Virus record (IMG/VR): IMGVR_UViG_3300045988_038444
Span: 1 to 43,689 of that record
DNA: 43,689 nt
Source of the DNA: a virus
Taxonomy: Duplodnaviria > Heunggongvirae > Uroviricota > Caudoviricetes
Strand: one strand, 5' to 3'
Part shown: positions 1 to 43,689 of the stretch, in pieces
How the letters are laid out: the number at the start of each line of letters is the position of its first letter
Position numbering within the stretch: position 1 is the first letter of the stretch
Program-made: the position numbers and the translations under genes
Notes under the pieces: model-generated
Seen by the model: only the letters and a program-made list of their open reading frames with translations
Databases searched by the model: none
What the model was told of the DNA's origin: nothing

Positions 1-105
1 CCTGTAGCAGCGCCTACACCAGCGGCAGCACCTGTAGCAGCGCCTACACCAGCGGCAGCACCTGTAGCAGCGCCTACACCAGCGGCAGCACCTGTAGCAG
101 CGCCT
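1..105 (+). repeat. Tandem 30-bp repeat (cctgtagcagcgcctacaccagcggcagca, about 3.5 copies) inside a coding region; it encodes a (PVAAPTPAAA)n Pro/Ala-rich linker
   Basis: Exact tandem copies are visible at 1-30, 31-60 and 61-90, with a partial copy at 91-105; frame 1 stays open to the stop at 247-249. Confidence 0.85.
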
Positions 106-249
106 GTGAAGGTGATGACTGAAAAAGCAGGTGGTGTAACTTACGAACAGTTTATTGCGCAAGGTTGGAACGATGAACAACTGATCGCTAACGGTTATAT
201 GGTAATGACCACCCCGGCCCCGAATTTTCTCAACGGTAACGGTTACTGA
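1..249 (+). CDS. Partial CDS: C-terminal end of a repeat-linker protein (Pro/Ala linker followed by ...VKVMTEKAGGVTYEQFIAQGWNDEQLIANGYMVMTTPAPNFLNGNGY*). It probably continues the ORF that runs off the 3' end of the window
   Basis: Frame 1 is open from position 1 to TGA at 247-249. The Pro-rich PVA repeats resemble the VEPPVSR/APVAR repeats at 43500-43640. Confidence 0.45.
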   Translation, partial: PVAAPTPAAAPVAAPTPAAAPVAAPTPAAAPVAAPVKVMTEKAGGVTYEQFIAQGWNDEQLIANGYMVMTTPAPNFLNGNGY

Positions 250-291
250 TAGTTACTGGAACTGGGACGACATACCGCTTTAAACAGACAT

Positions 292-312
292 GGGGCCATA
301 GTGCCCCATTTA
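292..312 (+). promoter_or_regulatory. Conserved 21-mer GGGGCCATAGTGCCCCATTTA, copy 1, about 16 nt upstream of an ATG
   Basis: The same 21-mer (1 mismatch) recurs at 591-611 upstream of the next gene. It contains the short inverted repeat GGGGC..GCCCC. Confidence 0.4.
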
Positions 313-327
313 TCAACGAGGTATAAA

Positions 328-582
328 ATGAATCAAGAACAATTTGTACAAGAACAAGAAATGTTTGAAAAATTATCTTTAGAAGACCAATTGTCATACG
401 TAAAGAAACACGGAGTGATTCAAAAAAGATTTAATAGCGTTTTAAGAACTTCCCGTGAAAATTTTGGTAAATTTTATTTCGCGTATGAAGTGCAAAACGG
501 TTATGGGTGGCGATTTGCACGCGCTTCTACAAAAGAAGAAAGTGATCGGTTATATAATGAATGGGTCAATAAGCGTTCATAA
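328..582 (+). CDS. Hypothetical early protein (84 aa)
   Basis: ATG at 328 preceded by GAGG; the track ORF 301..582 is trimmed to the first ATG. Confidence 0.5.
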   Translation: MNQEQFVQEQEMFEKLSLEDQLSYVKKHGVIQKRFNSVLRTSRENFGKFYFAYEVQNGYGWRFARASTKEESDRLYNEWVNKRS

Positions 583-590
583 CTGAAAAC

Positions 591-611
591 GGGACCATAG
601 TGCCCCATTTA
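591..611 (+). promoter_or_regulatory. Conserved 21-mer GGGACCATAGTGCCCCATTTA, copy 2, 17 nt upstream of the polymerase ATG
   Basis: Direct comparison with 292-312. Confidence 0.4.
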
Positions 612-628
612 CTTATCAGGGTTTTATT

Positions 629-2485
629 ATGTCAGATGCTTACGTTCACGATATTGAAAACTATCCTAATGTTTTTCTGTTCGGTGCTATTCACGCGTTA
701 ACTGAAACACCTTATATTTTTGAGATTTCACATCGTCGCGATGATCGTCAGGCTTTTTACCTGTTCACAGAATATTTGCGTGAACATCGTGCTGAAGAAG
801 TTGGTTATAACAATCTGGGTTACGACTATCCTGTTCAGCATTCTATTTTGAACAACATCATGTATATCACCAACGCAGACATTTACAAAAAAGGTGATTC
901 GATAATTAACGCTGGTGATGAAAATCGTTTTGCTCATATGGTGTGGGAAAAAGACTGGATAGTTCCCCAACTTGATTTGTATAAAATTCATCATTTCGAC
1001 AATCAGGCAAAACGAACAAGTCTGAAAACACTTGAATTCAATATGAGAATGGAAAACATTGAAGACCTTCCGTTTACCCCAGGGACTTATTTAACCGATT
1101 CTCAAATTGATACGCTTCGTCAATATCTGATACACGATTTGAAAGCGACTTTGATGTTTTATAAACACAGTAAAAAGCTGATAGATTTTCGTCGTGAACT
1201 TTCTGCTAAATACGGTCGTAATTTCATGAACCATAATGACACGAAAATCGGTAAAGACTATTTCATTATGGAACTTGAAAAATCAGGTATTCAATGTTTC
1301 GAACCGTGTAGCAGAAAACCACGACAGACGCACAGACCATCAATCGCATTGAACAGTGTGATTTTCCCTTATGTCCGTTTTGAACAGCCTGAATTTAATC
1401 GTGTTCTTAACTGGTTACGTCAGCAGGTCATCACTGAAACAAAAGGTGTATTTACAGATTTAAGCGCAGACATTAACGGGTTCTCGTTTGATTTTGGTAC
1501 GGGTGGTATCCACGGGTCTATTGAATCTCAAACTATCAGGTCCACTGAAAATTATGTGATCATCGATCTGGACGTTGCCAGTTTTTACCCGAACCTTGCG
1601 ATCAGTAATGAACTTTATCCGGCACATCTGGGAAAACAATTTTGCACCATTTATAAAAATGTTTACGACATGCGTTCCAGTTACCCGAAAGGTACACCAG
1701 AAAATGCAATGTTAAAACTGGCGTTAAACGGTGTGTATGGTGACAGTAATAACGTATACAGTCCATTCTACGATCCTGCTTATACAATGGCTATTACGAT
1801 TAATGGACAGTTACTTTTGTGCATGTTGGCTGAAGAACTTCTGAAAATCCCTGGTTTGTCCATGATCCAGGCTAACACAGATGGTCTTACGGTTTACGTA
1901 CCACGAGTGTTTACCGGACAAGTAGAACAGGTTCGTCACGCGTGGGAAAAATTAACCAGACTCCAGCTTGAAGAAGCGATTTATGACGTGATGTTTATTC
2001 GCGATGTAAATAATTACATCGCTGTTTATGAAGGCGGTAAGAAAGTTAAACGTAAAGGCGCTTATTGTCACAGTGTTGATCTGGGTTGGCATCAAAACCA
2101 CAGTATGCAGGTTGTTGCAAAAGCGGCTGAAGCAGCACTGGTACACAATAAAGACATTCATGATTTTATAACATCACACGAAGACATTCACGATTTCATG
2201 TTAGTGACGAAAGTACCGCGTAACAGCAAGTTATTATGGGGTGATAAACAGGTTCAGAACATTACCCGTTATTACGTCAGTACAGATGGTGCACCTTTGA
2301 CAAAAGTCATGCCACCGCTGGCAAAATCACTGAAACTGAACCCTGATGCGCCTGAACGCCGCATGTCCGTGTGCAAAGGTTGGTTGACCACTGAGTGCAA
2401 CGACATGAAACGTTTTAACCGGGCAACGCTAAATTATGATTTTTACATCAAAGAAGCTGAAAAACTCGTTGCACCACTTCGGTAA
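629..2485 (+). CDS. Compact family-B DNA polymerase (618 aa)
   Basis: Pol motif A DLDVASFYPN, motif B KLALNGVYG and motif C NTDGLTVYV. Candidate exonuclease motifs: ExoI HDIEN near the N-terminus, ExoII HHFDN and ExoIII YLIHD. The size is phi29-like. Confidence 0.7.
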   Translation: MSDAYVHDIENYPNVFLFGAIHALTETPYIFEISHRRDDRQAFYLFTEYLREHRAEEVGYNNLGYDYPVQHSILNNIMYITNADIYKKGDSIINAGDENRFAHMVWEKDWIVPQLDLYKIHHFDNQAKRTSLKTLEFNMRMENIEDLPFTPGTYLTDSQIDTLRQYLIHDLKATLMFYKHSKKLIDFRRELSAKYGRNFMNHNDTKIGKDYFIMELEKSGIQCFEPCSRKPRQTHRPSIALNSVIFPYVRFEQPEFNRVLNWLRQQVITETKGVFTDLSADINGFSFDFGTGGIHGSIESQTIRSTENYVIIDLDVASFYPNLAISNELYPAHLGKQFCTIYKNVYDMRSSYPKGTPENAMLKLALNGVYGDSNNVYSPFYDPAYTMAITINGQLLLCMLAEELLKIPGLSMIQANTDGLTVYVPRVFTGQVEQVRHAWEKLTRLQLEEAIYDVMFIRDVNNYIAVYEGGKKVKRKGAYCHSVDLGWHQNHSMQVVAKAAEAALVHNKDIHDFITSHEDIHDFMLVTKVPRNSKLLWGDKQVQNITRYYVSTDGAPLTKVMPPLAKSLKLNPDAPERRMSVCKGWLTTECNDMKRFNRATLNYDFYIKEAEKLVAPLR

Positions 2486-2524
2486 ACCGTATAGAATTAT
2501 TTAAAACTTATTGAGGCGATAACA

Positions 2525-3061
2525 ATGCATACTTCACACAAATTTGTAACTGGTTCACCGATTGGTGTCTTTACTCCCGGTAAAATTTACAACCGTGTTG
2601 ACGGGTTCACCCGTGACGGTCGTTCCCGTGGTTTTTATATTGATGACCGTGGTGAATTCCGTTTAACAGATGATGATATGTTCGAACCTGCAGAACAGAT
2701 CCAACTGCGTTTACCACAGATGCCAATGTTTCCGGCCCGTCAGGAACGTCTTAAACTGGCTGCACGCTGGGGAACGTCTGAAATCAGTATCAGTAACTGG
2801 TACAAAGTTGATGACCTGATGAAACCGTGGCGCATCGGTGACGCTATCTGTGGTACTCGTGTTCTTACAGAACCTAATACAACGACGTTTAAACCCGGTG
2901 AACTGGCTGAACTGGCTAATTCCCGTGGTTATCTGCTGTCAGAATTATCCGTTCGTTGGGGGTGGCATTATGGATGTGAAACTTTACACACTATCAGCAT
3001 GGATCCGCGTCGTGTTGCGCTTATCTGGGATATGTTAGAAGGAATGAATCGTCATGACTGA
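2525..3061 (+). CDS. Hypothetical protein (178 aa)
   Basis: Track ORF with an ATG start; the AGGCG upstream is a weak SD. Confidence 0.5.
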   Translation: MHTSHKFVTGSPIGVFTPGKIYNRVDGFTRDGRSRGFYIDDRGEFRLTDDDMFEPAEQIQLRLPQMPMFPARQERLKLAARWGTSEISISNWYKVDDLMKPWRIGDAICGTRVLTEPNTTTFKPGELAELANSRGYLLSELSVRWGWHYGCETLHTISMDPRRVALIWDMLEGMNRHD

Positions 3062-3401
3062 TTACAGTAAGATGGATGATAGAGATATTGATCGCCTTGT
3101 TTTGAAAGTTATTTACGGTGTTCATGCTGACGATAAAGATATCCAAGGTTGTTGGTCACGGGGCGGTTTCAAATATACCACTAATCCGACTGACGCAATG
3201 CCGATTATTATTGAAAATAAAATTAGTATTGTTTCAACAGATTCATCGTGGATCGCTTTACCTGACAATGCTGCTATTGATGGAATTACTGGTGATGCGA
3301 CAGAAATGATTTATGCGGATGACTCATGTGTTATTCACGCTAACCCACTCCGTGCCGCAATGATTGTGTTCTTACAGATGCAGGAAAACAACCATGATTA
3401 A
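3054..3401 (+). CDS. Hypothetical protein (115 aa), possibly DUF2591-like
   Basis: Track ORF overlapping the previous stop; the segment YTTNPTDAMPIIIENKISI resembles the DUF2591 phage family (by recall only). Confidence 0.4.
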   Translation: MTDYSKMDDRDIDRLVLKVIYGVHADDKDIQGCWSRGGFKYTTNPTDAMPIIIENKISIVSTDSSWIALPDNAAIDGITGDATEMIYADDSCVIHANPLRAAMIVFLQMQENNHD

Positions 3402-3744
3402 ACTCTGTTACATTGCCGGGCCTTATCGTGCTGATTGTGCGCTTAAAACATCCCGTAACGTGTCGCGCGCTGAACAGGCAGGTAAACGACTTGCTTTACA
3501 ACGTCCGGGGTGGTTCCCGGTTATCCCTCACAAGAACACCGAATTGTGGGACTTTGACGGCGGTTTACGCAATATACAACCCGAATACTACTTGTCAGGC
3601 ACATTAGAAGTTATGCGCCGTTGTGATGCCGTTCTGGTACTTCCTGATTATCGTCGTTCGTCCGGGACTATTGCGGAAATTGCAGAAGCTGAACGTCTGG
3701 GTATTCCTGTGTATTACAGTGTGGAGAGTATCCCACATGGTTGA
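3394..3744 (+). CDS. Nucleoside 2-deoxyribosyltransferase-like (DUF4406-like) protein (116 aa)
   Basis: Start trimmed to ATG 3394 with AGGA 8 nt upstream. The N-terminus has YIAGPYRAD and the segment VLVLPDYRRSSGTIAEIAEAERLGIPVY. Confidence 0.5.
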   Translation: MIKLCYIAGPYRADCALKTSRNVSRAEQAGKRLALQRPGWFPVIPHKNTELWDFDGGLRNIQPEYYLSGTLEVMRRCDAVLVLPDYRRSSGTIAEIAEAERLGIPVYYSVESIPHG

Positions 3745-4516
3745 TGTTAAGTTATTTAATCAAGATTGTTTGTTCATGATGAACTTCATTACTGAAAAAT
3801 CTATTGATTTAATTCTTACAGATCCTCCGTATGGTACAACTGCTTGCAAATGGGATTCGATAATAGATTTAGATTTAATGTGGTCAAATTTAAATCGAAT
3901 CATTACGGATAAAGGGGCAATCGTTCTTACGGCAACACAACCATTTGCAAGTATTTTAGTAAATTCAAACATCAAAATGTTTAAATACGATTGGGTGTGG
4001 AATAAATCAAAACGAACTGATTTTGTAAGAGCAAAACTAAAACCAATGGGTGGTCACGAAAGCGTTTTGGTTTTCAGTAAAGGTTCTGTTGCGAATGGTG
4101 CATCTTCAATGATGAACTATTACCCACAAGGTTTGAAACGTATTAATAAAGTAGCTAAAAACGGCGGCGGTGGTTCTGGTTTTTTGGGTCGTAATGGTGA
4201 AAATTTAGGACCAAATAACAAGCTACACAAACCTACGTATATTCAAGAATTTACAGGATACCCATGCACTCAATTGAATATTCAGAGTGAGAATAAAACA
4301 GTTCATCCCACGCAAAAACCTGTAGAGTTAATGGAATATCTTATTTTAACTTACACAAAAGAAGGTGATACGGTTTTAGATTTCACAATGGGTAGTGGAA
4401 CAACAGGTGTTGCTGCCGTGAAAACTAATCGTAATTTTATCGGTATAGAGTTAGATAAAGAATATTTCGAAATTGCTAATAAACGTATTAATTTGGCATT
4501 GATGGGTATTTACTAA
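3737..4516 (+). CDS. DNA methyltransferase (N6-adenine/N4-cytosine, beta-class order: motif IV DPPY before motif I FxGSGTT)
   Basis: Start trimmed to ATG 3737 with GGAGAG SD. Motifs ILTDPPYGT and DFTMGSGTTGVAA; C-terminal NFIGIELDKEY. Confidence 0.8.
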   Translation: MVDVKLFNQDCLFMMNFITEKSIDLILTDPPYGTTACKWDSIIDLDLMWSNLNRIITDKGAIVLTATQPFASILVNSNIKMFKYDWVWNKSKRTDFVRAKLKPMGGHESVLVFSKGSVANGASSMMNYYPQGLKRINKVAKNGGGGSGFLGRNGENLGPNNKLHKPTYIQEFTGYPCTQLNIQSENKTVHPTQKPVELMEYLILTYTKEGDTVLDFTMGSGTTGVAAVKTNRNFIGIELDKEYFEIANKRINLALMGIY

Positions 4517-4531
4517 CAAAGAGGATTGCTT

Positions 4532-4765
4532 ATGTCCACAATCGTTGAATTCAACCCTATGGATCCTGCTAAACGCCCGACAGGACGCTTTGCAAGATTG
4601 CCACAAACACGCGAACAGTTTTTTCCATTGTTAAACATGCGAGGGATTAAAACAGACCCACACGGGTTGATAGGAACATCCTTGTTTATGTACCGGACTG
4701 AATATCCGGTTCCTGCATCGTGGATTGAAGTATCGGTTGAAGATTTACTTAAGACTGTCTACTAA
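4532..4765 (+). CDS. Hypothetical protein (77 aa)
   Basis: ATG 4532 with GAGGA SD; its 3' end overlaps the converging o-spanin gene. Confidence 0.4.
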   Translation: MSTIVEFNPMDPAKRPTGRFARLPQTREQFFPLLNMRGIKTDPHGLIGTSLFMYRTEYPVPASWIEVSVEDLLKTVY

Positions 4766-4993
4766 CGCATTATGCATAGTTGCACATTTGAAATAAATAT
4801 CTAACCACTGGTCATTAACATCTGTTGAATCATTTCCTGTCAGACCGTTCAGCCGTGGAAGGTTTTCGGTCTGACACTTCTGAACTAATGCGGCCTGATA
4901 AACGGGCTTCTGCTTCGGTAACTCGTTCGTTGTACAGGCGTTGATATTCAGAAGTAAGACACTCATTACGAAAAACAGTATTAGTCTTTTCAT
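4745..4993 (-). CDS. Outer-membrane spanin (o-spanin, Rz1-like lipoprotein), partly embedded in the i-spanin gene in another frame
   Basis: Signal peptide MKRLILFFVMSVLLLNINAC with an INAC lipobox; overlaps 4830..5228. Confidence 0.55.
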   Translation of the reverse strand: MKRLILFFVMSVLLLNINACTTNELPKQKPVYQAALVQKCQTENLPRLNGLTGNDSTDVNDQWLDIYFKCATMHNALVDSLK

Positions 4994-5228
4994 GTCGTAT
5001 TTCCACGATTTTAGTATTCTGTGACCAGCCAGCTAAACCACGAAGTACATCATCCGCCAGTTCCTGTTGTGCCTTTAACCGTTGTTGTTCCCGTTGTGCA
5101 TCGTCTAAACGTTCCTGACGTTCTTCATTTACCCGTACTTTATATCCCGCGTGGTAACACGTATACGCACCTACGCTTAACACAAGAACGGTCGCAACAA
5201 CGGTGATTAACACACTACGGGTTGTCAT
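4830..5228 (-). CDS. Inner-membrane spanin (i-spanin, Rz-like)
   Basis: N-terminal TM helix LITVVATVLVLSVGAY followed by a charged coiled-coil; classic overlap with the o-spanin. Confidence 0.6.
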   Translation of the reverse strand: MTTRSVLITVVATVLVLSVGAYTCYHAGYKVRVNEERQERLDDAQREQQRLKAQQELADDVLRGLAGWSQNTKIVEIRHEKTNTVFRNECLTSEYQRLYNERVTEAEARLSGRISSEVSDRKPSTAERSDRK

Positions 5229-5445
5229 TTGGCGTACCTCGTTGTTTATCTACAGCGATTTTTTTAGCACCAACATACTGACCTATACAGAAACCGAAAT
5301 AGGTTAACAACACTGTATCATCAAGTGTGCGGTCCACGGCCTGGTAAATCAGAATGCCTGTTACCACGAGGAAGCCTAAAGCCGCTTGTGCGCGGCTTAA
5401 AGAGATCCCCCCGGTTGTGTTACGTAATATACTGAATTTATCCAT
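5215..5445 (-). CDS. Holin-like small membrane protein (2 TM, 76 aa)
   Basis: Start trimmed to ATG 5445 (MDKFSIL...). Two hydrophobic helices; sits immediately downstream of the endolysin. Confidence 0.4.
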   Translation of the reverse strand: MDKFSILRNTTGGISLSRAQAALGFLVVTGILIYQAVDRTLDDTVLLTYFGFCIGQYVGAKKIAVDKQRGTPNDNP

Positions 5446-5455
5446 GATTGTTATC

Positions 5456-5845
5456 TCACGCGGGATATTTCGCATGTGGTAACTGGAAGTGTGGACCATC
5501 TTTCAGTGTTTTCCAGTCACCACCCCATTCAACAGGGATATTCAGTTCTTTTGCAGCCTGTTTAAATGCAGTGGCAATTTGTTCGTAATACTTCCACTCC
5601 CACGACCCGGCAGATGTAGGATAAGCAAATACATCCACGGCGTGACCCGAAATATGGCGACTGTTCATCGTCTGACTTTTACCTGCAGCAACCAGTTGTC
5701 GTTGTCGTTCAACAGTTCGTAAACCTTCTGTGATACCGAAATCAACGGGTGATAACTGAAGTGCCCGACGCACGATTTTCACAAGATCTGAATTAACCCC
5801 TTTCAGATTATTTTCACTTCTCTGACTGAATTTAAAGTTACTCAT
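5456..5845 (-). CDS. Endolysin, L-alanyl-D-glutamate peptidase (M15-like, T5 Lys-type)
   Basis: SRHISGHAVD zinc-binding motif and the general similarity pattern of T5-type endolysins. Confidence 0.75.
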   Translation of the reverse strand: MSNFKFSQRSENNLKGVNSDLVKIVRRALQLSPVDFGITEGLRTVERQRQLVAAGKSQTMNSRHISGHAVDVFAYPTSAGSWEWKYYEQIATAFKQAAKELNIPVEWGGDWKTLKDGPHFQLPHAKYPA

Positions 5846-6165
5846 TGCTTACTCCCGGTTTTACGTTGTTCCGCTTTCAAACCTTCAATAACAACTTTCA
5901 GGTCATTTGTTGACTGTGTTAGCTCTTTAACACTGGTGAGGATTTCAGCGTTCTGTGTTGCCTGATATTCAATTTTGATATCATGGACATCTACACGGGA
6001 TTCCACTCGTTTTGCCAGATTGAGCGCCTCGTGCGCATAGGTTTTTGCATCTACAATATCTTTTTCATTAGAATTGATTTGGTTTTGAGTTACCCCGTAA
6101 CCTACCAACCCCGTGGCAACAAATGCTATTATAGGCCAATACCTCAACACTGGGTTATCAGACAT
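5842..6165 (-). CDS. Lysis-associated membrane protein (holin/antiholin candidate, 107 aa)
   Basis: N-terminal TM helix then coiled-coil. It is the first gene of the lysis cassette, with AGGAG SD; the divergent tail-fibre ATG is only 27 bp away. Confidence 0.4.
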   Translation of the reverse strand: MSDNPVLRYWPIIAFVATGLVGYGVTQNQINSNEKDIVDAKTYAHEALNLAKRVESRVDVHDIKIEYQATQNAEILTSVKELTQSTNDLKVVIEGLKAEQRKTGSKQ

Positions 6166-6191
6166 TGTTCTACACTCCTGGAGACTTAAAG

Positions 6192-9164
6192 ATGGCTAAC
6201 TGTAACGATTATATCAGTGCTGATGATTTGAAAACAGGCAAACAAGCGATTTTACATATTGAACACGTTGCGAAAAGTCGTGATGCTAACGGTAATCATG
6301 CGTTGGATGTTACCGATACGATCCGTGATCAATCAGTTACCAACAAGACGCTTGATGGTTTAGAAAACCTGTACAATCAGGCTATATCTCAGGTTGGCTA
6401 TATCACAATGGATAGCTTCGAAGATGGCGCGACATTAACATTGCCTAACCAGGTGTTGCGATATAAGTCGACAGGAGAATATTACCGATGGGACGGTGAA
6501 TTTCCTAAAACCGTTTCTTCTGGTTCAACACCTGAAACTGCTGGTGGCGTTGGTCTTGGCGCGTGGGTTAGTGTTGGTGACGCTTCATTAAGAAGCCAGG
6601 TTTCTGACCCTGATGGCGCAACAAAATATCCAGATTTGCAGATCGCAAGATGGAGAGACACATTCGACCCGCGCGGGTGGAATGCAAAAGGTGATGGGGT
6701 CACCGATGACACCTCAGCGCTTAATGGCGTATTAAACGCCGCACCAGTTGGTCAGAAAATTAATGGCAATGGGAAGACATATAAGGTCACATCCCTGCCT
6801 GACATTAGTAGATTCGTCAATACTCGTTTTGTATATGAACGTATTCCTGGTCAGCCTCTTTTTTATGCTTCTGAAGATTTTATCCAGGGACAGTTATTTA
6901 AAATTACAGATACACCGTGGTACAACGCCTGGACGCAGGATAAAACGTTTGTATATGACAATGTCATCTATGCGCCTTTTATGGCTGGAGACCGCCATGG
7001 TGTAAATAACCTCCATGTTGCATGGGTTCGCTCAGGAGATGACGGGAAGACCTGGACAACGCCGGAATGGCTTACAGATTTACATGAAAACCATCCCACA
7101 GTTAACTATCACTGCATGAGTATGGGGGTTGTCAGAAATCGCCTTTTTGCTGTAATTGAGACGCGGACCGTGAGAGGAAATAAACTGCAGGTTGCAGAGT
7201 TGTGGGATCGCCCAATGAGTCGCAGCCTTCGCGTTTATGGTGGTATAACGAAAGCAGCAAATCAGCAAGTCGCTTATATTCGCATTACTGATCACGGATT
7301 ATTTGCTGGTGATTTTGTCAACTTCTCAAACTCTGGTGTTACAGGTGTTACCGGGAATATGACGGTGACTACTGTTATTGATAAAAATACTTTTACAGTT
7401 ACGACGCAAAATACCCAGGATGTGGATCAGAATAACGAGGGTGGATACTGGAGTTTTGGTACATCATTTCACTCGTCACCATGGAGAAAAACCAGTCTTG
7501 GAACTATTCCTTCTTTTGTTGACGGAAGCACTCCTGTTACTGAGATTCACAGTTTTGCGACGATTAGCGATAACAGTTTTGCTGTTGGCTACCATAATGG
7601 TGATATTGGTCCACGCGAGCTTGGGATACTCTATTTCTCTGATGCTTTCGGTTCTCCTGGTAGCTTTGTTCGCAGACGCATACCTGCAGAATATGAGGCG
7701 AATGCATCTGAGCCATGTGTAAAATATTATGATGGCATTCTGTATCTGACGACCAGGGGGACATTAAGTACTCAACCCGGTAGTTCATTGCACAGAAGCT
7801 CTGATTTAGGTATATCATGGAATTCTCTTCGCTTCCCAAATAATGTTCATCACTCAAACCTTCCTTTTGCCAAAGTTGGCGATGAGCTGATTATTTTTGG
7901 CAGTGAGCGCGCATTTGGTGAGTGGGAAGGAGGAGAACCTGATAACCGTTATGCAGGAAACTATCCAAGAACATTTATGACCAGAGTTAACGTCAATGAG
8001 TGGAGTCTGGATAATGTAGAGTGGGTTAATGTTACTGATCAGATTTATCAGGGCGGAATAGTTAACTCTGCGGTTGGTGTTGGTTCAGTTTGTATCAAAG
8101 ACAACTGGCTGTACTACATTTTCGGTGGGGAAGACTTTCTAAACCCATGGAGCATAGGGGATAACAACAAAAAATATCCTTATGTTCACGATGGTCACCC
8201 GGCTGATTTGTATTGTTTCAGGGTGAAAATTAAACAGGAAGAATTTGTTTCAAGGGATTTTGTCTACGGAGCCACTCCTAACAGAACGCTTCCTACTTTT
8301 ATGTCGACGTCAGGCGTGAGGACGGTTCCTGTACCCGTTGATTTCACAGATGATGTTGCCGTCCAGTCACTGACTGTCCATGCAGGTACATCAGGACAAG
8401 TTCGCGCGGAAGTCAAACTTGAGGGTAATTACGCCATTATTGCGAAGAAAGTACCGTCTGATAATGTTACCGCTCAGAGATTAATCGTTAGCGGCGGTGA
8501 AACAACGTCTTCAGCAGATGGTGCAATGATAACGTTGCATGGTTCCGGAAGCAGTACTCCACGTCGCGCGGTATATAACGCACTCGAACATCTTTTTGAG
8601 AACGGAGATGTTAAACCTCATCTTGATAATGTAAATGCTCTTGGTGGGCCTAGCAACCGTTTCACCACTGCATACCTCGGAAGCAACCCTATTGTTACTT
8701 CTAACGGAGAGAAGAAAACGGAGCCGGTAGTTTTTGATGATGCTTTCCTGGATGCCTGGGGTGACGTTCACTACATCATGTACAAGTGGTTAGATGCTAT
8801 TCAACTGAAAGGCAATGATGCTCGTATTCACTTCGGGGTTATTGCTCAGCAAATTCGTGATGTATTCATTGCACATGGTCTGATGGACGAAAACAGTACG
8901 GATTGTCGTTATGCCGTTCTGTGCTATGACAAGTATCCACGGATGACCGATATGGTATTTTCGCACAATGAAATCGTTGAACACACTGACGATGAGGGTA
9001 ATGTCACTACCACGGAAGAACCTGTATACACCGAGGTGGTTATTCACGAAGAGGGTGAGGAATGGGGTGTTCGGCCTGACGGAATTTTCTTTGCTGAAGC
9101 TGCTTATCAGCGAAGAAAACTGGAAAGAATCGAAGCCAGACTTTCTGCTCTTGAACAGAAGTAA
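6192..9164 (+). CDS. Tail fibre / putative endosialidase (endo-N-acetylneuraminidase) with a C-terminal intramolecular chaperone (peptidase S74-like) domain
   Basis: Two Asp-box (BNR) motifs, SGDDGKTW (~7030) and SSDLGISW (~7795). C-terminal ...DAWGDVHYIMYKWLDAIQLKGNDARIHFGVIAQQIRDVF...RLSALEQK is typical of autocleaving chaperone domains of endosialidases and T5 pb1. Start trimmed to ATG 6192 (GGAGA SD). Confidence 0.75.
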   Translation: MANCNDYISADDLKTGKQAILHIEHVAKSRDANGNHALDVTDTIRDQSVTNKTLDGLENLYNQAISQVGYITMDSFEDGATLTLPNQVLRYKSTGEYYRWDGEFPKTVSSGSTPETAGGVGLGAWVSVGDASLRSQVSDPDGATKYPDLQIARWRDTFDPRGWNAKGDGVTDDTSALNGVLNAAPVGQKINGNGKTYKVTSLPDISRFVNTRFVYERIPGQPLFYASEDFIQGQLFKITDTPWYNAWTQDKTFVYDNVIYAPFMAGDRHGVNNLHVAWVRSGDDGKTWTTPEWLTDLHENHPTVNYHCMSMGVVRNRLFAVIETRTVRGNKLQVAELWDRPMSRSLRVYGGITKAANQQVAYIRITDHGLFAGDFVNFSNSGVTGVTGNMTVTTVIDKNTFTVTTQNTQDVDQNNEGGYWSFGTSFHSSPWRKTSLGTIPSFVDGSTPVTEIHSFATISDNSFAVGYHNGDIGPRELGILYFSDAFGSPGSFVRRRIPAEYEANASEPCVKYYDGILYLTTRGTLSTQPGSSLHRSSDLGISWNSLRFPNNVHHSNLPFAKVGDELIIFGSERAFGEWEGGEPDNRYAGNYPRTFMTRVNVNEWSLDNVEWVNVTDQIYQGGIVNSAVGVGSVCIKDNWLYYIFGGEDFLNPWSIGDNNKKYPYVHDGHPADLYCFRVKIKQEEFVSRDFVYGATPNRTLPTFMSTSGVRTVPVPVDFTDDVAVQSLTVHAGTSGQVRAEVKLEGNYAIIAKKVPSDNVTAQRLIVSGGETTSSADGAMITLHGSGSSTPRRAVYNALEHLFENGDVKPHLDNVNALGGPSNRFTTAYLGSNPIVTSNGEKKTEPVVFDDAFLDAWGDVHYIMYKWLDAIQLKGNDARIHFGVIAQQIRDVFIAHGLMDENSTDCRYAVLCYDKYPRMTDMVFSHNEIVEHTDDEGNVTTTEEPVYTEVVIHEEGEEWGVRPDGIFFAEAAYQRRKLERIEARLSALEQK
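6204..6216 (-). promoter_or_regulatory. Candidate extended -10 promoter (CACTGATATAAT) for the lysis cassette, located inside the first codons of the tail-fibre gene
   Basis: The minus strand reads ...cagcacTGaTATAATcg... with the motif about 35-45 nt upstream of ATG 6165. The same motif recurs upstream of two other minus-strand genes. Confidence 0.4.
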
Positions 9165-9167
9165 TAA

Positions 9168-9197
9168 ACAAAACCCCGCTTCGGCGGGGTTGTTTTA
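9168..9197. terminator. Bidirectional rho-independent terminator
   Basis: Hairpin AACCCCGCTTCGGCGGGGTT flanked by an A-run and a T-run, lying between the convergent tail-fibre and SSB genes. Confidence 0.7.
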
Positions 9198-9200
9198 TCA

Positions 9201-9611
9201 TCAGAACGGAATGTCGTCTGAAAAGTCCATCGGAGGCTCATTGCCTCCTTGTGGGCTTTGTTGTTTTTGTGGCTGCTGTTGCTGATTTGTTACCCATCCG
9301 CCTTGAGGTTGTTGGCCTGATTGCTGGCGCGGTTGCTGACCAGAATCATCACGTTTACCACCAAGCATCTGCATAACGCCACCCATCTGTGGAATGACAA
9401 TCTCCGTAGTGTATCGGTCTACGCCGTTGCTGTCAGACCACTTACGAGTGTGCAGCTGTCCTTCGATATAAACCTGTGAACCTTTGCGAAGGTATTCTCC
9501 TGCAACTTCCGCAAGTTTCCCGAAGATGACTATGCGATGCCATTCAGTCTGTTCCTTCTTTTCTCCTGTTTGCTTGTCTTTCCACTGCTCAGATGTTGCA
9601 ACAAAAAACAA
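9201..9611 (-). pseudogene. ssb: N-terminally truncated SSB (residues ~35-178 of an E. coli-like SSB, with DDIPF tail); TTG start, no SD
   Basis: [39 protein letters not shown]...[11 protein letters not shown] is ~75-80% identical to E. coli SSB by recall. An in-frame TAA lies 9 nt upstream of the TTG, so the first OB-fold strand is absent. Confidence 0.6.
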
Positions 9612-9632
9612 GCCAACGGCTTAGATAACTTG

Positions 9633-12164
9633 TTATAAATCATCCTGATAATAACGTGCATCGTAATTGATGCACGTTAAACCTACCTGATAGTTATTAT
9701 CCCTTCCTGACGGTTCCATACTCTGAACAAGCATTGCTAATTTGCTACGCTCATCATCAGCACGGATTACATATGCTGTACGGTCACGCAACCATCCTGT
9801 ATAAATTTCTTCAGATGGCTGGTAAGCCATTATCACGGAAAATTTATCATCCCCGGCAGTTACAGGAATGTTTTCAAGTGTTCCCAGTCGGTGTGTTAAC
9901 GTTATGCTGTATGTATTACCCGTGGCGAACGTAACAGGATCGCTAAGAATAAGTGTTAAACCATCAACATCGACTACAATGCCTTCATGCTGTTTCATAC
10001 GAGTGTTATCAATCATATCCACACGCATGCCTGGAGTAGCCTGTAACCCGATACTAAGCGCTGTACATTCGTGAGTAATACGTTGGTAACGCAACTTATT
10101 CATCTCACGATTAGCGCGAATATTTGCAAGATATCGCGATTGACATGCGACAAGATCTATCTTATTGAGATTTGTTTCTTCACCTTTAGTTACATACAAA
10201 TACGATTTTTCATCATGATCGAAGTATTTAACCTGAACACCCGTATATTCTTTAGGTGGTGCGAAAGAACGTGTGCGTTTATCACTGTCAGGGATCTTAA
10301 ACGCGTGACCAAACTGCATTGCTGACTGGTCCTGCGGTAATTCAGGCCAGAAATACAATACACTACCGATCTGATACGGTTTAACATTCACCGTGTTACA
10401 GATAGTGTCCAATCCTTCTTCGTACGTCGTACTGTTGTTATCAAATGTATAACCAACTTCAATTGCTCGTTGGTCACCAAAATATTCAAGAATTTGTGCC
10501 TGAACAGCATATAAAGCATCACGATCAATGGTGTCTAATGTGCGACGACCAAATAAAGGATCTGTATGCATTGACATTACAACATCTGCAAAATTACTAC
10601 TTGCAACACCATCGTATACGCGCGTTGCAATCATGTTTAATTTACGTTCTTTTTGTTTCAGTGCAGCGTTTGTTGCTTTTGTCACTGTATGAATCAATGT
10701 CACATCACCATAGGAACGCGGAGAAACGTTCGTTATAGCGTATAAATCACGCCACTTGATATTATCAACAACAGATCCTTCAAAATCTTTATCTGTGTTT
10801 GATAGTCGTCTTACAGACACGTTGACAGGGCCGTCAAACGGGTTATCCACAATTAACGAATTACCTACGGCTTCTGTATAACGACCGCGGACAGACATAG
10901 AGTGTGTCACATTCGCTTTCACACCGTTCGGGTCCGACAAAACTACCTGGAAGTCACAGGTAAACGGATAAATGTCACCATCAGTTTTATACACTCCATT
11001 CTGTGCATAAAGATTAATCATCAACTTATCCGCACTGTCAATCAGATAAGGTCCGACAATATACGGCGTGGTACTGTCAAGAGACGGTGAAAACTTGTAT
11101 AAAATACTTCCGCTTCCTTCAATGGTTTCAAGTTCCCAGTAACCATCGTTTCGCAAATAAGCCTGTGTATATGCAGCCTGACCACTTTCAGACAGAGCAT
11201 CCCAACCTTCACGACCAGTAGTATCAATGATTAACGTATTCTCATCTGCATAAATAACGTCATATTCACCGGATAGATCATTACGTACATACGTGTTTAA
11301 CGGTAAAGTATTAGGTGTAAAACTGTAAAATTGTGATAAACGAATTTTACTACCGATTGGTGCACGTTCTGACCAGTCGATTGTAGTGTTATCGTCGCTG
11401 GAAATCGTAGTATCAATTTCACCTGTGCTGTAAATTTTAAAATTTGCTTTACTAATATCAGCATAGTTTGGTGGCTTAACTTCAGATCCGTCTGCTTCGT
11501 TCGATGACTTAGCAACCATGATCGGAAAAGTGTTAATATCAATCGCACCACCGATATTCATATATGGAGAACCATACCCTGGTGCATTACCTTTTTTATA
11601 AAAGTCTAATTTTTCACCGCTGATATTTACCGCAGGTGTAATACCATCACGAACGTCTTCGACTTCGTATTCACCAGCACCCAGACACAGAAACTGAACT
11701 TCGTATTCTGTTCGGTCAATGAAGATTCGGTAATCCATTAACAAATCAGGGTATACCAGTACACGACCACGAATATCAGAGATACGCTCACCCGGTCGCG
11801 AAGCATTAGTACGCCCCTGAAGCGCGTTGTTAGACGACGCTGAACGTGAGTTCTTAAGATTAGCCGATGCACTGGTATTCGGCATGAACAATTTTAAAAT
11901 GGGGTTTAAAATTGTGCTAATAACTTTCGTTATTGCACTAACCACTCCACCTTTTGGTAGTTCATAAATATGATAAACAGCGTCAGAATCAGTCAATACG
12001 CTGGGGTCAGTAACCCACTTTTGGGTAATATTTTCATCGTTTTTATAAATCAGTAACCCACGCGGGCGAACAGTACCCACGGGCCAGCGTTTCAGCATCC
12101 ATTCACCAAAGTCAACGTTATCAGCGTGTTCAACAGGATTAGTATGATAGATGACTTTAGACAC
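9633..12164 (-). CDS. Central tail fibre / tail tip host-specificity protein (lambda J-like, 843 aa)
   Basis: Large protein directly downstream of the K-like, L-like and M-like genes and the tape measure; called on synteny only. Confidence 0.5.
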   Translation of the reverse strand: MSKVIYHTNPVEHADNVDFGEWMLKRWPVGTVRPRGLLIYKNDENITQKWVTDPSVLTDSDAVYHIYELPKGGVVSAITKVISTILNPILKLFMPNTSASANLKNSRSASSNNALQGRTNASRPGERISDIRGRVLVYPDLLMDYRIFIDRTEYEVQFLCLGAGEYEVEDVRDGITPAVNISGEKLDFYKKGNAPGYGSPYMNIGGAIDINTFPIMVAKSSNEADGSEVKPPNYADISKANFKIYSTGEIDTTISSDDNTTIDWSERAPIGSKIRLSQFYSFTPNTLPLNTYVRNDLSGEYDVIYADENTLIIDTTGREGWDALSESGQAAYTQAYLRNDGYWELETIEGSGSILYKFSPSLDSTTPYIVGPYLIDSADKLMINLYAQNGVYKTDGDIYPFTCDFQVVLSDPNGVKANVTHSMSVRGRYTEAVGNSLIVDNPFDGPVNVSVRRLSNTDKDFEGSVVDNIKWRDLYAITNVSPRSYGDVTLIHTVTKATNAALKQKERKLNMIATRVYDGVASSNFADVVMSMHTDPLFGRRTLDTIDRDALYAVQAQILEYFGDQRAIEVGYTFDNNSTTYEEGLDTICNTVNVKPYQIGSVLYFWPELPQDQSAMQFGHAFKIPDSDKRTRSFAPPKEYTGVQVKYFDHDEKSYLYVTKGEETNLNKIDLVACQSRYLANIRANREMNKLRYQRITHECTALSIGLQATPGMRVDMIDNTRMKQHEGIVVDVDGLTLILSDPVTFATGNTYSITLTHRLGTLENIPVTAGDDKFSVIMAYQPSEEIYTGWLRDRTAYVIRADDERSKLAMLVQSMEPSGRDNNYQVGLTCINYDARYYQDDL

Positions 12165-12516
12165 TTTTCATTCTCCAGAACGTGATTTCTTTATGTGCTG
12201 TCTTGATTATACTTAAAGGTGATCTGATTGTCTGTCCTGGTGAATCACCAGGTGGCTGATAACAATGATGAACCATTCCGCAATCCCACACGCCGACATG
12301 AAAACCGCCTGAATATCTGTTCTTCATCAGTACAAGCGCGCCTTGTTCCGGTGTGGTAATTGGTGAAAAACGTTTTCGCATCCATCTGACAAACGCAATA
12401 TCCCATTCATCACCTGAAACAGTTTTTAATATATGTGGGTAGTTGTGGACCTGATACCACTGACTAACCTCGTGTGTACAATTCCATTTGTCAATATCGT
12501 AGCGGTCACCGATCAT
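12157..12516 (-). CDS. Tail assembly protein K-like (NlpC/P60-type Cys-His peptidase fold)
   Basis: NCTHEV (candidate Cys) and HVGVWDCGMVHH (candidate His) in a 119-aa protein at the gpK position. Confidence 0.5.
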   Translation of the reverse strand: MIGDRYDIDKWNCTHEVSQWYQVHNYPHILKTVSGDEWDIAFVRWMRKRFSPITTPEQGALVLMKNRYSGGFHVGVWDCGMVHHCYQPPGDSPGQTIRSPLSIIKTAHKEITFWRMKSV

Positions 12517-13031
12517 GTTGCATACGCCAGCAATGTAGGAAAACGTTCAAACGTATATAATTCACCTGTCCCGGCAAAGTTCGTAATAGGTGGTGATGCT
12601 GTGAACGTACAACCCTGTGGTTCGGTAGTAATGTCACCAGATTCCAGAAGATATGGCCCATCCTGAATATCAGACATGGAACCATCTTCACGATAAACAA
12701 ACGTTCGTAACTCAACAGATGGTTTTTCATTACTGTCAAGCGGAATTAAGTCCAGATATACACCGACAACTTCATTCAGATCCTGAATGGTGAATGAATA
12801 ATCCTGTGATAAATCGTTTTGTTTATTCGCCTTCTTGACGGACATCGGAACGTATTCGTACTCATATTCCTTACCGTCTTCATGTACAGCGATAAATCCC
12901 GGATAAACACTGGTGATGTATAGCGGATTAGGCCATGAACTATGATTCAGTTTCACACCGTCAACAACACCTTTACCAGTTGTTGCAACGGTTAATAATT
13001 CACGCAGTTCGTCTTTCATTCTGGTGTCCAC
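12513..13031 (-). CDS. Minor tail protein (gpL-position)
   Basis: Synteny between the tape-measure/M-like gene and the K-like gene. Confidence 0.4.
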   Translation of the reverse strand: MDTRMKDELRELLTVATTGKGVVDGVKLNHSSWPNPLYITSVYPGFIAVHEDGKEYEYEYVPMSVKKANKQNDLSQDYSFTIQDLNEVVGVYLDLIPLDSNEKPSVELRTFVYREDGSMSDIQDGPYLLESGDITTEPQGCTFTASPPITNFAGTGELYTFERFPTLLAYAT

Positions 13032-13519
13032 GCGTTATTTAAGAGTAAGCCAGTATCAATAATTTCTTTAAGGTAACAAGCAGCATAATCACCCTGGCAT
13101 TTAGTGATTAACAATCGTGATGCCATTGCACAACGGTCGATTACCGGAACAGCTTGTAACTGTAAATCGACAGATCCTTTCCATCCTACAACAGAGGATG
13201 AAGGGTTACTGACAATCTGAACAACGTGTTCCTGAATCAAACCGTTCACAAACAGTTGCATCACAAACCGCTTACTACCTTCAGCGATTTCCAGATTATA
13301 AAAATCGTCCCACCACTGAAGCATCGCCGGACTATATAACTGAATTGTACACGATACCTGAGCAGGTCCACCAAAGGCGCTACGACCTAACCGTGATAAC
13401 GTCCCGGAAACATCAGATTTAGTTACACCCCACGGTGGGCTATAACTGTAATTATCACGCTCAGGTAACACCATTTTCGCGCCGTACTCAAGCCGTGGTA
13501 AATCATCTGTATTGCTCAT
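13016..13519 (-). CDS. Minor tail / distal tail protein (gpM/Dit-position)
   Basis: Immediately downstream of the tape measure with an overlapping stop/start. Confidence 0.4.
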   Translation of the reverse strand: MSNTDDLPRLEYGAKMVLPERDNYSYSPPWGVTKSDVSGTLSRLGRSAFGGPAQVSCTIQLYSPAMLQWWDDFYNLEIAEGSKRFVMQLFVNGLIQEHVVQIVSNPSSSVVGWKGSVDLQLQAVPVIDRCAMASRLLITKCQGDYAACYLKEIIDTGLLLNNAWTPE

Positions 13520-16083
13520 TATATTTTCCTGTTCGCATCATAGTTAGACCTGAACGCTTTATTCGTCTGACTGTACGGGTCATTCCATTGTGCCGCTGAT
13601 TGTCGTGGGAATTCTTCACCTATGATAAGCACTACGTCATCCCGTGTTAATCCTTGTTTCACCTGAACACGTTCGCCACCGTAGTTATGAACCTGAATAT
13701 TAGGTGATGAACCACCTTCAGATCCGGGGGTGTATGTCCCACGATTCATTGCTTCCAGAGTGCTACGATAACGACTCGTAGCCTGTTTGGTACTGACAAA
13801 TTCACCATTACTCAAACGTGCGTTTATACTGTCACTCTGACCTGTACCCGGACCTTTAACATAACCACCCGTTGCAAAACCTGTTGCGGCCACAGACTGA
13901 ATGTTACCTAACACGCTTGTCCCGTATGATAAAGCCTGTGCAATGAACGGAATATTCGCCGGGAACGGCAACGCCATAGCCTGACTAACGGCTGTCCACA
14001 GGTTAATACTCGCCTGTGCGATACTAAAGGCTTTAGACAGTGCAAACATCGCTTTATATGCGTTTGATTGCTCACCTTTAGATTGTGCCAGACCAGCAGC
14101 CATTTGACCCAAAAAATCAGCACTGGATTGTAGCAACAAGCTGTAGTTAGCATTTGCAAGATTCATACGGGCTTGTTCCCCGGCCTGTTGAATCTGCGTT
14201 TTCATGTCCTGGTATTGTTGCTCGTTAATTAAATCTTGTTCACGGGCTTGTTGTATGACAGTAAGGCGTTGTGCTTCCTGTTGATTAACCTGATCAACCT
14301 GTGATTGATACGGGTTTAACTCACCCTGTACATCGGTTTGTACCTGTGAAACCTGACCAGCTAACTGTTGCGCCTGCTGTTGACGTTGCAATGCAGCCAC
14401 ATGTGCATCAACAGCGGCACGTTCAGCATCAGTCGCGTCTTTATTCAGTCGTGACTGTGCTTCTGCCTGTTGTGATGCCAGCGTTAACTGTTGACGTACC
14501 TGATATTCTTTCTGATATGTTGCTGTAAGTTGTTCAACAGACGACCCCTGTGTTAAGGCAATCTGAACCTGTTCACGGGCTAACTGAACATCATAATTAC
14601 CAGCATTGATTTTATCCTGAAGCGTTTTCAGGTATTTCTGGTTAGCAGCCTGATTACGTTCCAGTTCTTTCTGTGCACGTTTAGCCGCAGATGCTTCAGC
14701 ACTCGCTGATTTCTTCTGGTTTTTTTGATTTTCTTTATATTCTGCCTGTTGTTTCAACAACGCAGCATAGTCTGCAATCTGTTCCTTAGTTGCTTTATTA
14801 CCCAGTTTCTGACTTGCTGCCAGTTCATAGTTACCGTCAGCAAGCGCCTGGGTGTAGGTGATCTGTTCTTTCAGGTTTTTAATCTGTTTTTGTGCTTTCG
14901 CGTCTGATGCATTTGTCCCTTTTATAGAAATAGGTTTTGTAGCATCACGGTTTTTTTTAGCTTGTTCGTATCCAGCCGCAGATGCTTTAACAAATCTATC
15001 AACCTGGTCATTGTACGCTTTTGCATTATTTACATCATCGTTTGACCAGACCAGATCAGCAAGGGATGCCCCAGTAGCACCTGGTTGTAACTTAGATATT
15101 ACGCCAGCTATTGACCACAATTTATCAGCAGTTGTTGAATCATCGCCTAATTTATTGATGAAACCTGTAAGTGTATCAATAGCGTTTACAGCAAGATTTG
15201 ATGCTCCAGTCACGTCATTCATGCTTGCAACAAGCGTGGCTAACGATACAGATAACGAATTCGTAGCTTGATCTAAAGACCGTGGCAATTTGCTAAATTC
15301 TTCATCAACATTTTGCGTTTGACGAATAATAGCATTCAATGCTTGTTCCGCTGTGAGTTCACCATCCAGCATTTGCTGACGTAACTCACCCATTGAAACA
15401 CCTAAACCAGCAGCCATCTGTCTTGCCAGTTCTGGCATCTGTTCAACAATGCTGTTAAATTCTTCCGCACGAACTACACCAGATGAAATTGACTGACCAA
15501 ACTGACGTAATGCGTTAGACATTTCTTCAGCAGATGAACTACCAACACGACCTATTTTTTGAAGTGTTTCAGTTAATCGTAATATCTGATCGTTTGTTGC
15601 GCCGCTATCCTTTAATGACGATGATAAGGTTTCCCATAAACGTTCAGTATCAGCAAGACCACCACCTGTTTTAGAGGCAATATCCGCGAGTGTTTGAAAT
15701 GTTTGTTCGGCTGATGATGTACTCCCGGTCAATCTTGCAATACGAGCTTCGAGTTGATTAGCTGCATCACCCGCAACAATAAACGCTTTTCCTAACTCAA
15801 TAGCAGAAGACACCGCACCTATTGCCATAAAACCACGAACGGCGTTTGTTGCAAGATTTACGCCAGATGCCATCGACTTTAAAGATGATGTAGCGTTACC
15901 AGTATTTGACGCCATTACTTGTGCAGATTTTGCAGCTTGCTGTTCACTTTTTGATAAAGTGTTTGCCGCTTGTGCAGCAGATTTTGCAGAATTAGCTGTT
16001 TGGTCTAACTGGTTATTAAGGCTGTTAAGATTTCTGTCAGCGTTACCAGTGTCTATTTTTATATCAATCGGATACTGTGCCAT
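13519..16083 (-). CDS. Tail tape measure protein (~854 aa)
   Basis: Long Ala/Gln-rich coiled-coil protein with a C-terminal Gly-rich region. Start trimmed to ATG 16083 (AAAAGG SD); the track's GTG at 16101 lacks an SD. Confidence 0.8.
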   Translation of the reverse strand: MAQYPIDIKIDTGNADRNLNSLNNQLDQTANSAKSAAQAANTLSKSEQQAAKSAQVMASNTGNATSSLKSMASGVNLATNAVRGFMAIGAVSSAIELGKAFIVAGDAANQLEARIARLTGSTSSAEQTFQTLADIASKTGGGLADTERLWETLSSSLKDSGATNDQILRLTETLQKIGRVGSSSAEEMSNALRQFGQSISSGVVRAEEFNSIVEQMPELARQMAAGLGVSMGELRQQMLDGELTAEQALNAIIRQTQNVDEEFSKLPRSLDQATNSLSVSLATLVASMNDVTGASNLAVNAIDTLTGFINKLGDDSTTADKLWSIAGVISKLQPGATGASLADLVWSNDDVNNAKAYNDQVDRFVKASAAGYEQAKKNRDATKPISIKGTNASDAKAQKQIKNLKEQITYTQALADGNYELAASQKLGNKATKEQIADYAALLKQQAEYKENQKNQKKSASAEASAAKRAQKELERNQAANQKYLKTLQDKINAGNYDVQLAREQVQIALTQGSSVEQLTATYQKEYQVRQQLTLASQQAEAQSRLNKDATDAERAAVDAHVAALQRQQQAQQLAGQVSQVQTDVQGELNPYQSQVDQVNQQEAQRLTVIQQAREQDLINEQQYQDMKTQIQQAGEQARMNLANANYSLLLQSSADFLGQMAAGLAQSKGEQSNAYKAMFALSKAFSIAQASINLWTAVSQAMALPFPANIPFIAQALSYGTSVLGNIQSVAATGFATGGYVKGPGTGQSDSINARLSNGEFVSTKQATSRYRSTLEAMNRGTYTPGSEGGSSPNIQVHNYGGERVQVKQGLTRDDVVLIIGEEFPRQSAAQWNDPYSQTNKAFRSNYDANRKI

Positions 16084-16114
16084 TGTGGTTAACCTTTTCA
16101 CGAAGCATATACAC

Positions 16115-16127
16115 AGTTTAACACGGG
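16115..16127 (-). promoter_or_regulatory. Candidate late promoter motif CCCGTGtTAAACT about 32 nt upstream of the tape-measure ATG
   Basis: The minus strand reads gaCCCGTGtTAAACTgtgtata. A near-identical caCCCGTGgTAAACTataca lies at the same distance upstream of TerL. Confidence 0.35.
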
Positions 16128-16145
16128 TCTAAAAAGCGACAAACG

Positions 16146-16187
16146 TTTAAAATAATTCTTGACGGATTACACAATGATGTGTAACCT
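16146..16187 (+). promoter_or_regulatory. Early promoter copy P1 (TTTAAAATAATTCTTGACGGATTACAC; -35 TTGACG 16159-16164, 17-nt spacer, -10 TAACCT)
   Basis: One of ten nearly identical copies of this element. Confidence 0.7.
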
Positions 16188-16217
16188 ACAATCAACAAAA
16201 CAACGGAGAGTTACAAA

Positions 16218-16397
16218 ATGGCTACTTTCATCATTCTTTTCTTAATCGCTGCTGTATATCTGATCCCAGCACTCATCGCGATTAACGTTAAACATAAACA
16301 ACAAACAGCAATTATTTTACTTAACATCTTTGCGGGTTGGACATTCGTCGGTTGGTTAGGTGCGTTAATCTGGTCTGTGTTAAAAAGCGACAAATAA
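16218..16397 (+). CDS. Superinfection immunity (Imm-like) small membrane protein (59 aa)
   Basis: MATFIILFLIAAVYLIPALIAI...FAGWTFVGWLGALIWSV matches the Imm/PF14373-like pattern. GGAGAG SD. The track's minus ORF 16211..16393 is its shadow. Confidence 0.55.
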   Translation: MATFIILFLIAAVYLIPALIAINVKHKQQTAIILLNIFAGWTFVGWLGALIWSVLKSDK

Positions 16398-16398
16398 G

Positions 16399-17310
16399 AT
16401 GAGTAGGAAACGTTTAACCACAGAAGAGTTTATCACGCGTGCCCGTGAAGTTCATGGGCACAAATACGATTACTCACTAGTGGAGTATTTGAATTGGCGC
16501 ACACCTGTGAAAATCATCTGTCCTATACATGGAGTGTTTGAACAAATTCCTAATAATCATTTAAAAGGACGCAAGTGTTTATTCTGTGCAGGAAATCAAC
16601 AATCAAATACCAATGAATTTATCACAAGGGGGCGCGAAGTTCATGGGGGTAAGTATGGTTATTCGTTGGTGAAATATAAAGACTCTCGGACCAAAGTGAA
16701 AATCATTTGTCCAATACACGGAATGTTTGAACAACGTCCATATAGTCACTTGCAGCAAAAAGCAGGTTGCCCACAATGTGCTTGGGAACAATTGTCTGAA
16801 CAAAGACGTTTATCCGCCGAAGAATTCATTACTCGTGCTCGCGAAGTTCACGGGGACCGTTACGACTATTCGTTGGTGGAGTATGTTAACAATTCCACCC
16901 CTGTAAAAATTATTTGTTCAGAACACGGTGTGTTTGAACAGACACCGGGCAATCACACATTTATGAAAGCTGGCTGTCCCCAGTGCGCTGAAACAGGTTT
17001 TAATCCGTCAGAACCCGGCACGTTATATGTACTCGCTGATGATAAACAGTATCCCACTCTGATTAAAATTGGTATTACAAACGACTTAAAACAGCGACTA
17101 CGACAACTACAACGACGAACTCCGCATCTTGTGGTTAAACTTGTATCGTATCCGTTCCCACATGGCGCTGACGCTTACAAACTGGAACAAGAGGTACACA
17201 AGGTCTTTCACGAACTTAATGCGCGTCTCAAAGGCTTTGACGGTGCTACAGAGTGGTTTAAATACTCTCCTGCAATCCTCGATTACATAAATGAAAAAGC
17301 CCGGAACTAA
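16399..17310 (+). CDS. Homing-endonuclease-like protein HE-1: three N-terminal ~60-aa zinc-ribbon repeats + C-terminal T5orf172/GIY-YIG-like domain
   Basis: Three repeats of EEFITRAREVHGxKYDYSLVEY...KIICPIHGVFEQ...GCPQC. C-terminal GTLYVLADDKQYPTLIKIGITNDLKQRLRQLQRR. Inserted between the G/G-T chaperone genes and the tape measure. Confidence 0.6.
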   Translation: MSRKRLTTEEFITRAREVHGHKYDYSLVEYLNWRTPVKIICPIHGVFEQIPNNHLKGRKCLFCAGNQQSNTNEFITRGREVHGGKYGYSLVKYKDSRTKVKIICPIHGMFEQRPYSHLQQKAGCPQCAWEQLSEQRRLSAEEFITRAREVHGDRYDYSLVEYVNNSTPVKIICSEHGVFEQTPGNHTFMKAGCPQCAETGFNPSEPGTLYVLADDKQYPTLIKIGITNDLKQRLRQLQRRTPHLVVKLVSYPFPHGADAYKLEQEVHKVFHELNARLKGFDGATEWFKYSPAILDYINEKARN

Positions 17311-17330
17311 CCGGGCTTATGTTTATTTTT
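17297..17330 (+). terminator. Rho-independent terminator after HE-1
   Basis: Hairpin AAGCCCGGAACTAACCGGGCTT followed by a T-rich run. Confidence 0.6.
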
Positions 17331-18025
17331 CTTCATCTCGACAACACGTGCAGACCGCAATGCTGTTAACAATTTCCATAGGAACTGTACATCAACGTTG
17401 TACACCCGTGCGTAACGTTCACAGGCAACCCAATCACTATTTATCAAATCAAGATAAGCATACCAATAAAAAACAGCATCAGGTCGCAATTCAGGACGTT
17501 TCTGTACAACAACCGGAACAGATATACCACGTGCAGCCGCCCCTTGTGTAACCCAGTCCAGGTCGTCCCCGTCTGTCTTATCGTTCCACAAGAGGAAGTC
17601 GATCAGTTTTTTTCAATCTGTTTTTCCCATTCGTCCTGGAAGAATGCGGAATTAATTGCGAACTGAATAACACGGCTGTAGATCACCTGACCAAAACGTT
17701 CATCACTTAACAATTCAATAGCTTCTTCGACACTGAATGGTTCCGGTTTGTCATCTTCACCAATCAGTTTCCAGTCCAGCATAAGAACGTTAGCCACAAA
17801 CTTAACACCTTCTGGTGTATATTCCTGATTCCACAGTTTTTCAAAGAAGTTTTCAGACAACACACCGTTCTGTTTTACATAGTCCGCGACTGTTACGTTA
17901 TATACCTGGTTAGCGGTGTTCAGGTTCAACACGGTGATACTGAAATTTTCATTTAAAATCAGTTCAGCAGAAGACTTCAGCACCAGTGGAGAAAGTGCTT
18001 TTTTCAGATGGTCAAACTTTGACAT
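17307..18025 (-). CDS. Tail assembly chaperone G-T fusion via programmed -1 frameshift at AAAAAAC (~17606-17612)
   Basis: The -1 frame after the heptamer runs KKLIDFLLWNDKTDGDD... to 17307. This matches the canonical G/GT arrangement. Confidence 0.5.
17603..18025 (-). CDS. Tail assembly chaperone G
   Basis: 140-aa acidic protein upstream of the tape-measure region. It ends at a slippery A AAA AAC (plus strand 17606-17612) just before its stop. Confidence 0.55.
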   Translation of the reverse strand: MSKFDHLKKALSPLVLKSSAELILNENFSITVLNLNTANQVYNVTVADYVKQNGVLSENFFEKLWNQEYTPEGVKFVANVLMLDWKLIGEDDKPEPFSVEEAIELLSDERFGQVIYSRVIQFAINSAFFQDEWEKQIEKN

Positions 18026-18090
18026 GGTTTTTTTACCTTTTATGTAGTAGACGATTAGATAGTAATAGTTCTGTACAAATTACGCAAGAG

Positions 18091-18133
18091 ATTTAAAATA
18101 ATTCTTGACGAATTACATCTGTTAAGGTATCTT
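18091..18133 (+). promoter_or_regulatory. Early promoter copy P2 (-35 TTGACG 18105-18110, -10 TATCTT)
   Basis: Conserved element ATTTAAAATAATTCTTGACGAATTACA. Confidence 0.7.
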
Positions 18134-18165
18134 TAACTCAACGAAACGAACTGAGGGTAAGAGGG

Positions 18166-18789
18166 ATGGCGATTATTAACATGGGTTGGCATAGTTCTGT
18201 TTTTGAAGGAAATGTTAAACTCCTGGAAGGGGCATATAGTCCTATCCATCGTAATGATATTGGTGGCGATTACCCACCATCTTATTTTCTATACGAAACT
18301 GATCATGGGTGCTGTATCAAAGAACGTGAACGTAACGGTTACCATGATTCAGATTTTGAAATGTTAATATGGAACCCTGAAACAAAAAAGCGCTTCATGG
18401 TATACATTTGCAACTACCCGTGGTTGGTGTTATCCATGCTATGGTTCACGCCCAGATGCAACACCAGAAGTTTTAGAAGCATATAATATTTATGAACAAC
18501 AGCAAGAGGAAAAACGGCAACGTTATTGCAAAATAAAAAGAGTAAACAAGCAACGCAAACTGAACGCACAGTTTAGATTAATAGTACGTGAATTTGGTGT
18601 TGATCGCGAACAAGTTGAAAAACTTTATAAATTATATCACCCAGATATGTTCCCTGTATTTTGTAAACTTCTTAACAGTAATTTACGTTCTGATTTCCGT
18701 AAAAGTTTACGTAAACAACTAGTTGATTGGTTAAAAGGGAACGGTAAGTACGATAAACCATTTTCACCTAAACAAATTCAGTATTTATG
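18166..18789 (+). pseudogene. Split gene: N-terminal ORF 18166..18486 and a +1-frame continuation open 18368..18789, junction at an A6 run (18384-18389)
   Basis: Second frame open for ~140 codons with no ATG and ending 3 nt before the terminator; the two frames overlap only around gaaacAAAAAAgcgc. Confidence 0.4.
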
Positions 18790-18792
18790 AAT

Positions 18793-18819
18793 AAAAAAGC
18801 CCCGGTTTAACGCCGGGGC
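18793..18819 (-). terminator. Rho-independent terminator, strongest on the minus strand (after the major tail protein gene)
   Basis: Hairpin GCCCCGGTTTAACGCCGGGGC with an A6 run on the plus side, which is a U-run on the minus strand. Confidence 0.6.
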
Positions 18820-18839
18820 AACCACTACCAACCACCATG

Positions 18840-20297
18840 TCATGCTGTAGGCAGATATGGGAACAAGCTGAACCCAATCATAAAACCGATCGACTCTTCT
18901 TCGTGGGCGTTACCGCTAACAGTGACTTTCACTTTTTCGCCCGTCACAAGGTTTTTGGAACCGTCGCCCAGTGTCATCGCAGGAATGTTAACCACGATTG
19001 CACCGTCACCGTTTACCCCGGCAAGTTCGAAGTTGACTGTTGCGTTGTTACGGATCGCAGCCAGTACAGCACCGTCTGTCATCACCGTTTCAGTTTCCAT
19101 TGTGATTTCCAGGTTACCGATGTTGGTAAACGCAGCACCCATCACGCCCAGCACGTTTTCACCTGACACGTTGTTATTCACGGTGACAGTAACGTCTTTC
19201 AGGAACGTACTGAGTCCACTATCATCGATCCCGGTCAGTCGTACACGGTTCAGGTTCGTTACGGTGTTGTACGCTTCGTTAGCCACGAATTCAACATACC
19301 CGGAACCCGGCAGCGCGGTTTCTGACGGTGCTGATAAATCCTGTGCTACAAACGTCAGATCCATTGTCATTTTTTCAGTCAACGGTGCGTTGATCGTCAT
19401 CTGGTTTGCAGCTACAGCACGCGCATATTCATAAATAACAGGTGTCGTGTTGTAACGTACTTCCATTGTGTATTCAGTTTTAACGAACTCTGCAGAGTCA
19501 ACAGGAACGTTTCGAACAAAACTGGAAACAAATAAACGTACAGTTTTACCCGTACCTTCTTCAGTGGTGAATTCACTGTTAGCGAGAGTCAGAATATGAT
19601 CACCAACCATAGTCACACGGGCCATTTTACTGGTTACGGACTGTGTTAGACCATCAATATAAACATACTGTCCCGGTACTAAACCCAGTGTGGAAAAATC
19701 CAGGGTGGTAGACGTCAACTGACCATTACTGTTAACAGCGATTTCACCAGACGCTGCAGCATGCCCCACGAGATATAAACGAGCTTCAGCAGGCGGTGAC
19801 GCTTCGGCACTAAGCCCTGACACGTTGATAGCAGTAGTGGTACTATCAGCGCCTACAGTTTTCAAACCGTTGTTTGCAGCCAGTGTAAAACCTGTCGCAT
19901 AAACAAGAGCACCTTTAGGTAATGCCGCATCAAGAGTAGTAACGTTATAAGCATCAGCGCCAACACTGGTAACGTCAATATCAATTGCACCAGCACCGAC
20001 CCATTTACTATAAAGGAATCCGTCACCCCAGTAGCGGAACGTATCAAGTGTCAGGTCTGTCTGAAAGCCCGGTGCAACTTCAACGTTAGTTACCGTGCCT
20101 TTACGTGCAGATCGGTCCGTACTGATCGGTGTACGCTGAGTCTTTGTAATATCAGCACTGTAAGAACTGATTTCATTCGGTTGTTGAACCGTCCAGGGTG
20201 TACCAAAAACAGGTTCACAGACTTTTGCCACACTGAGTCGTGTTGCGTTTACATCAGTCGCAGGTGTTTGCGAACATTTAAAAATTGATTCAGCCAT
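18840..20297 (-). CDS. Major tail (tube) protein, 485 aa, with a C-terminal extra (Ig-like?) domain
   Basis: Abundant Thr/Val-rich beta protein at the position between the tail completion protein and the chaperones. Confidence 0.6.
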   Translation of the reverse strand: MAESIFKCSQTPATDVNATRLSVAKVCEPVFGTPWTVQQPNEISSYSADITKTQRTPISTDRSARKGTVTNVEVAPGFQTDLTLDTFRYWGDGFLYSKWVGAGAIDIDVTSVGADAYNVTTLDAALPKGALVYATGFTLAANNGLKTVGADSTTTAINVSGLSAEASPPAEARLYLVGHAAASGEIAVNSNGQLTSTTLDFSTLGLVPGQYVYIDGLTQSVTSKMARVTMVGDHILTLANSEFTTEEGTGKTVRLFVSSFVRNVPVDSAEFVKTEYTMEVRYNTTPVIYEYARAVAANQMTINAPLTEKMTMDLTFVAQDLSAPSETALPGSGYVEFVANEAYNTVTNLNRVRLTGIDDSGLSTFLKDVTVTVNNNVSGENVLGVMGAAFTNIGNLEITMETETVMTDGAVLAAIRNNATVNFELAGVNGDGAIVVNIPAMTLGDGSKNLVTGEKVKVTVSGNAHEEESIGFMIGFSLFPYLPTA

Positions 20298-20330
20298 TGT
20301 TCTAAGCCTCGTTTGATTGCAATCATTCGT

Positions 20331-20340
20331 AGTTTAATAT
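20331..20340 (-). promoter_or_regulatory. Candidate late promoter -10 (TATATTAAACT) about 34 nt upstream of the major tail protein ATG
   Basis: TAAACT lies at the same distance from the ATG as in the TerL and tape-measure upstream regions, but the CCCGTG part is absent. Confidence 0.25.
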
Positions 20341-20759
20341 ATTTCTTCGTATTCGTAACTAAGTACGACGTTCGTTAAAAACCACGCGTTATCACGACCC
20401 TGATGACGAATATCAACACTCGTGTAAATTAACGGGCGGTCCTGCCAGACACCTTCAAATAATTTTGCAAGCCGATCCGCAATATCAATACTCAAAGTGT
20501 CCATGCCATACTGAGCAGGTGTGCGTACCTGTAAAAAAACGTTTCCTGTTCTTAAACGACGACGACAAACACCTTCCCCACCCAGCGTGGTTATTGTCCA
20601 CGGACCGGGATTGTGTGTCAGAATCAGACCGGGTTTTTCTGTAGTGTCATCAGGGAGTTGACCAGAAGCGATTGTAAATCTGTCAGGCGTAATTTCCACG
20701 GGGAGATTCGCCAGAACGCGATTATAAACAATTCCTGAAACATCTGAGAGTGTCATCAC
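20334..20759 (-). CDS. Tail completion / tail terminator protein (SPP1 gp17-like, DUF3168-like pattern)
   Basis: 141-aa protein with IVYNRVLANLPVEITPDRF...P, at the synteny position. Confidence 0.4.
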   Translation of the reverse strand: MMTLSDVSGIVYNRVLANLPVEITPDRFTIASGQLPDDTTEKPGLILTHNPGPWTITTLGGEGVCRRRLRTGNVFLQVRTPAQYGMDTLSIDIADRLAKLFEGVWQDRPLIYTSVDIRHQGRDNAWFLTNVVLSYEYEEIY

Positions 20760-21184
20760 TGATTAAACCTCACCATTATTCCGGCTTTTAATATAGCACG
20801 TTCGACAAACCCGGAAGGTGTCTGTGTACTGCTACCACCATTGAGAACCCCAATGTAAGGAACGTTGTTAGTAATATGCAGTTCCTGACCATTAACTTTA
20901 ATACTGCTGATAGTGACTGTATCCTGTTCGATACGTGCTTTACTGGCTTCAACATTACCTGTTGGTGTATCAGGACTATTAGCGGGTTGCCCCTGATCGA
21001 ACCACCAGTTGTTGCTTGCCCAGCCACTCAATATTGGTGTACCATCAGGAGGCTCACTTATGAGTATGTTACGTAGTGTTAAAACATATCTAATGACTTG
21101 ACGATCCGTAAAATCTTGTAAGTCGGCTTTTATGTCTTTAAACACTCCAGTAATACGATTTATATCATTGATTTTGCTAGTCAT
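20756..21184 (-). CDS. Head-tail joining protein (HK97 gp10-like)
   Basis: Start trimmed to ATG 21184 to avoid overlap with the divergent HE-2; contains ISEPPDGTPILSGWASNNWW. Confidence 0.4.
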   Translation of the reverse strand: MTSKINDINRITGVFKDIKADLQDFTDRQVIRYVLTLRNILISEPPDGTPILSGWASNNWWFDQGQPANSPDTPTGNVEASKARIEQDTVTISSIKVNGQELHITNNVPYIGVLNGGSSTQTPSGFVERAILKAGIMVRFNQ

Positions 21185-21206
21185 TGACAAACCTAAAGGT
21201 AGAAAA

Positions 21207-22103
21207 ATGGGCGGTAAAAGACTAACCAAAGAACAACTAGAGCATAACATAAAAGATATTTGTCAATCAAAAAATTACAAATTTATAAAATGGAAAGACG
21301 GGTTTAAAAACAAAGAATCACGAATTATTTTATCTTGTGTTACACACGGGGAATGGGACACTAAATGTTATCATTTTTTGAATGGTTCTGGTTGTCCGAT
21401 CTGTGGTGGAACACGAACCACAAAAGGGTTAAGAATTGCACAGATTAAAGACAGTTTAACAAATTCTAAATCAAAGTTTATTAAATTTAAAACTAATTTT
21501 CAAAATGGAAATTCTGTTTGTTTGCTGAGCTGTATTGATCATGGTGGATGGGAGACAACAGTCAATAGACTAATCTTTACATCTGTTGATTGCCCGTTGT
21601 GTATAACGAATAGACAGAAAACTAAACAAGAACGAGAAATTGAAATAACAAATAGATGTAAAGAAACAGGGTTGTTTTTTAATAAGATATTCGACGAACA
21701 TCCGACATGGAAATCTAAAATATCATTAAAGTGTTCAACGCATGGTGATTTTGTTACAACAATTAATTCTTTTCTTAGTAAACAAAAAGGTTGTCCAAAC
21801 TGTAGTAAAACAGGGTTTAAAGCTGGTAAGTATGCAACACTTTATGTCTTGCGGTCCACATGCGGTCGTTACGTTAAAATAGGTATCAGTAATTGTGTAG
21901 AGCAAAGAATTAATACACTTCGTAGAAAAACACCATTTGATTTTCAAGTAATAGAAAAATTGAATGGACACGGGGCAACCATTCGTTCACTTGAAAAAGA
22001 TTTTCATTCTCATTTTGAATCTGCAGGATTAACCGGGTTCGATGGTTGTACAGAGTGGTTAAAATGGAATCCAAATATAACCACTCTGATACGGATGTTA
22101 TAG
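21207..22103 (+). CDS. Homing-endonuclease-like protein HE-2: three CxxHG...CPxC zinc ribbons + C-terminal T5orf172/GIY-YIG-like domain
   Basis: CVTHGEWDT..GCPICGG, CIDHGGWET..DCPLC and CSTHGDFVT..GCPNC. C-terminal ATLYVLRSTCGRYVKIGISNCVEQRINTLRRK...FDGCTEWLKWNPNITTLIRML. Start trimmed to ATG 21207. Confidence 0.6.
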   Translation: MGGKRLTKEQLEHNIKDICQSKNYKFIKWKDGFKNKESRIILSCVTHGEWDTKCYHFLNGSGCPICGGTRTTKGLRIAQIKDSLTNSKSKFIKFKTNFQNGNSVCLLSCIDHGGWETTVNRLIFTSVDCPLCITNRQKTKQEREIEITNRCKETGLFFNKIFDEHPTWKSKISLKCSTHGDFVTTINSFLSKQKGCPNCSKTGFKAGKYATLYVLRSTCGRYVKIGISNCVEQRINTLRRKTPFDFQVIEKLNGHGATIRSLEKDFHSHFESAGLTGFDGCTEWLKWNPNITTLIRML

Positions 22104-22481
22104 TTATACCGCTCCAACAGGATGAATAAATGCCATATCATCCCCTAACAATCGTGGGTTTTGACGATCAAGAAGGCGATATTCTTTACCACGTTCATCA
22201 ACCACAACATCACCCCGATCAGGAACAAATCGTGGTTCAAAACTCTGACTATCCATAATTACCATCGTTGTGGTTATTCTGGTCATAGTAGTCGGATCCC
22301 ACTTTTCTAATGGGTAAATATAACCACGACACGTATGCGATTCAGTAACGGTTGTACCCGGTAATGTAGGATTAGACGGGTTGGGAACTGTTATCACACG
22401 TTTTACCGTCAAATCCTCACCTACTTCAGCAAGTGCACGAGTAACACCTTTCAGGACACTTTGACGTTTGTCTGCCATCAC
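22104..22481 (-). CDS. Head closure / head-tail adaptor protein (putative)
   Basis: 125-aa protein in the connector module; called on synteny only. Confidence 0.35.
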   Translation of the reverse strand: MMADKRQSVLKGVTRALAEVGEDLTVKRVITVPNPSNPTLPGTTVTESHTCRGYIYPLEKWDPTTMTRITTTMVIMDSQSFEPRFVPDRGDVVVDERGKEYRLLDRQNPRLLGDDMAFIHPVGAV

Positions 22482-22888
22482 CGTTCACCCTCGTTAAGTG
22501 CACGACCACCGCTTTCAAGTGTTACAGGTGGGTTGTCGAACTGACCACGTTGAATAGCAGGTTGCATACCAGCGCCAGTTAATGTAGCTCCACCAACACC
22601 CATAAAACTACCTAACAAACCGCCACCTGAATCAGCGCCAGTATTAATACGTAAAATAAAATCTTTTTTAAGTTTATTCCAGGCGTCTGCTGACTGACTA
22701 CTGCTGAGTGAGATCGGACCTACTTTAATGTCAGTATCGTTGCTGGCAATAGACGCCATATAATCACAGAGAGCGACGCAAATACTGAGAGGATTTGTAT
22801 AACCGTTGTCAATGTACCACTGAATTTGTTCATCAGTAACATCAGGGACACTGATCAAATAACGAATACCTTCAACTGTAATAGCCAT
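22478..22888 (-). CDS. Head-tail connector protein (putative)
   Basis: Start trimmed to ATG 22888 with AGGTGA SD; the track's N-terminal extension lacks an SD. Confidence 0.4.
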   Translation of the reverse strand: MAITVEGIRYLISVPDVTDEQIQWYIDNGYTNPLSICVALCDYMASIASNDTDIKVGPISLSSSQSADAWNKLKKDFILRINTGADSGGGLLGSFMGVGGATLTGAGMQPAIQRGQFDNPPVTLESGGRALNEGER

Positions 22889-22926
22889 GTGATCACCTGT
22901 GAGAAATGTTTTCGTTATATTAGCAC

Positions 22927-22952
22927 GAAAAAAAGCCGTCTTAAACAGACGG
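22927..22952 (-). terminator. Rho-independent terminator on the minus strand
   Basis: Hairpin GCCGTCTGTTTAAGACGGC followed by U7 when read on the minus strand. Confidence 0.65.
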
Positions 22953-23162
22953 CAAATGGCTCTGGGTGATAATGAGGGTTTTACATAACTGGTCATCCAC
23001 ACCTGACGTCCCAACATACCCCTATGCGTGACACGTGAATAACCAGTTATGTAAAACGACACGCAGTTCAGGATGTTTCACAACATGCTTTACCCACGAT
23101 TTGCGGCTTTCCCGCCAGCAAGATAAGGATCACCTCCTTATCAGCGAGTGTTTGGGTTGTGG

Positions 23163-23235
23163 CGGTTGGAATCGAACCAACTCCCATCGGTGCGATTCCA
23201 ACCGCAGTACGCGCAGCGGTCCGCTACATGACTAG
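23163..23235 (-). ncRNA. tRNA-like element: canonical T-arm (GGTTCGATTCC) within an 8-bp acceptor-like helix (GCGGTTGG...CCAACCGC-CA), plus an upstream D-arm-like stem containing GG
   Basis: Minus-strand RNA ...GCGGUUGGAAUCGCACCGAUGGGAGUUGGUUCGAUUCCAACCGCCA. No room for an anticodon arm could be found by eye. Confidence 0.25.
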
Positions 23236-23459
23236 TATTTTCACGGTCGCCTATCTGCTAGCTCGCCATTGAGCTTCACCACAACGGAAAGAGCACTGGA
23301 ACTTGGGCTGAGTATTACCGCATGTCTTTCGACTTCGAACCAAGGCTGACATTACCCAATGCTCTTACCTGTTATGTGCCGGTTACGTTTATCCGGCGTC
23401 TTTCGACCGATTAAGTGATAGTGTCTGCTATGCAGTTCTGTCACTGACTTAACAATAGG

Positions 23460-23813
23460 TCAAGAATAGTTATATGTCAAGCCTTGTGATTCACACCATT
23501 TAGCAGCGGCACTTTTACTACTAAACGATTCTGAATTCATCGGCATACCCATAACATAAACATTATAGGTTTTTGGCGCATCACGTCGGATTTCAGCCGC
23601 AGTGGTTGATGCCGATTCTTCGGTTGCTACAGTCACTGGTTCTTCAACGGTCGCAGTAGCTGGTTCAATGTGGCGCATACGCACAAGGGCGTTTAAAACA
23701 GCCGGGGTAGCTTTTGATGTTGATACTTTATCGCCAGCGGACATCTGTTTACCGTTCCACAGCATCGGACGGGTGAAAACATATTTCAGTGACGGATCAT
23801 ATGAATTACGCAT
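23460..23813 (-). CDS. Hypothetical structural-module protein (117 aa)
   Basis: Start trimmed to ATG 23813 with GAGGT SD, directly after the post-MCP terminator. Confidence 0.45.
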   Translation of the reverse strand: MRNSYDPSLKYVFTRPMLWNGKQMSAGDKVSTSKATPAVLNALVRMRHIEPATATVEEPVTVATEESASTTAAEIRRDAPKTYNVYVMGMPMNSESFSSKSAAAKWCESQGLTYNYS

Positions 23814-23830
23814 GATTTTAACCTCATGAA

Positions 23831-23858
23831 AAAAGGGGCAGCATAAGCCACCCCTTAA
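23831..23858 (-). terminator. Rho-independent terminator immediately after the major capsid gene (minus strand)
   Basis: Minus strand AAGGGGTGGCTTATGCTGCCCCTTTTTT. Confidence 0.6.
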
Positions 23859-23875
23859 TGATATCACAGTTGTTA

Positions 23876-24895
23876 TTAAACCGCGTCGTAGAACAGAACG
23901 CCCAGGTCAGGTGCAACCATCTGAACATCAATGGCAAATTCCGCTTCAACGAAATTACCACGACGGCCTTCGACACCCGGATAGGTACGGATAGACGGAC
24001 CGTTGTTAACGCCCAGACCGATGAACTCGTTCCACACGAAGCCCGCAGCCGCAACAGGTTTCATATTGCCAACAGTCGGTTCAACATAGTTGAGCATCAG
24101 CACACCAGTTTTAGCAAACCGGAAGTCTGACAGCGGATTGCCGTTACTGTCTTCAACGCCATCAGCAGCCATGTTGACCACAGACTGCATGATTTCCAGT
24201 TCGTCAACTTCCAGCAGTGCAGCCAGTGCCTGTTTAGTCACGATCCCAGGGTTCTGAGTGGTAGAACCACCGTTAATACGGTCAATAACAGCCGGGCTAC
24301 GGGTCAGTGCGTCATACACGTCCAGCGTCATCAGTGCTTTGTTCCAGCGACGACCACCGGATGCCAGAGAGAACGCAACACGACGTGACAGGATATCACC
24401 AATCGGATCGGCATTCGCATTAGACCATTTCAGGAATCCACCCGTGGACGGAGACGAGCCTTTACCCTGGAAATCAAGACCCCATTTACCAGCGGTCAGG
24501 AATTTTTCAGCAAAATCCACTTCTTTGTTGATCAGCAACGCATCTGTGGTTACTGCTGACGCTTCCATATCCAGTTGCTGACCGTTTTGAACGTTTGCAC
24601 GTTTTTTGTCAGAAATAAAGATACGGATCGCATCGTCATCAACGGTGTAACCCTGGTTTTTGGTTTTGTAACCAATAGTATTAGCAACACCATCTTCGGC
24701 ACGTTTGGAGTTAACCGGACGACCGAAATAACCTTTCGGGTAAGTCAGGAATTTACCAGCAGCCTGGTTAACAGGAACTACCGGGAAATAACGAGTACCG
24801 ACAAACAGTGACGTATCCTGCCAGTAACTTACAGAAAAGTTAGACAGGAATGTATCTGGTGCGCCAACGTCGCGAAAATTCTGTTTGTAACTCAT
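23876..24895 (-). CDS. Major capsid protein (lambda gpE-like size, 339 aa)
   Basis: Position after the decoration and scaffold genes, terminator immediately downstream, size and composition typical of gpE-type MCPs. Confidence 0.7.
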   Translation of the reverse strand: MSYKQNFRDVGAPDTFLSNFSVSYWQDTSLFVGTRYFPVVPVNQAAGKFLTYPKGYFGRPVNSKRAEDGVANTIGYKTKNQGYTVDDDAIRIFISDKKRANVQNGQQLDMEASAVTTDALLINKEVDFAEKFLTAGKWGLDFQGKGSSPSTGGFLKWSNANADPIGDILSRRVAFSLASGGRRWNKALMTLDVYDALTRSPAVIDRINGGSTTQNPGIVTKQALAALLEVDELEIMQSVVNMAADGVEDSNGNPLSDFRFAKTGVLMLNYVEPTVGNMKPVAAAGFVWNEFIGLGVNNGPSIRTYPGVEGRRGNFVEAEFAIDVQMVAPDLGVLFYDAV

Positions 24896-24898
24896 CGG

Positions 24899-25309
24899 TT
24901 ATGCTCCTTTAGAATACGGTGCAATAAGTAATGCGGTAACTACCTGGTCTTCTTCAGTGGCTGCAGTTTGAGAAATAGCCACGACCAGTTGTGTATCAGT
25001 AGCGGTCTGGAATCGTCCGTCAGCACCAACAGCAAGCTCAACACCTGTGTCGAACGTTGCAGCAGCTTTTACTGGTACGAATTTTTCTTTTTCGTTTACC
25101 AGGTCGAAGAATACACCAGCAGTGGCATCATCAACAGCTACACCGTCGATACGACCGTCAGCCGTTGGGAATTTGTATTTAGGTACACACTGGTTAGTGT
25201 CACCTAAACTGGTATCCAGAACAAGACCAACACCTGCCGAAATAGCCACGGATGCAACGGCACGGGTCGGGCGCTCATAGTTCCAGTAGATTTTGCTGTT
25301 CTTAGCCAT
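24899..25309 (-). CDS. Head decoration protein (gpD-like)
   Basis: 136-aa Ala/Thr/Gly-rich protein immediately upstream of the MCP. Confidence 0.5.
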   Translation of the reverse strand: MAKNSKIYWNYERPTRAVASVAISAGVGLVLDTSLGDTNQCVPKYKFPTADGRIDGVAVDDATAGVFFDLVNEKEKFVPVKAAATFDTGVELAVGADGRFQTATDTQLVVAISQTAATEEDQVVTALLIAPYSKGA

Positions 25310-26568
25310 TATTCGTCACCTCGCATCGCTTCGATTGCTTCCTGACCTTTTTTAGTTGCAGAAACTGCCTGCATAGCCTGGGTGCGTGTTTTACCCGGAT
25401 TTGCTTTCAGCCATTCGTTGATCATGTCTTCCAGTGCACTGGAACCTTTACCACTACCGTTCGGCGCTGCTGGCTCTTTACGTGCTTTCCAGAGTTCGTC
25501 GGCCTGTTTGAGTTTTTCAACCAGAAAGTTACGATCCGCTTCCGGTAAACGCTCAAGAGTCATGACCATTTGGGTTTTCTGTACCATTTCACCCGGAATG
25601 TGTGCGAAATCAGCGTTCACGGTTTTTTCAGCTTTCGCCAGTGCCGCTTCAGTCTGTGCTTTGCGAAGTTGTTCGTCCTGAGATTTCAGAACATCATACA
25701 TCGGACCAGCTACAGACTTCTGAACAACCTGACCAGCAATCGTGGTAAACGATTCATCAGCCTGTTTAGCCATCGTCACGAGGGCATCGCGAGCAGTGGC
25801 ATCCATTTTACGGAATGCTTCCTGATCAGATTCAGGCAGAGAATTATGATACGCCTTATGGACGTCGTTCATCTCAGCCAGGGCTTTGTATTTTTCCAGT
25901 TCGGACATTTCGATTTCCTCTGCCGTTTTTAAAACTTGAGGTACTTCCTGGTCCGGGTGTAATTTTTTCCACGCGGATCGGACTTTGTTTTTCACACCTG
26001 CTAAATCGGCTTCAGGGATTTCAACTTTGTTACCGCGATAACCCGGACCTAATGCAGCAAGTGCAGCGCCTACAATACGCGCATCAGGTTCACCGCCAGG
26101 GGTAGCTGTTAAACGAAGTTTCCAGGTTGAAGGTTTTTCTGGATCTGGCACATATGCATAATCAGATGCCGGGAAAACTTCACCGTCTTCAGTTTTACCA
26201 CCTTTCGCTTTATTCATCGAAATACCAGCGGCCTGTTGCAACGTTATAATATATTCATTTACCGCGTCACGCAATGCTGCTTGTTTATCGGTAACAGAAT
26301 CATCTTTTGCAATATCCTCTGCTGCTTCATAAAGCGCATCGTTCAACATCCACGAATTAGAGAGGAAATCACGAACTTTCTGTTCAAGTTCTTTTTCAGC
26401 CAGTGCCGCGCTGAATGTTGACTTTAAAAGAACAACAGCAGGCGGTTCTGAATGTGATTTAAGAACAAGAGCATTTGCTCCCTCGTGAGCAGGTTTTGTC
26501 ACGCCGGACAGAAAACCGATCTTCATCGATTTAGCGCGGCGTAAATGATTAGTACCATCTGTACGCAT
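25309..26568 (-). CDS. Scaffolding protein (possibly a protease-scaffold fusion), 419 aa
   Basis: Highly alpha-helical, Lys/Glu/Ala-rich protein upstream of the decoration and MCP genes. Confidence 0.5.
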   Translation of the reverse strand: MRTDGTNHLRRAKSMKIGFLSGVTKPAHEGANALVLKSHSEPPAVVLLKSTFSAALAEKELEQKVRDFLSNSWMLNDALYEAAEDIAKDDSVTDKQAALRDAVNEYIITLQQAAGISMNKAKGGKTEDGEVFPASDYAYVPDPEKPSTWKLRLTATPGGEPDARIVGAALAALGPGYRGNKVEIPEADLAGVKNKVRSAWKKLHPDQEVPQVLKTAEEIEMSELEKYKALAEMNDVHKAYHNSLPESDQEAFRKMDATARDALVTMAKQADESFTTIAGQVVQKSVAGPMYDVLKSQDEQLRKAQTEAALAKAEKTVNADFAHIPGEMVQKTQMVMTLERLPEADRNFLVEKLKQADELWKARKEPAAPNGSGKGSSALEDMINEWLKANPGKTRTQAMQAVSATKKGQEAIEAMRGDE

Positions 26569-26978
26569 TATTCCACATCCTCATAATATGCAGTTCCACC
26601 GATACTATATCCCGTATATTCACCAGTCTGAAACTTTTTCAAAACTTCGTCATCAGTTATCAACGTACCAACAATGACGCCTGTCTGATCCAGTTTATCA
26701 ACCAGTCCAAAACTTGCTGCAATGTCTTCGGTCATCGGGAACGCAAACACAACTTTCCCAACAGGTTGTTGATTATGCATATTATCCATGATGCGCTGAT
26801 CAGAATTCATGAAGTCCAACCATGCTTTCAGAGTGACATCCTCGGGAAATTGCTCGTTGTCCGTGTCTGTGTAAATTTCTAACTGACCTGTCTCCTGATT
26901 ACGTTTTTTACAGATACTACCCCAACCGAATACCATACGTAGTGAGTTGTCAACCTTATTAACTTTTACGTTAATCAC
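26568..26978 (-). CDS. Hypothetical head-module protein (possible prohead protease, XkdF-like?)
   Basis: 136-aa protein between the HE fragment and the scaffold gene; the function call is weak. Confidence 0.3.
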   Translation of the reverse strand: MINVKVNKVDNSLRMVFGWGSICKKRNQETGQLEIYTDTDNEQFPEDVTLKAWLDFMNSDQRIMDNMHNQQPVGKVVFAFPMTEDIAASFGLVDKLDQTGVIVGTLITDDEVLKKFQTGEYTGYSIGGTAYYEDVE

Positions 26979-27385
26979 GGGGATTGTCCTCGTATTGTTT
27001 CAACATGACTAAATTCTAACATTTCGGATGAATAATTGCACTGGTGATACACGCTGTTTACAACGTTACCGAATATCTCAGAAAGATTCTTGATCGGTTC
27101 AACAGCAGTCGTTACTGGTTCAACAGCAGTCGTTACTGGTTCAACAGTAGTCGTTACCGGTTCAACAGTAGTCGTTACCGGTTCAACAGCAGTCGTTACT
27201 GGTTCAACAGCGTCCAGATGTTCAGCGACAACCTGGAAAAACACTGTGTTAGTTTCACGGTCAATAATAACCACTGTGCTGGAACTATCTTCAACAATGC
27301 TGAATGAGTAGTCGTAACGATCACCGTGAATTTTACGGGCGCGACGAATGAATTCGTCTGTAGCAACTCTGATGTTCGGATCCAT
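26975..27385 (-). CDS. Homing-endonuclease-related fragment: one EFIRRARKIHGDRYDYS module + (VEPVTTA)x6 repeat + short C-terminus; no nuclease domain
   Basis: DEFIRRARKIHGDRYDYSFS matches the HE-1 repeat. Start trimmed to ATG 27385 (AAGGG SD). Driven by the minus-strand promoter copy at 27416-27462. Confidence 0.5.
   Translation of the reverse strand: MDPNIRVATDEFIRRARKIHGDRYDYSFSIVEDSSSTVVIIDRETNTVFFQVVAEHLDAVEPVTTAVEPVTTTVEPVTTTVEPVTTAVEPVTTAVEPIKNLSEIFGNVVNSVYHQCNYSSEMLEFSHVETIRGQSP
27096..27215 (-). repeat. Tandem 21-bp repeat (ggttcaacagcagtcgttact, ~5.7 copies) encoding VEPVTTA heptads
   Basis: Copies at 27096, 27117, 27138, 27159 and 27180, plus a partial copy. Confidence 0.85.
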
Positions 27386-27415
27386 ACATTCAACCCTTCT
27401 TGTTCTCTTAACCAC

Positions 27416-27462
27416 AGGGTAGTTGTGTCGGTGTAATCCGTCAAGAATTATTTTGCGTATAG
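27416..27462 (-). promoter_or_regulatory. Early-type promoter copy on the MINUS strand (revcomp = CAAAATAATTCTTGACGGATTACACCGACACAACTACCCTGTGG), divergent from P3
   Basis: Near-identical (about 90%) to P3 over ~45 nt including the spacer; -35 CGTCAA at plus 27439-27444; -10 TACCCT. Confidence 0.65.
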
Positions 27463-27526
27463 ATTCATGGGAAGTATGCGACCCCCTATACCTTTTAAAC
27501 CTCTCCTACTTGCAGCAACTTTTACT

Positions 27527-27637
27527 ACTTATACTACTCTTCTATTTATCTATGTTTATTATGTTTTCTATAAAAAGATAACAAAAAGAATAAGATAGAG
27601 AGGGGTTGGTTAAAAAGTAAACATGACGAAATATATG
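27527..27637. repeat. Conserved ~105-bp intergenic element, copy A (core ttctataaaaagataacaaaaagaataagatagagaggggttggttaaaaagtaaacatgacgaaatatatg)
   Basis: About 90% identical to 42607-42713. Confidence 0.8.
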
Positions 27638-27651
27638 AATCTATGATCTAC

Positions 27652-27733
27652 TAATACACGTTCTGTATTAGCCGCAACTCAAAATCATGAAACCTATGTA
27701 GAACTATGTGCAGTTAGTACACGTTCTGTATTA
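27652..27733. promoter_or_regulatory. Two 19-bp palindromic operator-like sites TAATACAcgttcTGTATTA (27652-27670) and TAGTACAcgttcTGTATTA (27715-27733), 63 bp apart, just upstream of P3
   Basis: Perfect 7-bp inverted repeat with a 5-bp spacer; the second copy has one mismatch. Confidence 0.55.
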
Positions 27734-27740
27734 ACTGCAT

Positions 27741-27783
27741 CTTTAAAATAATTCTTGACGGATTACACCGACGCAACTATCTT
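27741..27783 (+). promoter_or_regulatory. Early promoter copy P3 (-35 TTGACG 27755-27760, -10 TATCTT)
   Basis: CTTTAAAATAATTCTTGACGGATTACACCGACGCAACTATCTT. Confidence 0.7.
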
Positions 27784-27814
27784 GTGGTTAACAGGAAGAA
27801 AAAGGAGACATGCA

Positions 27815-27883
27815 ATGATTTACTACATACTGGCTTTCATGATTTTCGCAGCACCTGTGATCGTAGGAATAGTAAGAGGTTAA
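27815..27883 (+). CDS. Possible 22-aa hydrophobic micropeptide (MIYYILAFMIFAAPVIVGIVRG)
   Basis: ATG with GGAGA SD right after P3. Confidence 0.2.
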   Translation: MIYYILAFMIFAAPVIVGIVRG

Positions 27884-27887
27884 CAGT

Positions 27888-28436
27888 ATGAACGAACTGA
27901 CAAACACCAACGTTGATTTCACAATGTCCAGCCTGGATTTCTTGAAGAATGTTATCAACCCAGCACGTGTGGCTGAAGGTGAGGAAGTCTGGGTCCGTCA
28001 TAATGATTTCTTAGCCAGAGTTAAGGATGAATTAGAAGGTCAAGTTTTGGTTACGAAACTTTTCACACCCAAACTTCAGGGAAGAGGTGGCAATAGAAAA
28101 CCGTTTGAAGTGGTCGATCTAAACATGGATCAAATGCTTCTTGTGGGTATGCGTGAATCTAAAGCCGTTCGCAAAGCTGTATTAGCCAAATTAAAGAAGT
28201 TGAATAACCACCAACACCAACCGTTACTACAGTTACAGTGTGAAATCGGAGAATTGCACAAACAGAATGACGAACTACGTAACGAAATTGAAGTCGATCG
28301 TAAGACCTATGATTTGTTGTTGGTAGACATGAAAAAGTTATGGGAAGAGAAAGAAAATCTGCAAAAAGAATTAACTGCTTTGCGTAAACAGGATGATGTT
28401 CGTAAACGTGCGCTTAAACTTTTACTTGGGTTATAA
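27888..28436 (+). CDS. Putative regulatory/DNA-binding protein with a C-terminal coiled coil (Rha/antirepressor-like?)
   Basis: 182 aa; N-terminal ...FEVVDLNMDQMLLVGMRESKAVRKAVLAKLKKL, C-terminal heptad-rich ELHKQNDELRNEIE. Confidence 0.4.
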   Translation: MNELTNTNVDFTMSSLDFLKNVINPARVAEGEEVWVRHNDFLARVKDELEGQVLVTKLFTPKLQGRGGNRKPFEVVDLNMDQMLLVGMRESKAVRKAVLAKLKKLNNHQHQPLLQLQCEIGELHKQNDELRNEIEVDRKTYDLLLVDMKKLWEEKENLQKELTALRKQDDVRKRALKLLLGL

Positions 28437-28439
28437 CCT

Positions 28440-28601
28440 ATGGGTAAAAAGAAACGGAAACAGCCTGTCAAGAAAGAACCATATAACCCACGGCATGTTA
28501 ATGAGTTATGGGCTAAAGATGTGGACGATTTTACTGAATCTGACTGGAGTAAAGTCACAAGGTTGATCGTTAAATTAAGACGACTATCGAGGTACGCGTA
28601 A
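28440..28601 (+). CDS. Small basic protein (53 aa)
   Basis: ATG 28440; stop overlaps the next ATG (TAATG). Confidence 0.3.
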   Translation: MGKKKRKQPVKKEPYNPRHVNELWAKDVDDFTESDWSKVTRLIVKLRRLSRYA

Positions 28602-28876
28602 TGTGTTACTGTATGAAAAAAGTTGGTGACGAACTTCAAAAACGTCTGATGGAAAAAGTACCAGTAGGTTCGGAAGTCAGCACTAACCTGTTTGATAAAG
28701 TTGGCTGGGATAATCAGTGTTTCGGTCTGACGTCTGGTAAAACTTACGTTATGTTGAAATATCGTCTTGCATACCGTGCTAAAAAGAAAAACGGTGAACT
28801 GGCGAAGAACTTCACGCGCCTGGAAACCAACATCAAAATGTCTTATTGTCCATTCTGCGGGGAGAAACAGGAGTAA
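28601..28876 (+). CDS. Small zinc-ribbon protein (C-x2-C ... CPFCG)
   Basis: Track ORF; Cys pairs at both ends. Confidence 0.4.
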   Translation: MCYCMKKVGDELQKRLMEKVPVGSEVSTNLFDKVGWDNQCFGLTSGKTYVMLKYRLAYRAKKKNGELAKNFTRLETNIKMSYCPFCGEKQE

Positions 28877-29104
28877 TCGCTATGGGAATGAAACAAATAT
28901 GGGATGGTAAAACCTTCCTTCTGTTGGTTGTGAAGTATTGATCCATCTGGCAAGCATTAACAAGTGGGTGGCACGAACTGTTCAGGGTTATGAAATATGG
29001 CCTTCTGTTTATGAAAATGATACGGCACATCACAGGGTAAACATAAAATTTGAAGATAATGTTCGTCTGTTATGTGATGTGCGACCTCTTGACTGGCGTG
29101 AACC

Positions 29105-29178
29105 TGATTAACTTGGTTCGATGGCTGTACTGAGTGGTTAAAATGGAATCCAAATATAACCACTCTAATACGTATAAT
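29105..29178 (+). pseudogene. Remnant of a homing-endonuclease 3' end (~90% nt identity to the last 70 nt of HE-2; WFDGCTEWLKWNPNITTLIRIITG*)
   Basis: cttggttcgatggctgtactgagtggttaaaatggaatccaaatataaccactctaatacg versus HE-2 ccgggttcgatggttgtacagagtggttaaaatggaatccaaatataaccactctgatacg. Confidence 0.6.
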
Positions 29179-30137
29179 CACGGGATAACATTTATATCTT
29201 GAGGGAGAGAATAAGCAACCCGGCAACGACAATTAATCACGTTCGCAGCACTACCGTTAGGATCACGAGGAAACATAAGTGGTCCTAACGGCGTTGAAAA
29301 CGGTCTGTCCATTGGTATCCAGCCGTTCGTTTCACCTGTAGAAATATGCGCATCACGTGTCCGACCATCTTTTCTATATAACCAGCGCTTCAGCAATTCA
29401 TTACTAATAGCCCCGGTAATCTGTCCCTGACGTATTGCCTGATCCTGACCAACTGATACAGCACGAAGTGATTCAGTACGCGCTATTGTCTCTGTACGCT
29501 GTTTTACATAACGCAAGCGTGTCTGTTCGATTATCTGGTCAATCTTCACCTGTGATAGTTTCCCGGCACTTACAGCGTTCTTCGCACTGTCTGTAACAGT
29601 GGTCAGACTGTTCACATAACCTGCTTCACCTTTTTCCAGTGCTGATCGTAGACGTTGAACCGTCATTTCCTGCCGTGTGGTTAACCCTATTGATGATCGA
29701 AAATCACGGGCTATCTGACGCGGATTTCGTCCGGTTACCATACCCTGGTTAACTGCAATCTGAACAGCTTTGACTGTTTCGTCACTGACTTCACGGATCA
29801 GTTGTCCGACATAGTTGTTGATATATGTGCTGACCTGTGGGGTGACCAGACTGAACACAACCGGACCTGTTACAGCCGCTTTCGGTAGAACCTGAACGAC
29901 TACACGACCTGATTCAGCGATCGCATCTTCAATAACCGGGCGCAACTGTGCACTAAGTTCATCAGGAAGTGTTTCAAGAATGGGGAGTAACCCGGCAATA
30001 CCTTGGGTTTCAATAATGTATTCCAGGTTGGCTAACGACTCACTACGACGCACGTTTTCCCACACAACATCAAGTGCTTCGCGAATGCGAGCGTCATACT
30101 TGTCTGAAATATCCGGGTATGGGTCTTTAGTAGCCAT
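29178..30137 (-). CDS. Head morphogenesis protein (SPP1 gp7 / Mu F-like)
   Basis: Family-typical segment ...NYVGQLIREVSDETVKAVQIAVNQGMVTGRNPRQIARDF...; size 319 aa. Confidence 0.65.
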   Translation of the reverse strand: MATKDPYPDISDKYDARIREALDVVWENVRRSESLANLEYIIETQGIAGLLPILETLPDELSAQLRPVIEDAIAESGRVVVQVLPKAAVTGPVVFSLVTPQVSTYINNYVGQLIREVSDETVKAVQIAVNQGMVTGRNPRQIARDFRSSIGLTTRQEMTVQRLRSALEKGEAGYVNSLTTVTDSAKNAVSAGKLSQVKIDQIIEQTRLRYVKQRTETIARTESLRAVSVGQDQAIRQGQITGAISNELLKRWLYRKDGRTRDAHISTGETNGWIPMDRPFSTPLGPLMFPRDPNGSAANVINCRCRVAYSLPQDINVIP

Positions 30138-30176
30138 AAAAAAGCCTCAGTTAACACACTGAGGCCGATTATATCA
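30137..30176 (-). promoter_or_regulatory. Candidate late promoter (ext -10 CACGTGATATAAT, plus 30168-30176) followed by a hairpin GCCTCAGTGTGTTAACTGAGGC + U6 abutting the ATG of the head morphogenesis gene
   Basis: The hairpin also acts as a terminator for upstream minus-strand transcripts; the GAGG SD lies in its 3' arm. Confidence 0.4.
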
Positions 30177-30310
30177 CGTGTTACGGACGTGGAAGATTAC
30201 GTTTTTCAGTTCCCTGAATGCGGTTCTTAACTTCGCGGATCTGTTCTTCCAGAAACTGTAACGCTTTTTGTGCTCGTTCGTAGTCTATTTCAAGTTCACG
30301 TAATAATTTT

Positions 30311-30505
30311 TCATCTTTTGTCACGATTATAACGTCCTTTAAAACCGGGTCTGACCATCAACTTACCATTCACCACCGCGTGAAATTCACCATTGGTGTC
30401 ATCCATATATTTATAAACTGTCGCTTTGTTACACCCAATCCTCCTAGCAAGTTCTGTCACGTTGCCATAAACGGTGGGTAGTAATTCAGAAATAGTTTGA
30501 ACCAT
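30311..30505 (-). CDS. Small HTH DNA-binding protein (64 aa)
   Basis: TELARRIGCNKATVYKYM is HTH-like. Confidence 0.4.
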   Translation of the reverse strand: MVQTISELLPTVYGNVTELARRIGCNKATVYKYMDDTNGEFHAVVNGKLMVRPGFKGRYNRDKR

Positions 30506-30687
30506 TATAATAGTTCCCCTCTGTCACGTGCCACACGTTCGATTAACCGAATCGTGGCAGACCGTTTATCACCGTCATAAGGTTCTTCATAACGAAGATC
30601 GTCTGTGAAAACGATTTGTTCACGGTCACAGTGAATAACAATAATGTCGTATTTGACCAGAAGGTCGAATGCTTGTTCACCGTTCAT
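30505..30687 (-). CDS. Hypothetical protein (60 aa)
   Basis: Track ORF; stop/start coupled (ATGA) with the downstream gene. Confidence 0.35.
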   Translation of the reverse strand: MNGEQAFDLLVKYDIIVIHCDREQIVFTDDLRYEEPYDGDKRSATIRLIERVARDRGELL

Positions 30688-31312
30688 CGTTAAGATATTC
30701 CTCTGCGTGTAATGCTGCGTAACTGATCAGATCTTCCAGACTGTCACGATGTGGTGTTTCAGTGTCGGAATAGAAACGAACCGCTTTTAACAACATCAGG
30801 AACAACCATCCTTCACCCGGTGTTAAATCGCGCCCGGTAATTGTGTTAAACGCAGCAACGATTTTAGCTGACGAACGTTCCTGACCAGACGTGTCATACT
30901 GCTTACCACGTTCTGTCAGTAGCTGTTCAGCCTGTTTCAGTAAATCAGACGCTGTTGATGGTTGTTGAACAGGTGTGAATAGATGCGCCAGGTGTAAGTC
31001 TGCTAATGACTGTTGTTTATATTTTGTTATTTCATCATTAGTACGAATAGAATAACCATGTATGGCTAACTTGTCGTCATTAACACGAGTAACCATTACA
31101 TCCCGTGGTGAGACTGCAGGACGTTTTTCAACGATTTCCCAGAAATTTTCACTGCTCATTGTAAATTCAGTACCTGTTTCAATTCTTATCATGCGTGCAG
31201 ATACACGGGGTTCTTCTGACCAGTGATAGTCAACACTGAATTTATTAATTTTTGGTTTAACAACACAAGTAGCCCAGTCCGGTGCTTCACTCCAGTTAAT
31301 GTTATGCATCAT
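30677..31312 (-). CDS. Hypothetical protein (~211 aa)
   Basis: Start trimmed to the MMHNINW ATG pair. The track's TTG-start extension is encoded by the reverse complement of promoter P4 and is probably not translated. Confidence 0.4.
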   Translation of the reverse strand: MMHNINWSEAPDWATCVVKPKINKFSVDYHWSEEPRVSARMIRIETGTEFTMSSENFWEIVEKRPAVSPRDVMVTRVNDDKLAIHGYSIRTNDEITKYKQQSLADLHLAHLFTPVQQPSTASDLLKQAEQLLTERGKQYDTSGQERSSAKIVAAFNTITGRDLTPGEGWLFLMLLKAVRFYSDTETPHRDSLEDLISYAALHAEEYLNDER

Positions 31313-31340
31313 TCGTTCCTCATTGGTTAACGTTGACAGA

Positions 31341-31384
31341 AGTTTAAAATAATTCTTGACACATTGCAAGCAGTAACACTAACA
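31341..31384 (+). promoter_or_regulatory. Early promoter copy P4 (-35 TTGACA 31355-31360, -10 TAACAT)
   Basis: GTTTAAAATAATTCTTGACACATTGCA. Confidence 0.65.
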
Positions 31385-31419
31385 TTTGTCACGAACGAAA
31401 CACACTGAGGAATCAAACA

Positions 31420-31923
31420 ATGACTAACCTGTATATCAAAAAACTAACACCCCACGCTGAACTTCCAACACGTGTAACACCAGACAGCGCCGGGTTAGAC
31501 GTTCGTGCTTGCCTATGGGAAGAATCGGTAACTATATTCACAGAATCAGGCGCTAAAGTGGAACGTCCGGTTGTTGCAGGAACAATCGCATTATGGCCCG
31601 GCGACCGCGCTATGATCCCCACTGGTCTGAAAATGTCAGTTGATAACGGATATTGCATTAAATTTTATCCACGTTCCGGCATGAGTCTTAAACACGGTTT
31701 GTCACTGATCAACTGTGTGGGTATCGGTGATCGTGATTACAAAGAAGAATACTACGTTACGCTGACTAACCACGGACAGAAATTACAGACTATCGCAGAC
31801 GGTGAACGCGTTTGCCAGCTTATGGTTGAACGTGTCGAACCTGTTAATCTGGTTGAAGTGGAAGAATTACCAGATGTTGATAGTCAGCGTAATGGCGGGT
31901 TTGGATCAACAGGACGGGTATGA
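31420..31923 (+). CDS. dut: dUTPase (deoxyuridine triphosphatase)
   Basis: Motifs AGLDVRA, YPRSGMSLKHG, GIGDRDYKEEYYV and QRNGGFGSTGR. Confidence 0.85.
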   Translation: MTNLYIKKLTPHAELPTRVTPDSAGLDVRACLWEESVTIFTESGAKVERPVVAGTIALWPGDRAMIPTGLKMSVDNGYCIKFYPRSGMSLKHGLSLINCVGIGDRDYKEEYYVTLTNHGQKLQTIADGERVCQLMVERVEPVNLVEVEELPDVDSQRNGGFGSTGRV

Positions 31924-32249
31924 TGAACAATCGTGATTTATTAGTCAACGCAGCACGGGCTGCTGAAATCCAGGGTAAATATTACGTCGCGTACGACGAA
32001 CGTTATATAAACGAAGGTATTGATATAGGTAATGGTCGCCTGTGGAACCCTCTTACACGTAATGAGGATGCTTTCAGTCTGATGGTTAACATGTACATGG
32101 ATCTGGATGTTCGTGACAACGAAGTGACGGTTAATAACCCTGACACTGGCGTTAGTTATAAGCAACCAGTTAGCCACGGAGAAGATCGTGAAAAAGCAAC
32201 GCGTTTAGCGATCGTCAACTGTGCAGCAATTGTGGGGTCGTATTTATGA
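31920..32249 (+). CDS. Hypothetical protein (109 aa)
   Basis: Track ORF overlapping the dut stop. Confidence 0.45.
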   Translation: MMNNRDLLVNAARAAEIQGKYYVAYDERYINEGIDIGNGRLWNPLTRNEDAFSLMVNMYMDLDVRDNEVTVNNPDTGVSYKQPVSHGEDREKATRLAIVNCAAIVGSYL

Positions 32250-32494
32250 CGATATTTAAAAACTCAATGGGCGATACTGTCGCGTATCTACCGAAAGTCA
32301 TTATTGCAGATCCATCCTGTGTTGATTACCCACACTGCAAGCAATCTGAAGCGACCTACAACGACCTGTGCGCTGATATTATGCGTGGTTGTGACATCGG
32401 TATTGAACGACTTCAGAAACTGCGGGAGGAATACGAAAAACGGTCTGTTCAGGCAGCAATGGGTTTACCGCCTGTATACGATAATTTAAAATAA
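32246..32494 (+). CDS. Hypothetical protein (82 aa); its last codons (..NLK*) are encoded by the UP-element of promoter P5
   Basis: Track ORF; gataatTTAAAATAAttcttgacgg. Confidence 0.4.
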   Translation: MTIFKNSMGDTVAYLPKVIIADPSCVDYPHCKQSEATYNDLCADIMRGCDIGIERLQKLREEYEKRSVQAAMGLPPVYDNLK

Positions 32495-32526
32495 TTCTTG
32501 ACGGATTACACAAGGACGTGTAACCT
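32487..32526 (+). promoter_or_regulatory. Early promoter copy P5 (-35 TTGACG 32498-32503, ext -10 TGtTAACCT)
   Basis: Identical to P1 over ~35 nt, including the spacer GATTACACAaggacGTGTAACCTACAA. Confidence 0.7.
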
Positions 32527-32556
32527 ACAAACATCAAAACAAAGGAGGACACAATC

Positions 32557-32901
32557 ATGTTATTCGCTATTTTATGGGTTCTTTTCTCTCTGATTATCGC
32601 GGGTGTTGCCAAACAAACGGGTCGCAACCCTGGTGCATGGTTCTTTATCGCATTTCTCACAAGTCCTGTGATCGGTGGTCTGATTCTGTTAATCGCATAT
32701 CTGTTTAACGGTAAGGTCGTAAGGGAACAACCGAAAGTGGTAACCACGGGGATGTTTAGTAACTACCTTGCAGCCTATAACTATGTTAATGAACATTACA
32801 CCATTGATACTGACTACCGGGCAGAAGCAGCCAGTGACCTGTTTAAGTATGCTACCTGTCGCGAGGACTGTGATAAACTGATCGCGAAGTACGTTAACTG
32901 A
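32557..32901 (+). CDS. Membrane protein (2 TM, 114 aa)
   Basis: MLFAILWVLFSLIIAGVA...WFFIAFLTSPVIGGLILLIAYLF; GGAGGA SD. Confidence 0.45.
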   Translation: MLFAILWVLFSLIIAGVAKQTGRNPGAWFFIAFLTSPVIGGLILLIAYLFNGKVVREQPKVVTTGMFSNYLAAYNYVNEHYTIDTDYRAEAASDLFKYATCREDCDKLIAKYVN

Positions 32902-32916
32902 CAGGAGAAAACTTAA

Positions 32917-33249
32917 ATGCGTTTTGAAATTCTTGAGCTTGTTAAATATGACAAGACTGCTGCTGAAATTCTGGTTGATGCAGTTGCTGACAACGAAGTG
33001 AAATTTAAACTACTTAACAAGGTCTGGAAATACATTGTAACCACGACTATTGTTGAGCAAGCATCACAGTTTAAAGAAGTTGTTGCTGATATGTACGCGT
33101 TCACTGGCGATGATGAGGTTAAACTACAACTGCTTGATAAAACGCTGGAACGTGCGATCAACAACAGTTATCCGTTACAGACTCGTATTCAGACTGCGGT
33201 TGATGAAGCGAGTAAATTACTGTCAATCGTGCAGCCTGAAACTAAGTAA
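32917..33249 (+). CDS. Hypothetical protein (110 aa)
   Basis: Track ORF with GGAGAA SD. Confidence 0.45.
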   Translation: MRFEILELVKYDKTAAEILVDAVADNEVKFKLLNKVWKYIVTTTIVEQASQFKEVVADMYAFTGDDEVKLQLLDKTLERAINNSYPLQTRIQTAVDEASKLLSIVQPETK

Positions 33250-33255
33250 AAATTA

Positions 33256-33283
33256 AGGGACCAGAAACGGTCCCTTTTTAATT
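33256..33283. terminator. Bidirectional rho-independent terminator between the converging + cassette and the portal gene
   Basis: Hairpin AGGGACCAGAAACGGTCCCT flanked by A/T runs on both sides. Confidence 0.7.
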
Positions 33284-34638
33284 CAGTCGTCAATAGACGG
33301 TAACCCATCCCCGGCTTTATCAATCCCCGTAATAGGTAGACCCGCCTCTTTATATACGTATTCCTGAAGGTCTGGATCCGGGAATACAGGCGCGCCAGCT
33401 TGTGCAAGTCGTGCAAGTGCAGTGGTCAACGTTTCGATACTGTCTTTACTGATCGACCCGGCGCGAATCGACGGGCGGTATTCATCAGGAAATGCGTTTA
33501 ACGACCATAACTGCGGTATCAACTGACGATTAACACATTCTACAATGCTGTCAATACGTGATTGCATTGCGCGGATCCATAATTCAGTACGACTACCCAG
33601 GTTAGCATTATTCCCGGTATTACCACCCGTTCCGAAAAACATGAAATCAGCCAGTAACGCACGGGCAATACTGGTATCCAGGCGTTTAATCGTCCGGTCA
33701 ATATCCACAGAACTGGTCTGATTAGGTGTAACGAATTCCAGTTTCACCTGTTGTTCACCACCATACGTGGTAACACCTGTTTCGTTATCGTAACCCGTGA
33801 TATACGGTTTAGAATAAATCACCAGTCCTGATTGTTCATTGCGTTTGATATTAGCGACGATGTTTTCATAGTTATCAATCATCGCCTGTGCTGCCTGACG
33901 TTGTTGTTCAGGAACGTTGGGGTCATTAGCCGCTTTCTTAATATCTGCGTTAACAGTAATTACCGGGAACCCTGTACCACGTTCGGCAAGTATGGATTCG
34001 ATTTCCATATTCACTTTTTTGTAGTACCACGGACGATAAGCTGTGCGCAGCAGTGATAAACCTTCCGGGTTACCTTTATTCGGACTTGAAATCAAATGAA
34101 GCGAACGGTCACGCGTGATTAACGTCGTTGTACCCTGGTTAGGTGAACGTTGATAAATACCACGAACATAACCTGTCGGTTCTTCAATGTCCCAGCCAGC
34201 AAGCGTTTCAGGTGCTACAGGAACCAGACGGGCAATACCCACCGTGCCATCATCAAGGTCTTTCACCCAGATGTCATACCAACCCCAGCCAAACACATCA
34301 ACGTCTGTCCATGTCTGAACGAACGCGGACCAGGTATCGTCCGGGAGTGCACCACGCGGATCACCCATTTTATTTTCAACAGCATCCTGTAACCATTCTG
34401 AATAACGAATAGCTTCTGGATCATCTTTGTCAGACGGGTCAAAAATCCACTGTACAGAACGATAAACGCTACTCATAGCGAATAACACACCGCCAATAGT
34501 TTCGTCGTTCTCAGCCATCTGACGCAGAATACGACGGCCTTGTTTACCGTTCAGCTTAGGAAGGAAATCGTCGTTTACCTGGTTGCCTGTTCGACTGTAC
34601 CCGGCAACGGCTAGTTGTTCGAATTGTTGATCAGCCAT
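33283..34638 (-). CDS. Portal protein (451 aa)
   Basis: Size, position downstream of TerL and upstream of head morphogenesis, and an acidic C-terminus. Confidence 0.7.
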   Translation of the reverse strand: MADQQFEQLAVAGYSRTGNQVNDDFLPKLNGKQGRRILRQMAENDETIGGVLFAMSSVYRSVQWIFDPSDKDDPEAIRYSEWLQDAVENKMGDPRGALPDDTWSAFVQTWTDVDVFGWGWYDIWVKDLDDGTVGIARLVPVAPETLAGWDIEEPTGYVRGIYQRSPNQGTTTLITRDRSLHLISSPNKGNPEGLSLLRTAYRPWYYKKVNMEIESILAERGTGFPVITVNADIKKAANDPNVPEQQRQAAQAMIDNYENIVANIKRNEQSGLVIYSKPYITGYDNETGVTTYGGEQQVKLEFVTPNQTSSVDIDRTIKRLDTSIARALLADFMFFGTGGNTGNNANLGSRTELWIRAMQSRIDSIVECVNRQLIPQLWSLNAFPDEYRPSIRAGSISKDSIETLTTALARLAQAGAPVFPDPDLQEYVYKEAGLPITGIDKAGDGLPSIDD

Positions 34639-34667
34639 GTTCTACAGGCTCCATACGGTTTACGGTT

Positions 34668-34680
34668 CTTAACGTATGTT
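34668..34680 (-). promoter_or_regulatory. Candidate late promoter (ext -10 CACTGATATAAC) upstream of the portal gene
   Basis: Minus strand ccatCACTGATATAACatacg, about 30-40 nt upstream of ATG 34638. Same motif as at 6204-6216 and 30168-30176. Confidence 0.4.
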
Positions 34681-34706
34681 ATATCAGTGATGGTTTTTTT
34701 GCACGG

Positions 34707-34749
34707 TGTTAAAATAATTCTTGACGAATTGCAAACGTGCGATTATGCT
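34707..34749 (+). promoter_or_regulatory. Early promoter copy P6 (-35 TTGACG 34721-34726, -10 TATGCT)
   Basis: GTTAAAATAATTCTTGACGAATTGCA. Confidence 0.7.
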
Positions 34750-34780
34750 TTAGTCATCAAATGAACGAAGGGTGATAACT

Positions 34781-35092
34781 ATGAAACCGAATGAAAATAT
34801 TACACAACTGGATATTGCTTTTGGACCTAAAAACATTGCTGAATTTCTCCCGGCGATGGGTAGTATTCCGAAAGAATTTTTCGAAAATTCTAACCCGTGG
34901 AATCAGTGGGTCAGCAAATGGTTCTTCAACGGTCTGAAAGAATACGCAGTTGCTGTTGAAGGTGTGAACTTTAAAGATGCTCACGCGCATATCAAAGTGA
35001 TCCTGGGTAGTTTCGAACCTAAACACGAACATAAAATTGCCGGGTGTGCGTATCTCGCGTCAATGTGGTTTGTACCGGAGACAGTTAAATGA
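34781..35092 (+). CDS. Hypothetical protein (~103 aa)
   Basis: Start trimmed to ATG 34781 (AAGGGTGA SD). Confidence 0.45.
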   Translation: MKPNENITQLDIAFGPKNIAEFLPAMGSIPKEFFENSNPWNQWVSKWFFNGLKEYAVAVEGVNFKDAHAHIKVILGSFEPKHEHKIAGCAYLASMWFVPETVK

Positions 35093-35235
35093 ATCCAAGA
35101 AATATTAGTCGCCCGTGGGTTGAAAATTCACGCTCCGATCACTTCGAACGCCGTAAAGCAGAAGTTAAACGCTTGGTTGCCGCTGGTCACACTAAAAAAC
35201 GTGCACAACAAATTGCTAAAAGTAAGGGGTTTTGA
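35089..35235 (+). CDS. Small basic protein (48 aa)
   Basis: ATGA-coupled start at 35089. Confidence 0.3.
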   Translation: MNPRNISRPWVENSRSDHFERRKAEVKRLVAAGHTKKRAQQIAKSKGF

Positions 35236-35238
35236 ATT

Positions 35239-35397
35239 ATGGTATATGTTCTGATTTTCATTCTTAGTAGTAACATGATCGGTAGTGCTGAATTTAATAG
35301 TAAATCTGCATGTGAACAAGTAAACAAAGATATTCGTACAGCCGGACACCACGTGTGGGCGAAATGTTATCCGAAAGGTATGATAAACGGAGAATAA
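35239..35397 (+). CDS. Small protein with a hydrophobic N-terminus (52 aa)
   Basis: ATG 35239; MVYVLIFILSSNMIGSA looks like a signal peptide or TM helix. Confidence 0.3.
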   Translation: MVYVLIFILSSNMIGSAEFNSKSACEQVNKDIRTAGHHVWAKCYPKGMINGE

Positions 35398-35399
35398 TC

Positions 35400-35735
35400 A
35401 TGAATCATGTAAACGCTATTCGCTGTAATGATGAATATCAGTGTTCACACTGTGGTAAATCGTGGGATATCCACGAAGAAGCGCCAGATTGTAAAATGAC
35501 ACTGGTTAGTGCAGATGTGTATAAAACTGTCAATTATTTTGGTTTGTCTTTAACTGTTCCTGAAGATATTGACTATATAGCCACGAATAGTTACGGGGTT
35601 GTTTACGGGTATTTTAGTGAACCAGAACTATGTGATGAATTTTGGGATAATCATCGTTACGGTATCCCAAAAGTGAGGCTTGCAACTGTAAACCTACACG
35701 GGCTGAACTGGCGGGAGACTCTAAGAAAATGTTAA
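35400..35735 (+). CDS. Zinc-binding hypothetical protein (111 aa)
   Basis: Start trimmed to ATG 35400 (GGAGA SD); contains CSHCGK...C. Confidence 0.45.
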   Translation: MNHVNAIRCNDEYQCSHCGKSWDIHEEAPDCKMTLVSADVYKTVNYFGLSLTVPEDIDYIATNSYGVVYGYFSEPELCDEFWDNHRYGIPKVRLATVNLHGLNWRETLRKC

Positions 35736-35890
35736 TTGGCTATGTACTGGTGCTTGTTCTACACGGTGTGGCTATTGAACCTGTGACAGAACGTATTATG
35801 ACGTTCGAACAGTGTCAGGGTGCTTTACAAGCTGAACAGGCTTACAACCCTGATAAAAATTACGGGTGTGCTGAAGTTTATCGGGACTAA
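35729..35890 (+). CDS. Small secreted/membrane protein (53 aa)
   Basis: ATG overlaps the previous stop; hydrophobic N-terminus LIGYVLVLVLHGVAI. Confidence 0.3.
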   Translation: MLIGYVLVLVLHGVAIEPVTERIMTFEQCQGALQAEQAYNPDKNYGCAEVYRD

Positions 35891-35977
35891 TTATTATGGA
35901 ATACATGTACATTGCTTTCTCACTTCTGTTAATGATTGTTGTCGTTATTACAACTGAGAAAAAAAGAACAAGGTGTG

Positions 35978-36172
35978 ATGGGTTTAGCAGTTGCTCTGAT
36001 TCGTGTTCTTTCAATCATGTTGCTGGTAACCAGTTTTTCAATTGCTTTTGACATCGTGGAATTACAAAGCGATTATTACGGTTTTGTGAAACTTCAACAT
36101 CAGTTGACATACGCCGTCATATTCGGTTTAGGTTCTGTTAGCCTCGCTGTTCTTTCATCTTTCAGACATTGA
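35978..36172 (+). CDS. Small membrane protein (64 aa, 2 TM)
   Basis: Start trimmed to ATG 35978 (AAGGTG SD); ends 6 nt before the terminator. Confidence 0.4.
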   Translation: MGLAVALIRVLSIMLLVTSFSIAFDIVELQSDYYGFVKLQHQLTYAVIFGLGSVSLAVLSSFRH

Positions 36173-36198
36173 AAAAAAGCCCCGGACAGTTCCGGGGC
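36172..36198 (-). terminator. Rho-independent terminator (strong on the minus strand, after TerL)
   Basis: Minus strand GCCCCGGAACTGTCCGGGGC + U7. Confidence 0.7.
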
Positions 36199-36299
36199 GA
36201 AGTCGATTAGTAAAACGTGAACGCGGAAAACTGTAATGGTACTATGAACGGACTGGTAAACCCTCTGAAAACGGGCGGGAATAATCCCGCCACACTGTT

Positions 36300-38063
36300 T
36301 TAAAAAATGTCACCGTATTCAGGAGTACCAACAGGATTCACACTACCAGTAAATGGTTCTTCGACAAATTCGGTGCGTTTTGGTGATAGTGCAATAACCG
36401 CAGCGTCGAAAAAGTTTGGTGACTTACTTCCGTTTGGTTTCTTGTCGATCACAATCTTCCCGGCACCGTTACTGGTATACGTTGGCTGACTTAACTCAGC
36501 TTCTAACCGTTGTGCGTTTTCCAGTGACGGATCAATCAGAATGATTTCGTCCGGATCCTGTGGTTGACCTTCCACATACCATTTATAAATTCGCTGACAA
36601 CGCAGGCGTAACGCCCACGATGCTTGTGCTTTATAATTTGAGAAATAATCTTTGTTTGATTTACGGTCTTTGTCACCAGGTTTTGTACCACCGATAATAT
36701 CACCACCCGGATCCACAACTTTTCCATTCGGTAACCACGGGCGCACACGGAAGCGTAAAATATCTTTCCGGTCATTTGCCGCTACTTTAACGCCTGTACC
36801 AACACCGTTAACTTCGTACCAGTATTCATCAACACCCAGCATATTAGCCATCGTCAACATTCCCGGTGCAGCCAGTTCAGCACCCCTGTGGTCAAGTTGC
36901 AGATGTGTCAGGAATACACCGTGAGCAATTACCAGCGCACTGGCATCTTCCCCACCGTCTGCTGCGTCCTGTCCGGCAATACGTTGACCTGTTGGTGTAA
37001 GTAGTCCATTAACTTTGCGCCATTCTGTGTCACGGAAAGCGTCAAAAGCAGCGCGTACCCATTCAGCTTTAATCAACACCCCCTGAACAGCAGCGGCATA
37101 ATCGCGGTCAACTTCCTGTGCGAAAATATGCTGTAAACCTTTTTCAGCGAACGATTGTTTTTCTCGCTTATACCATTCATCGTCTTTAGCCGGGTGATCA
37201 CGCCAGTCAAGAACCATTACACGCAATTTACCACGGGGTAATTTCTTGCCCGGTTCCCATTCCAGACCAGCTTTACGATTACGATAAAAAACGTTACCAA
37301 CACCGTTAACTGAACTGATGTCGATACGAACGTTGGTGTTAGCTGACAACGACGCTTCAATCAGTTCAGGACGGTCTACGTGTGCCGCTTCGTCCAAGAA
37401 GTAGACAGATTTACGACCACCACGACCGATGTTGTCACCAGCTTCACCAGTAATTGTTGCACCGTTTTCAGGGTTGATACATTTCATGTAAACCAGATGG
37501 TCTTTTTCACGCAGACCAACAGGACGTAATTCCGGTGGTAATGCGCGGATAATCTGGCGAATCTTTTCAAAAATACTATCCGGGTCACCCAGTTTATCGA
37601 CAAGCTGCTCTTTACGTGACCCCCAGCCAACTGAAGAACCAGGACGATACAGCCACGCCCACACGGATAAACCACAGGCTACCCAGGTCGCACCATAGTC
37701 TCGTGATTTTTCCCAAAGTCCTTTTTCTTTGTCTTCAAGCGCTTCATAAACAAACTGAACCATATCGATCTGACGTTCGAAAAGGCAGAAAGGCATGTTG
37801 GGTGGATATTCAGTACCGACGTTACGCGGGTCGTAAGTAAACGCCCAGTCGAGGATAAACGCTACCGGGTTTGTTTCGTAATACTTTTTCAGCACCGGGA
37901 CAATTGCCCGATCCGTGCGCATACGGTTTAACAGGTTAATACGGTCAATGTAACACTGCTTGTAATCCGGGCGTGGCTGACCTTTTCGCCAGATACGTTC
38001 GTCATTTGCGTAGGCATCACGCCAGCGCGGGTAATTATGAATATTTCCAGTAAACTTATTCAT
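36300..38063 (-). CDS. Terminase large subunit
   Basis: 587 aa; Walker A-like ...YGATWVACGLS..., ATPase/nuclease two-domain size, located upstream of the portal. Confidence 0.8.
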   Translation of the reverse strand: MNKFTGNIHNYPRWRDAYANDERIWRKGQPRPDYKQCYIDRINLLNRMRTDRAIVPVLKKYYETNPVAFILDWAFTYDPRNVGTEYPPNMPFCLFERQIDMVQFVYEALEDKEKGLWEKSRDYGATWVACGLSVWAWLYRPGSSVGWGSRKEQLVDKLGDPDSIFEKIRQIIRALPPELRPVGLREKDHLVYMKCINPENGATITGEAGDNIGRGGRKSVYFLDEAAHVDRPELIEASLSANTNVRIDISSVNGVGNVFYRNRKAGLEWEPGKKLPRGKLRVMVLDWRDHPAKDDEWYKREKQSFAEKGLQHIFAQEVDRDYAAAVQGVLIKAEWVRAAFDAFRDTEWRKVNGLLTPTGQRIAGQDAADGGEDASALVIAHGVFLTHLQLDHRGAELAAPGMLTMANMLGVDEYWYEVNGVGTGVKVAANDRKDILRFRVRPWLPNGKVVDPGGDIIGGTKPGDKDRKSNKDYFSNYKAQASWALRLRCQRIYKWYVEGQPQDPDEIILIDPSLENAQRLEAELSQPTYTSNGAGKIVIDKKPNGSKSPNFFDAAVIALSPKRTEFVEEPFTGSVNPVGTPEYGDIF

Positions 38064-38089
38064 GGTTATCGGCCCGTTTGTAACTGTTC

Positions 38090-38112
38090 TGTATAGTTTA
38101 CCACGGGTGATT
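38090..38112 (-). promoter_or_regulatory. Candidate late promoter motif caCCCGTGgTAAACTataca about 32 nt upstream of the TerL ATG
   Basis: Paired with the near-identical motif upstream of the tape-measure gene. Confidence 0.35.
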
Positions 38113-38125
38113 GGTGGTGACAGAG

Positions 38126-38170
38126 ATTTAAAATAATTCTTGACAGATTGCAGAAGTGGTGTCAGACTCT
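38126..38170 (+). promoter_or_regulatory. Early promoter copy P7 (-35 TTGACA 38140-38145)
   Basis: GATTTAAAATAATTCTTGACAGATTGCA. Confidence 0.65.
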
Positions 38171-38200
38171 GATTATCAATTGAACAGGAGTAACACAGGT

Positions 38201-38533
38201 ATGAATATTAAAGACCACAACGGATTATTTAAAGAAGTTCTTACCGTTCGTCTTGAACGTAATGCACAACCTGAATACGGGCAAAATGCCGTTTACTGTG
38301 TTCATTTTAAAGACACTACATTTTCATATTTTGAAGATGATGTAGACACTGTTGAAATTGGTGGCGACCTTTCAATATTCGTAAAACTTTATAATACTGA
38401 ACTTATGACTTACATGCTTCAAACGGTCCTGAATACGTTCGGTCGCACTGACGGGGTGTGTGTCACTACTCAGACAAAACAACAGGTGTTGCAAAACATC
38501 CGTGAACTACTGGAGCGCGTCGACCATGGGTGA
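38201..38533 (+). CDS. Hypothetical protein (110 aa)
   Basis: Start trimmed to ATG 38201 with AGGAG SD. Confidence 0.45.
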   Translation: MNIKDHNGLFKEVLTVRLERNAQPEYGQNAVYCVHFKDTTFSYFEDDVDTVEIGGDLSIFVKLYNTELMTYMLQTVLNTFGRTDGVCVTTQTKQQVLQNIRELLERVDHG

Positions 38534-38708
38534 TAAACCAAGTCTGACACCGTGGCGGATCCGTTTAAATGGTGATGATATTAGTACCATTTATGCTTAT
38601 CAGGATAAACCACGAAATTTAGCGCTGGGGCAATACGCGCAATTATTCATGTTGTCGTCCTGGCAAATTGTGCAACGCACACTGGAAAAGATTAAAAGGG
38701 GTTGTTGA
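38526..38708 (+). CDS. Hypothetical protein (60 aa)
   Basis: ATG 38526 overlapping the upstream stop. Confidence 0.35.
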   Translation: MGDKPSLTPWRIRLNGDDISTIYAYQDKPRNLALGQYAQLFMLSSWQIVQRTLEKIKRGC

Positions 38709-38860
38709 TGATCATGAAACGCGTCGCCATTTCTGGTGTGGCCATTTTAATTCTTATAATAGTGTTTAGCATATTAATAGATAAAGGTGTGGATAATTTA
38801 TGTTTGCTTAATTTTATCAGTGTTACTTCTTTTTACCTTGGGTTATGGTGTTCAAAATAA
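38708..38860 (+). CDS. Small membrane protein (50 aa)
   Basis: ATG 38708 (AAGGGG SD); two hydrophobic stretches. Confidence 0.3.
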   Translation: MIMKRVAISGVAILILIIVFSILIDKGVDNLCLLNFISVTSFYLGLWCSK

Positions 38861-39249
38861 TGTGGAACATCTGTCATAAATCCGGGCGAGTACTGTTCAC
38901 TACGAATGATGAACGGACCGCTATGAATCGTGCTAAATATGGGTGGAGGGTTAAAAAAGTGGATGACCGTTACGAAATTGCAAAACAGCACGGAATGTCG
39001 ATAGAGTTCATCGACTGGTTTTGGGAGAACAAGAAAGCCAGTTTAGGTAGTGTCTGGTTTATCACTATGAGTACAATGTGGGAAGGGTGGAAAGGCGCGT
39101 TAGGTGATCCCGTGGGTGAAATTGTTGAAAGACCGTGTGAAGCAGAACTACGTTCTCCCGGTGAAACATACAAATACCTGCGTGGAAAACTCAACATGGA
39201 ACGTATGCCAGTAGGTACAAAGTTTTACGCCAGCCGAAACCCCTGTTAA
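38860..39249 (+). CDS. Hypothetical protein (~129 aa)
   Basis: TAATG-coupled ATG at 38860 within track ORF 38845..39249. Confidence 0.4.
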   Translation: MWNICHKSGRVLFTTNDERTAMNRAKYGWRVKKVDDRYEIAKQHGMSIEFIDWFWENKKASLGSVWFITMSTMWEGWKGALGDPVGEIVERPCEAELRSPGETYKYLRGKLNMERMPVGTKFYASRNPC

Positions 39250-39320
39250 ATTATTGTAAAACCCATACCATTCTTACCAGTTCCGCACTACCCTGAAACT
39301 ATCAAACAGGAGTGCGGAAC

Positions 39321-39527
39321 ATGTTCAGATACGTTTTAAAATTACTCGCCATTATTGCAACATGGCTAATCATACAGTCCGGGTATGACCTGCGTGTTCG
39401 TAACCAATGTTCAGACTATCAACGCATTACACGAACTGCGACAATCTACAGTCACGGTATTTGTTACGCGGCAGACAGTGACGGACAGTTTAAAATAATT
39501 CTTGACGGTTTACACATCATCAGATAG
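39321..39527 (+). CDS. Small protein with an N-terminal TM/signal (68 aa); its C-terminus (..[13 protein letters not shown]) is encoded by promoter P8
   Basis: ATG 39321 with AGGAG SD. Confidence 0.4.
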   Translation: MFRYVLKLLAIIATWLIIQSGYDLRVRNQCSDYQRITRTATIYSHGICYAADSDGQFKIILDGLHIIR

Positions 39528-39530
39528 ACT
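39490..39530 (+). promoter_or_regulatory. Early promoter copy P8 (-35 TTGACG 39502-39507, -10 TAGACT)
   Basis: GTTTAAAATAATTCTTGACGGTTTACA lying inside the 3' end of the upstream ORF. Confidence 0.7.
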
Positions 39531-39562
39531 TCAGTTTGTGTAAAACAACTGGAGTTATCACC

Positions 39563-39829
39563 ATGTTTAAAACTGGTCAACACGTAGAAGTCACCAGTCC
39601 ACGACTGTTAGAAGTTCTCGCACGTCGCAAATCTAAACCGTTCGGCACTGTTGTAGCGGTCGATCCGCAAGCTGAATACCCGGTTAAAGTTCGCATCACT
39701 GACGATACAGGGTTTCAAATCCCCTTCACGTTCAACGGTGAACAGTGCGATTACACTTTCTCATTTACTATGAACGGTCATCATGACCATCGTAGCCTGA
39801 CACCTGATTTAAGAGTGGTGAATGTATGA
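39563..39829 (+). CDS. Hypothetical protein (88 aa)
   Basis: Start trimmed to ATG 39563 (GGAG SD). Confidence 0.45.
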   Translation: MFKTGQHVEVTSPRLLEVLARRKSKPFGTVVAVDPQAEYPVKVRITDDTGFQIPFTFNGEQCDYTFSFTMNGHHDHRSLTPDLRVVNV

Positions 39830-40068
39830 TGAGTACGAAAACAACAATTATCAACTGTTTTCGGAAAGTTACTGGGTACGATCCGAATGTAATTATCACC
39901 GCCAACGGTTTGTATTATTCGGTAGATAATTATGGTCTGAACAATACTTTATGGAGTGTTCCACCACAACAAATTATTACTGACCATAAACAACCACATC
40001 GTAAAACAGGTATTGCAAAAGCCCGACGCGATGCGAAGAAAAGAAGGAACCGGAAATTAAACGGTTGA
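39826..40068 (+). CDS. Hypothetical protein with a basic C-terminus (80 aa)
   Basis: ATGA-coupled start; C-terminal [26 protein letters not shown]. Confidence 0.45.
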
Positions 40069-40102
40069 TTATCTCATTCACAAATTAAACAGGAAAACAA
40101 AT

Positions 40103-41017
40103 ATGAACTTCTTTAAAAACGCTATTATTTATCGTCTGACTAATCCTATGGCACTAATGGCCCAGTTGCCAACACTGGAAGACAGCCTGTGTGCGTTTCA
40201 ATTCAATCCATGTGGTTCACAGGATATGGCGCGTACTGGTTGGGTTCCGGCAACTGAACAACATCATACGCTGGTTCACCAGGCTAATGGGCAATATCTG
40301 CTGACCATCCAGAAACAGGAAAAGATTATTCCTGGTCCGGTCATTAAACAGCATCTGAACGCGCGAATCGCCAAACTGGAAGCGGAACAGGCGCGTAAAC
40401 TGAAGAAAACAGAGAAAGATAGCCTGAAAGATGAAGTATTGCACAGTCTGTTACCACGAGCATTCGTTAAAAACAGTCGTACACAGTTGTGGATTGATAT
40501 CACTAGCGGGTTGATCGTGGTTGATGCGTCCAGTGCTAAACGGACTGAAGACGCATTAGCACTATTGCGTAAATCCCTGGGTAGTCTGCCAGTCGTCCCA
40601 CTGACAACTGAAAACCCTGTTGAACTGACAACAACGGAGTGGGTACGTTCAGGAAACGCGCCAACAGGTTTCACAATGGGTGATTCTGCGGAATTGAAAG
40701 CAATCCTGACTGACGGCGGTGTTGCACGCGTTAAAAAACAGGATTTAACCAGTGATGAAATAGCCACGCATATTGAAGCAGGAAAAGTTGTTACAAAACT
40801 GGCTCTGAACTGGCTGCAGCGGGTAACGTTTACGCTAACTGACAGCATGACGTTAAACCGTGTGAAATTCTGCGACGGGTTGCTCGACCAGAACGACGAT
40901 ATCGATCGTGAAGACAGTCTGACACGATTTGACGCTGATTTTGTACTAATGACAGGTGAACTTCAGGCGCTGATCAAACAACTTATCACTGCTTTGGGTG
41001 GGGAGGCTAAACGATGA
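40103..41017 (+). CDS. rdgC: Recombination-associated protein RdgC
   Basis: Strong end-to-end similarity to E. coli RdgC by recall (e.g. [105 protein letters not shown]). Confidence 0.85.
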
Positions 41018-41346
41018 GAACAGAACAGGAACGTATTATTCAGTGGTTATGTTCTGGTGAAACCGGACTAAGCTCTAAAACGATGGTCTGCATTCACACG
41101 GGTAATGAAATGGGTTACGGCTGGGAGTTTAGAGCACCCTTTGACGTTTCTGATTTTCGCCGTTGTTGGTTCCTGGTTGAAGCTGTGCCAGAAATCAGAA
41201 ACAGTTTTCCGTTGATTGCTGAAAAGTGTCCGGCGTTTAAAGGTGTGATTGAAAACTGGGACGTTATTAGCGCAGCTTATGAACGTGAACGCGGATCCGG
41301 TAAATGTCCTGAAACGTATCGGTTACTGAAAGAAAGTTTAAAATAA
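41014..41346 (+). CDS. Hypothetical protein (110 aa); its C-terminal ..SLK* is encoded by the UP element of P9
   Basis: Track ORF, ATGA-coupled to rdgC. Confidence 0.45.
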
Positions 41347-41378
41347 TTCTTGACGGGTTGCACAAGGAAGTGTAATAT
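41336..41378 (+). promoter_or_regulatory. Early promoter copy P9 (-35 TTGACG 41350-41355, ext -10 TGtTAATAT)
   Basis: GTTTAAAATAATTCTTGACGGGTTGCA. Confidence 0.7.
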
Positions 41379-41412
41379 TACCTCATTGAAACGAATTATG
41401 AGGAACCGGAAA

Positions 41413-41604
41413 ATGTTATTTACAAAAGAATGGTATGAAATCATGGAGTCTTTCGAAAAGAATTGCAAAGGGCGTTTTCGTTTTGACCGTGAAGAAAAAG
41501 AAATGTGGAAAATTGGTGCGTACTATCAGCAAGGAGAATGTAACGAGTGGTTCAAAATGTTTCTTGCTGGTTATATGGCTGGTCGTGCTACTTATCTCAA
41601 CTAA
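41413..41604 (+). CDS. Hypothetical protein (63 aa)
   Basis: Start trimmed to ATG 41413 (GAGGA SD). Confidence 0.4.
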   Translation: MLFTKEWYEIMESFEKNCKGRFRFDREEKEMWKIGAYYQQGECNEWFKMFLAGYMAGRATYLN

Positions 41605-41613
41605 TGCGTAAAA

Positions 41614-41634
41614 CGCCCCGTAAGGGGCTTTCTT
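41614..41634. terminator. Rho-independent terminator between the + cassette and the TerS 3' end
   Basis: Hairpin GCCCCGTAAGGGGC + TTTCTT. Confidence 0.6.
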
Positions 41635-41697
41635 ATATCACCCTGTACCCTTGCACCACCCATCAACAGATCGTCGAAACGCAAACGGTTTCCGGCG

Positions 41698-42333
41698 TTA
41701 TTTAAGCGCTTTCTGATACAGTTGCGCGATGTCGTCAATAGTTGCACCTTCAGGAACACTCTGAACCACGTTTCCAACCACACCAGACAATTCCACACGG
41801 TCGATACTGTTCCCGGTGATCTTATCCAGTTGTTCAGACGCTTTTGCACGAGTTTTCGGGTCGAACAGTTCACGTGTCACCAGAATGTATCCACCCAGCA
41901 TGTAACGTTTGTAGCAAACTACGTACTGTTGTAGATGGCTGGGGATATCGTCGGTACTGTTCACCCACAGGTGTTTCGCTTCCGTGTCGTCTTCACCAGG
42001 AACGATGACACGCTGACAATACGGTTCCAGTAATTCTTCAGCCGTGCTTGCCGCTCGTTTCCACCACTCGACACGACTCGTTAACGATTCCCCTACAGAC
42101 TCAAGCGCATGACTTCCCATCGCGTCCAGATAGTTCAACACCTTCGTATTCGACAGGAGGCGATGTGCGGTCGTTGCAGCCGCTGCATCAGACGTGTGAC
42201 CCGGATAAGCCTCTAAAACACATCGCGTATTGCTGAAGCCGTTATTGACACGATCTAACCACAGGTTGGCGAACTTGAGCTGTTCCGGCGACAACTCCAG
42301 AGCAGCCCTTTTAGCCCGGTCTGAAATTTTCAT
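41698..42333 (-). CDS. Terminase small subunit (~211 aa)
   Basis: LSPEQLKFANLWLDRVNNGFSNTRCVLEAYPGHTSDAAAATTAHRLLSNTKVLNYLDAM fits the TerS HTH pattern. Start trimmed to ATG 42333 (GGGAGA SD). Confidence 0.65.
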   Translation of the reverse strand: MKISDRAKRAALELSPEQLKFANLWLDRVNNGFSNTRCVLEAYPGHTSDAAAATTAHRLLSNTKVLNYLDAMGSHALESVGESLTSRVEWWKRAASTAEELLEPYCQRVIVPGEDDTEAKHLWVNSTDDIPSHLQQYVVCYKRYMLGGYILVTRELFDPKTRAKASEQLDKITGNSIDRVELSGVVGNVVQSVPEGATIDDIAQLYQKALK

Positions 42334-42390
42334 AAATTTGTCTCCCATAAATTTTAAATTAGTTTCCCACAGATACCCACGGGTTGTCCA

Positions 42391-42570
42391 CACGCCCTGT
42401 TTTACAGCTAATACAATGTTAATATTAAGTTTACAGTTAGTGCACAATATGCATTAATTTTCGACTATATACATAAATACGTAGCCCATAATCACAATGA
42501 TTTCAAAGACTTGCATAAAAACATAGATTACAATAGGTATCTCCCAGACTTTTATTTTAGCTCTATTTAC
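42391..42570 (+). promoter_or_regulatory. Two copies of TTTACAGCTAATACA (42391-42405, 42556-42570), possibly -35 regions of rightward promoters
   Basis: Exact 15-mer repeat 165 bp apart. The first copy is followed at 16 nt by TATTAA. Confidence 0.3.
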
Positions 42571-42606
42571 AGCTAATACACTATATGCACTATCTCTATC
42601 TTTCTA

Positions 42607-42713
42607 TACTACTTCTTCTTTATATCTATGTTTTCTATGTTATCTATAAAAAGATAATAAAAAGAATAAGATAGAGAAGGGTCGGTTAAAAAATAAACAT
42701 GACGAAATCTATG
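42607..42713. repeat. Conserved ~105-bp intergenic element, copy B
   Basis: About 90% identical to 27527-27637 (..tctataaaaagataataaaaagaataagatagagaagggtcggttaaaaaataaacatgacgaaatctatg). Confidence 0.8.
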
Positions 42714-42728
42714 TTAAGTATAACTTTA

Positions 42729-42905
42729 ATGCACAACATGCACTATATAATTCACAACGTGCATTAGCTGTGCCAACATAGATACACAACGTGCACTAAC
42801 AGTTAATACACAACGTGCATCTTGCACTAACTGCTAAAGCACAACATGCACTAAGTGTAAATACACTAACATATAAAGCACGTCTTGCACTAGCTGCTAA
42901 TGCAC
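42729..42905. repeat. Iteron/operator array: at least 5 imperfect palindromes nGCAC-AAC-(G/A)TGCA (cores at ~42730, 42751, 42783, 42807 and 42838) plus related GCACGTCTTGCACTAGCTGC and ATGCACGTT, spaced 24-32 bp
   Basis: Direct reading; the sites share CACAAC(G/A)TGCA(C/T)T and several are followed by CTAAC/CTAAG. Confidence 0.6.
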
Positions 42906-42944
42906 GTTATGATTTATCCGTGGTCAAACAAGAAGGGTATGATA

Positions 42945-43689
42945 ATGAAAAAGAACCTTTTAGACGAATTAATAGATTTAAAAGGCGGGGTACAAAACGC
43001 TGTTGAATACCTTAATCGTCGAGGTGTTAAGGTGACTGTTGGTCGTTACAACCAATGGTTAAGCGGTAGGTTTCATCCTAAATATGAAACGATCAGTATT
43101 ATTCTTGAAGAGATTACTGACTTCACACTGTCACCCTTGCCAGTACAACATTCTGACGAAAACATTGTTCTTAAACACACAATACCGGTTACCGAACTGC
43201 GTCAGAAATTACCACACAGACGTTTTGCTAATAACTACTGGCAACGTGTCAGATACGTTGATTCACAGATCCTGGAAGCTGTTCACGGTCACGACGTGTG
43301 GACACGGTTTGAGGCGATGTGTGGTAATTTTGAATGTGCAAGATATGTGCTACGCAGAAATTTAAACGAACACACAATTACTGACAGTTGGATTCAAAAT
43401 GGTTTGCGCCGGGGATGGATCCCGGAATGTGTAAACGTAATGGTCGATTTGCTTGAAAAATACGAAGGCACCGGGACACCGTTTAACGTAATGGTTTGTG
43501 AACCACCTGTATCACGAGTGGAACCACCTGTATCACGAGTGGAAGCACCTGTATCACGAGTGGAACCACCTGTATCACGAGTGGAAGCACCTGTAGCACG
43601 AGTTGAAGCACCTGTAGCACGATTTGAACCGCCTGTAGTCGATGTCAGCGATTTGAAGGAGAAAATCAGACTGTATGCGTTATCACACA
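42945..43689 (+). CDS. Partial CDS (N-terminal 248 aa; no stop inside the window): HTH-like N-terminal region, then a (VEPPVSR/VEAPVAR)n repeat linker; probably continues in the partial ORF at 1..249
   Basis: ATG 42945; the frame is open to the window end; MKKNLLDELIDLKGGVQNAVEYLNRRGVKVTVGRYNQWLSGRF... Confidence 0.5.
   Translation, partial: MKKNLLDELIDLKGGVQNAVEYLNRRGVKVTVGRYNQWLSGRFHPKYETISIILEEITDFTLSPLPVQHSDENIVLKHTIPVTELRQKLPHRRFANNYWQRVRYVDSQILEAVHGHDVWTRFEAMCGNFECARYVLRRNLNEHTITDSWIQNGLRRGWIPECVNVMVDLLEKYEGTGTPFNVMVCEPPVSRVEPPVSRVEAPVSRVEPPVSRVEAPVARVEAPVARFEPPVVDVSDLKEKIRLYALSH
43500..43640 (+). repeat. Tandem 21-bp repeat (gaaccacctgtatcacgagtg, ~6.7 copies with drift) inside coding sequence
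   Basis: Copies at 43500, 43521, 43542, 43563, 43584 and 43605, plus a partial copy. Confidence 0.85.

Follow-up and report, generated by a model that had tools for sequence, protein, structure and literature searches.

Homing endonuclease genes (HEGs) of the T5orf172 type, with repeated CapR, DUF723 or DUF4379 zinc-finger arrays, are known from ICP1, T5-like, Plateaulakevirus and VpaJT-like phages, and the family prefers sites near tail assembly chaperone (TAC), tape-measure (TMP) and capsid genes (Barth, Dunham & Seed 2023, PMC10448857). Some derivatives have been exapted: CapR in the PLE satellite (PMC8096241) and Odn in ICP1. The phenomenon is already described in other phages, and the DNA analyzed here—a stretch of 43,689 nucleotides, referred to as the window, which is part of a Sashavirus/9NA-like siphophage infecting E. 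coli (a 9NA/Sasha-group coliphage)—illustrates it cleanly. Its endonuclease genes share with those of Barth et al. several zinc-finger modules followed by T5orf172, a free-standing position adjoining essential genes, including the tail assembly chaperone, TMP and capsid genes, mosaicism of the DNA-binding and nuclease parts, in-frame loss of a repeat through recombination between modules, and a location at the boundaries of exchanged segments (PMC10448857). They differ in belonging to a Sashavirus/Nonanavirus coliphage lineage that was not highlighted in that study (PMC10448857), in that all copies are antisense to the late operon, and in that imm and a phage-type promoter are packaged together with one copy. 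Here, also, the full cycle appears at nucleotide resolution, with an apparent co-conversion tract, a recoded site and a deletion remnant in three genomes.

The SegA-G and I-TevI enzymes of T4 provide a second comparison. As in T4, homing would be intronless, would take place between genes and would co-convert flanking markers, with asymmetric conversion of the flanks. The nuclease domain is, however, C-terminal here and of the T5orf172 branch, and tandem zinc ribbons are found where I-TevI binds DNA through an array of zinc finger, minor-groove helix and helix-turn-helix. Antisense placement within a late operon is also unusual in comparison with the T4 seg genes.

We consider it likely, with a probability of about 0.85, that paralogous free-standing T5orf172 HEGs (HE-1, HE-2 and HE-3) colonized the late structural gene cluster at three separate sites, and that their gain, decay and loss are readable across relatives. 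All three are antisense to the structural genes. An earlier note on this DNA had proposed zinc-ribbon and T5orf172/GIY-YIG genes of homing-endonuclease type within structural operons, with invasion and decay both visible. Domain matches, a modelled fold and empty alleles support this core, and the four elements it listed are all present where it placed them. Its ordering of these elements into four stages of one series is wrong, since HE-2 has intact ligands and motifs, the shortest element derives from HE-3, and the so-called fragment is an intact ORF on the opposite strand. Alignment of relatives reveals filled, empty and degenerate alleles at each locus. An Rfam search of the window returned no group I intron or any other family, and the genes are therefore regarded as free-standing.

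Protein architecture and the proposed homing cycle

The HE proteins carry three zinc-ribbon modules of the form C-x2-H...C-x2-C (DUF723/CapR type), followed by a nuclease domain of ~95 aa. HE-1 (16399-17310, plus strand, 303 aa) has three DUF723 modules and a T5orf172 domain, with Pfam matches to DUF723 in three stretches (E=3.9e-17), T5orf172 (E=4.4e-13) and MUG113 (E=3.1e-12). HE-2 (21207-22103, plus strand, 298 aa) has three CapR-type ribbons, likewise matched in three stretches (E=2.4e-18), and a T5orf172 domain (MUG113, E=2.6e-8; T5orf172, E=5.2e-5). The PHROG and Pfam matches for the HE genes are above threshold, which bears out the nuclease family suggested for the C-terminal domains of HE-1 and HE-2. 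The T5orf172 domain belongs to a branch of the GIY-YIG superfamily and was modelled with a GIY-YIG fold; a sequence match of the nuclease to any solved structure was not detectable. Nuclease activity is reported for one T5orf172 protein, Odn. Motif positions Y213, K224, G226, N229, R234, E263, G280, T282, E283 and W284, together with the three sets of zinc-ribbon ligands, are invariant across 20 homologs. HE-2 and HE-3 are 44-46% identical overall, and the HE-2 nuclease domain is 74% identical to that of HE-3-length (307-aa) homologs. The ribbons of HE-2 had been called degenerate, but every ligand is kept in all three, and they are better described as divergent CapR-type modules. The intact zinc ligands and nuclease motifs rule out HE-2 as a partly decayed stage.

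By the mechanism likely from the family, HEG+ and HEG- phages would co-infect one cell, and the enzyme would recognize an extended target on the HEG- allele, close to the place where its own gene inserts, and cut it. Repair of the break off the HEG+ genome would then copy the HEG in with flanking donor sequence. Decay after fixation is seen in the sequences, for HE-1 in relatives and for HE-3, deleted to 81 nt in the window; the HE-1 cassette also brings a phage-type promoter of its own and a gene for superinfection immunity. The target sites are predicted from flank patterns, and the asymmetric conversion of the flanks suggests that the enzyme cuts some way off from where the gene is inserted. 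No experiment demonstrating that a T5orf172 HEG homes was found in the literature searched.

The HE-1 cassette, its cargo and the tape-measure allele

Junction alignment against Sasha, PDP46 and AVIO78A and blastn boundaries delimit an HE-1 cassette of 1161 bp (promoter, imm and HE-1; 16126-17286, plus strand), which stands in place of 9 bp (TTAACCATA) in the empty allele of these three genomes. Comparison with the empty alleles confirms the earlier placement of imm and HE-1 between the T chaperone and tape-measure genes. Native intergenic/terminator sequence encodes the last ~8 codons of HE-1, according to the junction alignment, and a bidirectional terminator-like hairpin (17297-17318), also present in empty alleles, is shared by HE-1 and the T chaperone gene at their 3' ends. 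Within HE-1 lie three direct repeats of 150 nt, at 16410, 16599 and 16806, with 68-71% identity. Upstream, a 27-nt promoter-like repeat, TTTAAAATAATTCTTGACGGATTACAC, occupies 16146-16172 on the plus strand, with further copies at 18092 (plus), 27742 (plus) and 27431-27454 (minus). We infer that it is a promoter from its TTGACG -35 box and the -10-like hexamer 17 nt downstream. The imm gene (16218-16397, plus strand) encodes a superinfection-immunity protein of 59 aa (Pfam PF14373, Imm_superinfect, E=3.4e-17; phrog_1039), a small membrane protein like T4 Imm and other Imm_superinfect proteins. What sets it apart from them is its place as cargo in an HEG cassette, which lies between the genes for the tail chaperone and the tape measure; its part in exclusion is a prediction from sequence.

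Conservation of imm reaches 98-99% among all HE-1+ relatives, even where HE-1 is broken. The HE-1 alleles of PJ16 and BDX09P1 are degenerate beside an intact imm, with lesions comprising a frameshift, a nonsense mutation and a repeat deletion. PJ16 has lost one repeat in frame by recombination between modules, and its HE-1 corresponds to ICP1 gp174* (PMC10448857). These two alleles are the true decay intermediates. Since imm stays intact where HE-1 is broken, persistence of the cassette is probably owed to this useful cargo.

The same cassette invites a different explanation, namely that T5orf172 proteins are kept because they benefit the phage—by excluding competing phages, by destroying satellites as does ICP1 Odn, or by regulation—and that their patchiness reflects mosaic recombination of accessory 'moron' cassettes and not homing. 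The HE-1 cassette is indeed moron-like, carrying imm and a promoter repeat common to other accessory cassettes of the same phage. CapR and Odn represent earlier exaptations within the family, and the nuclease domain has weak PADLOC matches to the candidate defence family PDC-S57. We nevertheless find this explanation improbable: the decay of HE-1 by frameshift and nonsense mutation while imm remains intact disfavours selection on HE-1 itself, the three paralogs occupy one precise site each and the donor-type changes in their flanks are limited to the bases beside the insertion, and three genomes have cleanly lost HE-3.

Homing remains our preferred account of the cassette, which is completely linked to a different 5' allele of the adjoining tape-measure gene (6 filled and about 10 empty genomes). 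In alignments of relatives this divergent allele of ~1.2 kb (14891-16125, minus strand) occurs only in HE-1 carriers. The HE-1-less Sasha, PDP46 and AVIO78A are 96-98% identical to the window until about 14.8 kb and then show no alignment or only 76-84% identity, whereas every HE-1+ relative is 94-100% identical to the window in this region. Bas82 and PJ16, the annotated HE-1+ relatives, have a TMP coding sequence of 2568 bp (the window ORF has 860 aa), as against 2916 bp (971 aa) in HE-1-less genomes. The linkage could reflect ordinary mosaic recombination.

Insertion flanks and the loss of HE-3

HE-2 runs antisense in the gap between the stop codon of gp39 (22104) and the start codon of gp40 (21184). 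In the empty allele of Sasha these stop and start codons are 1 nt apart, and HE-2 is inserted exactly between them. The description of this position as between neck genes holds against the empty alleles, as the flanking genes correspond to gp39 and gp40 of Sasha, the latter being the Neck1/tail-completion gene; empty-site alleles were found in HE-less relatives at the other loci as well. The HE-2 site is empty in all 15 of the 9NA/Sasha-group GenBank records matched. Orthologs with 63-84% amino acid identity occupy the same site in five contigs; the donor was not found in databases, where the best ortholog is 84% identical. The GC content of HE-2 is 33% vs 43% for the window, and no convincing promoter was found for it.

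Adjoining HE-2, the 5' end of the gp40 homolog carries a divergent tract of ~160 bp (21026-21186, minus strand). Seven close Sashavirus-type relatives are about 100% identical to the window up to 21000 and then 70-82% as far as the junction; the tract is nearer to 9NA and the HE-2+ contigs (88-96%). It alters the first codons of the gp40 homolog from MAKANVND to MTSKIND. Judging by these identities, the flank was evidently co-converted from a divergent donor on the arrival of HE-2. The intact ligands and motifs, AT-richness, absence from the matched GenBank records and donor-derived tract suggest that HE-2 arrived more recently than HE-1.

The third site retains only the last 26 codons and stop of HE-3 (81 nt; 29106-29188, plus strand), left by a deletion of ~923 bp with short imperfect microhomology at GATTAAC. 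The earlier note had rightly recognized a 70-bp remnant here and its similarity to the 3' end of HE-2: 29106-29175 is 91% identical to 22027-22096 (tblastn E=3e-9 to 3e-11). The proposed origin from HE-2 is rejected, as identity to HE-3 is higher, at 96-97%, and an intact HE-3 occupies this very locus in PDP46, KP13-27 and the metagenomic genome L022; L027 also has an intact HE-3. An identical deletion junction in the window, L030 and L032 marks the loss of HE-3 in three genomes. The remnant and the 3' end of an essential gene share 11 nt. At its 3' end, the Mu F-like head-morphogenesis gene has an HE-3-linked allele (29178-29219, minus strand), including a near-synonymously recoded patch of 19 nt (29201-29219) in which 11 of 19 nt differ from HE-less alleles. 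The encoded C-terminus reads ...RVAYSLPQDINVIP in the window and PDP46 and ...RVQYSLPEDIGSLG in AVIO78A, PJ16, Bas82, Sasha and 9NA. The recoded patch presumably renders the site immune to cleavage by HE-3.

Could the HE-2 tract, the HE-3 patch and the TMP allele be coincidental recombination mosaics beside genes inserted by illegitimate recombination? Phages of the 9NA type are highly mosaic and the genome sample is small, yet all three independent divergent patches abut an insertion and occur only in present or former HE carriers. The donor-type tract accompanies HE-2 in three filled genomes vs at least 13 empty close relatives. The HE-3 patch is carried by the filled genomes in which the gene end was read (PDP46, KP13-27 and L027) and by the three deletion remnants, with the native allele elsewhere. 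We regard coincidence as very improbable, and homing as the better account of the flanks.

In PDP46 and KP13-27, the HE-3 promoter lies inside a hairpin that sequesters the Shine-Dalgarno sequence. This arrangement resembles the regulation of I-TevI.

The short ORF at the start of the head operon

The last element is an ORF of 136 aa (26975-27385, minus strand), on the strand opposite to the HE genes. It opens the head operon, directly behind a promoter repeat, and at its 3' end has a 4-nt overlap with the start of an XkdF-type protease gene. It encodes half a DUF723 module, VEPVTTA heptads and a lineage-specific C-terminus. BLASTP against single HE-1 modules gives E~1e-8 to 1e-10, and over 56 nt the complementarity to HE-1 repeat 3 is 79%; Pfam detects no DUF723 in it. 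The heptads are encoded by a 21-nt tandem repeat of 5.5 copies (27096-27211, minus strand), with 1 to 10 copies among relatives. The description of this ORF as a repeat module with heptads and no nuclease stands, apart from the module being only about half present; its designation as a decay stage is less likely to hold.

A decaying pseudogene of a former homing endonuclease, with no function of its own, is a possibility to which we give somewhat less than even odds. Only about 50 aa of one DUF723 module are left, all Cys/His zinc ligands and the nuclease domain are gone, Pfam recognition is lost and the heptad copy number varies freely. The ORF is also dispensable for this virion type, being absent from Sasha, 9NA and KP13-27. 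Against decay, the ORF is intact in all seven sequenced genomes (six related GenBank genomes and the window), and in 98 distinct metagenomic protein clusters with 1-10 heptads, although protein databases cannot show disrupted copies; its N- and C-terminal parts are conserved. Third codon positions account for 11 of the 21 variable sites and the pooled pN/pS is about 0.3 (0.32), values obtained at low divergence and with little power. The 4-nt stop/start overlap and the promoter directly ahead also argue against a pseudogene. It looks, from its sequence, like an older HE-derived ORF that is retained across the E. coli-infecting clade and not freely decaying. In this it would resemble CapR, as a piece of the DNA-binding part of an HEG of this kind, kept as a conserved gene in its own right after loss of the nuclease domain. 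CapR, however, retains the Cys ligands by which it binds DNA (PMC8096241), whereas the ORF in the window has lost them and has a hypervariable heptad array.

Phage relatives and domain composition of the endonuclease-like genes

Megablast matches the region to GenBank siphophages of the genera Sashavirus and Nonanavirus at 91-97% identity, including Sasha, Sergei, Solent, 9NA, AVIO78A, PJ16, PDP46, Bas82, 536P12 and BDX09P1. The structural genes lie on the minus strand, and homology to annotated relatives places them in the order Mu F-like head-morphogenesis gene (29178-30137), XkdF-type protease (26568-26978), capsid, gp39 homolog (22104-22481), Neck1/tail-completion gene (20756-21184), tail terminator, tube, G/T chaperones (17307-18025) and tape measure (13519 to about 16083). 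Pfam, repeat and tblastn matches recover the four endonuclease-related elements and the immunity gene imm, each where the earlier note had located it. A tblastn search of the window with the endonuclease proteins returns these four elements and no further copies. Two ORFs considered as additional family members were rejected: the 304-aa ORF at 40103-41017 (plus strand) is an RdgC homolog (PF04381), and the 297-aa ORF at 3623-4516 (plus strand) is an N6/N4 DNA methylase (PF01555).

We took a profile score over the curated cut-off as the measure of T5orf172/GIY-YIG membership, and on this measure the proposed zinc-ribbon and T5orf172 family assignment stands for both full-length genes. HE-1 (16399-17310, plus strand) scores 50.0 bits for T5orf172 (PF10544, cut-off 20) and 47.3 bits for MUG113 (PF13455, cut-off 22.3); HE-2 (21207-22103, plus strand) scores 24.1 and 34.8 bits, respectively. 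Three zinc-finger modules precede the T5orf172 domain in each gene, matched in three stretches by DUF723 in HE-1, where three 150-nt repeats are recovered, and by CapR in HE-2. The same arrangement characterizes the T5orf172 homing endonuclease genes (HEGs) with repeated CapR, DUF723 or DUF4379 zinc fingers described by Barth, Dunham and Seed (2023; PMC10448857). The HE-2 ribbons had been called degenerate, but the C-x2-H...C-x2-C ligands are all invariant in both genes. The predicted structure contains three repeated units, each of a helix and three strands.

PHROGs assigns both genes to phrog_681, 'endonuclease'. Across 20 sequences, including HE-1, HE-2 and 9NA gp46, the residues Y213, K224, G226, N229, R234 and E263 and the motif G-F-D-G-x-T-E-W are invariant or nearly so, and we infer catalytic roles for the conserved Y/R/E-type residues of the putative nuclease domain. 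Because the domains of the full-length HE-2 model are loosely joined (pTM 0.35), Foldseek gives it no significant match, just weak GIY-YIG hints; a model of the isolated C-terminal domain overcame this, and the nuclease domain is predicted to adopt the GIY-YIG alpha/beta fold. HE-1 has no match among PDB sequences up to E=10, and PADLOC yields weak PDC-S57 matches to the nuclease domain and nothing else. The idea of intron-borne HEGs was dropped because an Rfam search of the window gave zero matches. The genes neighbouring the endonucleases are complete on both sides, and HE-1 and HE-2 are free-standing, outside any intron or intein. Another member of the family, 9NA gp46 (L016 11692-12588), is 39% identical to HE-1 and lies antisense at a fourth site, between the tail terminator and tube genes; neither the window nor any other relative examined has an insertion there.

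Occupied and empty sites of HE-1 and HE-2

Alignment with relatives reveals filled and empty alleles, each at one precise site in otherwise collinear genomes, for HE-1, HE-2 and a third paralog, HE-3, of which the window keeps only a 3' remnant (29106-29188, plus strand). All three sites also carry a sign of flank co-conversion or an altered target: a divergent tract at 21026-21186 beside HE-2, a patch at 29201-29219 beside the HE-3 remnant, and linkage of HE-1 to one tape-measure allele. The three genes fit the class of free-standing homing endonucleases, with cleavage and biased inheritance putative on this comparative evidence. They represent a further set of members in another phage lineage, for which the comparative evidence is unusually complete. 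Scans of viral and metagenome collections returned 9 and 7 loci, so site occupancies are to be read as counts and not as frequencies.

HE-2 is inserted between neck genes, as the earlier note had it. In Sasha a single nucleotide separates the gp39 stop from the gp40 start, whereas the window has 919 bp at this junction, with HE-2 on the opposite strand; the site is empty in all 15 matching GenBank records of the 9NA/Sasha group. The GC content of HE-2 is 33%, against 43% for the window. A good Shine-Dalgarno sequence precedes its ATG at 21207; a promoter scan, in which sites were no more numerous than in shuffled sequence, gave HE-2 no convincing promoter. Against the close Sashavirus-type relatives compared, identity along the left flank is about 100% as far as 21000 and falls to 70-82% from about 21026 to the junction. 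Over this tract (21026-21186, minus strand, in the Neck1 gene) the window matches 9NA exactly or closely and shares 88-92% identity with metagenomic contigs that have HE-2 orthologs. The right flank is altered solely in the final codon of gp39 and in its stop codon. The orthologs (63-84% identity) all lie antisense at the same junction in more divergent 9NA-like contigs. Two close relatives (L022 and L033) carry near-identical HE-2 copies (99.3-99.7%) together with the tract, and close relatives lacking HE-2 lack the tract as well. Such a pattern would be expected of acquisition from a divergent donor through double-strand-break repair. The conversion reaches into the Neck1 gene, which suggests a putative HE-2 cut site there.

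The placement of HE-1 and imm between the T chaperone and tape-measure genes likewise proved correct. The cassette (16126-17286) stands in place of 9 bp (TTAACCATA) of the spacer of about 70 bp between these genes, and consists of a 27-nt promoter-like element, imm (16218-16397) and HE-1, in that order; the end of the HE-1 reading frame lies within the native bidirectional terminator hairpin. The product of imm scores 62.5 bits for Imm_superinfect (PF14373, cut-off 27.9). Bas82, 536P12, BDX09P1, PJ16 and L022 carry the cassette; Sasha, PDP46, AVIO78A, 9NA and the remaining retrieved loci that span the site lack it. All carriers examined at the DNA level differ from non-carriers over the 5' 1.2 kb of the tape-measure gene, which delimits an exchanged block (14891-17286) ending exactly at HE-1, and their tape-measure protein has about 855-860 aa, against 971 aa otherwise. 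T5orf172 HEGs are known to cluster near terminase, capsid, tail assembly chaperone and tape-measure genes, and to sit at the edges of exchanged segments (PMC10448857). Here the selfish gene travels with useful cargo, imm, and marks the edge of a tape-measure allele swap, which lends support to the idea that nucleases of this kind shape phage mosaicism.

The promoter and imm differ little among carriers (98-99% identity), and the zinc-ribbon region is a patchwork of near-identical stretches and stretches of 60-70% identity. In PJ16, HE-1 has lost one whole repeat and acquired a nonsense change (CAC GAA to CAT TAA); in BDX09P1, 2 nt are deleted where the nuclease domain starts. These lesions, with imm and the promoter kept, indicate that HE-1 is decaying in some lineages while its cargo is retained. 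In-frame repeat deletions and the swapping of DNA-binding and nuclease parts have been reported for T5orf172 HEGs (PMC10448857).

HE-3 and its remnant

HE-3 is a 307-aa paralog found in PDP46, KP13-27 and two related loci (L022 and L027) between a 231-bp gene and the head-morphogenesis gene, whose 3' end it overlaps by 11 nt. It is 44-46% identical to HE-2 overall, and the last ~40 residues are nearly identical. The earlier note had read the sequence at 29105-29178 as a piece of HE-2. The match to the HE-2 3' end is real (70 nt at 29106-29175, 91% identity), but the HE-2 origin has to be rejected: the remnant is closer to the HE-3 3' end, with 96% protein and 97% DNA identity, and the junction of the deletion falls at the HE-3 locus. 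Relative to PDP46, the window has a deletion of ~923 bp, the ends of which share a short imperfect microhomology around GATTAAC. The same junction occurs in two further genomes, L030 and L032, both without HE-1, and in L032 the gp39/gp40 junction is intact and empty, so the deletion allele has existed long enough to undergo reassortment. The 58-kb contig L022 (IMGVR_UViG_3300045988_029198), 97-98% identical to the window over 12-27 kb, contains HE-1, HE-2 and an intact HE-3, and its gene content matches the state expected of the window lineage prior to the HE-3 deletion.

To the right of the remnant, the window, PDP46 and KP13-27 have in common a different head-morphogenesis 3' end, encoding the C-terminus DINVIP* as opposed to DIGSLG*. 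A 19-nt patch in it (29201-29219) contains 11 changes, which alter the amino acid in only 2 of 7 codons; genomes without the endonuclease have the native sequence, and PDP46 still keeps a relic of that native 3' end left of HE-3. Most simply, the patch would be a former HE-3 target that has become uncleavable, which would place the window at the 'lost but immune' stage of the homing cycle.

The earlier interpretation of invasion and decay holds at its core, but its ordering of the elements into stages was wrong. The locus offers a compact nucleotide-level record of the T5orf172 endonuclease life cycle in one phage population: acquisition together with a co-converted flank, fixation accompanied by recoding of the target, decay through point mutations, and a deletion that leaves a presumably immune site. 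Nothing in it is unexpected for specialists, and its interest is modest. Bas82, PDP46, AVIO78A and Sasha provide empty and filled pairs in culture collections, making direct measurement of homing possible.

Intact HE-3 is preceded by a near-consensus promoter, TTGACC-17-TAATAT, in PDP46 (L005 3460-3545) and KP13-27 (L006 2270-2350). A hairpin (AACCTCCTGTTG...CAACAGGAGGTT) has the -10 box of this promoter in its loop and the Shine-Dalgarno sequence in its right arm. The ribosome-binding site would be hidden in read-through transcripts and exposed in transcripts from the gene's own promoter. This predicted control resembles that known for T4 I-TevI.

The fragment ORF and the promoter repeats

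The 136-aa fragment (26975-27385, minus strand) lies on the structural strand directly downstream of a promoter-repeat copy, and at its 3' end shares 4 nt with the start of the protease gene. Single DUF723 modules from many phage endonucleases align with residues 6-58, and the remaining residues, which include the VEPVTTA heptads encoded by a 21-nt repeat recovered in 5.5 tandem copies, have no match outside this clade. Asp and Thr/Asn occupy the Cys/His ligand positions, the downstream CxxC is absent, and Pfam returns spurious low-complexity matches to the fragment, with neither DUF723 nor CapR among them.

The fragment had been considered a decay intermediate. It is endonuclease-derived and has lost its zinc ligands and nuclease. 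Sasha, 9NA and KP13-27 lack it; all six E. coli-infecting GenBank relatives have it intact, without a nuclease domain (7/7 genomes in all). A large protein collection holds 98 clusters of 108-171 aa with conserved ends and 1-10 heptads. Pooled over the non-repeat part, pN/pS comes to about 0.32, and third codon positions account for 11 of the 21 variable sites. We lean towards a retained gene rather than tolerated debris. Measured against CapR, a domesticated derivative (Netter et al., PMC8096241), the fragment differs in having no zinc-ribbon ligands and agrees in being kept intact without a nuclease domain. That it is a lineage-specific small protein exapted from an endonuclease DNA-binding module, kept clade-wide in E. 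coli-infecting Sashavirus as the first gene of the head operon with an array of 1-10 VEPVTTA copies, and possibly acting as a regulator, as a decoy against related endonucleases or in head assembly, seems to us an unlikely proposal.

The 27-nt element TTTAAAATAATTCTTGACGGATTACAC occurs in four copies of 93-100% identity, each preceding a transcription unit: imm/HE-1 (16146-16172, plus strand), the gp43 homolog (18092-18118, plus), the accessory gene block (27742-27768, plus) and the head operon (27431-27454, minus). It probably serves as a phage-specific promoter whose upstream part is A/T-rich, and could double as a recombination point in cassette shuffling. Two divergent promoter/leader copies form a 61-nt inverted repeat (27394-27454 and 27745-27805, 85% complementary), between the copies of which lies a 53-nt direct repeat (27632-27747, 72% identical); the whole segment, 27394-27805, makes up the presumptive control region that separates the head operon from the plus-strand accessory block. 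This block of small genes (27888-29111), situated between the head-morphogenesis and protease genes, varies in content among all relatives and in the window includes an anti-repressor-like protein (27888-28436, plus) and a phrog_7033 protein (28601-28876, plus). The homolog of Sasha gp43 (207 aa, phrog_30881; 18166-18790, plus) is frameshifted by one extra A in an A-run at 18384, and is either a pseudogene or the product of a homopolymer sequencing error. It is otherwise about 99.5% identical to Sasha, and among the other E. coli relatives the gene is shorter or missing.

What the first reader, a model, noticed from the sequence alone, without database searches (positions are those of the whole stretch)
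18166..18789. Gene split by a frame change at an A6 run; second instance at an A7 run (35950-35960)
Frame A (18166-18486) and frame B (open 18368-18789, ending exactly at the terminator) overlap around gaaacAAAAAAgcgc, so a +1 shift or a 1-nt deletion fuses them into a ~205-aa protein. Similarly, the TM-helix ORF at 35896 (MEYMYIAFSLLLMIVVVITTEKK) meets the membrane-protein ORF 35978-36172 at gagAAAAAAAgaac. This is either a homopolymer sequencing error, recent pseudogenisation, or programmed transcriptional or translational slippage in cassette genes.
Basis: seen in the sequence. Interest (0 to 1): 0.5.

Follow-up and report, generated by a model that had tools for sequence, protein, structure and literature searches.

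The report
Recent A-run frameshift knockouts in phage genes

Summary
The window is a 9NA/Sashavirus-like phage contig.

- **Site 1 (18166-18790):** the gene equals the intact 207-aa gene of Sasha, Solent and 23 metagenomic contigs at all 624 other positions. It differs only in having A6 instead of A5.
- **Site 2 (35896-36172):** the gene equals the intact 91-aa membrane-protein gene except for A7 instead of A6. The run is at 35959-35965, not 35951-57.
- **Third case, found here (28882-29111):** A4 instead of A5 in a 76-aa gene.

More distant orthologues have no run at sites 1 and 2 (ACAAT, AAGAAA). They are always a single ORF, so there is no conserved recoding signal. The frame needed to rejoin is +1, not the -1 that the heptamers would favour. 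The runs are also shorter than those known to give useful transcriptional slippage. By contrast, the genuine -1 site of the neighbouring tail-chaperone gene is A7 in 15 of 15 genomes.

Sequencing error is unlikely. A7 recurs in a distinct strain from an unrelated run. All three alleles are reproduced by JGI, Logan and ENA assemblies. No structural or replication gene is broken.

Both gene families show other natural knockouts. Verdict: recent frameshift pseudogenes in dispensable early genes. This is ordinary and of low interest.

The parts
18166..18790 (+). Frameshifted copy (625 nt) of a 207-aa accessory gene (phrog_30881, function unknown), sitting in the variable cassette slot between the tail-tube and tail-chaperone genes
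   Evidence: One intact 624-nt ORF in Sasha, Solent and VLCpiS10a. It is identical to 10 of 10 metagenomic A5 alleles except for one A. The slot is empty or holds other genes in other relatives.
18384..18389 (+). A6 run, a +1 A relative to the ancestral A5. It shifts the frame at codon 74, just upstream of the invariant FATTRGW-YPC...DAT-EV core.
   Evidence: Alignment A1; L042 and L047-L056 all have A5; family alignment A5. The downstream frame has no start codon before 18647.
35896..36172 (+). Frameshifted copy (277 nt) of a 91-aa, three-TM membrane-protein gene (phrog_15669, function unknown)
   Evidence: Intact 276-nt ORF in 9 deposited relatives, 4 IMG/VR contigs, 8 ENA/Logan contigs and 2 further metagenome contigs. 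The three-TM description comes from the Sasha and Solent annotations.
35959..35965 (+). A7 run, a +1 A relative to the ancestral A6 (AAGAAA in 9NA and SP069). It shifts the frame after codon 23, between TM1 and TM2.
   Evidence: Alignments A2 and A3. The same A7 occurs in L030 (SRR17681049), a distinct strain.
28882..29111 (+). Third frameshifted gene, not in the finding: the homologue of the 76-aa gene AVIO78A_040 / PJ16_037 / Bas82_0026 / PDP46_0033
   Evidence: Protein-level frame-split scan, ORF list and alignment A6.
28909..28912 (+). A4 run, a -1 A relative to A5 in all four relatives. It shifts the frame at codon 10, with a stop at 28939-28941.
   Evidence: The same A4 appears in Logan SRR2565813 and in two ENA analyses, all 100% identical to the window.
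18092..18154 (+). Copy of an 8-copy promoter-like element (TTTAAAATAATTCTTGAC...) directly upstream of the site 1 gene. Other copies at 27742-27804 and 34708-34770 head the plus-strand gene clusters that contain the other two broken genes.
   Evidence: Repeat family D1. The -35/-10-like match at 18105-18133 coincides with it.

Best explanation
These are genuine, very recent loss-of-function frameshift mutations, meaning DNA-level slippage at short A-runs during phage replication. They lie in three small, dispensable, early-type accessory genes of one Sashavirus-like lineage.

Shown: each lesion is a single-base change in the length of an A-run relative to otherwise identical intact alleles. 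The ancestral and overwhelmingly common state is one ORF. One lesion is inherited by two distinct strains.

Inferred: the products are non-functional. Site 1 yields a 106-aa fragment lacking the conserved core, and no start codon is available for the remainder. Site 2 yields TM1 plus 28 out-of-frame residues; a 64-aa two-TM fragment could possibly initiate at ATG 35978. Site 3 yields a 19-aa peptide. The phage tolerates the losses because the genes are non-essential. Any full-length protein would come only from background, non-programmed slippage at a low, unmeasured level.
For: (1) Single-step lesions. Site 1 differs from L042 and from 10 of 10 P0057-encoding contigs only by A6 versus A5. The site 2 coding sequence differs from L028, L031 and L033 only by A7 versus A6. 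Site 3 has A4 against A5 in 4 of 4 relatives.

(2) One ORF is ancestral. The site 1 family comprises 37 clusters, mostly about 200-220 aa, most with 100% coverage down to 37% identity. The site 2 family is 91 aa in 14 of 15 clusters. The intact 91-aa P0068 sits on 296 contigs.

(3) The alleles are real rather than artefacts. A7 is present in L030 from a different run. L030 differs from the window by 72 substitutions, 69 of them in the portal region, and shares an identical 3,241-nt block around A7. A6, A7 and A4 are reproduced at 100% identity in JGI, Logan (SRR2565813) and ENA (ERZ27304563, ERZ27304585) assemblies. No other private homopolymer indel exists among 46 runs of 6 nt or more. No structural or replication ORF is frame-split.

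(4) The genes are dispensable. The site 1 slot is empty or differently filled in many relatives. Independent natural knockouts exist: an A7-to-A6 change at another run of the site 1 family on two backgrounds (L040, L057), a homing-endonuclease insertion in the site 2 gene (L059), and a 7-nt deletion in AVIO78A.
Against: Raw reads and the sequencing platform were not inspected, so sites 1 and 3 are seen in only one strain and possibly one study. Three A-run frameshifts in a single 43.7-kb contig is a lot for neutral decay, given that the broken genes show no other substitution. The argument from all three hitting non-core genes is weak (P about 0.09-0.12 under random placement). Loss of function is inferred and was not measured.
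Confidence: 0.75

Rival explanations
1. Homopolymer sequencing or assembly error: the phage really has A5, A6 and A5, and the genes are intact.
For: All three lesions are 1-nt length changes in A-runs, the classic error signature. Sites 1 and 3 are seen only in contigs 100% identical to the window. Those contigs may derive from one sample or study. Three such lesions in one contig is suspicious.
Against: A7 is shared with a distinct strain from an unrelated run. Three independent pipelines give the same run lengths, and two different ENA analyses carry A4. None of the other 46 runs of 6 nt or more differs privately from relatives, and none of the roughly 25 such runs in core genes is broken. 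Lesions of the same kind occur in other lineages of the same gene family.
Confidence: 0.12
2. Programmed recoding: the split genes are expressed as full-length proteins by programmed +1 ribosomal frameshifting or transcriptional slippage at the A-runs.
For: The insertion creates zero-frame A_AAA_AAG (site 1) and A_AAA_AAA (site 2), both known slippery motifs. A +1 re-pairing of tRNA-Lys at site 1 would give exactly the wild-type sequence ETKSASW. Low-level adventitious slippage at A-runs is documented (PMC5009743, PMC6260861).
Against: No orthologue has the split architecture, and more distant ones lack the run altogether. Those heptamers promote -1 shifts, and the -1 frame at site 1 ends after 31 codons, whereas +1 is needed. 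There is no stop or rare codon plus Shine-Dalgarno arrangement of the prfB type. Runs of 4-7 A are below the roughly 8-9 nt used or selected against in bacteria (PMC1088944). E. coli RNAP needs at least 7 T 'and even more' A (PMC6260861). No ORF in the window matches a phage RNA polymerase. The real programmed site in the same window is conserved as A7 in 15 of 15 genomes.
Confidence: 0.03
3. Adaptive or switch-like inactivation: the A-runs act as mutational on/off switches, or loss of these early accessory proteins is positively selected on some hosts, for example to escape a defence system that senses them.
For: There are three knockouts in one lineage with no other change in the genes. A-run frameshifts recur in the site 1 family on three backgrounds. 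The A7 allele persists across two mosaic strains. All three genes sit in units headed by the same promoter-like element.
Against: The tracts (4-7 nt) are far shorter than typical contingency loci. Intact alleles dominate: 23 contigs against 3 for the identical site 1 allele, and 296 contigs for the commonest intact site 2 protein. No function or defence link was found. Relaxed selection plus hypermutable runs explains the same data.
Confidence: 0.1

Closest known systems
Frameshift pseudogenes at mononucleotide runs (replication-slippage indels) in dispensable phage accessory ('moron'-type) genes
   Same: A single-base change in the length of a short A-run, with an intact single ORF in close relatives. 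The gene lies in a variable slot or cluster, and there are other independent knockouts of the same gene in nature.
   Different: Nothing essential differs. The only unusual point is three such lesions in one 43.7-kb contig.
Programmed -1 ribosomal frameshift of tail assembly chaperones (lambda G/GT type), present in this same window at 17607-17613 (minus strand, GA_A_AAA_AAC_TGA)
   Same: An A7 run with two overlapping reading frames.
   Different: The chaperone site has a conserved run length (15 of 15 genomes), both frames are conserved, and the shift direction is -1. Sites 1-3 are private to one lineage, need +1 (sites 1 and 2), and orthologues are unsplit.
E. coli dnaX A_AAA_AAG -1 frameshift site
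   Same: Site 1 reads A_AAA_AAG in the zero frame.
   Different: The motif exists only because of the extra A. The -1 frame is a 31-codon dead end. No conserved stimulators were sought or expected, because orthologues lack the motif.
Rescue of frameshifted genes by transcriptional slippage at long A/T runs (Shigella mxiE with a run of U/T residues, Thermus dnaX A9, IS elements A8-A9, endosymbiont poly-A genes, Citrobacter tssM; PMC1088944, PMC4256274, PMC3017870)
   Same: A disrupted ORF with a sense-strand A-run at the junction.
   Different: The runs here are 4, 6 and 7 nt against at least 8-9. There is no conservation of the disrupted form. Transcription is presumably by host RNAP, which slips poorly on A-runs of 7 nt or fewer (PMC6260861).

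Membership tests
Frameshift pseudogene (recent loss-of-function allele) | Orthologues encode one uninterrupted ORF collinear with both fragments | tested here: met
Frameshift pseudogene (recent loss-of-function allele) | The truncated product lacks conserved or essential parts of the protein, and the remainder has no independent start | tested here: met
   At site 1 the break is upstream of all core invariant residues, and there is no start codon in the downstream frame before 18647. At site 3 only a 19-aa peptide results. At site 2 the result is less clear, because an internal GTG/ATG at 35975/35978 could give a two-TM fragment.
Frameshift pseudogene (recent loss-of-function allele) | The lesion is present in the biological DNA, not only in the assembly | tested here: inconclusive
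   Site 2: effectively met, because the same allele is found in a distinct strain from another run. Sites 1 and 3: the alleles are reproduced in 3-4 assemblies that are 100% identical to the window, but reads and platform were not inspected.
Programmed -1 ribosomal frameshifting | X_XXY_YYZ slippery heptamer in the zero frame | tested here: met
   A_AAA_AAG at site 1 and A_AAA_AAA at site 2, by direct reading. Both motifs are created only by the extra A.
Programmed -1 ribosomal frameshifting | The -1 frame carries the conserved downstream coding sequence | tested here: not met
   The conserved frame is +1. The -1 frame at site 1 stops after 31 codons.
Programmed -1 ribosomal frameshifting | Slippery site and two-frame architecture conserved among orthologues | tested here: not met
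   No orthologue is split. The run is ACAAT in VLCpiS10a and AAGAAA in 9NA and SP069. Contrast the chaperone site, conserved in 15 of 15 genomes.
Programmed transcriptional slippage | Homopolymer long enough for efficient RNAP slippage (about 8-9 A/T or more in bacteria) | tested here: not met
   The runs are 6, 7 and 4 nt. Thresholds are taken from PMC1088944 and PMC6260861.
Programmed transcriptional slippage | Heterogeneous mRNA run lengths and a trans-frame protein observed | not testable with these tools
   This needs RNA-seq or mass spectrometry of infected cells.
Programmed +1 ribosomal frameshifting (prfB type) | Slow-to-decode or stop codon in the A site, plus an upstream Shine-Dalgarno stimulator | tested here: not met
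   Site 1 reads GAA ACA AAA AAG CGC and site 2 reads GAG AAA AAA AGA ACA. There is no stop codon at the shift site and no SD-like element immediately upstream (inspection only).
Phase-variable contingency locus | Long, hypermutable tract with ON and OFF lengths co-existing in one population | tested here: inconclusive
   The tracts are short (4-7 nt). ON and OFF alleles exist between strains. Within-population polymorphism cannot be tested without reads.
phrog_30881 / phrog_15669 (phage protein families of unknown function) | Full-length match of the intact orthologue's protein to the family profile | tested here: met
   E = 1.7e-152 over 207/207 positions and E = 1.3e-50 over 91/91 positions, using the intact Sasha and Solent orthologues as queries.

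The most novel reading that the evidence does not exclude
The short A-runs in these early accessory genes serve as cheap, reversible mutational switches, or loss of these proteins is positively selected on particular hosts (for example because they trigger a host defence). That would explain three simultaneous knockouts in one lineage, recurrent A-run frameshifts in phrog_30881 on three genetic backgrounds, and persistence of the A7 allele across mosaic strains.
Probability: 0.1. Interest if true: 0.5.

Novelty: already known. Interest (0 to 1): 0.17.

Why it matters
The main value is practical. These three loci should be annotated as frameshifted or disrupted genes, not as pairs of small ORFs and not as recoding sites. 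The genuine recoding site of this genome is the tail-chaperone A7 run. A secondary point is that natural knockouts mark phrog_30881, phrog_15669 and the 76-aa gene as dispensable for lytic growth. They also mark them as repeatedly lost, which is a modest lead for anyone studying what these widespread unknown early genes do.

Tried and rejected
- **Compensatory new start:** the idea was that ATG 35978 (Ile to Met versus isolate genomes) is a compensatory new start. Rejected, because the same ATG is present in the intact metagenomic alleles.
- **Run-length scans for site 1:** IMG/VR and the JGI metagenome collection both returned nothing.
- **Literature search for SRR2565813:** no papers, so sample and platform remain unidentified.
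- **Look-ups of site 2 fragments by exact product:** the 51-, 64- and 78-aa products were not on record. This was solved through the neighbouring gene.
- **Statistical argument:** the case that random errors would have hit core genes gives only P about 0.1, which is not decisive.
- **Other census signals dismissed:** 4529, 41376-41389, 18028-18034, 23829-34, 22928-34, 30138-43, 33248-52 and 34877-81 were each dismissed for one or more of these reasons: alignment-edge effect, non-coding position, or private to a relative rather than to the window.

Full report
**What the window is.** BLAST against deposited phage genomes shows that the window is a 9NA/Sashavirus-like siphovirus. It is about 95% identical to Escherichia phages PJ16, AVIO78A, PDP46 and Bas82 and to Sashavirus 536P12 and BDX09P1. 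It is about 89-93% identical to Salmonella phages Sasha, Sergei and Solent. It is reverse-complemented relative to those records. The protein-cluster look-up shows that the window is itself a 43,689-nt JGI/IMG metagenome contig.

**Checking the observation.** Two coordinates need correction. The downstream frame of site 1 ends with TGA at 18788-18790, so the split gene spans 625 nt. The A7 run of site 2 lies at 35959-35965, not 35951-35957.

**Site 1.** Sasha gp43, Solent_055 and Klebsiella phage VLCpiS10a S10a_00089 are each one intact 624-nt ORF of 207 aa at the same position, between the tail-tube and tail-assembly-chaperone genes and on the opposite strand.

- The alignment shows A5 in Sasha and Solent, ACAAT (no run) in VLCpiS10a, and A6 only in the window.
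- Metagenomic contig L042 and ten further contigs encoding P0057 have A5 and zero other differences over 624 nt. P0057 is exactly the repaired window protein and is carried on 23 contigs.
- The family (phrog_30881, matched 207/207) comprises 37 clusters, mostly about 200-220 aa. Most cover 100% of the query, down to 37% identity, and they include Burkholderia phage BcepSauron_016.
- The break at codon 74 is immediately upstream of the invariant FATTRGW-YPC...DAT-EV core and of all C-terminal invariant residues.
- The downstream frame has no ATG, GTG or TTG before 18647, so the conserved part cannot be translated on its own.

**Site 2.** Nine deposited relatives annotate one 276-nt gene of 91 aa with three TM segments at this position.

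- The window has A7. Seven relatives have A6, and 9NA and SP069 have AAGAAA.
- Four IMG/VR contigs, eight ENA/Logan contigs and two further metagenome contigs all have A6.
- Several of these are identical to the window across the coding sequence apart from the run, including the internal ATG at 35978. That ATG is therefore not a compensatory change.
- The family (phrog_15669, matched 91/91) is 91 aa in 14 of 15 clusters. The commonest intact protein is on 296 contigs.

**A third case.** A protein-level scan for relatives' ORFs that are split across frames in the window recovered sites 1 and 2 and one more. At 28882-29111 lies the homologue of a conserved 76-aa gene (AVIO78A_040, PJ16_037, Bas82_0026, PDP46_0033). 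The window has A4 at 28909-28912 where all four relatives have A5. This gives a 19-aa peptide, with the rest of the gene in another frame. No structural, lysis or replication gene is split. A DNA-level census against seven relatives found no other private homopolymer indel among 46 runs of 6 nt or more.

**Real allele or sequencing error?**

- The 106-aa truncated product is on record from JGI, Logan (SRR2565813) and ENA (ERZ27304563). Those contigs are 100% identical to the window and carry A6.
- The A4 allele is likewise present in SRR2565813 and in two different ENA analyses, ERZ27304563 and ERZ27304585.
- The decisive case is A7. It is also present in L030, from a different run (SRR17681049). 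That phage differs from the window by 72 substitutions over 6.2 kb. Of these, 69 lie in the portal region, and a 3,241-nt block around A7 is identical.
- A7 is therefore an inherited allele carried by at least two viable mosaic strains.
- For sites 1 and 3 I could not inspect reads or identify the platform. A residual chance of artefact remains, which I put at about 0.12.
- The fact that all three lesions avoid the core genes is only weak evidence (P about 0.1 under random placement).

**Programmed recoding?** The evidence is against it.

1. No orthologue has the split form, and the run is absent in the more distant ones.
2. The extra A creates A_AAA_AAG and A_AAA_AAA in the zero frame. These motifs promote -1 shifts, whereas the conserved frame is +1. 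The -1 frame at site 1 terminates after 31 codons.
3. There is no prfB-like context for +1 shifting (by inspection).
4. Runs of 4-7 A are shorter than those that bacteria select against or exploit (about 9 nt, sometimes 8; PMC1088944). E. coli RNAP needs at least 7 T 'and even more adenine residues' to bypass an indel (PMC6260861). None of the window's ORFs matches a phage RNA polymerase in the relatives' annotations.
5. The window contains a genuine programmed site for comparison. This is the tail-assembly-chaperone -1 site GA_A_AAA_AAC_TGA (17607-17613, minus strand). It is A7 in all 15 genomes examined, and both of its frames are conserved.

Background, non-programmed slippage may yield traces of full-length protein. 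That is inference from general knowledge (PMC5009743), not something shown here.

**Why these genes?** They appear dispensable and are repeatedly lost.

- The slot holding the site 1 gene is empty in many relatives and holds unrelated 87-aa or other small genes in others.
- In a diverged allele class of the same family, L040 differs from intact L041 only by A7 to A6 at a different run, giving 125 aa.
- L057 (NCBI GCA_021031555.1, also seen in Logan ERR5751948) carries the same change on a background with about 14 substitutions.
- The site 2 gene is interrupted by a DUF723 homing-endonuclease insertion in L059 and related contigs. It also carries a 7-nt deletion in AVIO78A.
- All three broken genes in the window lie in plus-strand units headed by copies of an 8-copy promoter-like element, TTTAAAATAATTCTTGAC....
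- I read these as early accessory genes, but no expression-timing data were examined. Their functions remain unknown.

**Verdict.** The finding is a correct observation of ordinary biology. It shows very recent frameshift inactivation of dispensable accessory genes by slippage at short A-runs (confidence about 0.75). It is not programmed recoding (about 0.03) and probably not sequencing error (about 0.12). An adaptive or switch-like reading cannot be excluded (about 0.1) but is not needed to explain the data. Novelty: already known. Interest: low.

Noticed in passing
A conserved 76-aa gene is broken at codon 10 by A5 to A4. The allele is private to this strain and is reproduced in three other assemblies.
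   Followed up: yes
window 17603-17620, minus strand (T7 on the plus strand at 17607-17613): The genuine programmed -1 frameshift site of the tail assembly chaperone (GA_A_AAA_AAC_TGA, joining ORFs 17603-18025 and 17307-17591). It is A7 in 15 of 15 related genomes.
   Followed up: yes
window 16146, 18092, 27742, 32485, 34708, 38127, 39489, 41337 (each about 63 nt, plus strand): Eight copies of a promoter-like element, TTTAAAATAATTCTTGAC(G/A)..., each heading a plus-strand (non-structural) gene or cluster. It is probably the phage's early-promoter family with an UP-like A/T tract.
   Followed up: partly
window 18030-18840; loci L037-L046: The interval between the tail-tube and chaperone genes is a variable cassette slot. 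It is empty, or holds an 87-aa gene, a 55-aa gene, or the 207-aa gene, depending on the phage.
   Followed up: partly
L059:1001-2207 (ENA ERZ27241554); window 16399-17310: A DUF723-type homing-endonuclease gene is inserted inside the site 2 membrane-protein gene in another lineage. The window carries a related 303-aa endonuclease (DUF723, T5orf172 and MUG113 domains) at 16399-17310, which shows three internal sequence repeats.
   Followed up: partly
window 32858-34525 compared with L030: 69 of the 72 differences between the window and the SRR17681049 strain cluster within 32858-34525 (mostly in the portal gene), next to 3.2 kb of identity. This is evidence of mosaic recombination within the portal gene.
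   Followed up: partly
window 27067-27231 (21-nt tandem units; 42-nt insertion at about 27155-27200 relative to PDP46, 536P12 and BDX09P1): A 21-nt in-frame tandem repeat array inside the minus-strand ORF 26975-27415, with copy-number variation between relatives. Similar 21-nt and 30-nt tandem arrays sit at both ends of the window (1-117 and 43479-43646).
   Followed up: no
window 27538-27637 and 42614-42713; 22027-22096 and 29106-29175: Two pairs of dispersed direct repeats at 90-91% identity (100 nt and 70 nt). The first pair lies in A/T-rich regions; the second pair overlaps ORF ends. Their function was not examined.
   Followed up: no
window 34877-34881 compared with Sashavirus 536P12 (OZ035768.1): 536P12 has its own 1-nt difference at this T5 run, which splits its copy of the 106-aa gene (window 34772-35092). 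This is a frameshift or sequencing error in that record, not in the window.
   Followed up: partly
P0084 (ENA, 554-nt contig): An odd 175-aa read-through product covering the site 2 gene region, with TGA read as TGG at two places and a shorter A-run. It looks like an error-rich or hypermutated short contig.
   Followed up: no
window 18799-18819 and 36179-36198: Both hairpin terminators flanking the finding's genes have their T-tails on the minus strand. They primarily terminate the convergent tail-tube and TerL transcripts. On the plus strand the A-run precedes the stem.
   Followed up: partly

What the first reader, a model, noticed from the sequence alone, without database searches (positions are those of the whole stretch)
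23063..23459. 570-bp non-coding stretch in the head module with a tRNA-like T-arm/acceptor minihelix
On the minus strand, GCGGUUGG...GGUUCGAUUCCAACCGC-CA forms a perfect acceptor-like 8-bp helix enclosing a canonical T-loop. A D-arm-like hairpin with GG lies just upstream, but there is no room for an anticodon arm. It could be a degenerate tRNA, a tRNA-derived regulatory RNA, or a tRNA-like processing signal or attachment-site relic. A strong terminator (22927-22952) ends the unit.
Basis: seen in the sequence. Interest (0 to 1): 0.5.

Follow-up and report, generated by a model that had tools for sequence, protein, structure and literature searches.

The report
Unannotated tRNA-shaped RNA family in phages

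Summary
GCGGTTGG (23205-23198) pairs with CCAACCGC (23169-23162), and the repeat extends to 13 perfect bp. This helix is not a tRNA acceptor. It exists only in this phage. Three clustered substitutions (23202, 23200, 23197) created it, and it competes with the real T arm.

The conserved object is a 134-nt RNA on the minus strand (23285-23152) with class-II-tRNA topology:
- a 9-bp acceptor, GUUGUGGUG/CGCCACAAC, followed by CCA
- a D arm
- a long arm, Pa-Pb, whose 18-nt loop holds a palindromic hexamer
- a 5-bp/7-nt hairpin, Pc
- a canonical T arm

Thirty-five distinct homologues are 96.5% paired, with compensatory changes at 20 of 40 pairs. RNAalifold finds the same fold independently. ARAGORN, Rfam 15 and RefSeq annotation all miss it.

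A conserved hairpin (P1) with a hypervariable tip precedes it. P1 plus the 9-bp closing helix also frame many other cargo RNAs. More than 200 IMG/VR loci carry such units, as do phages P1, HK620, HK75 and Stx2 phages. Units always lie on the strand of neighbouring genes, often beside tRNA genes.

Most likely it is a stable tRNA mimic cut out by tRNA-processing enzymes. Its function is unknown. The copy in this window probably misfolds.

The parts
23452..23480 (-). Sigma-70 promoter-like site, TTGACA-17 nt-TATTGT, overlapping the stop codon of the upstream ORF. It is a possible own promoter for the RNA island.
   Evidence: Consensus scan, 10 of 12 matches. The number of such sites in the region is no higher than in shuffles, so this is only a lead. 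The related phage AVIO78A has a promoter annotated under the match.
23378..23407 (-). Spacer module with two small hairpins: GUC-GAAA-GAC (23407-23398) and GCCGG-AUAAACGUAA-CCGGC (23397-23378). The module recurs between units in other phages.
   Evidence: Read from the sequence. The same module follows units in L097 and L198. Analogous GC hairpins precede units in SopranoGao, PhAPEC5 and phage P1. BLAST sub-hits to many Jersey-type and Klebsiella phages.
23367..23376 (-). CAUAAC-AGGU, the conserved 5' junction (family consensus CACAAC-AGGU). CAUAAC can pair with GUUGUG of the acceptor 5' strand, which would compete with the acceptor helix.
   Evidence: Of six observed variants, five keep full pairing with GUUGUG and one (CAAAAC) keeps five of six pairs. 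In phage P1 unit 3 the three segments CGUAAC, GUUGCG and CGCAAC change together.
23289..23366 (-). P1 hairpin. The 11-bp stem is AAGAGCAUUGG (23366-23356) paired with CCAGUGCUCUU (23299-23289). It encloses a 56-nt hypervariable insert (23355-23300).
   Evidence: Inverted repeat I3. There are 105 distinct P1 hairpins; the ten stem pairs are 92-99% paired, with 84 distinct inserts of 18-119 nt. Rare fully covaried stems exist: AAUGGCACUG/CAGUGCCAUU in L050 and GAGAACACUGG/CCAGUGUUCUC in phage P1. This exact P1 hairpin is 95-99% identical in Klebsiella phages SopranoGao and JD001 and in E. coli phage PhAPEC5.
23153..23285 (-). The tRNA-shaped RNA: 131 nt plus an encoded CCA.
- Acceptor: 23285-23277 with 23164-23156
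- AA linker: 23276-23275
- D arm: 23274-23261
- Pa: 23258-23255 with 23207-23204
- Pb: 23251-23243 with 23224-23215
- Pc: 23202-23198 with 23190-23186, loop 23197-23191
- GGGA: 23185-23182
- T arm: 23181-23165, loop TTCGATT at 23176-23170
- CCA: 23155-23153
   Evidence: Alignment A2 of 35 distinct sequences is 96.5% paired. 20 of 40 pairs have changes on both sides, against 9.6 +/- 1.9 in shuffles and at most 7 in slid controls. RNAalifold predicts the same structure on its own. CM R1 scores the window copy 152 bits, but that copy is in the seed. The eight metagenome loci of the scan score 109-157 bits and add new compensatory changes.
23225..23242 (-). 18-nt terminal loop of Pb, with the palindromic hexamer ACUAGU at 23236-23231.
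   Evidence: The hexamer stays palindromic while its sequence changes: ACUAGU, UCUAGA, UCGCGA, ACCGGU, GCUAGC. It is self-complementary in all 35 sequences, and two of its three pairs covary. One variant, L223, lacks the loop altogether.
23162..23205 (-). Its arms are 23205-23189 and 23178-23162. It competes with Pc and the T arm.
   Evidence: The MFE of the window copy (-60.6 kcal/mol) uses this hairpin. The family fold scores -36.8 when evaluated on this sequence, and -39.2 when those pairs are enforced. The substitutions at 23202 (A>G), 23200 (C>U) and 23197 (C>A) are three of four differences from L030 in 546 nt. The allele is absent from IMG/VR.
23103..23142 (-). 3' region specific to Sasha-type phages. 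It has hairpin GAUAAGGA-GGUGA-UCCUUAUC (23142-23122), which contains UAAGGAGGUGAUC (23140-23128), and hairpin GCGG-GAAAG-CCGC (23115-23103).
   Evidence: Read from the sequence. Conserved in Sasha. The GCGG/CCGC stem covaries with ACGG/CCGU in Klebsiella phage JD001. The complementarity to the 16S rRNA 3' end rests on my own knowledge of that sequence.
22978..23057 (-). Long hairpin with 23-nt arms that are 91% complementary and a 34-nt loop, lying upstream of the terminator.
   Evidence: Inverted repeat I1. Identical in Sasha and L030.
22928..22953 (-). Intrinsic terminator ending the non-coding unit.
   Evidence: Scan result: 7-bp stem with 5 GC pairs, then TTTTTTT. Annotated as a terminator in Sasha.

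Best explanation
Window 23285-23153(-) is a copy of an undescribed family of phage-borne, tRNA-shaped non-coding RNAs.

Shown:
- It is a conserved five-helix fold with class-II-tRNA topology. The acceptor has 9 bp. AA links it to the D arm. A D arm with GG and a T arm with GGUUCGAUUCC form the elbow.
- An extended 'anticodon-arm' analogue (Pa-Pb) carries no anticodon loop. Its 18-nt loop holds a hexamer that stays palindromic as its sequence changes.
- A 'variable-arm' analogue (Pc) has 5 bp and a 7-nt loop.
- It lies on the transcribed strand in every annotated context examined. It follows pR'-tR' in lambdoid late operons. It lies between nutL and N in other lambdoid phages. Here it follows the capsid gene. 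Real tRNA genes lie about 100 nt downstream in some phages.
- The preceding P1 hairpin and the 9-bp closing helix form a chassis shared with many other cargo RNAs. In the commonest cargo type, two hairpins with complementary loops replace the D-loop/T-loop contact.

Inferred:
- The RNA is cut out of long phage transcripts by host tRNA-maturation enzymes: RNase P at the 5' end, then 3' trimming and CCA repair. The roughly 20-bp P1 helix may be an RNase III site.
- It accumulates as a stable RNA that acts in trans as a non-decoding tRNA mimic. It could be a decoy, a sponge or a partner for a factor that binds the tRNA elbow and acceptor. It may act as a kissing-loop homodimer.
- Units move between phages by recombination at the conserved chassis sequences.

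For this window, a templated (quasipalindrome-type) mutation made a 13-17-bp hairpin that out-competes Pc and the T arm by about 21 kcal/mol. This copy is therefore probably misfolded or inactive.

The confidence is layered:
- about 0.9 that this is a member of a real, conserved structured-RNA family
- about 0.55 that it is excised by tRNA-processing enzymes into a stable trans-acting RNA
- about 0.2 for any specific decoy role
For: Structure:
-. The alignment is 96.5% paired, and 20 pairs have double changes. Shuffled and slid controls score far lower.
- Wobble pairs occur only on this strand, which points to RNA and not DNA.

Spread:
- 160 phage records match the element.
- 158 of 5,426 complete E. 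coli genomes carry a full copy of the HK75-type unit, unannotated in the rows listed.

Not a described family:
- ARAGORN finds nothing.
- Rfam finds nothing in the window or in 19 loci.
- No text match to its sequence in the paper library.

Context:
- HK75 has pR' - tR' - P1 - RNA - holin.
- Group II copies lie in the nutL-N leader.
- The phage P1 ban operon has dicF-like - tRNA-Asn - tRNA-Thr - three units - tciABC - tRNA-Ile - ban.
- All 16 tRNA genes found within 1 kb of a unit are on the unit's strand.

tRNA ancestry:
- The model R1 aligns end to end with phage P1 tRNA-Asn at 36 bits.
- CCA follows the helix in about 60% of units.

Chassis and cargo:
-.

Window allele:
-.
Against: - No expression, processing or stability data were available for any member.
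- The acceptor has 9 bp and not 7, and acceptor plus T stem give 14 stacked bp and not 12. RNase P and CCA-enzyme recognition is therefore assumed, not shown.
- The nucleotides after the helix vary: CCA, ACCA, ACUU or none.
- The positions of U8, U33 and the Levitt pair are non-canonical.
- No trans target or partner was found. A search for antisense matches of cargo sequences in 1.8 Mb of held phage DNA found only other units.
- Palindrome conservation rests on five hexamer types, and one variant lacks the loop.
- P1 and chassis sequences are conserved as sequence more than as covarying pairs. This could equally reflect a protein site, an RNase site or a recombination site.
Confidence: 0.6

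Rival explanations
1. The element is cis-acting punctuation. The P1 hairpin plus the tRNA-shaped unit exists only to direct endonucleolytic processing, by RNase III and RNase P, and so to set the ends and stability of neighbouring phage mRNAs. The excised RNA has no function of its own, and the variable parts drift freely.
For: - Units always sit inside or at the start of highly expressed operons: the late leader after tR', the N leader, and after the capsid gene.
- Cargo and P1 tips are hypervariable while the closing helices are conserved.
- Minimal 38-nt cargos exist, in Sasha and in phage P1 unit 1.
Against: - The tRNA-like cargo itself (Pa, Pb, Pc) is conserved, with compensatory changes, across very different phages. 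A free-drifting spacer would not be.
- In the window the island has its own promoter-like site and a terminator, and is flanked by terminators on both sides.
- Cargo replacement between near-identical chassis looks like selection for diversity, not drift.
Confidence: 0.2
2. It is a degenerate tRNA gene or an attachment-site relic: a decaying copy of a phage or host tRNA with junk inserted, under no selection.
For: ARAGORN and Rfam do not call it. The acceptor, D arm and T arm resemble phage tRNAs, and R1 hits phage P1 tRNA-Asn. The copy in this window carries a disruptive mutation.
Against: Both the 5' and 3' halves are present. The 78-nt 'insert' is conserved and covaries. More than 35 distinct versions are kept in virulent and temperate phages from several genera. 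None lies next to an integrase in the contexts examined.
Confidence: 0.04
3. One reading: the 8-13-bp helix GCGGUUGG.../...CCAACCGC-CA is the functional unit, as a minihelix, processing signal or regulatory hairpin.
For: It is the most stable structure this particular sequence can form. The MFE is -60.6 kcal/mol with a z-score of -5.6. It is a perfect 13-bp repeat.
Against: It is absent from all homologues, including the 99%-identical L030. The allele occurs in no other IMG/VR contig. Three adjacent substitutions made it, which is the signature of templated repeat correction.
Confidence: 0.03
4. It is a DNA-level element. The conserved junctions (CACAAC-AGGT, GTTGTGGTGAA, CNCCACAAC) would be recombination or homing sites that move cassettes between phages, and the pairing would reflect DNA hairpins.
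For: Chassis sequences are conserved as sequence, with few covariations in the P1 stem. Mosaic joints fall exactly at these sequences in the window-versus-Sasha comparison. CACAAC occurs at both ends of each unit.
Against: G-U pairs are frequent and occur only on the transcribed strand. On the other strand they would be A-C. Orientation always matches transcription. The T-loop/D-loop and kissing-loop logic is RNA tertiary structure. No recombinase is linked to the units. Homologous recombination at conserved RNA-gene segments explains the mosaicism without a dedicated DNA site.
Confidence: 0.05
5. It is a genuine decoding or aminoacylated tRNA of unusual shape, such as a Sec-like or allo-tRNA-like suppressor.
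For: It has a long acceptor and class-II topology, and CCA is often encoded.
Against: No 7-nt anticodon loop with U33 and a purine at 37 exists. The Pc loop is CAGCGCA, or AAUCGCA here, and the Pb loop has 18 nt. The stack is 14 bp. No tRNA or tRNA-Sec model hit appears even at E<10.
Confidence: 0.02

Closest known systems
Class II (long-variable-arm) tRNA, Rfam RF00005
   Same: It has the same five helices in the same order, with tRNA-like linkers: 2 nt between acceptor and D arm, and 0 nt between T arm and acceptor. The D loop has GG, and the T arm is a 5-bp stem with loop UUCGAUU. CCA is often encoded. It sits in the places where phages keep tRNA genes. Model R1 aligns end to end with phage P1 tRNA-Asn at 36 bits.
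   Different: The acceptor has 9 bp. There is no anticodon loop. The 'anticodon arm' is 4 bp, an internal loop, 9 bp and an 18-nt loop. A stands at the position of U8. ARAGORN and the Rfam tRNA model do not detect it.
Phage T4 stable RNAs, species 1 (rnaC, 139 nt) and species 2 (rnaD, 119 nt)
   Same: They are phage-encoded RNAs of about 120-140 nt, annotated as 'small, stable RNA', lying in line with a tRNA gene cluster. rnaC has a canonical T arm, CCGGGTTCGAATCCCGG, near its 3' end. From my own knowledge, their function is still unknown.
   Different: There is no detectable homology. Model R1 does not hit rnaC or rnaD, only T4 tRNAs, and weakly. T4 has no P1 hairpin or chassis.
Bacterial Y-RNA-like YrlA (tRNA-like domain) and the tRNA-like domain of tmRNA
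   Same: They are non-decoding RNAs that mimic the acceptor/T-arm/D-arm elbow of tRNA and lack an anticodon. From my own knowledge, they are handled by tRNA-modifying and tRNA-processing enzymes.
   Different: There is no Ro-binding stem, no tag ORF and no pseudoknots. No Rfam hit appears, except an 11.6-bit partial T-arm match to beta_tmRNA against an 84-bit threshold. ARAGORN's tmRNA search is negative.
P1/P7 C4 and P4 CI antisense RNAs (Rfam C4 family)
   Same: They are small phage RNAs embedded in operons. From my own knowledge, RNase P releases them because they look like tRNA, and they present effector loops on a conserved scaffold.
   Different: They have a different size, fold and sequence, and there is no Rfam C4 hit. 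No complementary target was found for the present RNA.
Engineered 'tRNA scaffold' for expressing recombinant RNA in E. coli
   Same: The chassis is a closing acceptor-like helix plus an elbow, with an arbitrary RNA inserted where the anticodon arm would be. That is the anatomy of the whole superfamily.
   Different: The known one is a laboratory construct. Here the arrangement is natural. In most members the elbow is made by two kissing hairpins, and an upstream P1 hairpin comes with it.

Membership tests
tRNA (RF00005 / ARAGORN definition) | Detected by a tRNA covariance model or by ARAGORN | tested here: not met
   ARAGORN finds 0 genes in the window and none at the element in L001-L004. Rfam gives no tRNA hit at the gathering threshold or at E<10.
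tRNA (RF00005 / ARAGORN definition) | T arm: 5-bp stem with a 7-nt loop T-T-C-R-A-N-Y | tested here: met
   GTTGG-TTCGATT-CCAAC lies at 23181-23165. The stem covaries: GCCGG/CCGGC, GCAGG/CCUGU, GUAGG/CCUAC, GAUGG/CCAUC. In this window's allele a stronger alternative hairpin competes with it.
tRNA (RF00005 / ARAGORN definition) | D arm with the G18-G19 dinucleotide | tested here: met
   GCTC-AATGGC-GAGC lies at 23274-23261. It is invariant in all 35 sequences, so it offers no covariation evidence.
tRNA (RF00005 / ARAGORN definition) | 7-bp acceptor stem (12 stacked bp with the T stem) | tested here: not met
   Nine pairs (columns 1-9 with 123-131) are kept at 98.7%, and four of them covary. That gives 14 stacked bp.
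tRNA (RF00005 / ARAGORN definition) | Anticodon arm: 5-bp stem and a 7-nt loop with U33 and a purine at 37 | tested here: not met
   Pa-Pb ends in an 18-nt loop. The only 5-bp/7-nt hairpin is Pc, whose loop is CAGCGCA (AAUCGCA here), with A at loop position 2 and C at position 6.
tmRNA | tRNA-like domain plus a tag reading frame and pseudoknots; detected by ARAGORN or the Rfam tmRNA models | tested here: not met
   ARAGORN, which also searches for tmRNA, finds nothing. The best Rfam match is an 11.6-bit partial hit against an 84-bit gathering score. The RNA is only 134 nt.
T4 species 1 / species 2 RNAs | Sequence or structure homology to T4 rnaC or rnaD | tested here: not met
   cmsearch with R1 over T4 68-76 kb hits only tRNA genes, at 19.7 and 10.1 bits. 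It does not hit rnaC or rnaD.
New family defined here: phage tRNA-shaped RNA, tRNA-like cargo type | 9-bp closing helix GUUGUGGUG/CRCCACAAC + AA + D arm + Pa/Pb + Pc + T arm | tested here: met
   The window copy aligns over all 134 model positions at 152 bits, but it is a seed member. Every helix can form. Pc forms only with two G-U pairs.
New family defined here: phage tRNA-shaped RNA, tRNA-like cargo type | The family fold is the preferred fold of the sequence | tested here: not met
   The window MFE is -60.6 kcal/mol and uses the 17-nt inverted repeat, against -36.8 to -39.2 for the family fold. For the main type, L006, the MFE is the family fold.
New family defined here: chassis superfamily | An upstream P1 hairpin (AAGAGCAUUG/CAGUGCUCUU stem with a variable tip) preceded by CACAAC-AGGU | tested here: met
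   Window 23376-23289.
RNase P substrate (functional class) | Cleavage by RNase P at the 5' end of the acceptor helix | not testable with these tools
   Inferred only, from the tRNA-like elbow, the acceptor helix and the frequent 3' CCA.

The most novel reading that the evidence does not exclude
Enterobacterial phages share a natural 'tRNA-scaffold' system. Its chassis is the P1 hairpin, a 9-bp acceptor-like helix and an elbow. The elbow is either a true D-loop/T-loop contact or a 5-bp loop-loop kiss. Host tRNA enzymes mature the chassis, and it displays interchangeable, rapidly replaced RNA cargo domains. Those domains would be used in phage-host or phage-phage conflict as decoys, sponges or guides. 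The tRNA-like member would act as a kissing-loop homodimer. On this reading, cassette exchange at the chassis sequences is an RNA-gene counterpart of protein 'moron' shuffling.
Probability: 0.3. Interest if true: 0.9.

Novelty: new variant of a known kind. Interest (0 to 1): 0.75.

Why it matters
- If confirmed, this adds a sizeable, well-supported structured-RNA family to phages that have been studied for decades. These include the P1 ban operon, HK620, HK75, mEp460 and Stx2-converting phages.
- A full copy of the HK75-type unit is present in about 3% of complete E. coli genomes (158 of 5,426).
- It would explain several long 'empty' intergenic regions.
- It casts doubt on some annotations laid over these units: P1 plp and upl on the opposite strand, a 58-nt 'tRNA-Ser', and 'polyubiquitin-A'.
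- The chassis-plus-variable-cargo design suggests that phages use the host tRNA-maturation pathway to make stable non-coding effectors. That idea is directly testable in model phages.
- The design could also serve as a natural, optimised RNA-expression scaffold.
- For this window, the result shows that a striking perfect helix can be a recent mutational artefact sitting on top of the real conserved structure.

Tried and rejected
- ARAGORN and Rfam (gathering threshold and E<10) on the window and 19 related loci found nothing at the element.
- T4 rnaC and rnaD as homologues: no hit with R1.
- A scan of one genome per species (GTDB) found five hits. Three were chance matches (L088, L090, L091), and a fourth (L089) gave only a 14-nt D-arm match. 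The one real copy, L087, is identical to the E. coli prophage type although it sits in a 'Cellvibrionaceae' MAG. So the element is not a core chromosomal gene.
- E. coli K-12 DLP12 (the IpeX region) was checked for a unit. None is present.
- The P22 small RNA P22E, upstream of gene 13, is a different sequence. It corresponds to DNA downstream of units, not to the scaffold.
- EHEC anti-sRNAs (AgvB, AsxR) lie in the same 'moron' site, but they are 51-60-nt Hfq-binding RNAs and unrelated in shape.
- Pas sRNAs are not tRNA-shaped.
- Full-text searches for four diagnostic sequence strings, and keyword searches, found no description. A 2023 catalogue of 10,006 unnamed candidate phage RNAs could contain it, but its data are not held.
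- boxA idea: the P1 3' strand UGCUCUUW resembles boxA. However, the stem covaries away from that sequence in L050 and in phage P1 unit 2. I rate it a coincidence or secondary feature.
- Idea that P1 tips carry a common T-loop motif: only 9 of 80 do.
- Antisense targets of cargo sequences within 1.8 Mb of held phage DNA: only other units matched.
- A Pc-loop to J-strand pseudoknot: the few substitutions are not compensatory (inspection).
- A second unit elsewhere in the window: none.
Full report
**1. What is in the window**

The window is a Sasha-type (Sashavirus) siphophage, 99% identical to Salmonella phage Sasha over the capsid region. Its genes here lie on the minus strand.

After the major capsid gene (23876-24895) and a small ORF (23460-23867) come about 570 nt without a credible ORF. 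The stretch ends at an intrinsic terminator, with its stem at 22953-22935 followed by a T-run.

GGTTCGATTCC (23178-23168) is the only such T-loop-type match in 43.7 kb, against 0.08 expected. GCGGTTGG (23205-23198) is complementary to CCAACCGC (23169-23162). The repeat is longer than stated: 13 perfect bp, or 17 nt at 94%. ARAGORN and Rfam 15 report nothing here, even at E<10.

**2. Homologues change the picture**

About 250 nt (23409-23156) are roughly 90% identical to intergenic DNA of unrelated phages, including Skatevirus Seszw and Skate. Sub-segments match lambdoid HK75, Klebsiella phages, G7C-like phages and others. The nearest relative, Sasha, lacks the central part.

A first alignment showed three things:
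- The T stem covaries: GUUGG/CCAAC, GCAGG/CCUGU, GCCGG/CCGGC.
- A different, conserved acceptor exists: GUUGUGGUG (23285-23277) paired with CGCCACAAC (23164-23156), followed by CCA.

Thirty-five distinct sequences (alignment A2) support a five-helix structure:
- acceptor, 9 bp
- AA linker
- D arm, GCUC-AAUGGC-GAGC
- Pa (4 bp), enclosing an internal loop and Pb (9 bp) with an 18-nt loop
- Pc, 5 bp with a 7-nt loop
- a 4-nt linker
- T arm

The pair counts are strong. 96.5% of cells are paired, and 20 of 40 pairs have changes on both sides. Shuffles give 9.6 +/- 1.9, with 0 of 500 reaching the observed value. Controls with the partners slid by 1-3 columns give at most 7.

Pb has entirely different sequences in different types, for example UUUUGCGGU/ACCGCAAAA and UCUUCCGGU/ACCGGAGGG. 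RNAalifold finds the same structure unaided. Eight metagenome copies add further compensatory changes in the acceptor, Pc and the T stem. Many G-U pairs occur, always on this strand, which is also the transcribed strand.

The topology is that of a class II tRNA, with an oversized anticodon-arm analogue and no anticodon loop. The model built from A2 aligns end to end with phage P1 tRNA-Asn at 36 bits, which is consistent with descent from a phage tRNA.

**3. A loop that stays palindromic**

The centre of the 18-nt Pb loop is a hexamer that changes sequence but remains self-complementary: ACUAGU, UCUAGA, UCGCGA, ACCGGU, GCUAGC. It is kept in all 35 sequences of A2, and two of its three pairs covary.

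A hexamer cannot pair within itself, so this suggests loop-loop dimerisation. The evidence is suggestive only, and one variant, L223, lacks the loop.

**4.

The window differs from L030, a 58-kb IMG/VR contig of the same phage type, at 4 of 546 positions. Three of those are 23202 (A>G), 23200 (C>U) and 23197 (C>A). These are the changes that complete the 13-bp perfect repeat with the T arm.

The allele occurs in no other IMG/VR contig.

The window RNA's minimum-energy fold (-60.6 kcal/mol) uses this hairpin and destroys Pc and the T arm. The family fold reaches only -36.8 to -39.2 kcal/mol on this sequence. For the common type, L006, the minimum-energy fold is the family fold.

Three adjacent changes that all perfect an inverted repeat are what templated quasipalindrome correction produces; that is my inference. 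This copy is therefore probably misfolded.

**5. The unit belongs to a larger chassis family**

Upstream of the RNA lies CA(C/U)AAC-AGGU, then a hairpin I call P1. Its stem is AAGAGCAUUGG/CCAGUGCUCUU (23366-23356 with 23299-23289), enclosing a hypervariable tip.

Across the loci there are 105 distinct P1 hairpins. The ten stem pairs are 92-99% paired, and there are 84 distinct inserts of 18-119 nt.

Sasha keeps P1 and both acceptor strands, but 38 unrelated nt replace the 112-nt interior.

The commonest type is GUUGUGGUG-AA-[UGCGCA GGCUGA UGCGC]-variable 20-170 nt-[GCCGG AGAUCAGCA CCGGC]-CACCACAAC. Its two hairpin loops are complementary (GCUGA/UCAGC) and covary (GUCGA/UCGAC). This is a Watson-Crick substitute for the D-loop/T-loop elbow, with the same 9+5-bp stack. 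Rfam recognises none of these units.

Units are often tandem: two in SopranoGao and three in phage P1.

In phage P1 they fill the gap after tRNA-Asn and tRNA-Thr in the C1-controlled ban operon. The order is dicF-like, tRNAs, three units, tciABC, tRNA-Ile, ban. The units lie under the predicted opposite-strand ORFs plp and upl. Their closing helices and one P1 stem are fully covaried.

BLAST also finds the chassis in HK620, mEp460, Stx2 phages, D6, 157-kb Klebsiella phages, and Erwinia, Cronobacter, Edwardsiella and Acinetobacter phages.

**6. Context**

- In HK75 the unit follows pR' and tR' directly and precedes the holin gene by 240 nt.
- In six 'group II' loci it lies between a nut site (boxA plus boxB) and an N-like gene.
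- In the window it lies between a promoter-like site and a terminator, after the capsid gene.
- Sixteen of 175 units have a tRNA gene within 1 kb. All 16 are on the same strand, and some start 5-6 nt downstream.
- A full copy of the HK75-type unit is present in 158 of 5,426 complete E. coli genomes, with no feature annotated in the rows listed.
- It is absent from species-representative chromosomes, apart from one MAG contig that is probably contaminated.

**7. Mechanism**

Shown: this is a conserved, strand-specific, tRNA-shaped RNA structure in expressed positions, with modular exchange of parts.

Inferred, in four steps:
- RNase P excises it at the 5' end, followed by 3' trimming and CCA repair. 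P1, extended by CACAAC/GUUGUG to about 20 bp, may be an RNase III site.
- That extension competes with the acceptor helix. Five of the six upstream variants keep full pairing, and the pairing changes in step in phage P1 unit 3. This suggests ordered folding.
- The RNA accumulates as a stable molecule.
- It acts in trans as a non-decoding tRNA mimic, possibly as a dimer.

The actual partner is unknown.

The main rival is a purely cis-acting processing signal. Conservation and covariation of the cargo domain itself count against it.

**8. Novelty**

I found no Rfam family, no annotation and no text match.

The closest known things work similarly but are not homologous: class II tRNA, T4 species 1 and 2 RNAs, YrlA, the tmRNA tRNA-like domain, and the C4 and CI RNAs.

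I rate it a new variant of a known kind, namely tRNA-mimicking phage RNAs. The chassis-and-cargo organisation is the part that could prove truly new.

Noticed in passing
window 23142-23121 (-): The hairpin GAUAAGGA-GGUGA-UCCUUAUC contains UAAGGAGGUGAUC. From my own knowledge of the 16S sequence, this is a perfect 13-nt complement of the 16S rRNA 3' end. It is the only such site in the window. It is conserved in Sasha, and a diverged copy follows the P1 hairpin in Klebsiella phage JD001. It could be a sequestered super-Shine-Dalgarno sequence for a tiny ORF (UUG...UGA, 17 codons) or a binding element for the anti-SD sequence.
   Followed up: partly
window 22978-23057 (-): A 23-nt-arm inverted repeat, 91% complementary, with a 34-nt loop, lies between the tRNA-shaped RNA and the terminator. 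It is identical in Sasha and L030. It looks like another long processing-type hairpin.
   Followed up: no
window 21132-22103 (+): A 323-aa ORF lies on the opposite strand inside the head-tail module. It has CapR-homology domains and a T5orf172/MUG113 (GIY-YIG-like) domain. It looks like an inserted homing-endonuclease-type gene.
   Followed up: partly
L217 (phage P1 AF234172) 1198-1930: Three tandem chassis units on the + strand occupy the region annotated as the opposite-strand ORFs plp ('putative lipoprotein') and upl. A further P1-type hairpin lies upstream of tRNA-Asn, at about position 765. The two ORFs may be artefacts of annotating over RNA genes.
   Followed up: partly
L002 (Salmonella phage vB_CECAV_048) 1675-1732; phages 683R2 and 611R6: A 58-nt 'tRNA-Ser' feature, and CDSs named 'polyubiquitin-A', are annotated over parts of the tRNA-shaped RNA or the P1 hairpin. 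ARAGORN does not confirm the tRNA.
   Followed up: partly
L095 (E. coli phage PhAPEC5) 1471-1540: About 180 nt downstream of the same P1 hairpin lies a roughly 70-nt mini tRNA-like RNA. It has an 8-bp acceptor (UUCCGGUG/CGCCGGAA) plus CCA, a T arm, and an ACUAGU hexamer in its short body. R1 gives a weak hit of 20.7 bits. Further tRNA-like pieces and a tRNA-Ile follow.
   Followed up: no
L087 (MAG 'Cellvibrionaceae' JAUVQU010000080) 4317-4450: This copy is identical to the E. coli lambdoid type (167 bits). It was the only true hit among species-representative genomes. It is most likely a mis-binned enterobacterial prophage contig.
   Followed up: no
window 23833-23856 (-): A terminator-like hairpin (10-bp stem plus a T-run) lies right after the capsid gene and inside the start of the listed 135-aa ORF. 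Sasha annotates a terminator there and starts gp37 further downstream. The GTG start at 23867 is therefore probably too far upstream.
   Followed up: no

Follow-up and report, generated by a model that had tools for sequence, protein, structure and literature searches.

Modules that pair iterons with AT-rich DNA are a known kind of phage locus, as is the layout of two origins in one genome. The satellite phage P4 has two separated clusters of the same iteron, ori and crr, which serve one phage protein (alpha) and both of which contribute to replication. In P4 the iterons are short, directly repeated octamers, the protein that binds them is the primase-helicase itself, and the two loci are 4.5 kb apart. 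Among the lambdoid phages, changes in origin specificity go together with changes in the N-terminal domain of the initiator. The iterons of lambda are 19-bp imperfect inverted repeats, two of which, together with an AT-rich tract, suffice for unwinding and for replication in vitro, and the lambda origin requires nearby transcription (PMC7466680). Phage SPP1 possesses two origins, oriL and oriR, which lie ~13 kb apart and each of which consists of repeats and an AT-rich unwinding element (PMC6316719, PMC5737612). SPP1 oriL is located at the initiator gene, and oriR lies within a group of three morons that follows gene 7 in the head-gene cluster. The SPP1 protein gp38 binds both oriL and oriR, and the complex formed at oriR has been proposed to stall replication forks and trigger concatemer synthesis (PMC6316719, PMC5737612).

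The locus described here belongs to a 9NA-like siphovirus (Nonanavirus/Sashavirus) that is represented by a window of 43,689 nucleotides, the window being the whole stretch of DNA that was analysed. At this locus (locus A) an AT-rich element is followed by two palindromic sites, and a larger copy of the arrangement (locus B) is situated beside the gene for a candidate DNA-binding protein, the 42945 product. Judged from sequence comparisons, locus A may be the second of two origin-type modules, consisting of an unwinding element and two iterons between divergent promoters, a reading that has a little less than an even chance of being correct. The arrangement resembles that of SPP1 in several respects. 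Both are virulent pac-type siphoviruses with two similarly built loci (separated by ~13 kb in SPP1 and by 15 kb in the window), one of which is at or next to the gene for the binding protein while the other is in the head-gene cluster after a gp7-type gene, among small morons. Both loci are bound by a single protein in SPP1, as is predicted for those of the window phage. The two systems differ in that oriL is inside gene 38 whereas the sites here are upstream of the gene, and in that the SPP1 boxes are direct repeats whereas the sites here are 19-bp dyads. The candidate binder furthermore has no detectable homology to G38P, and SPP1 uses the host replisome whereas the window phage has its own polymerase, primase and helicase.

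The lambda origin has in common with the window loci its 19-bp inverted-repeat iterons beside an AT-rich tract, and its minimal unit comprises two iterons, as does locus A. It is, however, a single locus within gene O rather than one of two loci, its iterons are ~20-24 bp apart rather than 63 bp as at locus A, and the N terminus of O is a winged helix, which was not detected in the candidate protein. P4 ori/crr likewise consists of two separated clusters of one iteron for one phage protein, but its octamer direct repeats, its primase-helicase binder and its 4.5-kb spacing are unlike the system of the 42945 product. Similarities are also seen with the lambda operators OR and OL, the targets of Cro and CI, which are ~17-19-bp dyads for an HTH dimer between divergent promoters and whose specificity diverges among related phages. 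The lambda operators overlap the -35 and -10 sequences, whereas the locus A sites do not and are tied instead to the AT-rich element. The novelty lies in the protein family, in dyad sites that come in six or more specificities, in co-evolution between two loci separated by 15 kb, and in the occurrence of such modules in an enterobacterial phage group that has its own replisome. No mention of these modules was found in the literature searched, which left out the main genomics paper on the group.

The nearest relatives of the window phage are the E. coli phages PJ16, BDX09P1, 536P12, AVIO78A, PDP46 and KarinMuster, which are 93-96% identical to it over the region of locus A. The window is oriented as the reverse complement of the GenBank records. 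The virion genes are carried on the minus strand and are interrupted by plus-strand cassettes, each of which has a near-invariant sigma-70-type promoter at its head. Locus A is placed between the minus-strand head genes, which end at 27415, and one of the plus-strand cassettes, which is headed by the promoter P3. The equivalent position in 9NA is the gap between gp36 and gp37, just after the SPP1-gp7-like gp33 and a run of three small genes in reverse orientation (gp34-36). Locus A and locus B, ~15 kb apart, are the only long divergent intergenic regions, and the two main virion operons are directly downstream of them (the small terminase operon and the operon of the head protease to the capsid). 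The replication genes annotated in Sasha and KarinMuster form a T7-like set comprising a polymerase, a Gp2.5-like SSB, exonucleases, a helicase and a primase, and no initiator is named in either annotation. Cumulative GC skew is lowest at 27550, but this minimum tracks gene orientation and is confounded by it, so it was not taken as evidence.

The genes on both sides of locus A change among relatives. The ORF to the left (26975-27415) has a DUF723-like N terminus and lacks the T5orf172 nuclease domain, which is present in the full genes at 16399-17310 and 21132-22103. This ORF and the minus-strand promoter that faces it are absent from 9NA and Sasha, in which an extended -10 sequence (TGATATTAT) precedes the element and ~110 bp separate the element from gp37. 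The DUF723 ORF and the extra promoter have been inserted to the left of the module in the E. coli phages only. To the right, close relatives whose sites are identical carry other genes in place of the whole P3 cassette with its gene for the 27888 product.

The AT-rich conserved element of locus A (copy A; 27522-27649, with its core at 27538-27637; plus strand) was delimited by repeat comparison and profile search. It is one of two copies, as an earlier annotation made from the sequence alone (the first-pass annotation) had claimed. The second copy (copy B) is at 42596-42716 on the plus strand, and the 100 nt at 27538-27637 are 90% identical to those at 42614-42713. A profile search of the window with the element returned just these two copies. 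Copy A consists of a CT-rich leader, three tandem 9-mers at 27546-27572 (TTATCTATG, TTTATTATG and TTTTCTATA), A-tracts, and a terminal ATCTATG (27639-27645). A core of CT-rich leader, three tandem 9-10-bp repeats and A-tracts is kept in all lineages, the repeat being TATCTATAC in the Salmonella phages, and the right half of the element is kept in all A copies as well as in B copies of the E. coli type. The AT content of the elements is 83%. When duplex stability was calculated from nearest-neighbour energies, they were ~3.7-4 SD from the mean, and no other 40-, 60- or 100-bp windows of the 43.7 kb were as unstable, copy B being the least stable segment and copy A the second. ATCTATG occurs seven times in the window, with six of the seven occurrences at the two loci. 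The first palindrome begins exactly 6 nt after the invariant ATCTATG in every lineage, whatever the type of site, and in the window its start is 14 bp past the core of the element. Locus A thus has AT-rich, easily unwound DNA directly beside its iterons, as do iteron-type origins.

Site 1, at 27652-27670, is the 7-5-7 dyad TAATACAcgttcTGTATTA, which reads TAATACA-cgttc-TGTATTA and is perfect, with no mismatches. Site 2, GCAGTTAgTACAcgttcTGTATTAACTGC, has a 19-bp core at 27715-27733 that contains one mismatch (TAGTACA...TGTATTA) and that lies within a 29-bp palindrome at 27710-27738 with 12-bp arms and one mismatch; neither site is assigned a strand. The first-pass annotation had described two perfect palindromes, a description that is accurate for site 1 and inexact for site 2, although the latter forms the core of a longer palindrome. 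The interval of 63 bp that it gave for the two sites is correct when measured start to start, and its placement of the last site ~22 bp upstream of the -35 sequence of P3 agrees with the distances found here, since site 2 ends 21 bp before that sequence (and site 1 ends 84 bp before it). Its interpretation of the interval as six helical turns holds for the E. coli-phage lineage only, the spacing in other lineages being 60, 67, 69 or 70 bp. A lone perfect 7-5-7 palindrome is expected by chance ~2-3 times per 43.7 kb, and the significance of the palindromes consequently derives from their repetition, their clustering and their conservation in relatives. The locus A palindromes are very probably protein-binding sites between divergent promoters, and their 7-5-7 symmetry is that expected of an operator for an HTH dimer.

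The two sites at locus A belong to a larger family. The pattern TAATRCA-N5-TGYATTA, with two mismatches allowed, has 11 matches in the window compared with 0.9 expected, and these are confined to locus A (two matches) and locus B (nine matches), with none elsewhere in the window and none in the 17 kb of KarinMuster that are outside the coverage of the window. Many of the sites share an outer extension, CAGYTAATRCA. Locus B contains ~9-10 sites in total, which are distributed on either side of element copy B. The left-hand sites (42409-42427, 42438-42456 and 42574-42592) are between the start of the small-terminase gene and the element, while the right-hand array (42727-42916) has sites at 42727, 42748, 42804, 42835, 42874 and 42898 together with a degenerate one at 42780; these too are given no strand. 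Repeated sites are thereby clustered in a short non-coding stretch, as is found in iteron-type origins. The sites at 42874 and 42898 overlap a weak promoter-like sequence, TTGCAC-17-TATGAT, ahead of the 42945 gene, and since the locus B sites cover the gene's own promoter the protein is probably autoregulated. In 9NA-type phages, the locus B sites cover the ribosome-binding site of the candidate binder's gene and abut the start of the terminase gene.

Loci A and B were read in relatives from GenBank and IMG/VR. The layout of the loci is kept across these relatives while the sequence of the sites differs by lineage, with at least six types, one of which is TAATRCA-N5-TGYATTA. The type ATAACA-N5-TGTTAT is present in 9NA, L017/L037 and L024, the type CTTACCAG in L013/L039 and L015/L035, TAATACTATSATAGTGT in L022, TACCAGATGTGTA in L070, and AACC-N5-TGGTT in L071. 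Locus A of L018, which is the most distant relative (71% gp37 identity), consists of an AT-rich stretch and three ATACCG-N3-CGGTAT dyads, and a search of the L018 contig for this dyad found locus A alone. The two loci have the same site type in eight of the nine genomes in which both were read. The exception is the Sasha group, where locus B and the protein are of the E. coli type and the A sites are of the TACCAGAT type, from which it follows that cognate binding at locus A is not essential for viability. The first-pass annotation had held that the locus A operators differ from the iterons at 42.7 kb and that two different DNA-binding proteins may be involved. Neither proposal can be sustained, because the A sites and the B iterons are a single 7-5-7 family and co-vary across phage lineages.

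The best candidate for the protein that binds the sites is the 42945 product, a member of the phrog_25538 (9NA gp84) family whose gene is on the plus strand at 42945-43689 and runs off the window. The protein has a variable N terminus (~1-60), a helical domain (~76-180), a Pro-rich linker of 7-aa repeats, and an acidic tail that is conserved. Site type changes with the N-terminal ~60 aa of the family, and the central region (~76-180) is almost invariant. The clearest case is P0003, which has a protein body close to that of the window, a different N terminus, different iterons, and an otherwise identical element. The AlphaFold model of the protein is poor overall (pLDDT 59.5) and includes an N-terminal four-helix HTH-like domain with pLDDT values of 75-89, for which the only low-rmsd matches in Foldseek are Xre/Cro-type HTH domains with non-significant scores. 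The family has no sequence relative in Pfam, NCBIfam or the PDB, no connection through PHROGs to any known family, and no significant fold match by AlphaFold and Foldseek, and neither kind of comparison places it with the known initiators (lambda O, G38P/DnaD-like, RepA or DnaA). A profile search of 1.8 billion proteins yielded about a dozen representatives, all from 9NA-like phages. It is probable that the sites are bound by the gp84-family protein and that the two loci form one system. The first-pass annotation had included the 42945 product among its candidate binders, and this one is favoured; its other two are unlikely, given that the 27888 product is encoded in the P3 cassette, the whole of which is swapped in close relatives with identical sites, and that NinH (30311-30505) does not track the locus B site type.

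The promoter conserved at the heads of the cassettes, TTTAAAATAATTCTTGACGGATTACA, has nine plus-strand copies in the window. P3 and its leader (27742-27805, plus strand) comprise an upstream part, TTTAAAATAATTC, a -35 sequence (TTGACG, 27755-27760), 17 nt, and a -10 sequence (TATCTT, 27778-27783). The same promoter is found in the opposite orientation at the left end of locus A, the two being arms of a 61-nt inverted repeat with 85% identity (27394-27454 and 27745-27805). The left arm is a minus-strand copy that faces the ORF at 26975-27415 and the head genes. The reverse-orientation promoter reported at first pass is accurate with regard to the upstream AT-rich part and -35 sequence (27431-27454, with TTGACG at 27444-27439), and less so with regard to the -10 sequence, which is weak (TACCCT, 27421-27416; three of six positions). 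A simple promoter scan called neither this minus-strand copy nor the promoter of the 42945 gene.

Whether the sites act upon these promoters is central to the alternative reading that survives best, in which the sites are operators of the autoregulating 42945 product that also control P3, the leftward promoters of the head genes or terminase, or both, as part of an early-to-late switch, with the AT-rich element being merely bent or spacer DNA. Such a role as the whole explanation is doubtful, though it accounts for a good deal. Dyad-symmetric sites and a predicted Xre-like HTH N terminus are what would be expected of a repressor and its operators. The overlap of locus B sites with the -10/-35-like sequence of the binder's own gene, their position over the ribosome-binding site and against the terminase gene start in 9NA-type phages, and the placement of both loci ahead of the two major virion operons, in the sole long divergent intergenic regions, all fit with transcriptional control. 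At locus A, site 2 closely precedes the AT-rich upstream part of P3. No locus A site, however, overlaps a core promoter, where the sites of a repressor/operator switch would abut or overlap one, and the distance from the centre of site 2 to the -35 sequence of P3 differs by ~11 bp among lineages, as the site-to-site distance does over 60-70 bp. The other eight plus-strand copies of the promoter all lack such sites, and the genes behind P3 are unconserved while the sites are conserved. Control by operators would also leave the conserved, highly unstable 100-bp element and its fixed 6-nt link to site 1 without a role, and the Sasha group lives with non-cognate A sites. The regulated divergent operator switch envisaged in the first-pass annotation is accordingly not what locus A resembles, given that its sites are off the core promoter, that the distances from sites to promoter vary, and that the distance from site 1 to the element is fixed.

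An origin-type module is favoured for locus A because the sites are tied to the element and not to the promoter, because the module outlives swaps of the flanking genes, because only one of the nine plus-strand promoter copies has such sites, and because the element is the easiest DNA in the window to melt. In the mechanism proposed for such a module, dimers of the phage's HTH protein, the product of the gene beside the larger copy at locus B, would bind the iterons. Divergent transcription from P3 and the leftward promoter would add negative supercoiling, as predicted from the twin-domain model, and binding and supercoiling together could open the AT-rich element. The opened element would then allow the T7-like set of helicase, primase and polymerase to load. 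Alternatively, the protein bound at locus A might form a secondary origin, or might block forks and so assist the change-over to concatemer synthesis, as has been suggested for SPP1 oriR. Several observations argue against an origin. The candidate binder is unrelated to lambda O, SPP1 G38P or other known initiators, and its predicted HTH is of the repressor (Xre) type. The A sites of the Sasha group differ in type from the resident protein and the B sites, and lambda iterons are adjacent, whereas 63 bp separate the A sites. A transcriptional role would account just as well for the fact that each of the two loci immediately precedes one of the two main virion operons. A transcriptional role in addition to the origin-type module, at least as autoregulation, is likely, since the B sites cover the gene's own promoter and, in the 9NA type, the ribosome-binding site and the terminase start, and since the loci are upstream of virion operons. 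Such a role could be the only one. At locus A itself, the origin-type module may likewise have a regulatory role alongside it.

A further proposal, made with considerable reserve, is that phrog_25538/9NA gp84 represents a new family of origin-binding proteins with a swappable HTH and a conserved arginine-rich central domain, serving a two-locus origin whose parts co-evolve 15 kb apart and which, in enterobacterial phages, would be convergent with oriL/oriR of SPP1 and with the control over the theta-to-sigma switch that has been proposed there. Scars of domain replacement are visible in these proteins. In such a system, the 9-mer repeats, which are invariant in the unwinding element, may be recognized by the arginine-rich central domain.

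It is rather improbable that the loci are instead a protein-coated DNA platform, used for pairing of the two loci by looping, as a hotspot for recombination or concatemer resolution, or as a decoy or anti-defence element. Two distant loci share not only their sites but also a second invariant motif, ATCTATG, with six of its seven occurrences there, which suggests a multi-protein complex. Nothing seen is specific to such functions, however, and an origin explains the anatomy of element and iterons more simply. The proximity of locus B to the small-terminase gene raises the idea of a pac recognition region bound by the small terminase, which has very little probability. A pac site would be a single locus recognized by the small terminase, whereas there are two loci here, and a second copy among the head genes would imply a second packaging series, yet 9NA has a single pac fragment (PMC4153490). 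The terminase, its N-terminal region included, is nearly invariant where the sites are completely different (83% identity and 92% mean column identity across lineages with different sites), which indicates that the terminase is not the binder.

It is less probable still that the element encodes a small RNA or a peptide. The plus strand of both copies folds somewhat better than shuffled sequences (z = -2.6 and -2.8), and a 43-aa ORF is present at 27467-27598. A scan of the whole window against Rfam gave no matches, however, and no conserved RNA structure was found in the consensus fold, which has an energy of -2.06 kcal/mol with a covariation term of -0.19; the 9NA-type B copies lack the hairpin of the element, and the ORF does not stay in frame from one copy to the other because of single-base indels. 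The notion of an invertible promoter switch, in which the 61-nt inverted repeats (85% identity) would flank an invertible 290-bp segment, is close to refuted, since the relatives are all collinear in a single orientation, the repeat is limited to the sub-lineage of the window, PJ16 and BDX09P1 and amounts to a shared promoter and leader, and no recombinase gene is present among the neighbouring ORFs.

The 9NA-like phages (Nonanavirus/Sashavirus), some of which are plasmid-dependent, serve in work on therapy and biocontrol, and an origin and an initiator are absent from their annotation. The map presented here supplies two cis modules and one candidate binding protein, along with a naturally occurring series of specificities that match or fail to match, among them the mismatch at locus A of Sasha. 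If the sites are operators, the map defines an early/late regulator, and on either reading the idea that two regulators act at locus A is corrected. If the modules are origins, they would constitute an SPP1-like two-origin design in an unrelated phage group with a T7-like replisome, and would strengthen the case for a general role of a second initiator-bound site within the late genes, for example in the switch to concatemer synthesis.

The minus-strand virion genes are interrupted by plus-strand cassettes, each of which begins with a promoter of the extremely conserved family TTTAAAATAATTCTTGACGGATTACA. This family is represented in the window by nine plus-strand sites (16146-41399) and one minus-strand site (27431-27454). 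A 70-nt repeat (22027-22096, 29106-29175 and 17233-17263; 91% identical) that includes the hairpin GAGTGGTTA...TAACCACTC is located at 3' ends of plus-strand cassettes. The combination of this repeat with the invariant 5' promoter suggests a bounded, moron-like organisation of the cassettes. For most of the gene blocks on the minus strand, the distance from their start to a promoter of this type is just 45-70 bp, so loci A and B (the two AT-rich elements with 19-bp dyad sites) are probably the source of the read-through on which these blocks rely. Tail and head genes surround two full-length homing-endonuclease-type genes of the DUF723/CapR plus T5orf172 (GIY-YIG-like) type (16399-17310 and 21132-22103), the second of which ranks among the window's most AT-rich segments.

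In several otherwise different promoters, the -10 is followed by a shared motif that reads (A)CCCGTGGTTAA(C) or GTGGTTAAC and may be a common initial-transcribed or leader signal. These promoters are P3 (the plus-strand promoter to the right of locus A), the minus-strand copy of P3, the extended -10 promoter of 9NA gp37 and the promoter of gp84/gp81, and the motif also lies upstream of the small-terminase gene. It occurs in the window at 27784-27793, 27406-27415 (minus strand), 42917-42930 and 42378-42390, and among relatives in contig L001 (about 2908-2920) and in locus B of Sasha. The minimum of the window's cumulative GC skew (27550) is within element A, the AT-rich element of locus A, and coincides with the end of a long minus-strand gene block, so it is inseparable from transcription-linked skew.

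Tandem 21-bp repeats encoding the Pro-rich heptads VEPVTTA and PVSRVEP are found at 27088-27231, 43500-43646 and 1-117. They occur in unrelated open reading frames, among them that of the DUF723-like fragment and that of the gp84-family protein (the candidate binder of the dyad sites), where they lie in the linker, and their copy number varies widely among relatives (14 in Sasha gp81, 0 in 9NA). The gp84 family itself includes, among P0011, P0018 and P0019, proteins that consist of the HTH domain alone (71 and 86 aa) as well as one whose central domain is duplicated. In the relative L023, a truncated open reading frame (1-160) encodes only the 9NA-type N-terminal HTH domain, and it is directly followed by a full-length family member whose N-terminus differs, an arrangement that looks like a domain-replacement scar.

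The locus A dyads were compared with those of L004, L007, L012, L013 and L015. Both asymmetric 5-bp centres in the window (27659-27663 and 27722-27726) read cgttc, whereas some close relatives have gaacg at just one dyad (in some cases site 1, in others site 2) or at both; a difference of the same kind, gtt versus aac, separates the dyad centres of L013 from those of L015. As the centres are reversed with no other change, whole sites have been flipped, as would be expected from template switching at palindromes. Such flips imply that the orientation of the dyad sites is free of constraint.

Follow-up and report, generated by a model that had tools for sequence, protein, structure and literature searches.

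Where does a phage obtain a gene for RdgC, and what could the protein do for it? We addressed this for an rdgC gene in a 43,689-nt stretch of viral DNA (Caudoviricetes; IMG/VR record IMGVR_UViG_3300045988_038444), called the window hereafter. A reading of the letters alone (the original prediction) had proposed a protein very similar to that of the host and had taken it, with an E. coli-like SSB remnant, as a sign that host genes were captured repeatedly into early cassettes behind a conserved promoter. The comparisons reported here suggest that the host similarity of the window RdgC reflects an old, separately evolving phage lineage, not fresh capture. They also raise the question of why about 1% of phages keep a DNA clamp that antagonizes RecA.

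The window encodes a full-length RdgC

The window comes from a 9NA-like siphovirus (Nonanavirus/Sashavirus), with about 95% identity to Escherichia phages PDP46, AVIO78A and PJ16 over most of positions 20000-43689. Its rdgC gene belongs to a tightly packed unit of four genes on the + strand, the features of which are as follows.

39490..39530, + strand: putative promoter heading the rdgC unit, with the invariant A/T-rich block TTAAAATAATTC, a −35 element TTGACG (39502-39507), a 17-nt spacer and a −10 element TAGACT (39525-39530); repeat family D1/D5
39563..39829, + strand: first gene, open reading frame of 88 aa, GGAG 5′ of its ATG, function unassigned
39826..40068, + strand: second gene, open reading frame of 80 aa with a basic C-terminus, its ATGA start overlapping the preceding stop
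40103..41017, + strand: rdgC, third gene, open reading frame from ATG to TGA, 304 aa
41014..41346, + strand: fourth gene, open reading frame of 110 aa matching phrog_1229 (E = 5.5e-39), its ATGA start overlapping the rdgC stop
41338..41379, + strand: next putative promoter copy, overlapping the end of the 110-aa gene and forming the downstream boundary of the unit
41615..41638, + strand: terminator-like hairpin GCCCCGTAAGGGGC (41615-41628) with a T-rich tail, found by pattern match, 5/5 G-C pairs

The rdgC start codon is preceded, 8 nt upstream (5′), by an AGGA Shine-Dalgarno sequence. The product matches the Pfam family PF04381 with 383.9 bits (cut-off 25) over model positions 2-298 of 298, PHROG 724 (‘exonuclease recombination-associated’) with E = 2.9e-125, and the NCBIfam model NF001462 with 412 bits, above the cut-off of 330; the top-scoring model, NF001460, gave 468 bits, below its cut-off of 501. 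When compared by phmmer, the product aligned over residues 2-304 with the E. coli RdgC structure 2owl_A (E = 4.8e-127) and also matched P. aeruginosa RdgC (2owy; E = 3.4e-66). These matches clearly identify the product as a full-length member of the RdgC family, so the prediction of a phage-encoded RdgC holds in both its parts, the phage and the family. Because the product is 66.6% identical to E. coli RdgC (PDB 2OWL; P36767) from end to end, we predict a homodimer in the shape of a ring, able to bind both dsDNA and ssDNA irrespective of their sequence. The two proteins are also nearly equal in length (303 aa in E. coli, 304 aa in the window).

The family description of PF04381 reads ‘putative exonuclease’, and the exonuclease label also stands on many phage annotations. 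Purified RdgC is reportedly devoid of nuclease activity, a result attributed to Moore et al. 2003. RdgC is described solely as a non-specific DNA-binding ring in PMC11077077, in PMC1885664 and in PMC2965237.

The phage gene has diverged far from E. coli rdgC

One explanation for this gene is recent capture of the host’s own rdgC, leaving a near-copy under a phage promoter. The shared family and the full-length match fit this explanation, and the original prediction had indeed rested on ‘very high similarity’ to the host protein. The similarity is full-length and substantial, but it is not very high: when the window protein is aligned globally with the chromosomal RdgC of E. coli, 201/302 residues are identical (66.6%), and the codon-aligned DNA is 63.9% identical. 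Low identity in a proper alignment had been named as the outcome that would count against the prediction, and the moderate value obtained goes halfway towards it. Where window and E. coli RdgC have the same residue, they use the same codon at only 47.8% of positions, and the GC3 of the window gene is 0.436 compared with 0.586 for E. coli rdgC (the whole window has 42.9% G+C). In its GC3 the window gene is phage-like and unlike the host gene, and this codon and base-composition comparison argues against a recent copy. The same conclusion follows from the Nei-Gojobori pS of 0.75 between the two genes, which means that their synonymous sites are saturated; together with a GC3 that is not host-like, this is not what a recent transfer looks like. 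In 5,426 complete E. coli genomes, a blastn search with the window gene found the chromosomal gene at only about 70% identity over 68-77% of the query, and no place in these genomes covered 80% of it.

One segment of the gene is more similar to the host than the rest and gave some support to capture. The finger region is 97% identical in protein sequence to that of E. coli RdgC, and it has 30/47 codons in common with E. coli compared with 57/146 in the rest of the gene (Fisher p = 0.004), a pattern that could suggest a mosaic origin or gene conversion with the host. However, the same codon excess appears against the distant Photorhabdus (59-65%) and against Enterobacter, it is missing against Salmonella and Klebsiella, and 36% of the synonymous codons in the finger segment differ. 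We attribute the codon sharing to the codon bias of what is a Lys/Glu/Leu-rich segment.

The phage RdgCs form an old lineage of their own

Orthologues of the window gene are found in phages PDP46, AVIO78A, PJ16 and Bas82, in the Salmonella phages Sergei, Solent, SP-062 and SP069 and in several Klebsiella phages, with DNA identities from 93% down to 76%; they include PJ16_006, SP069_00015 (annotated ‘RdgC exonuclease’), Bas82_0099 and genes of the Klebsiella phages Kpn BU9 and VLCpiS10a. The 120 best matches in a database of 5.8 billion proteins are 79-94% identical to the window protein, and not one of them is on a contig longer than 61.6 kb, a size that fits a phage. Chromosomal RdgCs, sought in one genome per bacterial species, came from Escherichia, Salmonella, Klebsiella, Enterobacter, Citrobacter, Kosakonia, Photorhabdus, Erwinia, Pantoea and others at 63-66% identity to the window protein, and no closer chromosomal RdgC was found in that scan. 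Among themselves the sampled Enterobacterales RdgCs are 76-92% identical, and to every one of these the phage clade shows a uniform identity of 63-66%. A gene captured from E. coli would not be expected to stand equally far from Escherichia, Salmonella, Klebsiella, Photorhabdus, Erwinia and Pantoea.

To place the phage proteins we built a neighbour-joining tree of 25 sequences, a sample that leaves out the chromosomal genes of Vibrio, Pasteurella and Yersinia. In this tree the 9NA-like phage RdgCs are monophyletic in 200/200 bootstraps, and the Enterobacterales chromosomal clade excludes them in 187/200. This phylogeny, together with an NF001460 score below the cut-off of that model (468 compared with 501 bits), separates the window protein from orthologues of the host gene, and it speaks against the host capture that had been predicted. 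The deeper order is less firm: the branching of the phage clade relative to HrdC of phage P1 has a support of 21/200, the basal position of a fast-evolving phage branch could result from an artificial pull towards the base of the tree, and a comparison of shared derived states for an origin inside the Enterobacteriaceae had just 2 informative columns. Within the phage clade, the divergence of rdgC tracks the phage and its host genus, with identities to the window protein of 94% for PJ16 (E. coli), 84% for SP069 (Salmonella) and 77% for phi_KPN_H2 (Klebsiella).

Because the branch lies outside the chromosomal clade, the GC3 is phage-like and the protein identity is 66.6%, the gene is best read as an old one, related to the RdgC of Enterobacterales and inherited within this group of phages, and not as a recent capture from E. 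coli. Recent capture of the host gene is thus scarcely credible as an explanation, and E. coli as its donor can already be regarded, from these alignments, as refuted. The window protein shares its family and its length with E. coli RdgC but differs from it in being phage-borne, in standing behind a phage promoter, in having one third of its residues different and in branching outside the chromosomal clade.

The SSB remnant is a scar of tailspike exchange

The SSB remnant had been offered as a second case of host capture, and it lies far from the rdgC unit.

9201..9611, − strand: truncated ssb, after the tail-tip (J-like) gene and outside the rdgC unit

This remnant does exist. About 27 residues are missing from its N-terminus, stop codons precede it, and the C-terminal tip DFSDDIPF is retained; the Pfam SSB model matches it at positions 28-101 of 104. 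It is not particularly E. coli-like, however: a tblastn search with E. coli SSB aligned residues 29-178 at 57.6% identity, compared with 94.6% DNA identity to the Shuimuvirus IME207, and only 3/133 aligned residues of its translation differ from the IME207 SSB. In IME207 a full ssb gene of 166 aa is convergent with a tail-fibre gene; in the window, an endosialidase tailspike gene (6165-9164) is convergent with the remnant. The remnant sits among tail genes on the − strand, and no copy of the conserved promoter precedes it, so it does not support the prediction that early cassettes captured host genes repeatedly. It is a scar left when phages exchanged a tailspike module, neither captured from the host nor driven by the promoter. 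The fragment that seemed to back host capture is thus a by-product of tailspike exchange.

The protein that serves this phage as its working ssDNA-binding protein is a different one, a Gp2.5-like annealase. The first 246 nt of the window encode its C-terminus, 90.9% identical to the C-terminus of Bas82_0067, and in Bas82 that gene is flanked by an exonuclease gene and a DNA polymerase gene. By this comparison the phage brings its own Gp2.5-like annealase, exonuclease and DNA polymerase.

rdgC lies in a promoter-headed accessory unit

The repeat upstream of the rdgC unit recurs throughout much of the window. The sequence TTAAAATAATTCTTGAC is present in nine exact copies, all on the + strand (positions 16147, 18093, 27743, 31344, 32486, 34709, 38128, 39490 and 41338), where 0.02 would be expected by chance. 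When the nine copies are aligned, 21 columns are invariant and correspond to an A/T-rich block, a TTGAC −35 element and TT.CA just 3′ of it; the −10 element, after the 17-nt spacer, is variable. We infer that the repeat is a sigma-70-type promoter with at least nine copies. That rdgC sits in a cassette behind a conserved promoter was therefore well foreseen in the original prediction, the unit being headed by the 39490 copy of this putative promoter. Units headed in this way are dispersed over the + strand. Many stand between − strand genes for structure and packaging, and the rdgC unit lies between terL and terS. On the + strand, the first G+C-rich terminator-like site to follow rdgC is hairpin GCCCCGTAAGGGGC, which stands between the early genes of that strand and the convergent terS. 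From the type of promoter and the strand, rdgC would be expressed early.

None of the neighbours of rdgC has a recognisable domain. The 88-aa product of the first gene has no match in Pfam, PHROG or PADLOC; the 80-aa product of the second has no Pfam match, and its weak PHROG matches are to the basic C-terminal tail only. Because the ATGA start of the 110-aa gene overlaps the rdgC stop, the two genes are probably translationally coupled. The 110-aa product has no match in PDB or Pfam, and homologues of phrog_1229 are present in 259 phage records, HK022 and Stx phages among them. We considered a functional linkage of this gene with rdgC and rejected it: in these records it mostly has no rdgC adjacent, and in Vibrio phages that have both genes they are about 17 kb apart. 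As candidates for defence or anti-defence genes, the neighbours in the unit gave no meaningful PADLOC or Pfam match.

The same arrangement, with rdgC just 5′ of terS and behind the same promoter motif, is found in PJ16, SP069, KPN_H2 and Bas82, although the small genes 5′ of rdgC vary (four in PJ16, two in the window). In 9NA and Sasha the terS-terL region contains no rdgC, and the promoter motif is present in both. Because these two phages lack it there, rdgC is most simply viewed as an accessory gene, and since they do without it, any benefit it brings would be conditional.

RdgC occurs in many phages

To see how widespread such genes are, we searched 50,697 phage records by tblastn and found RdgC homologues in 484 (about 1%), with dozens of host genera; the host names are led by Vibrio (265), Pseudomonas (45), Klebsiella (36), Escherichia (21), Proteus (20) and Salmonella (15). 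The statement that RdgC is rarely reported in phages is at odds with this count, with the existence of PHROG 724 and a named P1 gene, and with the closest relatives of the window, in which rdgC is already annotated as RdgC or recombination-associated protein. RdgC is thus uncommon in phages yet well documented, and the gene call in the window was already known. A full-text literature search found no experimental study of the function of any phage RdgC.

The P1 gene, hrdC, adjoins dmt, and its product is a named RdgC homologue; the window gene has 579 plasmid matches in the E. coli genomes, many of them in P1-type plasmids. HrdC resembles the window protein in being a full-length RdgC homologue of an enterobacterial phage with the finger, gate and horseshoe residues conserved, but it is only 57-59% identical to it, forms a separate branch and belongs to a temperate phage-plasmid. 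In a CRISPRi screen, P1 hrdC scored as non-essential (PMC10695390). Some lambdoid phages also have RdgC homologues (PMC12315714). The RdgC of Pseudomonas phage LKA5 shares 65% identity with P. aeruginosa RdgC and only 41% with the window protein; because it is nearer to P. aeruginosa than to the window, this suggests that separate phage lineages took RdgC independently and long ago from their own host groups. In this broad sense of old acquisitions, as LKA5 and P. aeruginosa illustrate, the predicted host origin of phage RdgC finds support; in the narrow sense of a recent capture from E. coli it does not.

Functional residues are conserved under purifying selection

If the window protein acts as a DNA clamp, the residues on which clamping depends should be retained. 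In E. coli RdgC the basic fingertip residues R97, K98, K100 and K101 are required to load onto circular DNA (PMC2965237), and all four are identical in the window protein, at positions 98, 99, 101 and 102. The dimer interface is formed by gate and horseshoe residues as defined by PMC2965237 and PMC1885664, and these (R118 and F120 in the gate; Q212, E218, H222 and K227 in the horseshoe; E. coli numbering) are identical in 6/6 cases in the window protein and in the phage orthologues. In all, mutagenesis has pointed to ten residues that matter in E. coli RdgC, and the window protein has the same amino acid at each of them. In P. aeruginosa RdgC, mutating basic residues of the central hole lowered dsDNA binding (PMC1885664), and the window protein has K or R at 8/8 of the positions concerned (P. 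aeruginosa R4, K70, R81, R122, K146, R198, R208 and R252). The first 30 residues are less similar, with 37% identity to E. coli RdgC; this divergent N-terminus could allow different partner interactions.

These data also bear on the idea that rdgC is a non-functional passenger, decaying in a hypervariable region. The gene is accessory, being absent from the terS-terL region of 9NA and Sasha, and hrdC of P1 scored as non-essential (PMC10695390), as one might expect of a passenger. However, all mapped functional residues are kept, all of the best 120 database homologues have an undisrupted frame of 303-307 aa, and dN/dS is 0.10-0.14 among the rdgC copies of E. coli, Salmonella and Klebsiella phages, with dS up to 1.4. 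The gene is under purifying selection in the phage clade, and we give the passenger idea almost no credence.

A predicted role in restricting RecA

We propose, with a probability of about 0.6, that the window protein is a working, phage-adapted clamp of the 9NA-like lineage, encoded by an accessory gene in an early unit and acting to restrict RecA. The mechanism is modelled on the biochemistry of E. coli and P. aeruginosa RdgC. Host RNA polymerase would transcribe the rdgC unit early in infection, and the finger domain would put RdgC dimers on DNA. Once bound, they would limit the growth of RecA filaments as well as strand exchange and LexA cleavage; RecA and RecFOR of the host would be barred from gapped or branched intermediates of phage replication, and SOS would be damped while recombination was left to the RecA-independent pathway of the phage. 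E. coli RdgC has been described as limiting RecA strand exchange and LexA cleavage (Drees et al. 2006, summarised in PMC11077077), and inhibition of RecA by RdgC needs tight DNA binding, according to PMC2965237. For a phage that brings an annealase, an exonuclease and a polymerase with it, exclusion of RecA and RecFOR with damping of SOS seems to us the most economical reading.

The conserved DNA-binding and loading residues would serve equally well for a clamp whose purpose does not involve RecA. Such a clamp might protect ends or forks from host nucleases and helicases, block the replication restart of the host or serve as a host-takeover factor of the nucleoid type, with RecA inhibition incidental. 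In support of this, E. coli RdgC interacts genetically with PriA/PriB restart and with RecFOR (PMC11077077), and the rdgC gene of LKA5 has ssb on one side and, on the other, a gene with the annotation nucleoid-associated protein. However, the same DNA binding underlies RecA antagonism, so the data here do not separate the two, and the neighbours of rdgC in the window have no recognisable nuclease-inhibitor or takeover domain. We consider a RecA-independent clamp unlikely.

A further explanation takes the protein as a counterpart of lambda RexA, acting in superinfection exclusion or as a lifecycle switch. RexA has the RdgC domain folds and likewise binds DNA non-specifically (PMC11077077); the structural homology is published in that work, and a RexA-like role has been proposed for the lambdoid RdgC homologues that adjoin cI (PMC12315714). 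In contrast, the window protein is not a divergent protein of the RexA kind: it is a canonical RdgC that matches the E. coli protein over its full length at 66.6% identity, and its ring-interface residues are all intact. Its gene is not beside a repressor gene in the window but in an early unit between terL and terS, and no domain is recognised in the neighbouring genes, so that no RexB-like partner is evident. A RexA-like role therefore appears decidedly improbable.

RecA restriction, the reading that we prefer, can be taken further. The phage RdgC lineage might be a dedicated counter-measure comparable to PsiB, in which early clamping stops RecA filaments from forming on replication intermediates and so prevents SOS. 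PsiB and SSB are encoded in the leading regions of conjugative plasmids, where a mobile element expresses a restrainer of RecA and SOS early after entry. PsiB is unrelated to RdgC and binds RecA directly. The analogy would be one of function: both would restrain RecA and SOS early, RdgC by occupying DNA and PsiB by binding RecA. We offer this extension tentatively and regard it as more doubtful than probable. If true, it would prevent the induction of competing resident prophages and the triggering of defences that depend on SOS or RecA, it would force recombination through the Gp2.5-like annealase and exonuclease of the phage, and the roughly 1% of phages with RdgC would have an anti-SOS strategy in common.

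Because a phage with an orthologue is publicly available, the role of phage RdgC is open to experiment. Phage Bas82 (KarinMuster), from the public BASEL collection, has an rdgC orthologue and can infect E. coli K-12 in which the O16-type O-antigen has been restored.

RdgC in a Pseudomonas phage

Independently and in parallel, Pseudomonas phage LKA5 also carries an RdgC that resembles those of its host clade. Its protein shares 65% identity with P. aeruginosa RdgC, and the gene lies between ssb on one side and a gene annotated as a nucleoid-associated protein on the other (locus L086, the rdgC region of LKA5, 2468-5006).

Promoter copies and accessory genes

The sigma-70-type motif heading the window's rdgC unit (the copy at 39490) recurs, as listed here with two genes of the + strand set.

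16147, 18093, 27743, 31344, 32486, 34709, 38128, 39490 and 41338, +: conserved promoter copies
27440-27456, -: degenerate copy with 2 mismatches
31420-31923, +: dUTPase gene (Pfam dUTPase, 66.5 bits)
3623-4516, +: DNA methyltransferase-like gene (phrog_67), downstream of the polymerase gene

Across the promoter copies 17 nt are invariant, among them an A/T-rich block that precedes the -35 element, and the -10 hexamers are variable. This conservation is stricter than sigma-70 promoter function requires; a UP element, a regulator site or the boundaries of exchanged cassettes could account for it. The dUTPase gene belongs to a promoter-headed unit other than that of rdgC and, with the methyltransferase-like gene, is a further accessory gene of nucleotide or DNA metabolism in the + strand set.

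Tailspike locus and truncated ssb

6165-9164, +: endosialidase tailspike gene (Pfam End_beta_propel, 767 bits; End_tail_spike; End_N_terminal; Peptidase_S74)
9201-9611, -: truncated ssb (counterpart at 2146-2538 of L093, the corresponding locus of Bas82)

Because the tailspike is an endosialidase, the phage's target is suggested to be a polysialic-acid (K1-type) capsule. The tail-fibre gene that its 9NA-like relative Bas82 (KarinMuster) carries at the corresponding position is a different one, and Bas82 depends on restored O16-type O-antigen. The truncation point of ssb is identical in the two phages (the fragments start LFFVATSEQ... and LVFVATSEQ...), the reading frame is open over 136 aa in the window and 130 aa in Bas82 at a DNA divergence of ~11%, and the C-terminal DDIPF tip is kept. 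The fragment might be more than a scar of tailspike exchange: it might, for example, act as a decoy for those host proteins that bind the SSB tail, or provide conserved homology at which tailspike swapping is anchored.

Homing-endonuclease-like genes

16399-17310, +: first gene
21132-22103, +: second gene
17233-17263, 22027-22096 and 29106-29175: repeats

Both genes (T5orf172/DUF723; phrog_681) are placed among structural genes, and a conserved promoter copy precedes the first. The 70-nt match to the 3′ end of the second, at 29106-29175 directly downstream of the head-morphogenesis gene, may be the remnant of a third endonuclease insertion.

Other repeats

27538-27637 and 42614-42713: 100-nt A/T-rich direct repeat, 90% identity
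1-117: tandem repeat, 30-nt unit
27067-27231: tandem repeat, 21-nt unit, within ORF 26975-27415 (-)
43479-43646: tandem repeat, 21-nt unit, partly inside ORF 43483-43620 (-), at the window's end

Each copy of the direct repeat is upstream of a gene block on the - strand, one ending with ORF 26975-27415 and the other being terS (41698-42447); the repeat is a candidate regulatory region shared by late operons. All three tandem repeats are in frame; that at 1-117 encodes PVAAPTPAAA, which is part of the Gp2.5-like annealase's linker, and Bas82 has more copies of this unit than the window.

Follow-up and report, generated by a model that had tools for sequence, protein, structure and literature searches.

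A predicted DNA-binding protein and its cognate palindromic site array, origin-like in layout, beside the small terminase gene of 9NA-like phages

Comparative analysis of sequences indicates that the N-terminal domain of a protein conserved among 9NA-like phages and the array of palindromic sites adjoining its gene are a cognate pair, origin-like in layout and with a function that is predicted here. In our best reading, to which we assign a probability of roughly 0.4, the protein would bind specific sites, regulate its own gene and organise an origin-like complex. The analysis establishes the sites, the AT-rich elements, the fold and the exchange of the array together with the N-terminal domain; from these we infer binding to the palindromes, autoregulation and, most weakly, a replication role of the locus.

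Background

The 9NA-like phages comprise Nonanavirus and Sashavirus together with relatives infecting Klebsiella; they are used in biocontrol and include members of the BASEL collection. To our knowledge, neither the replication origin nor the control of gene expression has been established for this group. The DNA analysed here, a stretch of 43,689 nucleotides referred to throughout as the window, had drawn attention for a possible initiator locus within it, around a gene that starts at position 42945. The sequence features on which this original prediction was built are real, and two of the inferences drawn from them are wrong.

The window as a genome fragment

At 43.7 kb, the window covers only part of a Sashavirus/Nonanavirus genome of about 58 kb. 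It aligns to Bas82 from 38187 to 1 and then from 58508 to 52350, with about 14.1 kb unrepresented; the rebuilt Bas82 genome measures 58.5 kb. A closed circle as the state of the window was rejected, and the proposed circular join of 43689 to 1 is false: the 42945 gene of the relatives ends 24 codons past the window end, and comparison with the full-length proteins of Bas82 and Sergei confirms that only these last 24 codons are missing. In the Sergei record a terminator is annotated just 3' of the homologous gene. Positions 1–249 belong to another gene and encode the C-terminus of a Gp2.5-like SSB, with a match to the family phrog_7011; the 42945 gene hence neither continues in 1–105 nor has its C-terminus encoded at 106–249, as had been supposed. 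The genome had also been described as having no helicase or primase. The relatives encode both, namely an SF2 helicase and a primase-polymerase/D5-type SF3 helicase of the P4 type, in the segment that is absent from the window, and the notion that a host helicase is loaded since the phage has none is an artefact of this truncation. In genome scanning, a truncated window can thus give rise to false inferences of circular joins and of missing genes.

Two loci with palindromic sites and an AT-rich element

The features of the two loci are as follows, beginning with the one between the small terminase gene (terS) and the 42945 gene (region B) and continuing with a second one at 27.6 kb (region A).

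41698–42333, minus strand: small terminase (TerS) gene, 211 aa (phrog_51, E 8e-11)
42334–42403, minus strand: TerS leader and putative promoter region, conserved across lineages
42404–42432: site S1, left half only, on the terS side
42433–42461: site S2, on the terS side; S1/S2 half-site scores 12/13 and 13/13
42569–42597: site S3 (half-sites scoring 13/13 and 10/13), immediately to the left of the AT-rich element
42605–42713, plus strand: AT-rich conserved element, copy B, 109 bp, candidate DNA-unwinding element
42722–42921: proximal array S4–S10, seven overlapping or adjacent 29-bp palindromes with the core TGCAC-AAC-GTGCA, starting at 42722, 42743, 42775, 42799, 42830, 42869 and 42893, each +28 bp
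42885–42913, plus strand: putative sigma-70 promoter of the 42945 gene (TTGCAC, 17 nt, TATGAT), read from the sequence
27427–27783: outward-facing predicted sigma-70 promoters, of sequence TTGACGGATTACACCGAC, bracketing copy A and sites A1/A2
27427–27444, minus strand: left promoter of region A, TTGACGGATTACACCGAC
27530–27637, plus strand: AT-rich conserved element, copy A, 90% identical to copy B and in the same orientation
27647–27675: site A1, 29-bp palindrome of the same family as the S sites, core TACAC-GTT-CTGTA
27710–27738: site A2, 29-bp palindrome of the same family as the S sites, core TACAC-GTT-CTGTA
27755–27772, plus strand: right promoter of region A, TTGACGGATTACACCGAC; its -10 hexamer ends at 27783

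The palindromic sites are strongly over-represented. With up to one mismatch, CACAACGTGCA occurs six times in 42732–42911, as against 1.58 matches expected in the whole window, and the observed window total of eight was reached in none of 100 shuffles. Similarly, the 13-nt half-site ACAGYTARTRCAC has 17 matches in 42334–42944, compared with 0.9 in shuffles of that region, and these half-sites pair into the ten 29-bp palindromic sites S1–S10. The original prediction of at least five palindromic sites upstream of the gene is thereby borne out, with seven in 42722–42921 and ten overall, far above the shuffles. The centres of S4–S10 (42736, 42757, 42789, 42813, 42844, 42883 and 42907) are irregularly spaced, at intervals of 21, 32, 24, 31, 39 and 24 bp, and these sites are palindromes rather than regularly phased iterons repeated in one orientation; the palindrome is the classical form of operators bound by HTH dimers. 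The sites are confined to the two loci, in the window as well as in the whole Bas82 genome. The position equivalent to S3 is occupied by a site in 9NA and the Klebsiella phages too, each with its own motif. Matches to the DnaA box TTWTNCACA number ten in the window, none of them in 42334–42944 or 27416–27887.

A conserved element had been predicted upstream of the gene, and it does exist, but at 42605–42713 rather than at the start of the interval. Copy B consists of a pyrimidine-rich stretch, three tandem 9-mers of the ATCTATGTT type (42623–42649) and a purine/A-rich stretch, and has sites to either side (S3; S4–S10). It is the least stable duplex segment of the window at both 60 and 100 bp (z ~4.1–4.3), with copy A the second least stable, and among 200-bp windows of the Bas82 genome the two copies hold the lowest (copy B) and third-lowest GC content. 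The three 9-mers are conserved in all lineages, their core being kept in 9NA, the Klebsiella phages and two further lineages, L012 and L013. An Rfam scan of 42200–43100 returned only chance-level miRNA/snoRNA matches, and single-strand DNA folding of the two element copies gave no convincing hairpin (z = -1.85 and -0.58). A small ORF within the element was discarded as a candidate, having 22 codons in copy B versus 7 in copy A in a by-eye translation and thus not being conserved. Outward-facing promoters of the region-A type are also found at four other genome junctions, there without the AT-rich element.

The order of terS, repeat-rich intergenic region and divergent gene is kept in every homologue found. 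The terS gene forms a transcription unit by itself, pointing away from the locus and isolated 4 kb from TerL; its product is annotated in Sergei and Bas82 and is 83–100% identical across all relatives. That the locus adjoins terS, and not the replication genes, is an observation counting against an origin. We would place the terS promoter in the leader at 42334–42403, where TATCTGTGG (42367–42375) is similar to the -10 sequences of the promoters in region A; a -35 consensus is not present in this stretch. Two sites lie across the putative promoter of the 42945 gene: the -35 hexamer falls within S9, and S10 takes in the spacer together with the -10 hexamer. Consensus promoter scans of region B yielded nothing above shuffle expectation, TTGCAC-17-TATGAT itself falling below the threshold. 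Comparable promoters, TTGACT/TTGACC, occur in L013 and KP13-27, where a site coincides with the -10 hexamer or follows it.

Domain architecture of the protein

The 42945 gene, which is present in every member of the 9NA-like group examined, encodes a protein of phrog_25538 (profile E 1.2e-144, residues 1–248; the sole PHROGs match), with homologues that include gp91 of Sergei and gp84 of 9NA. The family profile matches only 13 cluster representatives among 1.84 billion proteins, and its members measure 230–300 aa. The gene can be divided as follows.

42945–43124, plus strand: N-terminal domain (aa 1–60), four helices
43170–43499, plus strand: conserved core, with an invariant LPHRRF segment and a helical central domain
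43500–43637, plus strand: in-frame tandem repeat of period 21, 6.6 copies, 93% matches (TRF)
43638–43689, plus strand: start of the conserved C-terminal two-helix domain of ~45 aa, cut by the window end

The HTH-like domain that had been proposed at the N-terminus was recognised in structure comparison as an XRE-type HTH of the lambda-repressor-like class, and residues 1–60 are probably both such a domain and the determinant of specificity. This transcription-regulator fold is the only one recognisable in the protein, and all structural neighbours are transcription regulators or antitoxins, with no replication initiator among them. A BFVD fold search retrieved solely family members and small HTH proteins, and a whole-protein Foldseek search with a first, low-confidence model gave local HTH matches only. 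Profile searches of Pfam (E up to 1), NCBIfam and PDB with the protein produced no match, HTH_3/XRE profiles of Pfam-A and NCBIfam included, and neither in sequence nor in fold did it match Rep, O (Phage_rep_O) or any other known initiator. The palindromic, irregular sites, the regulator-type fold and the lack of DnaA boxes at the locus are further observations that count against an origin.

The LPHRRF columns are invariant in both alignments (A6 and A7), and the core is modelled in the 9NA homologue with a pLDDT of 83–92. Its central domain may be an internal duplicate of the N-terminal one, as suggested by an hhalign match in the same register that is weak (E 0.0064); the Klebsiella-phage homologues have an extra domain copy. 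The C-terminal helices span residues 195–209 and 220–231 of the 9NA model. The two thirds of the protein that do not bind DNA are far better conserved than the HTH domain. A distant homologue, P0020, resembles the N-terminal domain only, and weakly (E 1.3e-4); it is encoded upstream of a parA/korB-like operon.

The six or more 21-bp tandem repeats coding for heptads, as originally described, were recovered by TRF and translation as 6.6 in-frame copies, which encode an (E-P/A-P-V-S/A-R-V)n linker of EPPVSRV-type heptads. Their number varies from 4 in Bas82 to ~10 in Sergei, with none in 9NA, SP-062 and the Klebsiella homologues, and similar Pro-rich in-frame repeats occur in two more genes of the window, the SSB gene and the ORF at 26975–27385. 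They share no motif with the upstream palindromic sites. Judged by these comparisons, the 21-bp repeats are linkers and not iterons.

Exchange of a specificity cassette among lineages

The evidence for a cognate pair comes chiefly from BDX09P1, in which exactly one segment of the window has been replaced, with sharp boundaries:

42709–43153, plus strand: exchangeable specificity cassette, comprising the proximal array, the N-terminal domain and a linker

Within this segment the window and BDX09P1 are 22–64% identical, and the proximal array of BDX09P1 is an unrelated set of motifs. The left flank (41710–42708) is 92–100% identical, save for patches of 64–86% at 42160–42309 and 42410–42609, and the right flank (43204–43503) is ~98% identical. 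More generally, each of six lineages (the window type, BDX09P1, 9NA, the Klebsiella phages, L012 and L013) has its own N-terminal domain and, in the same position, its own repeated motif. The array and the N-terminal domain are exchanged together, and therefore represent a cognate pair. TerS has two N-terminal alleles, each common to phages with three different site motifs, and these alleles do not co-vary with the six motifs.

In region A, 9NA carries 9NA-type sites at the same place. BDX09P1 keeps the window-type motif both there and in S1–S2 despite its changed N-terminal domain; this retention of the old motif counts against an origin. These sites would accordingly be dispensable, read by another part of the protein, or bound by a different factor.

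The primase-helicase of the relatives was also considered as the determinant of specificity and rejected. Bas82 and BDX09P1 have the same enzyme (100% identity), and between Bas82 and 9NA identity is 88–100% except at aa 681–760 (~70%); the primase-helicase does not track the motif of the proximal array, and because it is near-invariant between phages with different motifs it is an unlikely source of specificity. The surroundings of the primase gene yielded no further cluster resembling iterons, and an AT-rich stretch after this gene, entertained as an origin, is coding DNA without repeats. GC/AT skew along the rebuilt Bas82 genome follows the coding strand only and is uninformative on the origin. 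In the distant Morganella phage Henu15, arrays of sites flank an AT-rich core upstream of terS in an analogous layout; Gp31 of that phage was dismissed as a homologue, the hhalign match (E 0.05 over 19 residues) not being significant.

Proposed function and its alternatives

In the reading that we favour, the XRE-type HTH at the N-terminus, probably as a dimer, would recognise the 29-bp palindromes upstream of its own gene, and occupation of S9 and S10 would cover the promoter, resulting in autoregulation. A multi-site complex, with S3 on one side and S4–S10 on the other, would assemble around the 109-bp AT-rich element, between two divergent promoters. This complex would be the phage replication origin and the bound protein its organiser, whose conserved core and C-terminal domain, the latter on a Pro-rich linker of variable length, could bring the conserved P4-type primase-helicase of the phage to the element in its melted state. 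At 27530–27738, the second copy and its two sites may be an auxiliary or secondary origin. Speaking for this reading are the confinement of the sites to the two loci, the joint exchange of array and N-terminal domain, the placing of sites on either side of the least stable DNA, the lack of a further iteron-like cluster by the primase gene and the analogous layout in Henu15.

The main rival, a distinct if tentative possibility, is that the protein is purely a transcription regulator, i.e. an XRE-family repressor or activator for which the palindromes are operators, without any role in replication. Under the protein's control would be the two divergent single-gene units, terS and its own gene, possibly along with the region-A promoters, so that it would set when TerS is supplied and when packaging begins; the AT-rich element would serve as promoter, UP-element or bending DNA that aids looping between S1–S3 and S4–S10. 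The palindromic form of the sites and the overlap of S9/S10 with the gene's own putative promoter agree with this, as do the position of S1–S2 just upstream of the terS leader, where a promoter without a -35 consensus may need an activator, the isolation of terS as a single-gene unit needing its own control, and the pairing of terS with the regulator gene in all relatives. However, ten sites over 520 bp are many for an operator, and the lack of sites at the other late-gene blocks means that the protein would not be a general late activator. A regulator also leaves unexplained why two loci hold a 109-bp element at 90% identity that is also preserved among lineages, why it lies between outward-facing promoters of a kind that do without it at other junctions, and why the non-DNA-binding two thirds of the protein are better conserved than the HTH domain. 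Some other role of a DNA-bound array, such as that of a centromere-like or partition site, a decoy for nucleoid proteins or a determinant of competition during co-infection, with no direct part in replication or terS control, is improbable. Determinants of incompatibility or immunity typically carry specificity cassettes that diversify, P0020 lies upstream of a parA/korB-like operon and the phage encodes a ParB-like protein; but the homology of P0020 is weak, nothing links the ParB-like gene to the sites, and 9NA is a virulent phage with no known plasmid state (PMC4153490).

We regard it as quite improbable that the repeats belong to the pac site, with the protein acting beside TerS as an accessory factor in its recognition. 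The locus is directly upstream of terS, several curated records start the genome in this intergenic region (window position ~42608), and 9NA-like phages use pac-initiated headful packaging (PMC4153490). Yet the conserved TerS, with each of its two N-terminal alleles accompanied by three site motifs, argues against it, the mosaic patch at 42160–42309 in the 5' coding region of terS is a better candidate for a TerS/pac cassette, and the locus at 27.6 kb has no packaging context. Mapping of pac was reportedly carried out by Zeng et al. in 2019; no pac coordinates were found in the literature citing that study. The explanation originally offered, a lambda-O-like initiator whose coding repeats double as ori iterons and which loads a host helicase at a circularly joined locus, is scarcely credible. 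The variable copy number of the repeats would suit it, but the join is false, the phage family has its own helicase and primase-helicase, and no match to Phage_rep_O or any other initiator was obtained; as to the analogy with lambda O, it fails because the in-gene repeats, present in 0 to ~10 copies, are unrelated to the upstream sites, are missing altogether from the 9NA, SP-062 and Klebsiella homologues, and have Pro-rich counterparts in the SSB gene and ORF 26975–27385.

A more specific form of the origin-organiser proposal, which we consider unlikely as a whole, holds that the protein is an organiser of an unrecognised kind with tandem XRE-like domains, conferring private replication specificities on co-infecting 9NA-like phages. 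Its variable N-terminal domain would read the inner half-site and its conserved part the outer, TTACAG-type part; nucleation would occur on both sides of the unwinding element, with repression of its own promoter, and the SF3 primase-helicase would be delivered via the tethered C-terminus.

The locus provides a first and testable functional hypothesis for a core gene of the 9NA-like group, and the natural cassette swap of BDX09P1 supplies a ready control of specificity. Were it an origin, it would add an HTH-based type of initiator working with an SF3 primase-helicase, and offer a handle for building replicons or blocking replication; a role as terS switch would instead mean that the initiation of packaging has a transcriptional control of its own.

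Comparison with known systems

Iteron replicons contain an AT-rich unwinding element with short tandem repeats, an array of initiator sites, the initiator gene and sites that overlap its promoter (PMC4980987). The likeness to plasmid Rep/iteron systems that had been pointed out therefore stands for the layout of AT-rich element, site array and HTH gene, and fails for homology or fold of a Rep. In P1 oriR/RepA, F RepE, RK2 TrfA and pSC101 the succession of element, array and gene is alike, as is the cognate specificity of protein and sites, and the overlap of S9 and S10 with a putative promoter may be comparable; a candidate AT-rich unwinding element is present here as 42605–42713 with its three tandem 9-mers. 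In contrast, the winged-helix WH1-WH2 architecture and Rep homology are both lacking in the 42945 protein, 17–22-bp iterons in the same orientation are replaced by irregularly spaced 29-bp palindromes, the expected DnaA boxes are absent from both loci, and the bearer, a virulent phage, has an SF3 primase-helicase of its own.

The iterons of phage lambda are dyad-symmetric, and palindromic sites beside an AT-rich tract are common to ori-lambda and the present locus. Lambda O also has a variable DNA-binding N-terminal part, a conserved remainder and a linker of variable length, as does the protein described here. In lambda, however, the iterons and AT-rich tract lie inside the initiator gene (PMC7466680), whereas here the sites and the element are upstream and the in-gene repeats are an unrelated linker; the 42945 protein has no similarity to O in sequence or fold, and no P-like helicase loader was seen in this case. 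With XRE/Cro-CI-type regulators (TP901-1 CI, Cro, Aca proteins and HigA-type antitoxins) the protein has the HTH fold in common, but it lacks an HTH_3/XRE sequence match, is larger (230–300 aa), possesses a unique core (LPHRRF and the second helical domain) and a tethered C-terminus, is accompanied by at least ten sites flanking a duplicated AT-rich element, and belongs to a virulent phage without a lysogeny module.

Three further systems offer analogies. The satellite phage P4 has a primase/SF3-helicase and two cis loci, ori and crr, and its helicase itself binds the origin repeats; a P4-type primase-helicase and two loci would likewise characterise the present family, in which, unlike in P4, the sites differ between phages and the primase-helicase hardly does. 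In the Bacillus phage SPP1, oriL lies inside gene 38, oriL and oriR share initiator boxes and an AT-rich region, and G38P, a replisome organiser, brings in the phage helicase; the two distant loci may be comparable to those described here, with no detectable homology between the proteins. Papillomavirus E2 binds palindromes as a dimer and has a flexible hinge of variable length; besides regulating transcription, it brings an SF3 helicase to an origin that is AT-rich. E2 and the 42945 protein have no homology, and the resemblance is one of analogy only; under the more specific organiser proposal, the phage protein and its primase-helicase would be a functional counterpart, in a bacterial virus, of the E2/E1 pair, acting at a two-locus origin.

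The intergenic array and its AT-rich element

The palindromic sites reported upstream of the gene starting at 42945 (+ strand, divergent from terS) form a genuine array. With at most 1 mismatch allowed, the core CACAACGTGCA is found 6 times in 42732-42911, against 1.58 occurrences expected over the whole 43.7 kb. The sites are longer than this core: inverted copies of a 13-nt half-site, ACAGYTARTRCAC, around a 3-bp centre make a 29-bp palindrome. Half-site matches in the 611-bp terS/42945-gene intergenic region (region B) number 17, as against 0.9 in shuffles, and ten sites (S1-S10) were counted there.

Palindromic sites
42404-42597; S1-S3, left of the AT-rich element
42722-42921; S4-S10 (proximal array), right of the AT-rich element; centres 21-39 bp apart
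27647-27675 and 27710-27738; two full sites at a second locus (region A)

The conserved element originally noted near the gene also exists, but at 42605-42713 rather than where it had been placed; its partner at 27530-27637 lies in the same orientation (109 bp, 90% identity). By nearest-neighbour stability these two copies rank first and second for instability among the window's 60- and 100-bp segments (z about 4), and the lowest and third-lowest GC among 200-bp windows of the related phage Bas82 both fall in them. The element is strand-asymmetric, running from a pyrimidine-rich into a purine-rich part, and contains three tandem 9-mers of the ATCTATGTT/TATCTATAC type, kept in every lineage examined. 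Across the complete genome of Bas82, the site motif and the 9-mer element are both confined to the region-A and region-B loci. The element matched no RNA family, folding of both copies gave no convincing hairpin, and no DnaA box was found at either locus.

Arrays and protein as a probable cognate pair

Bas82, Sergei, 9NA, two Klebsiella phages (KP13-27 and phi_270) and two metagenomic contigs all share the order terS (-), a 410-610-bp intergenic region and a homologue of the 42945 gene (+). The motif repeated between element and gene differs by lineage.

Array motif by lineage
Window: TGCAC-AAC-GTGCA
9NA: ATAACAC-NNN-GTGTTAT
Klebsiella phages: TTTCAGCTTACCAG
Comparison locus L012: CATATAAC...TTGGTT
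Comparison locus L013: TACACATCTGGTA
BDX09P1: CTATGACAGGATTA-type

The related phage BDX09P1 is the decisive case for a cognate protein-site pair. It is 92-100% identical to the window over 41710-42708 (except for 64-86% patches at 42160-42309 and 42410-42609), only 22-64% identical over 42709-43153, and again about 98% identical from about 43200 as far as the linker repeats. The exchange covers precisely the proximal array, N-terminal domain and linker; the N-terminal domains of the two proteins are 43% identical and the remainder 99%. For TerS, identity is 83-100% throughout, and there are only two N-terminal alleles, either of which is common to phages with three different array motifs; the arrays therefore track the 42945-gene protein and not TerS. 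This cassette swap, read from sequence comparison, is solid new evidence and makes the locus directly testable.

One complication for this reading is that BDX09P1 retains sites of the window type both at S1-S2 and in region A, unlike 9NA, whose region A carries 9NA-type sites. A recent swap may have left the retained sites behind as relics; alternatively, recognition may go through the outer portion of the half-site, which is conserved (TTACAG-type, in most lineages), or some other factor may bind there.

Within terS, codons ~9-58 (42160-42309) form a mosaic patch in which identity to BDX09P1 is 64-84%, as compared with 94-100% in the flanks. The patch corresponds to the two TerS N-terminal alleles common to several lineages, and may be a DNA-binding or pac specificity cassette.

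The protein and its linker

The protein belongs to phrog_25538, a tiny family without assigned function (13 cluster representatives among 1.84 billion proteins), and Pfam, NCBIfam and PDB sequence searches gave no match. For the 9NA homologue, AlphaFold (mean pLDDT 80) predicts an N-terminal domain of four helices (residues ~3-60), then a disordered linker, a core made of helices (~92-183) and a C-terminal pair of helices. An hhalign match in the same register (E 0.0064) hints that the central domain may have arisen by duplication of the N-terminal one. Klebsiella-phage homologues, about 300 aa in total, have one extra tandem copy of this conserved central domain (KP13-27, L005 2998-3924; P0011).

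The 21-bp tandem repeats within the gene were confirmed at 43500-43637 (TRF, 6.6 copies, 93% matches); they are in frame and encode E-P/A-P-V-S/A-R-V heptads. The heptad linker has 4 copies in Bas82, about 7 in the window and about 10 in Sergei, and is absent from the 9NA, SP-062 and Klebsiella homologues. Two other in-frame Pro-rich repeats occur in the window.

Other Pro-rich coding repeats
SSB gene; 30 bp x 3.5 copies (TRF), encoding PVAAPTPAAA
27096-27211, in ORF 26975-27385 (-); 21 bp x 5.5 copies, encoding VEPVTTA heptads

Given this lineage-specific copy number and these further repeats, the coding repeats are linker expansions typical of the genome, and their reading as iterons is rejected. 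The VEPVTTA repeat resembles the VEPPVSR linker in style, and its ORF lies directly left of region A.

Relatives and the missing segment

Over positions 42300-43689 the window shares 93-97% identity with phages of the Sashavirus/Nonanavirus group, 53-58 kb in size, among them KarinMuster_Bas82, Sergei, Sasha and Solent. When both ends and the whole window were mapped onto the rebuilt Bas82 genome, its counterpart was Bas82 38187->1 and 58508->52350, leaving ~14.1 kb (Bas82 38188-52349) absent. In relatives this segment encodes an exonuclease, an SF2 helicase, a ParB-like gene and a 784-aa primase-polymerase/D5_N/SF3-helicase protein, annotated in 9NA as a 'P4 family primase'. The supposed lack of a helicase or primase is thus a truncation artefact.

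Nor does the 42945 gene continue across a circular join into 1-105, since 1-249 encodes the C-terminus of a Gp2.5-like SSB (phrog_7011, E 6e-10). Judging from the Bas82 (251 aa) and Sergei (293 aa) homologues, the gene ends 24 codons past the window end, and a terminator is annotated directly 3' of it in the Sergei record. The window starts inside the 30-bp SSB repeat (about 10 copies in Bas82 against 3.5 here) and ends 52 bp past the 21-bp repeat; a 12-mer common to both, GCACCTGTAGCA, invites a false circular join.

Promoters

On either side of the region-A element and its two sites lies a copy, facing outward, of the strong promoter that is standard in this genome, AAATAATTCTTGACGGATTACAC. 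Four more divergent junctions, those ahead of TerL, portal, ORF 18025 and the tape-measure block, have this cassette but no such element; the element is therefore not needed for promoter function.

Promoter cassettes
16150-16181, 27746-27777, 32489-32520 (+); conserved bidirectional cassette, AAATAATTCTTGACGGATTACAC
27422-27453 (-); the same
Reverse-complement copies; upstream of TerL (~38100), portal (~34700), ORF 18025 (~18100) and ORF 16101 (~16170)

The cassette sits where + strand small-gene blocks meet - strand structural-gene blocks, and leftward promoters resemble TTGTCG/CTGTCA-16-TAAACT with CCCGTG ahead. The first gene 3' of the rightward region-A promoter is a small unlisted ORF (27815-27883, +) with a good RBS, encoding a 22-aa hydrophobic peptide, MIYYILAFMIFAAPVIVGIVRG, and conserved in BDX09P1.

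For the 42945 gene, TTGCAC (42885-42890), a 17-nt spacer and TATGAT (42908-42913) make a plausible promoter candidate, 25-30 nt upstream of the RBS. S9 lies over its -35 hexamer and S10 over the spacer and -10 hexamer; in L013 and KP13-27 the promoters are clearer (TTGACT/TTGACC), and a site lies at or past the -10 hexamer. From these overlaps we infer that autoregulation is likely.

Function of the locus

The observation at this locus is real once corrected: an initiator-like architecture stands in part, whereas the lambda-O version, with coding-repeat iterons, a circular join and no phage helicase, is refuted in these three particulars, and origin function is putative. The protein very probably binds the palindromes via its N-terminal HTH domain and regulates its own gene. 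Beyond this we favour, at a probability of about 0.4, a role as origin organiser, in which the tethered C-terminal domain would be suited to recruiting a partner. This preference arises because many sites flank a conserved, minimally stable element between divergent promoters, the second locus is a duplicate, the non-DNA-binding part with its tethered C-terminal domain is strongly conserved, the SF3 primase-helicase is nearly invariant while the sites vary, and no other repeat cluster was found near the replication genes.

The main competitor, somewhat less probable, is a pure XRE-type regulator of terS and the 42945 gene. Such a role agrees with the fold, with the palindromic sites and with terS being an isolated unit; it leaves the duplicated AT-rich element unexplained. 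An accessory role at pac is improbable, as the arrays do not co-vary with TerS and the mosaic patch in terS is a better candidate for packaging specificity.

Distant relatives and known origins

Proteus and Morganella relatives (TerS about 32-33% identical) also have a long, repeat-rich region upstream of terS. In Morganella phage Henu15 (L020 3100-3970) GTTGCA arrays in opposite orientation lie either side of an AT-rich core, with three TTAACC...GGTTAA palindromes, a symmetric layout that looks origin-like; its divergent 194-aa gene has no significant homology to phrog_25538. Proteus phage PmiS-Isfahan (KY742649.2, flagged UNVERIFIED_ORG; L019 2616-3982) has no 42945-gene homologue at this locus. 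Upstream of terS, and separated from it by about 1.1 kb of repeat-rich DNA, an 80-aa ORF resembling the SSB C-terminus lies there beside 21-bp x 3 repeats; a deletion or mis-join at repeats, like the join in the original prediction, may account for this arrangement. A metagenomic protein, P0020 (86 aa; L014 709-3339, SRR30938156), is weakly similar to the N-terminal domain alone, and its gene lies upstream of parA-like ATPase and ParB/KorB-like genes, a plasmid-like context.

By membership tests the locus falls outside the iteron replicons: the protein does not have a winged-helix fold, the sites are not arranged as direct repeats and DnaA boxes are absent. The origin in ori-lambda lies inside a gene, whereas the candidate origin here does not. 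The layout of the locus nevertheless parallels that of iteron replicons (PMC4980987) and, loosely, that of ori-lambda (PMC7466680).
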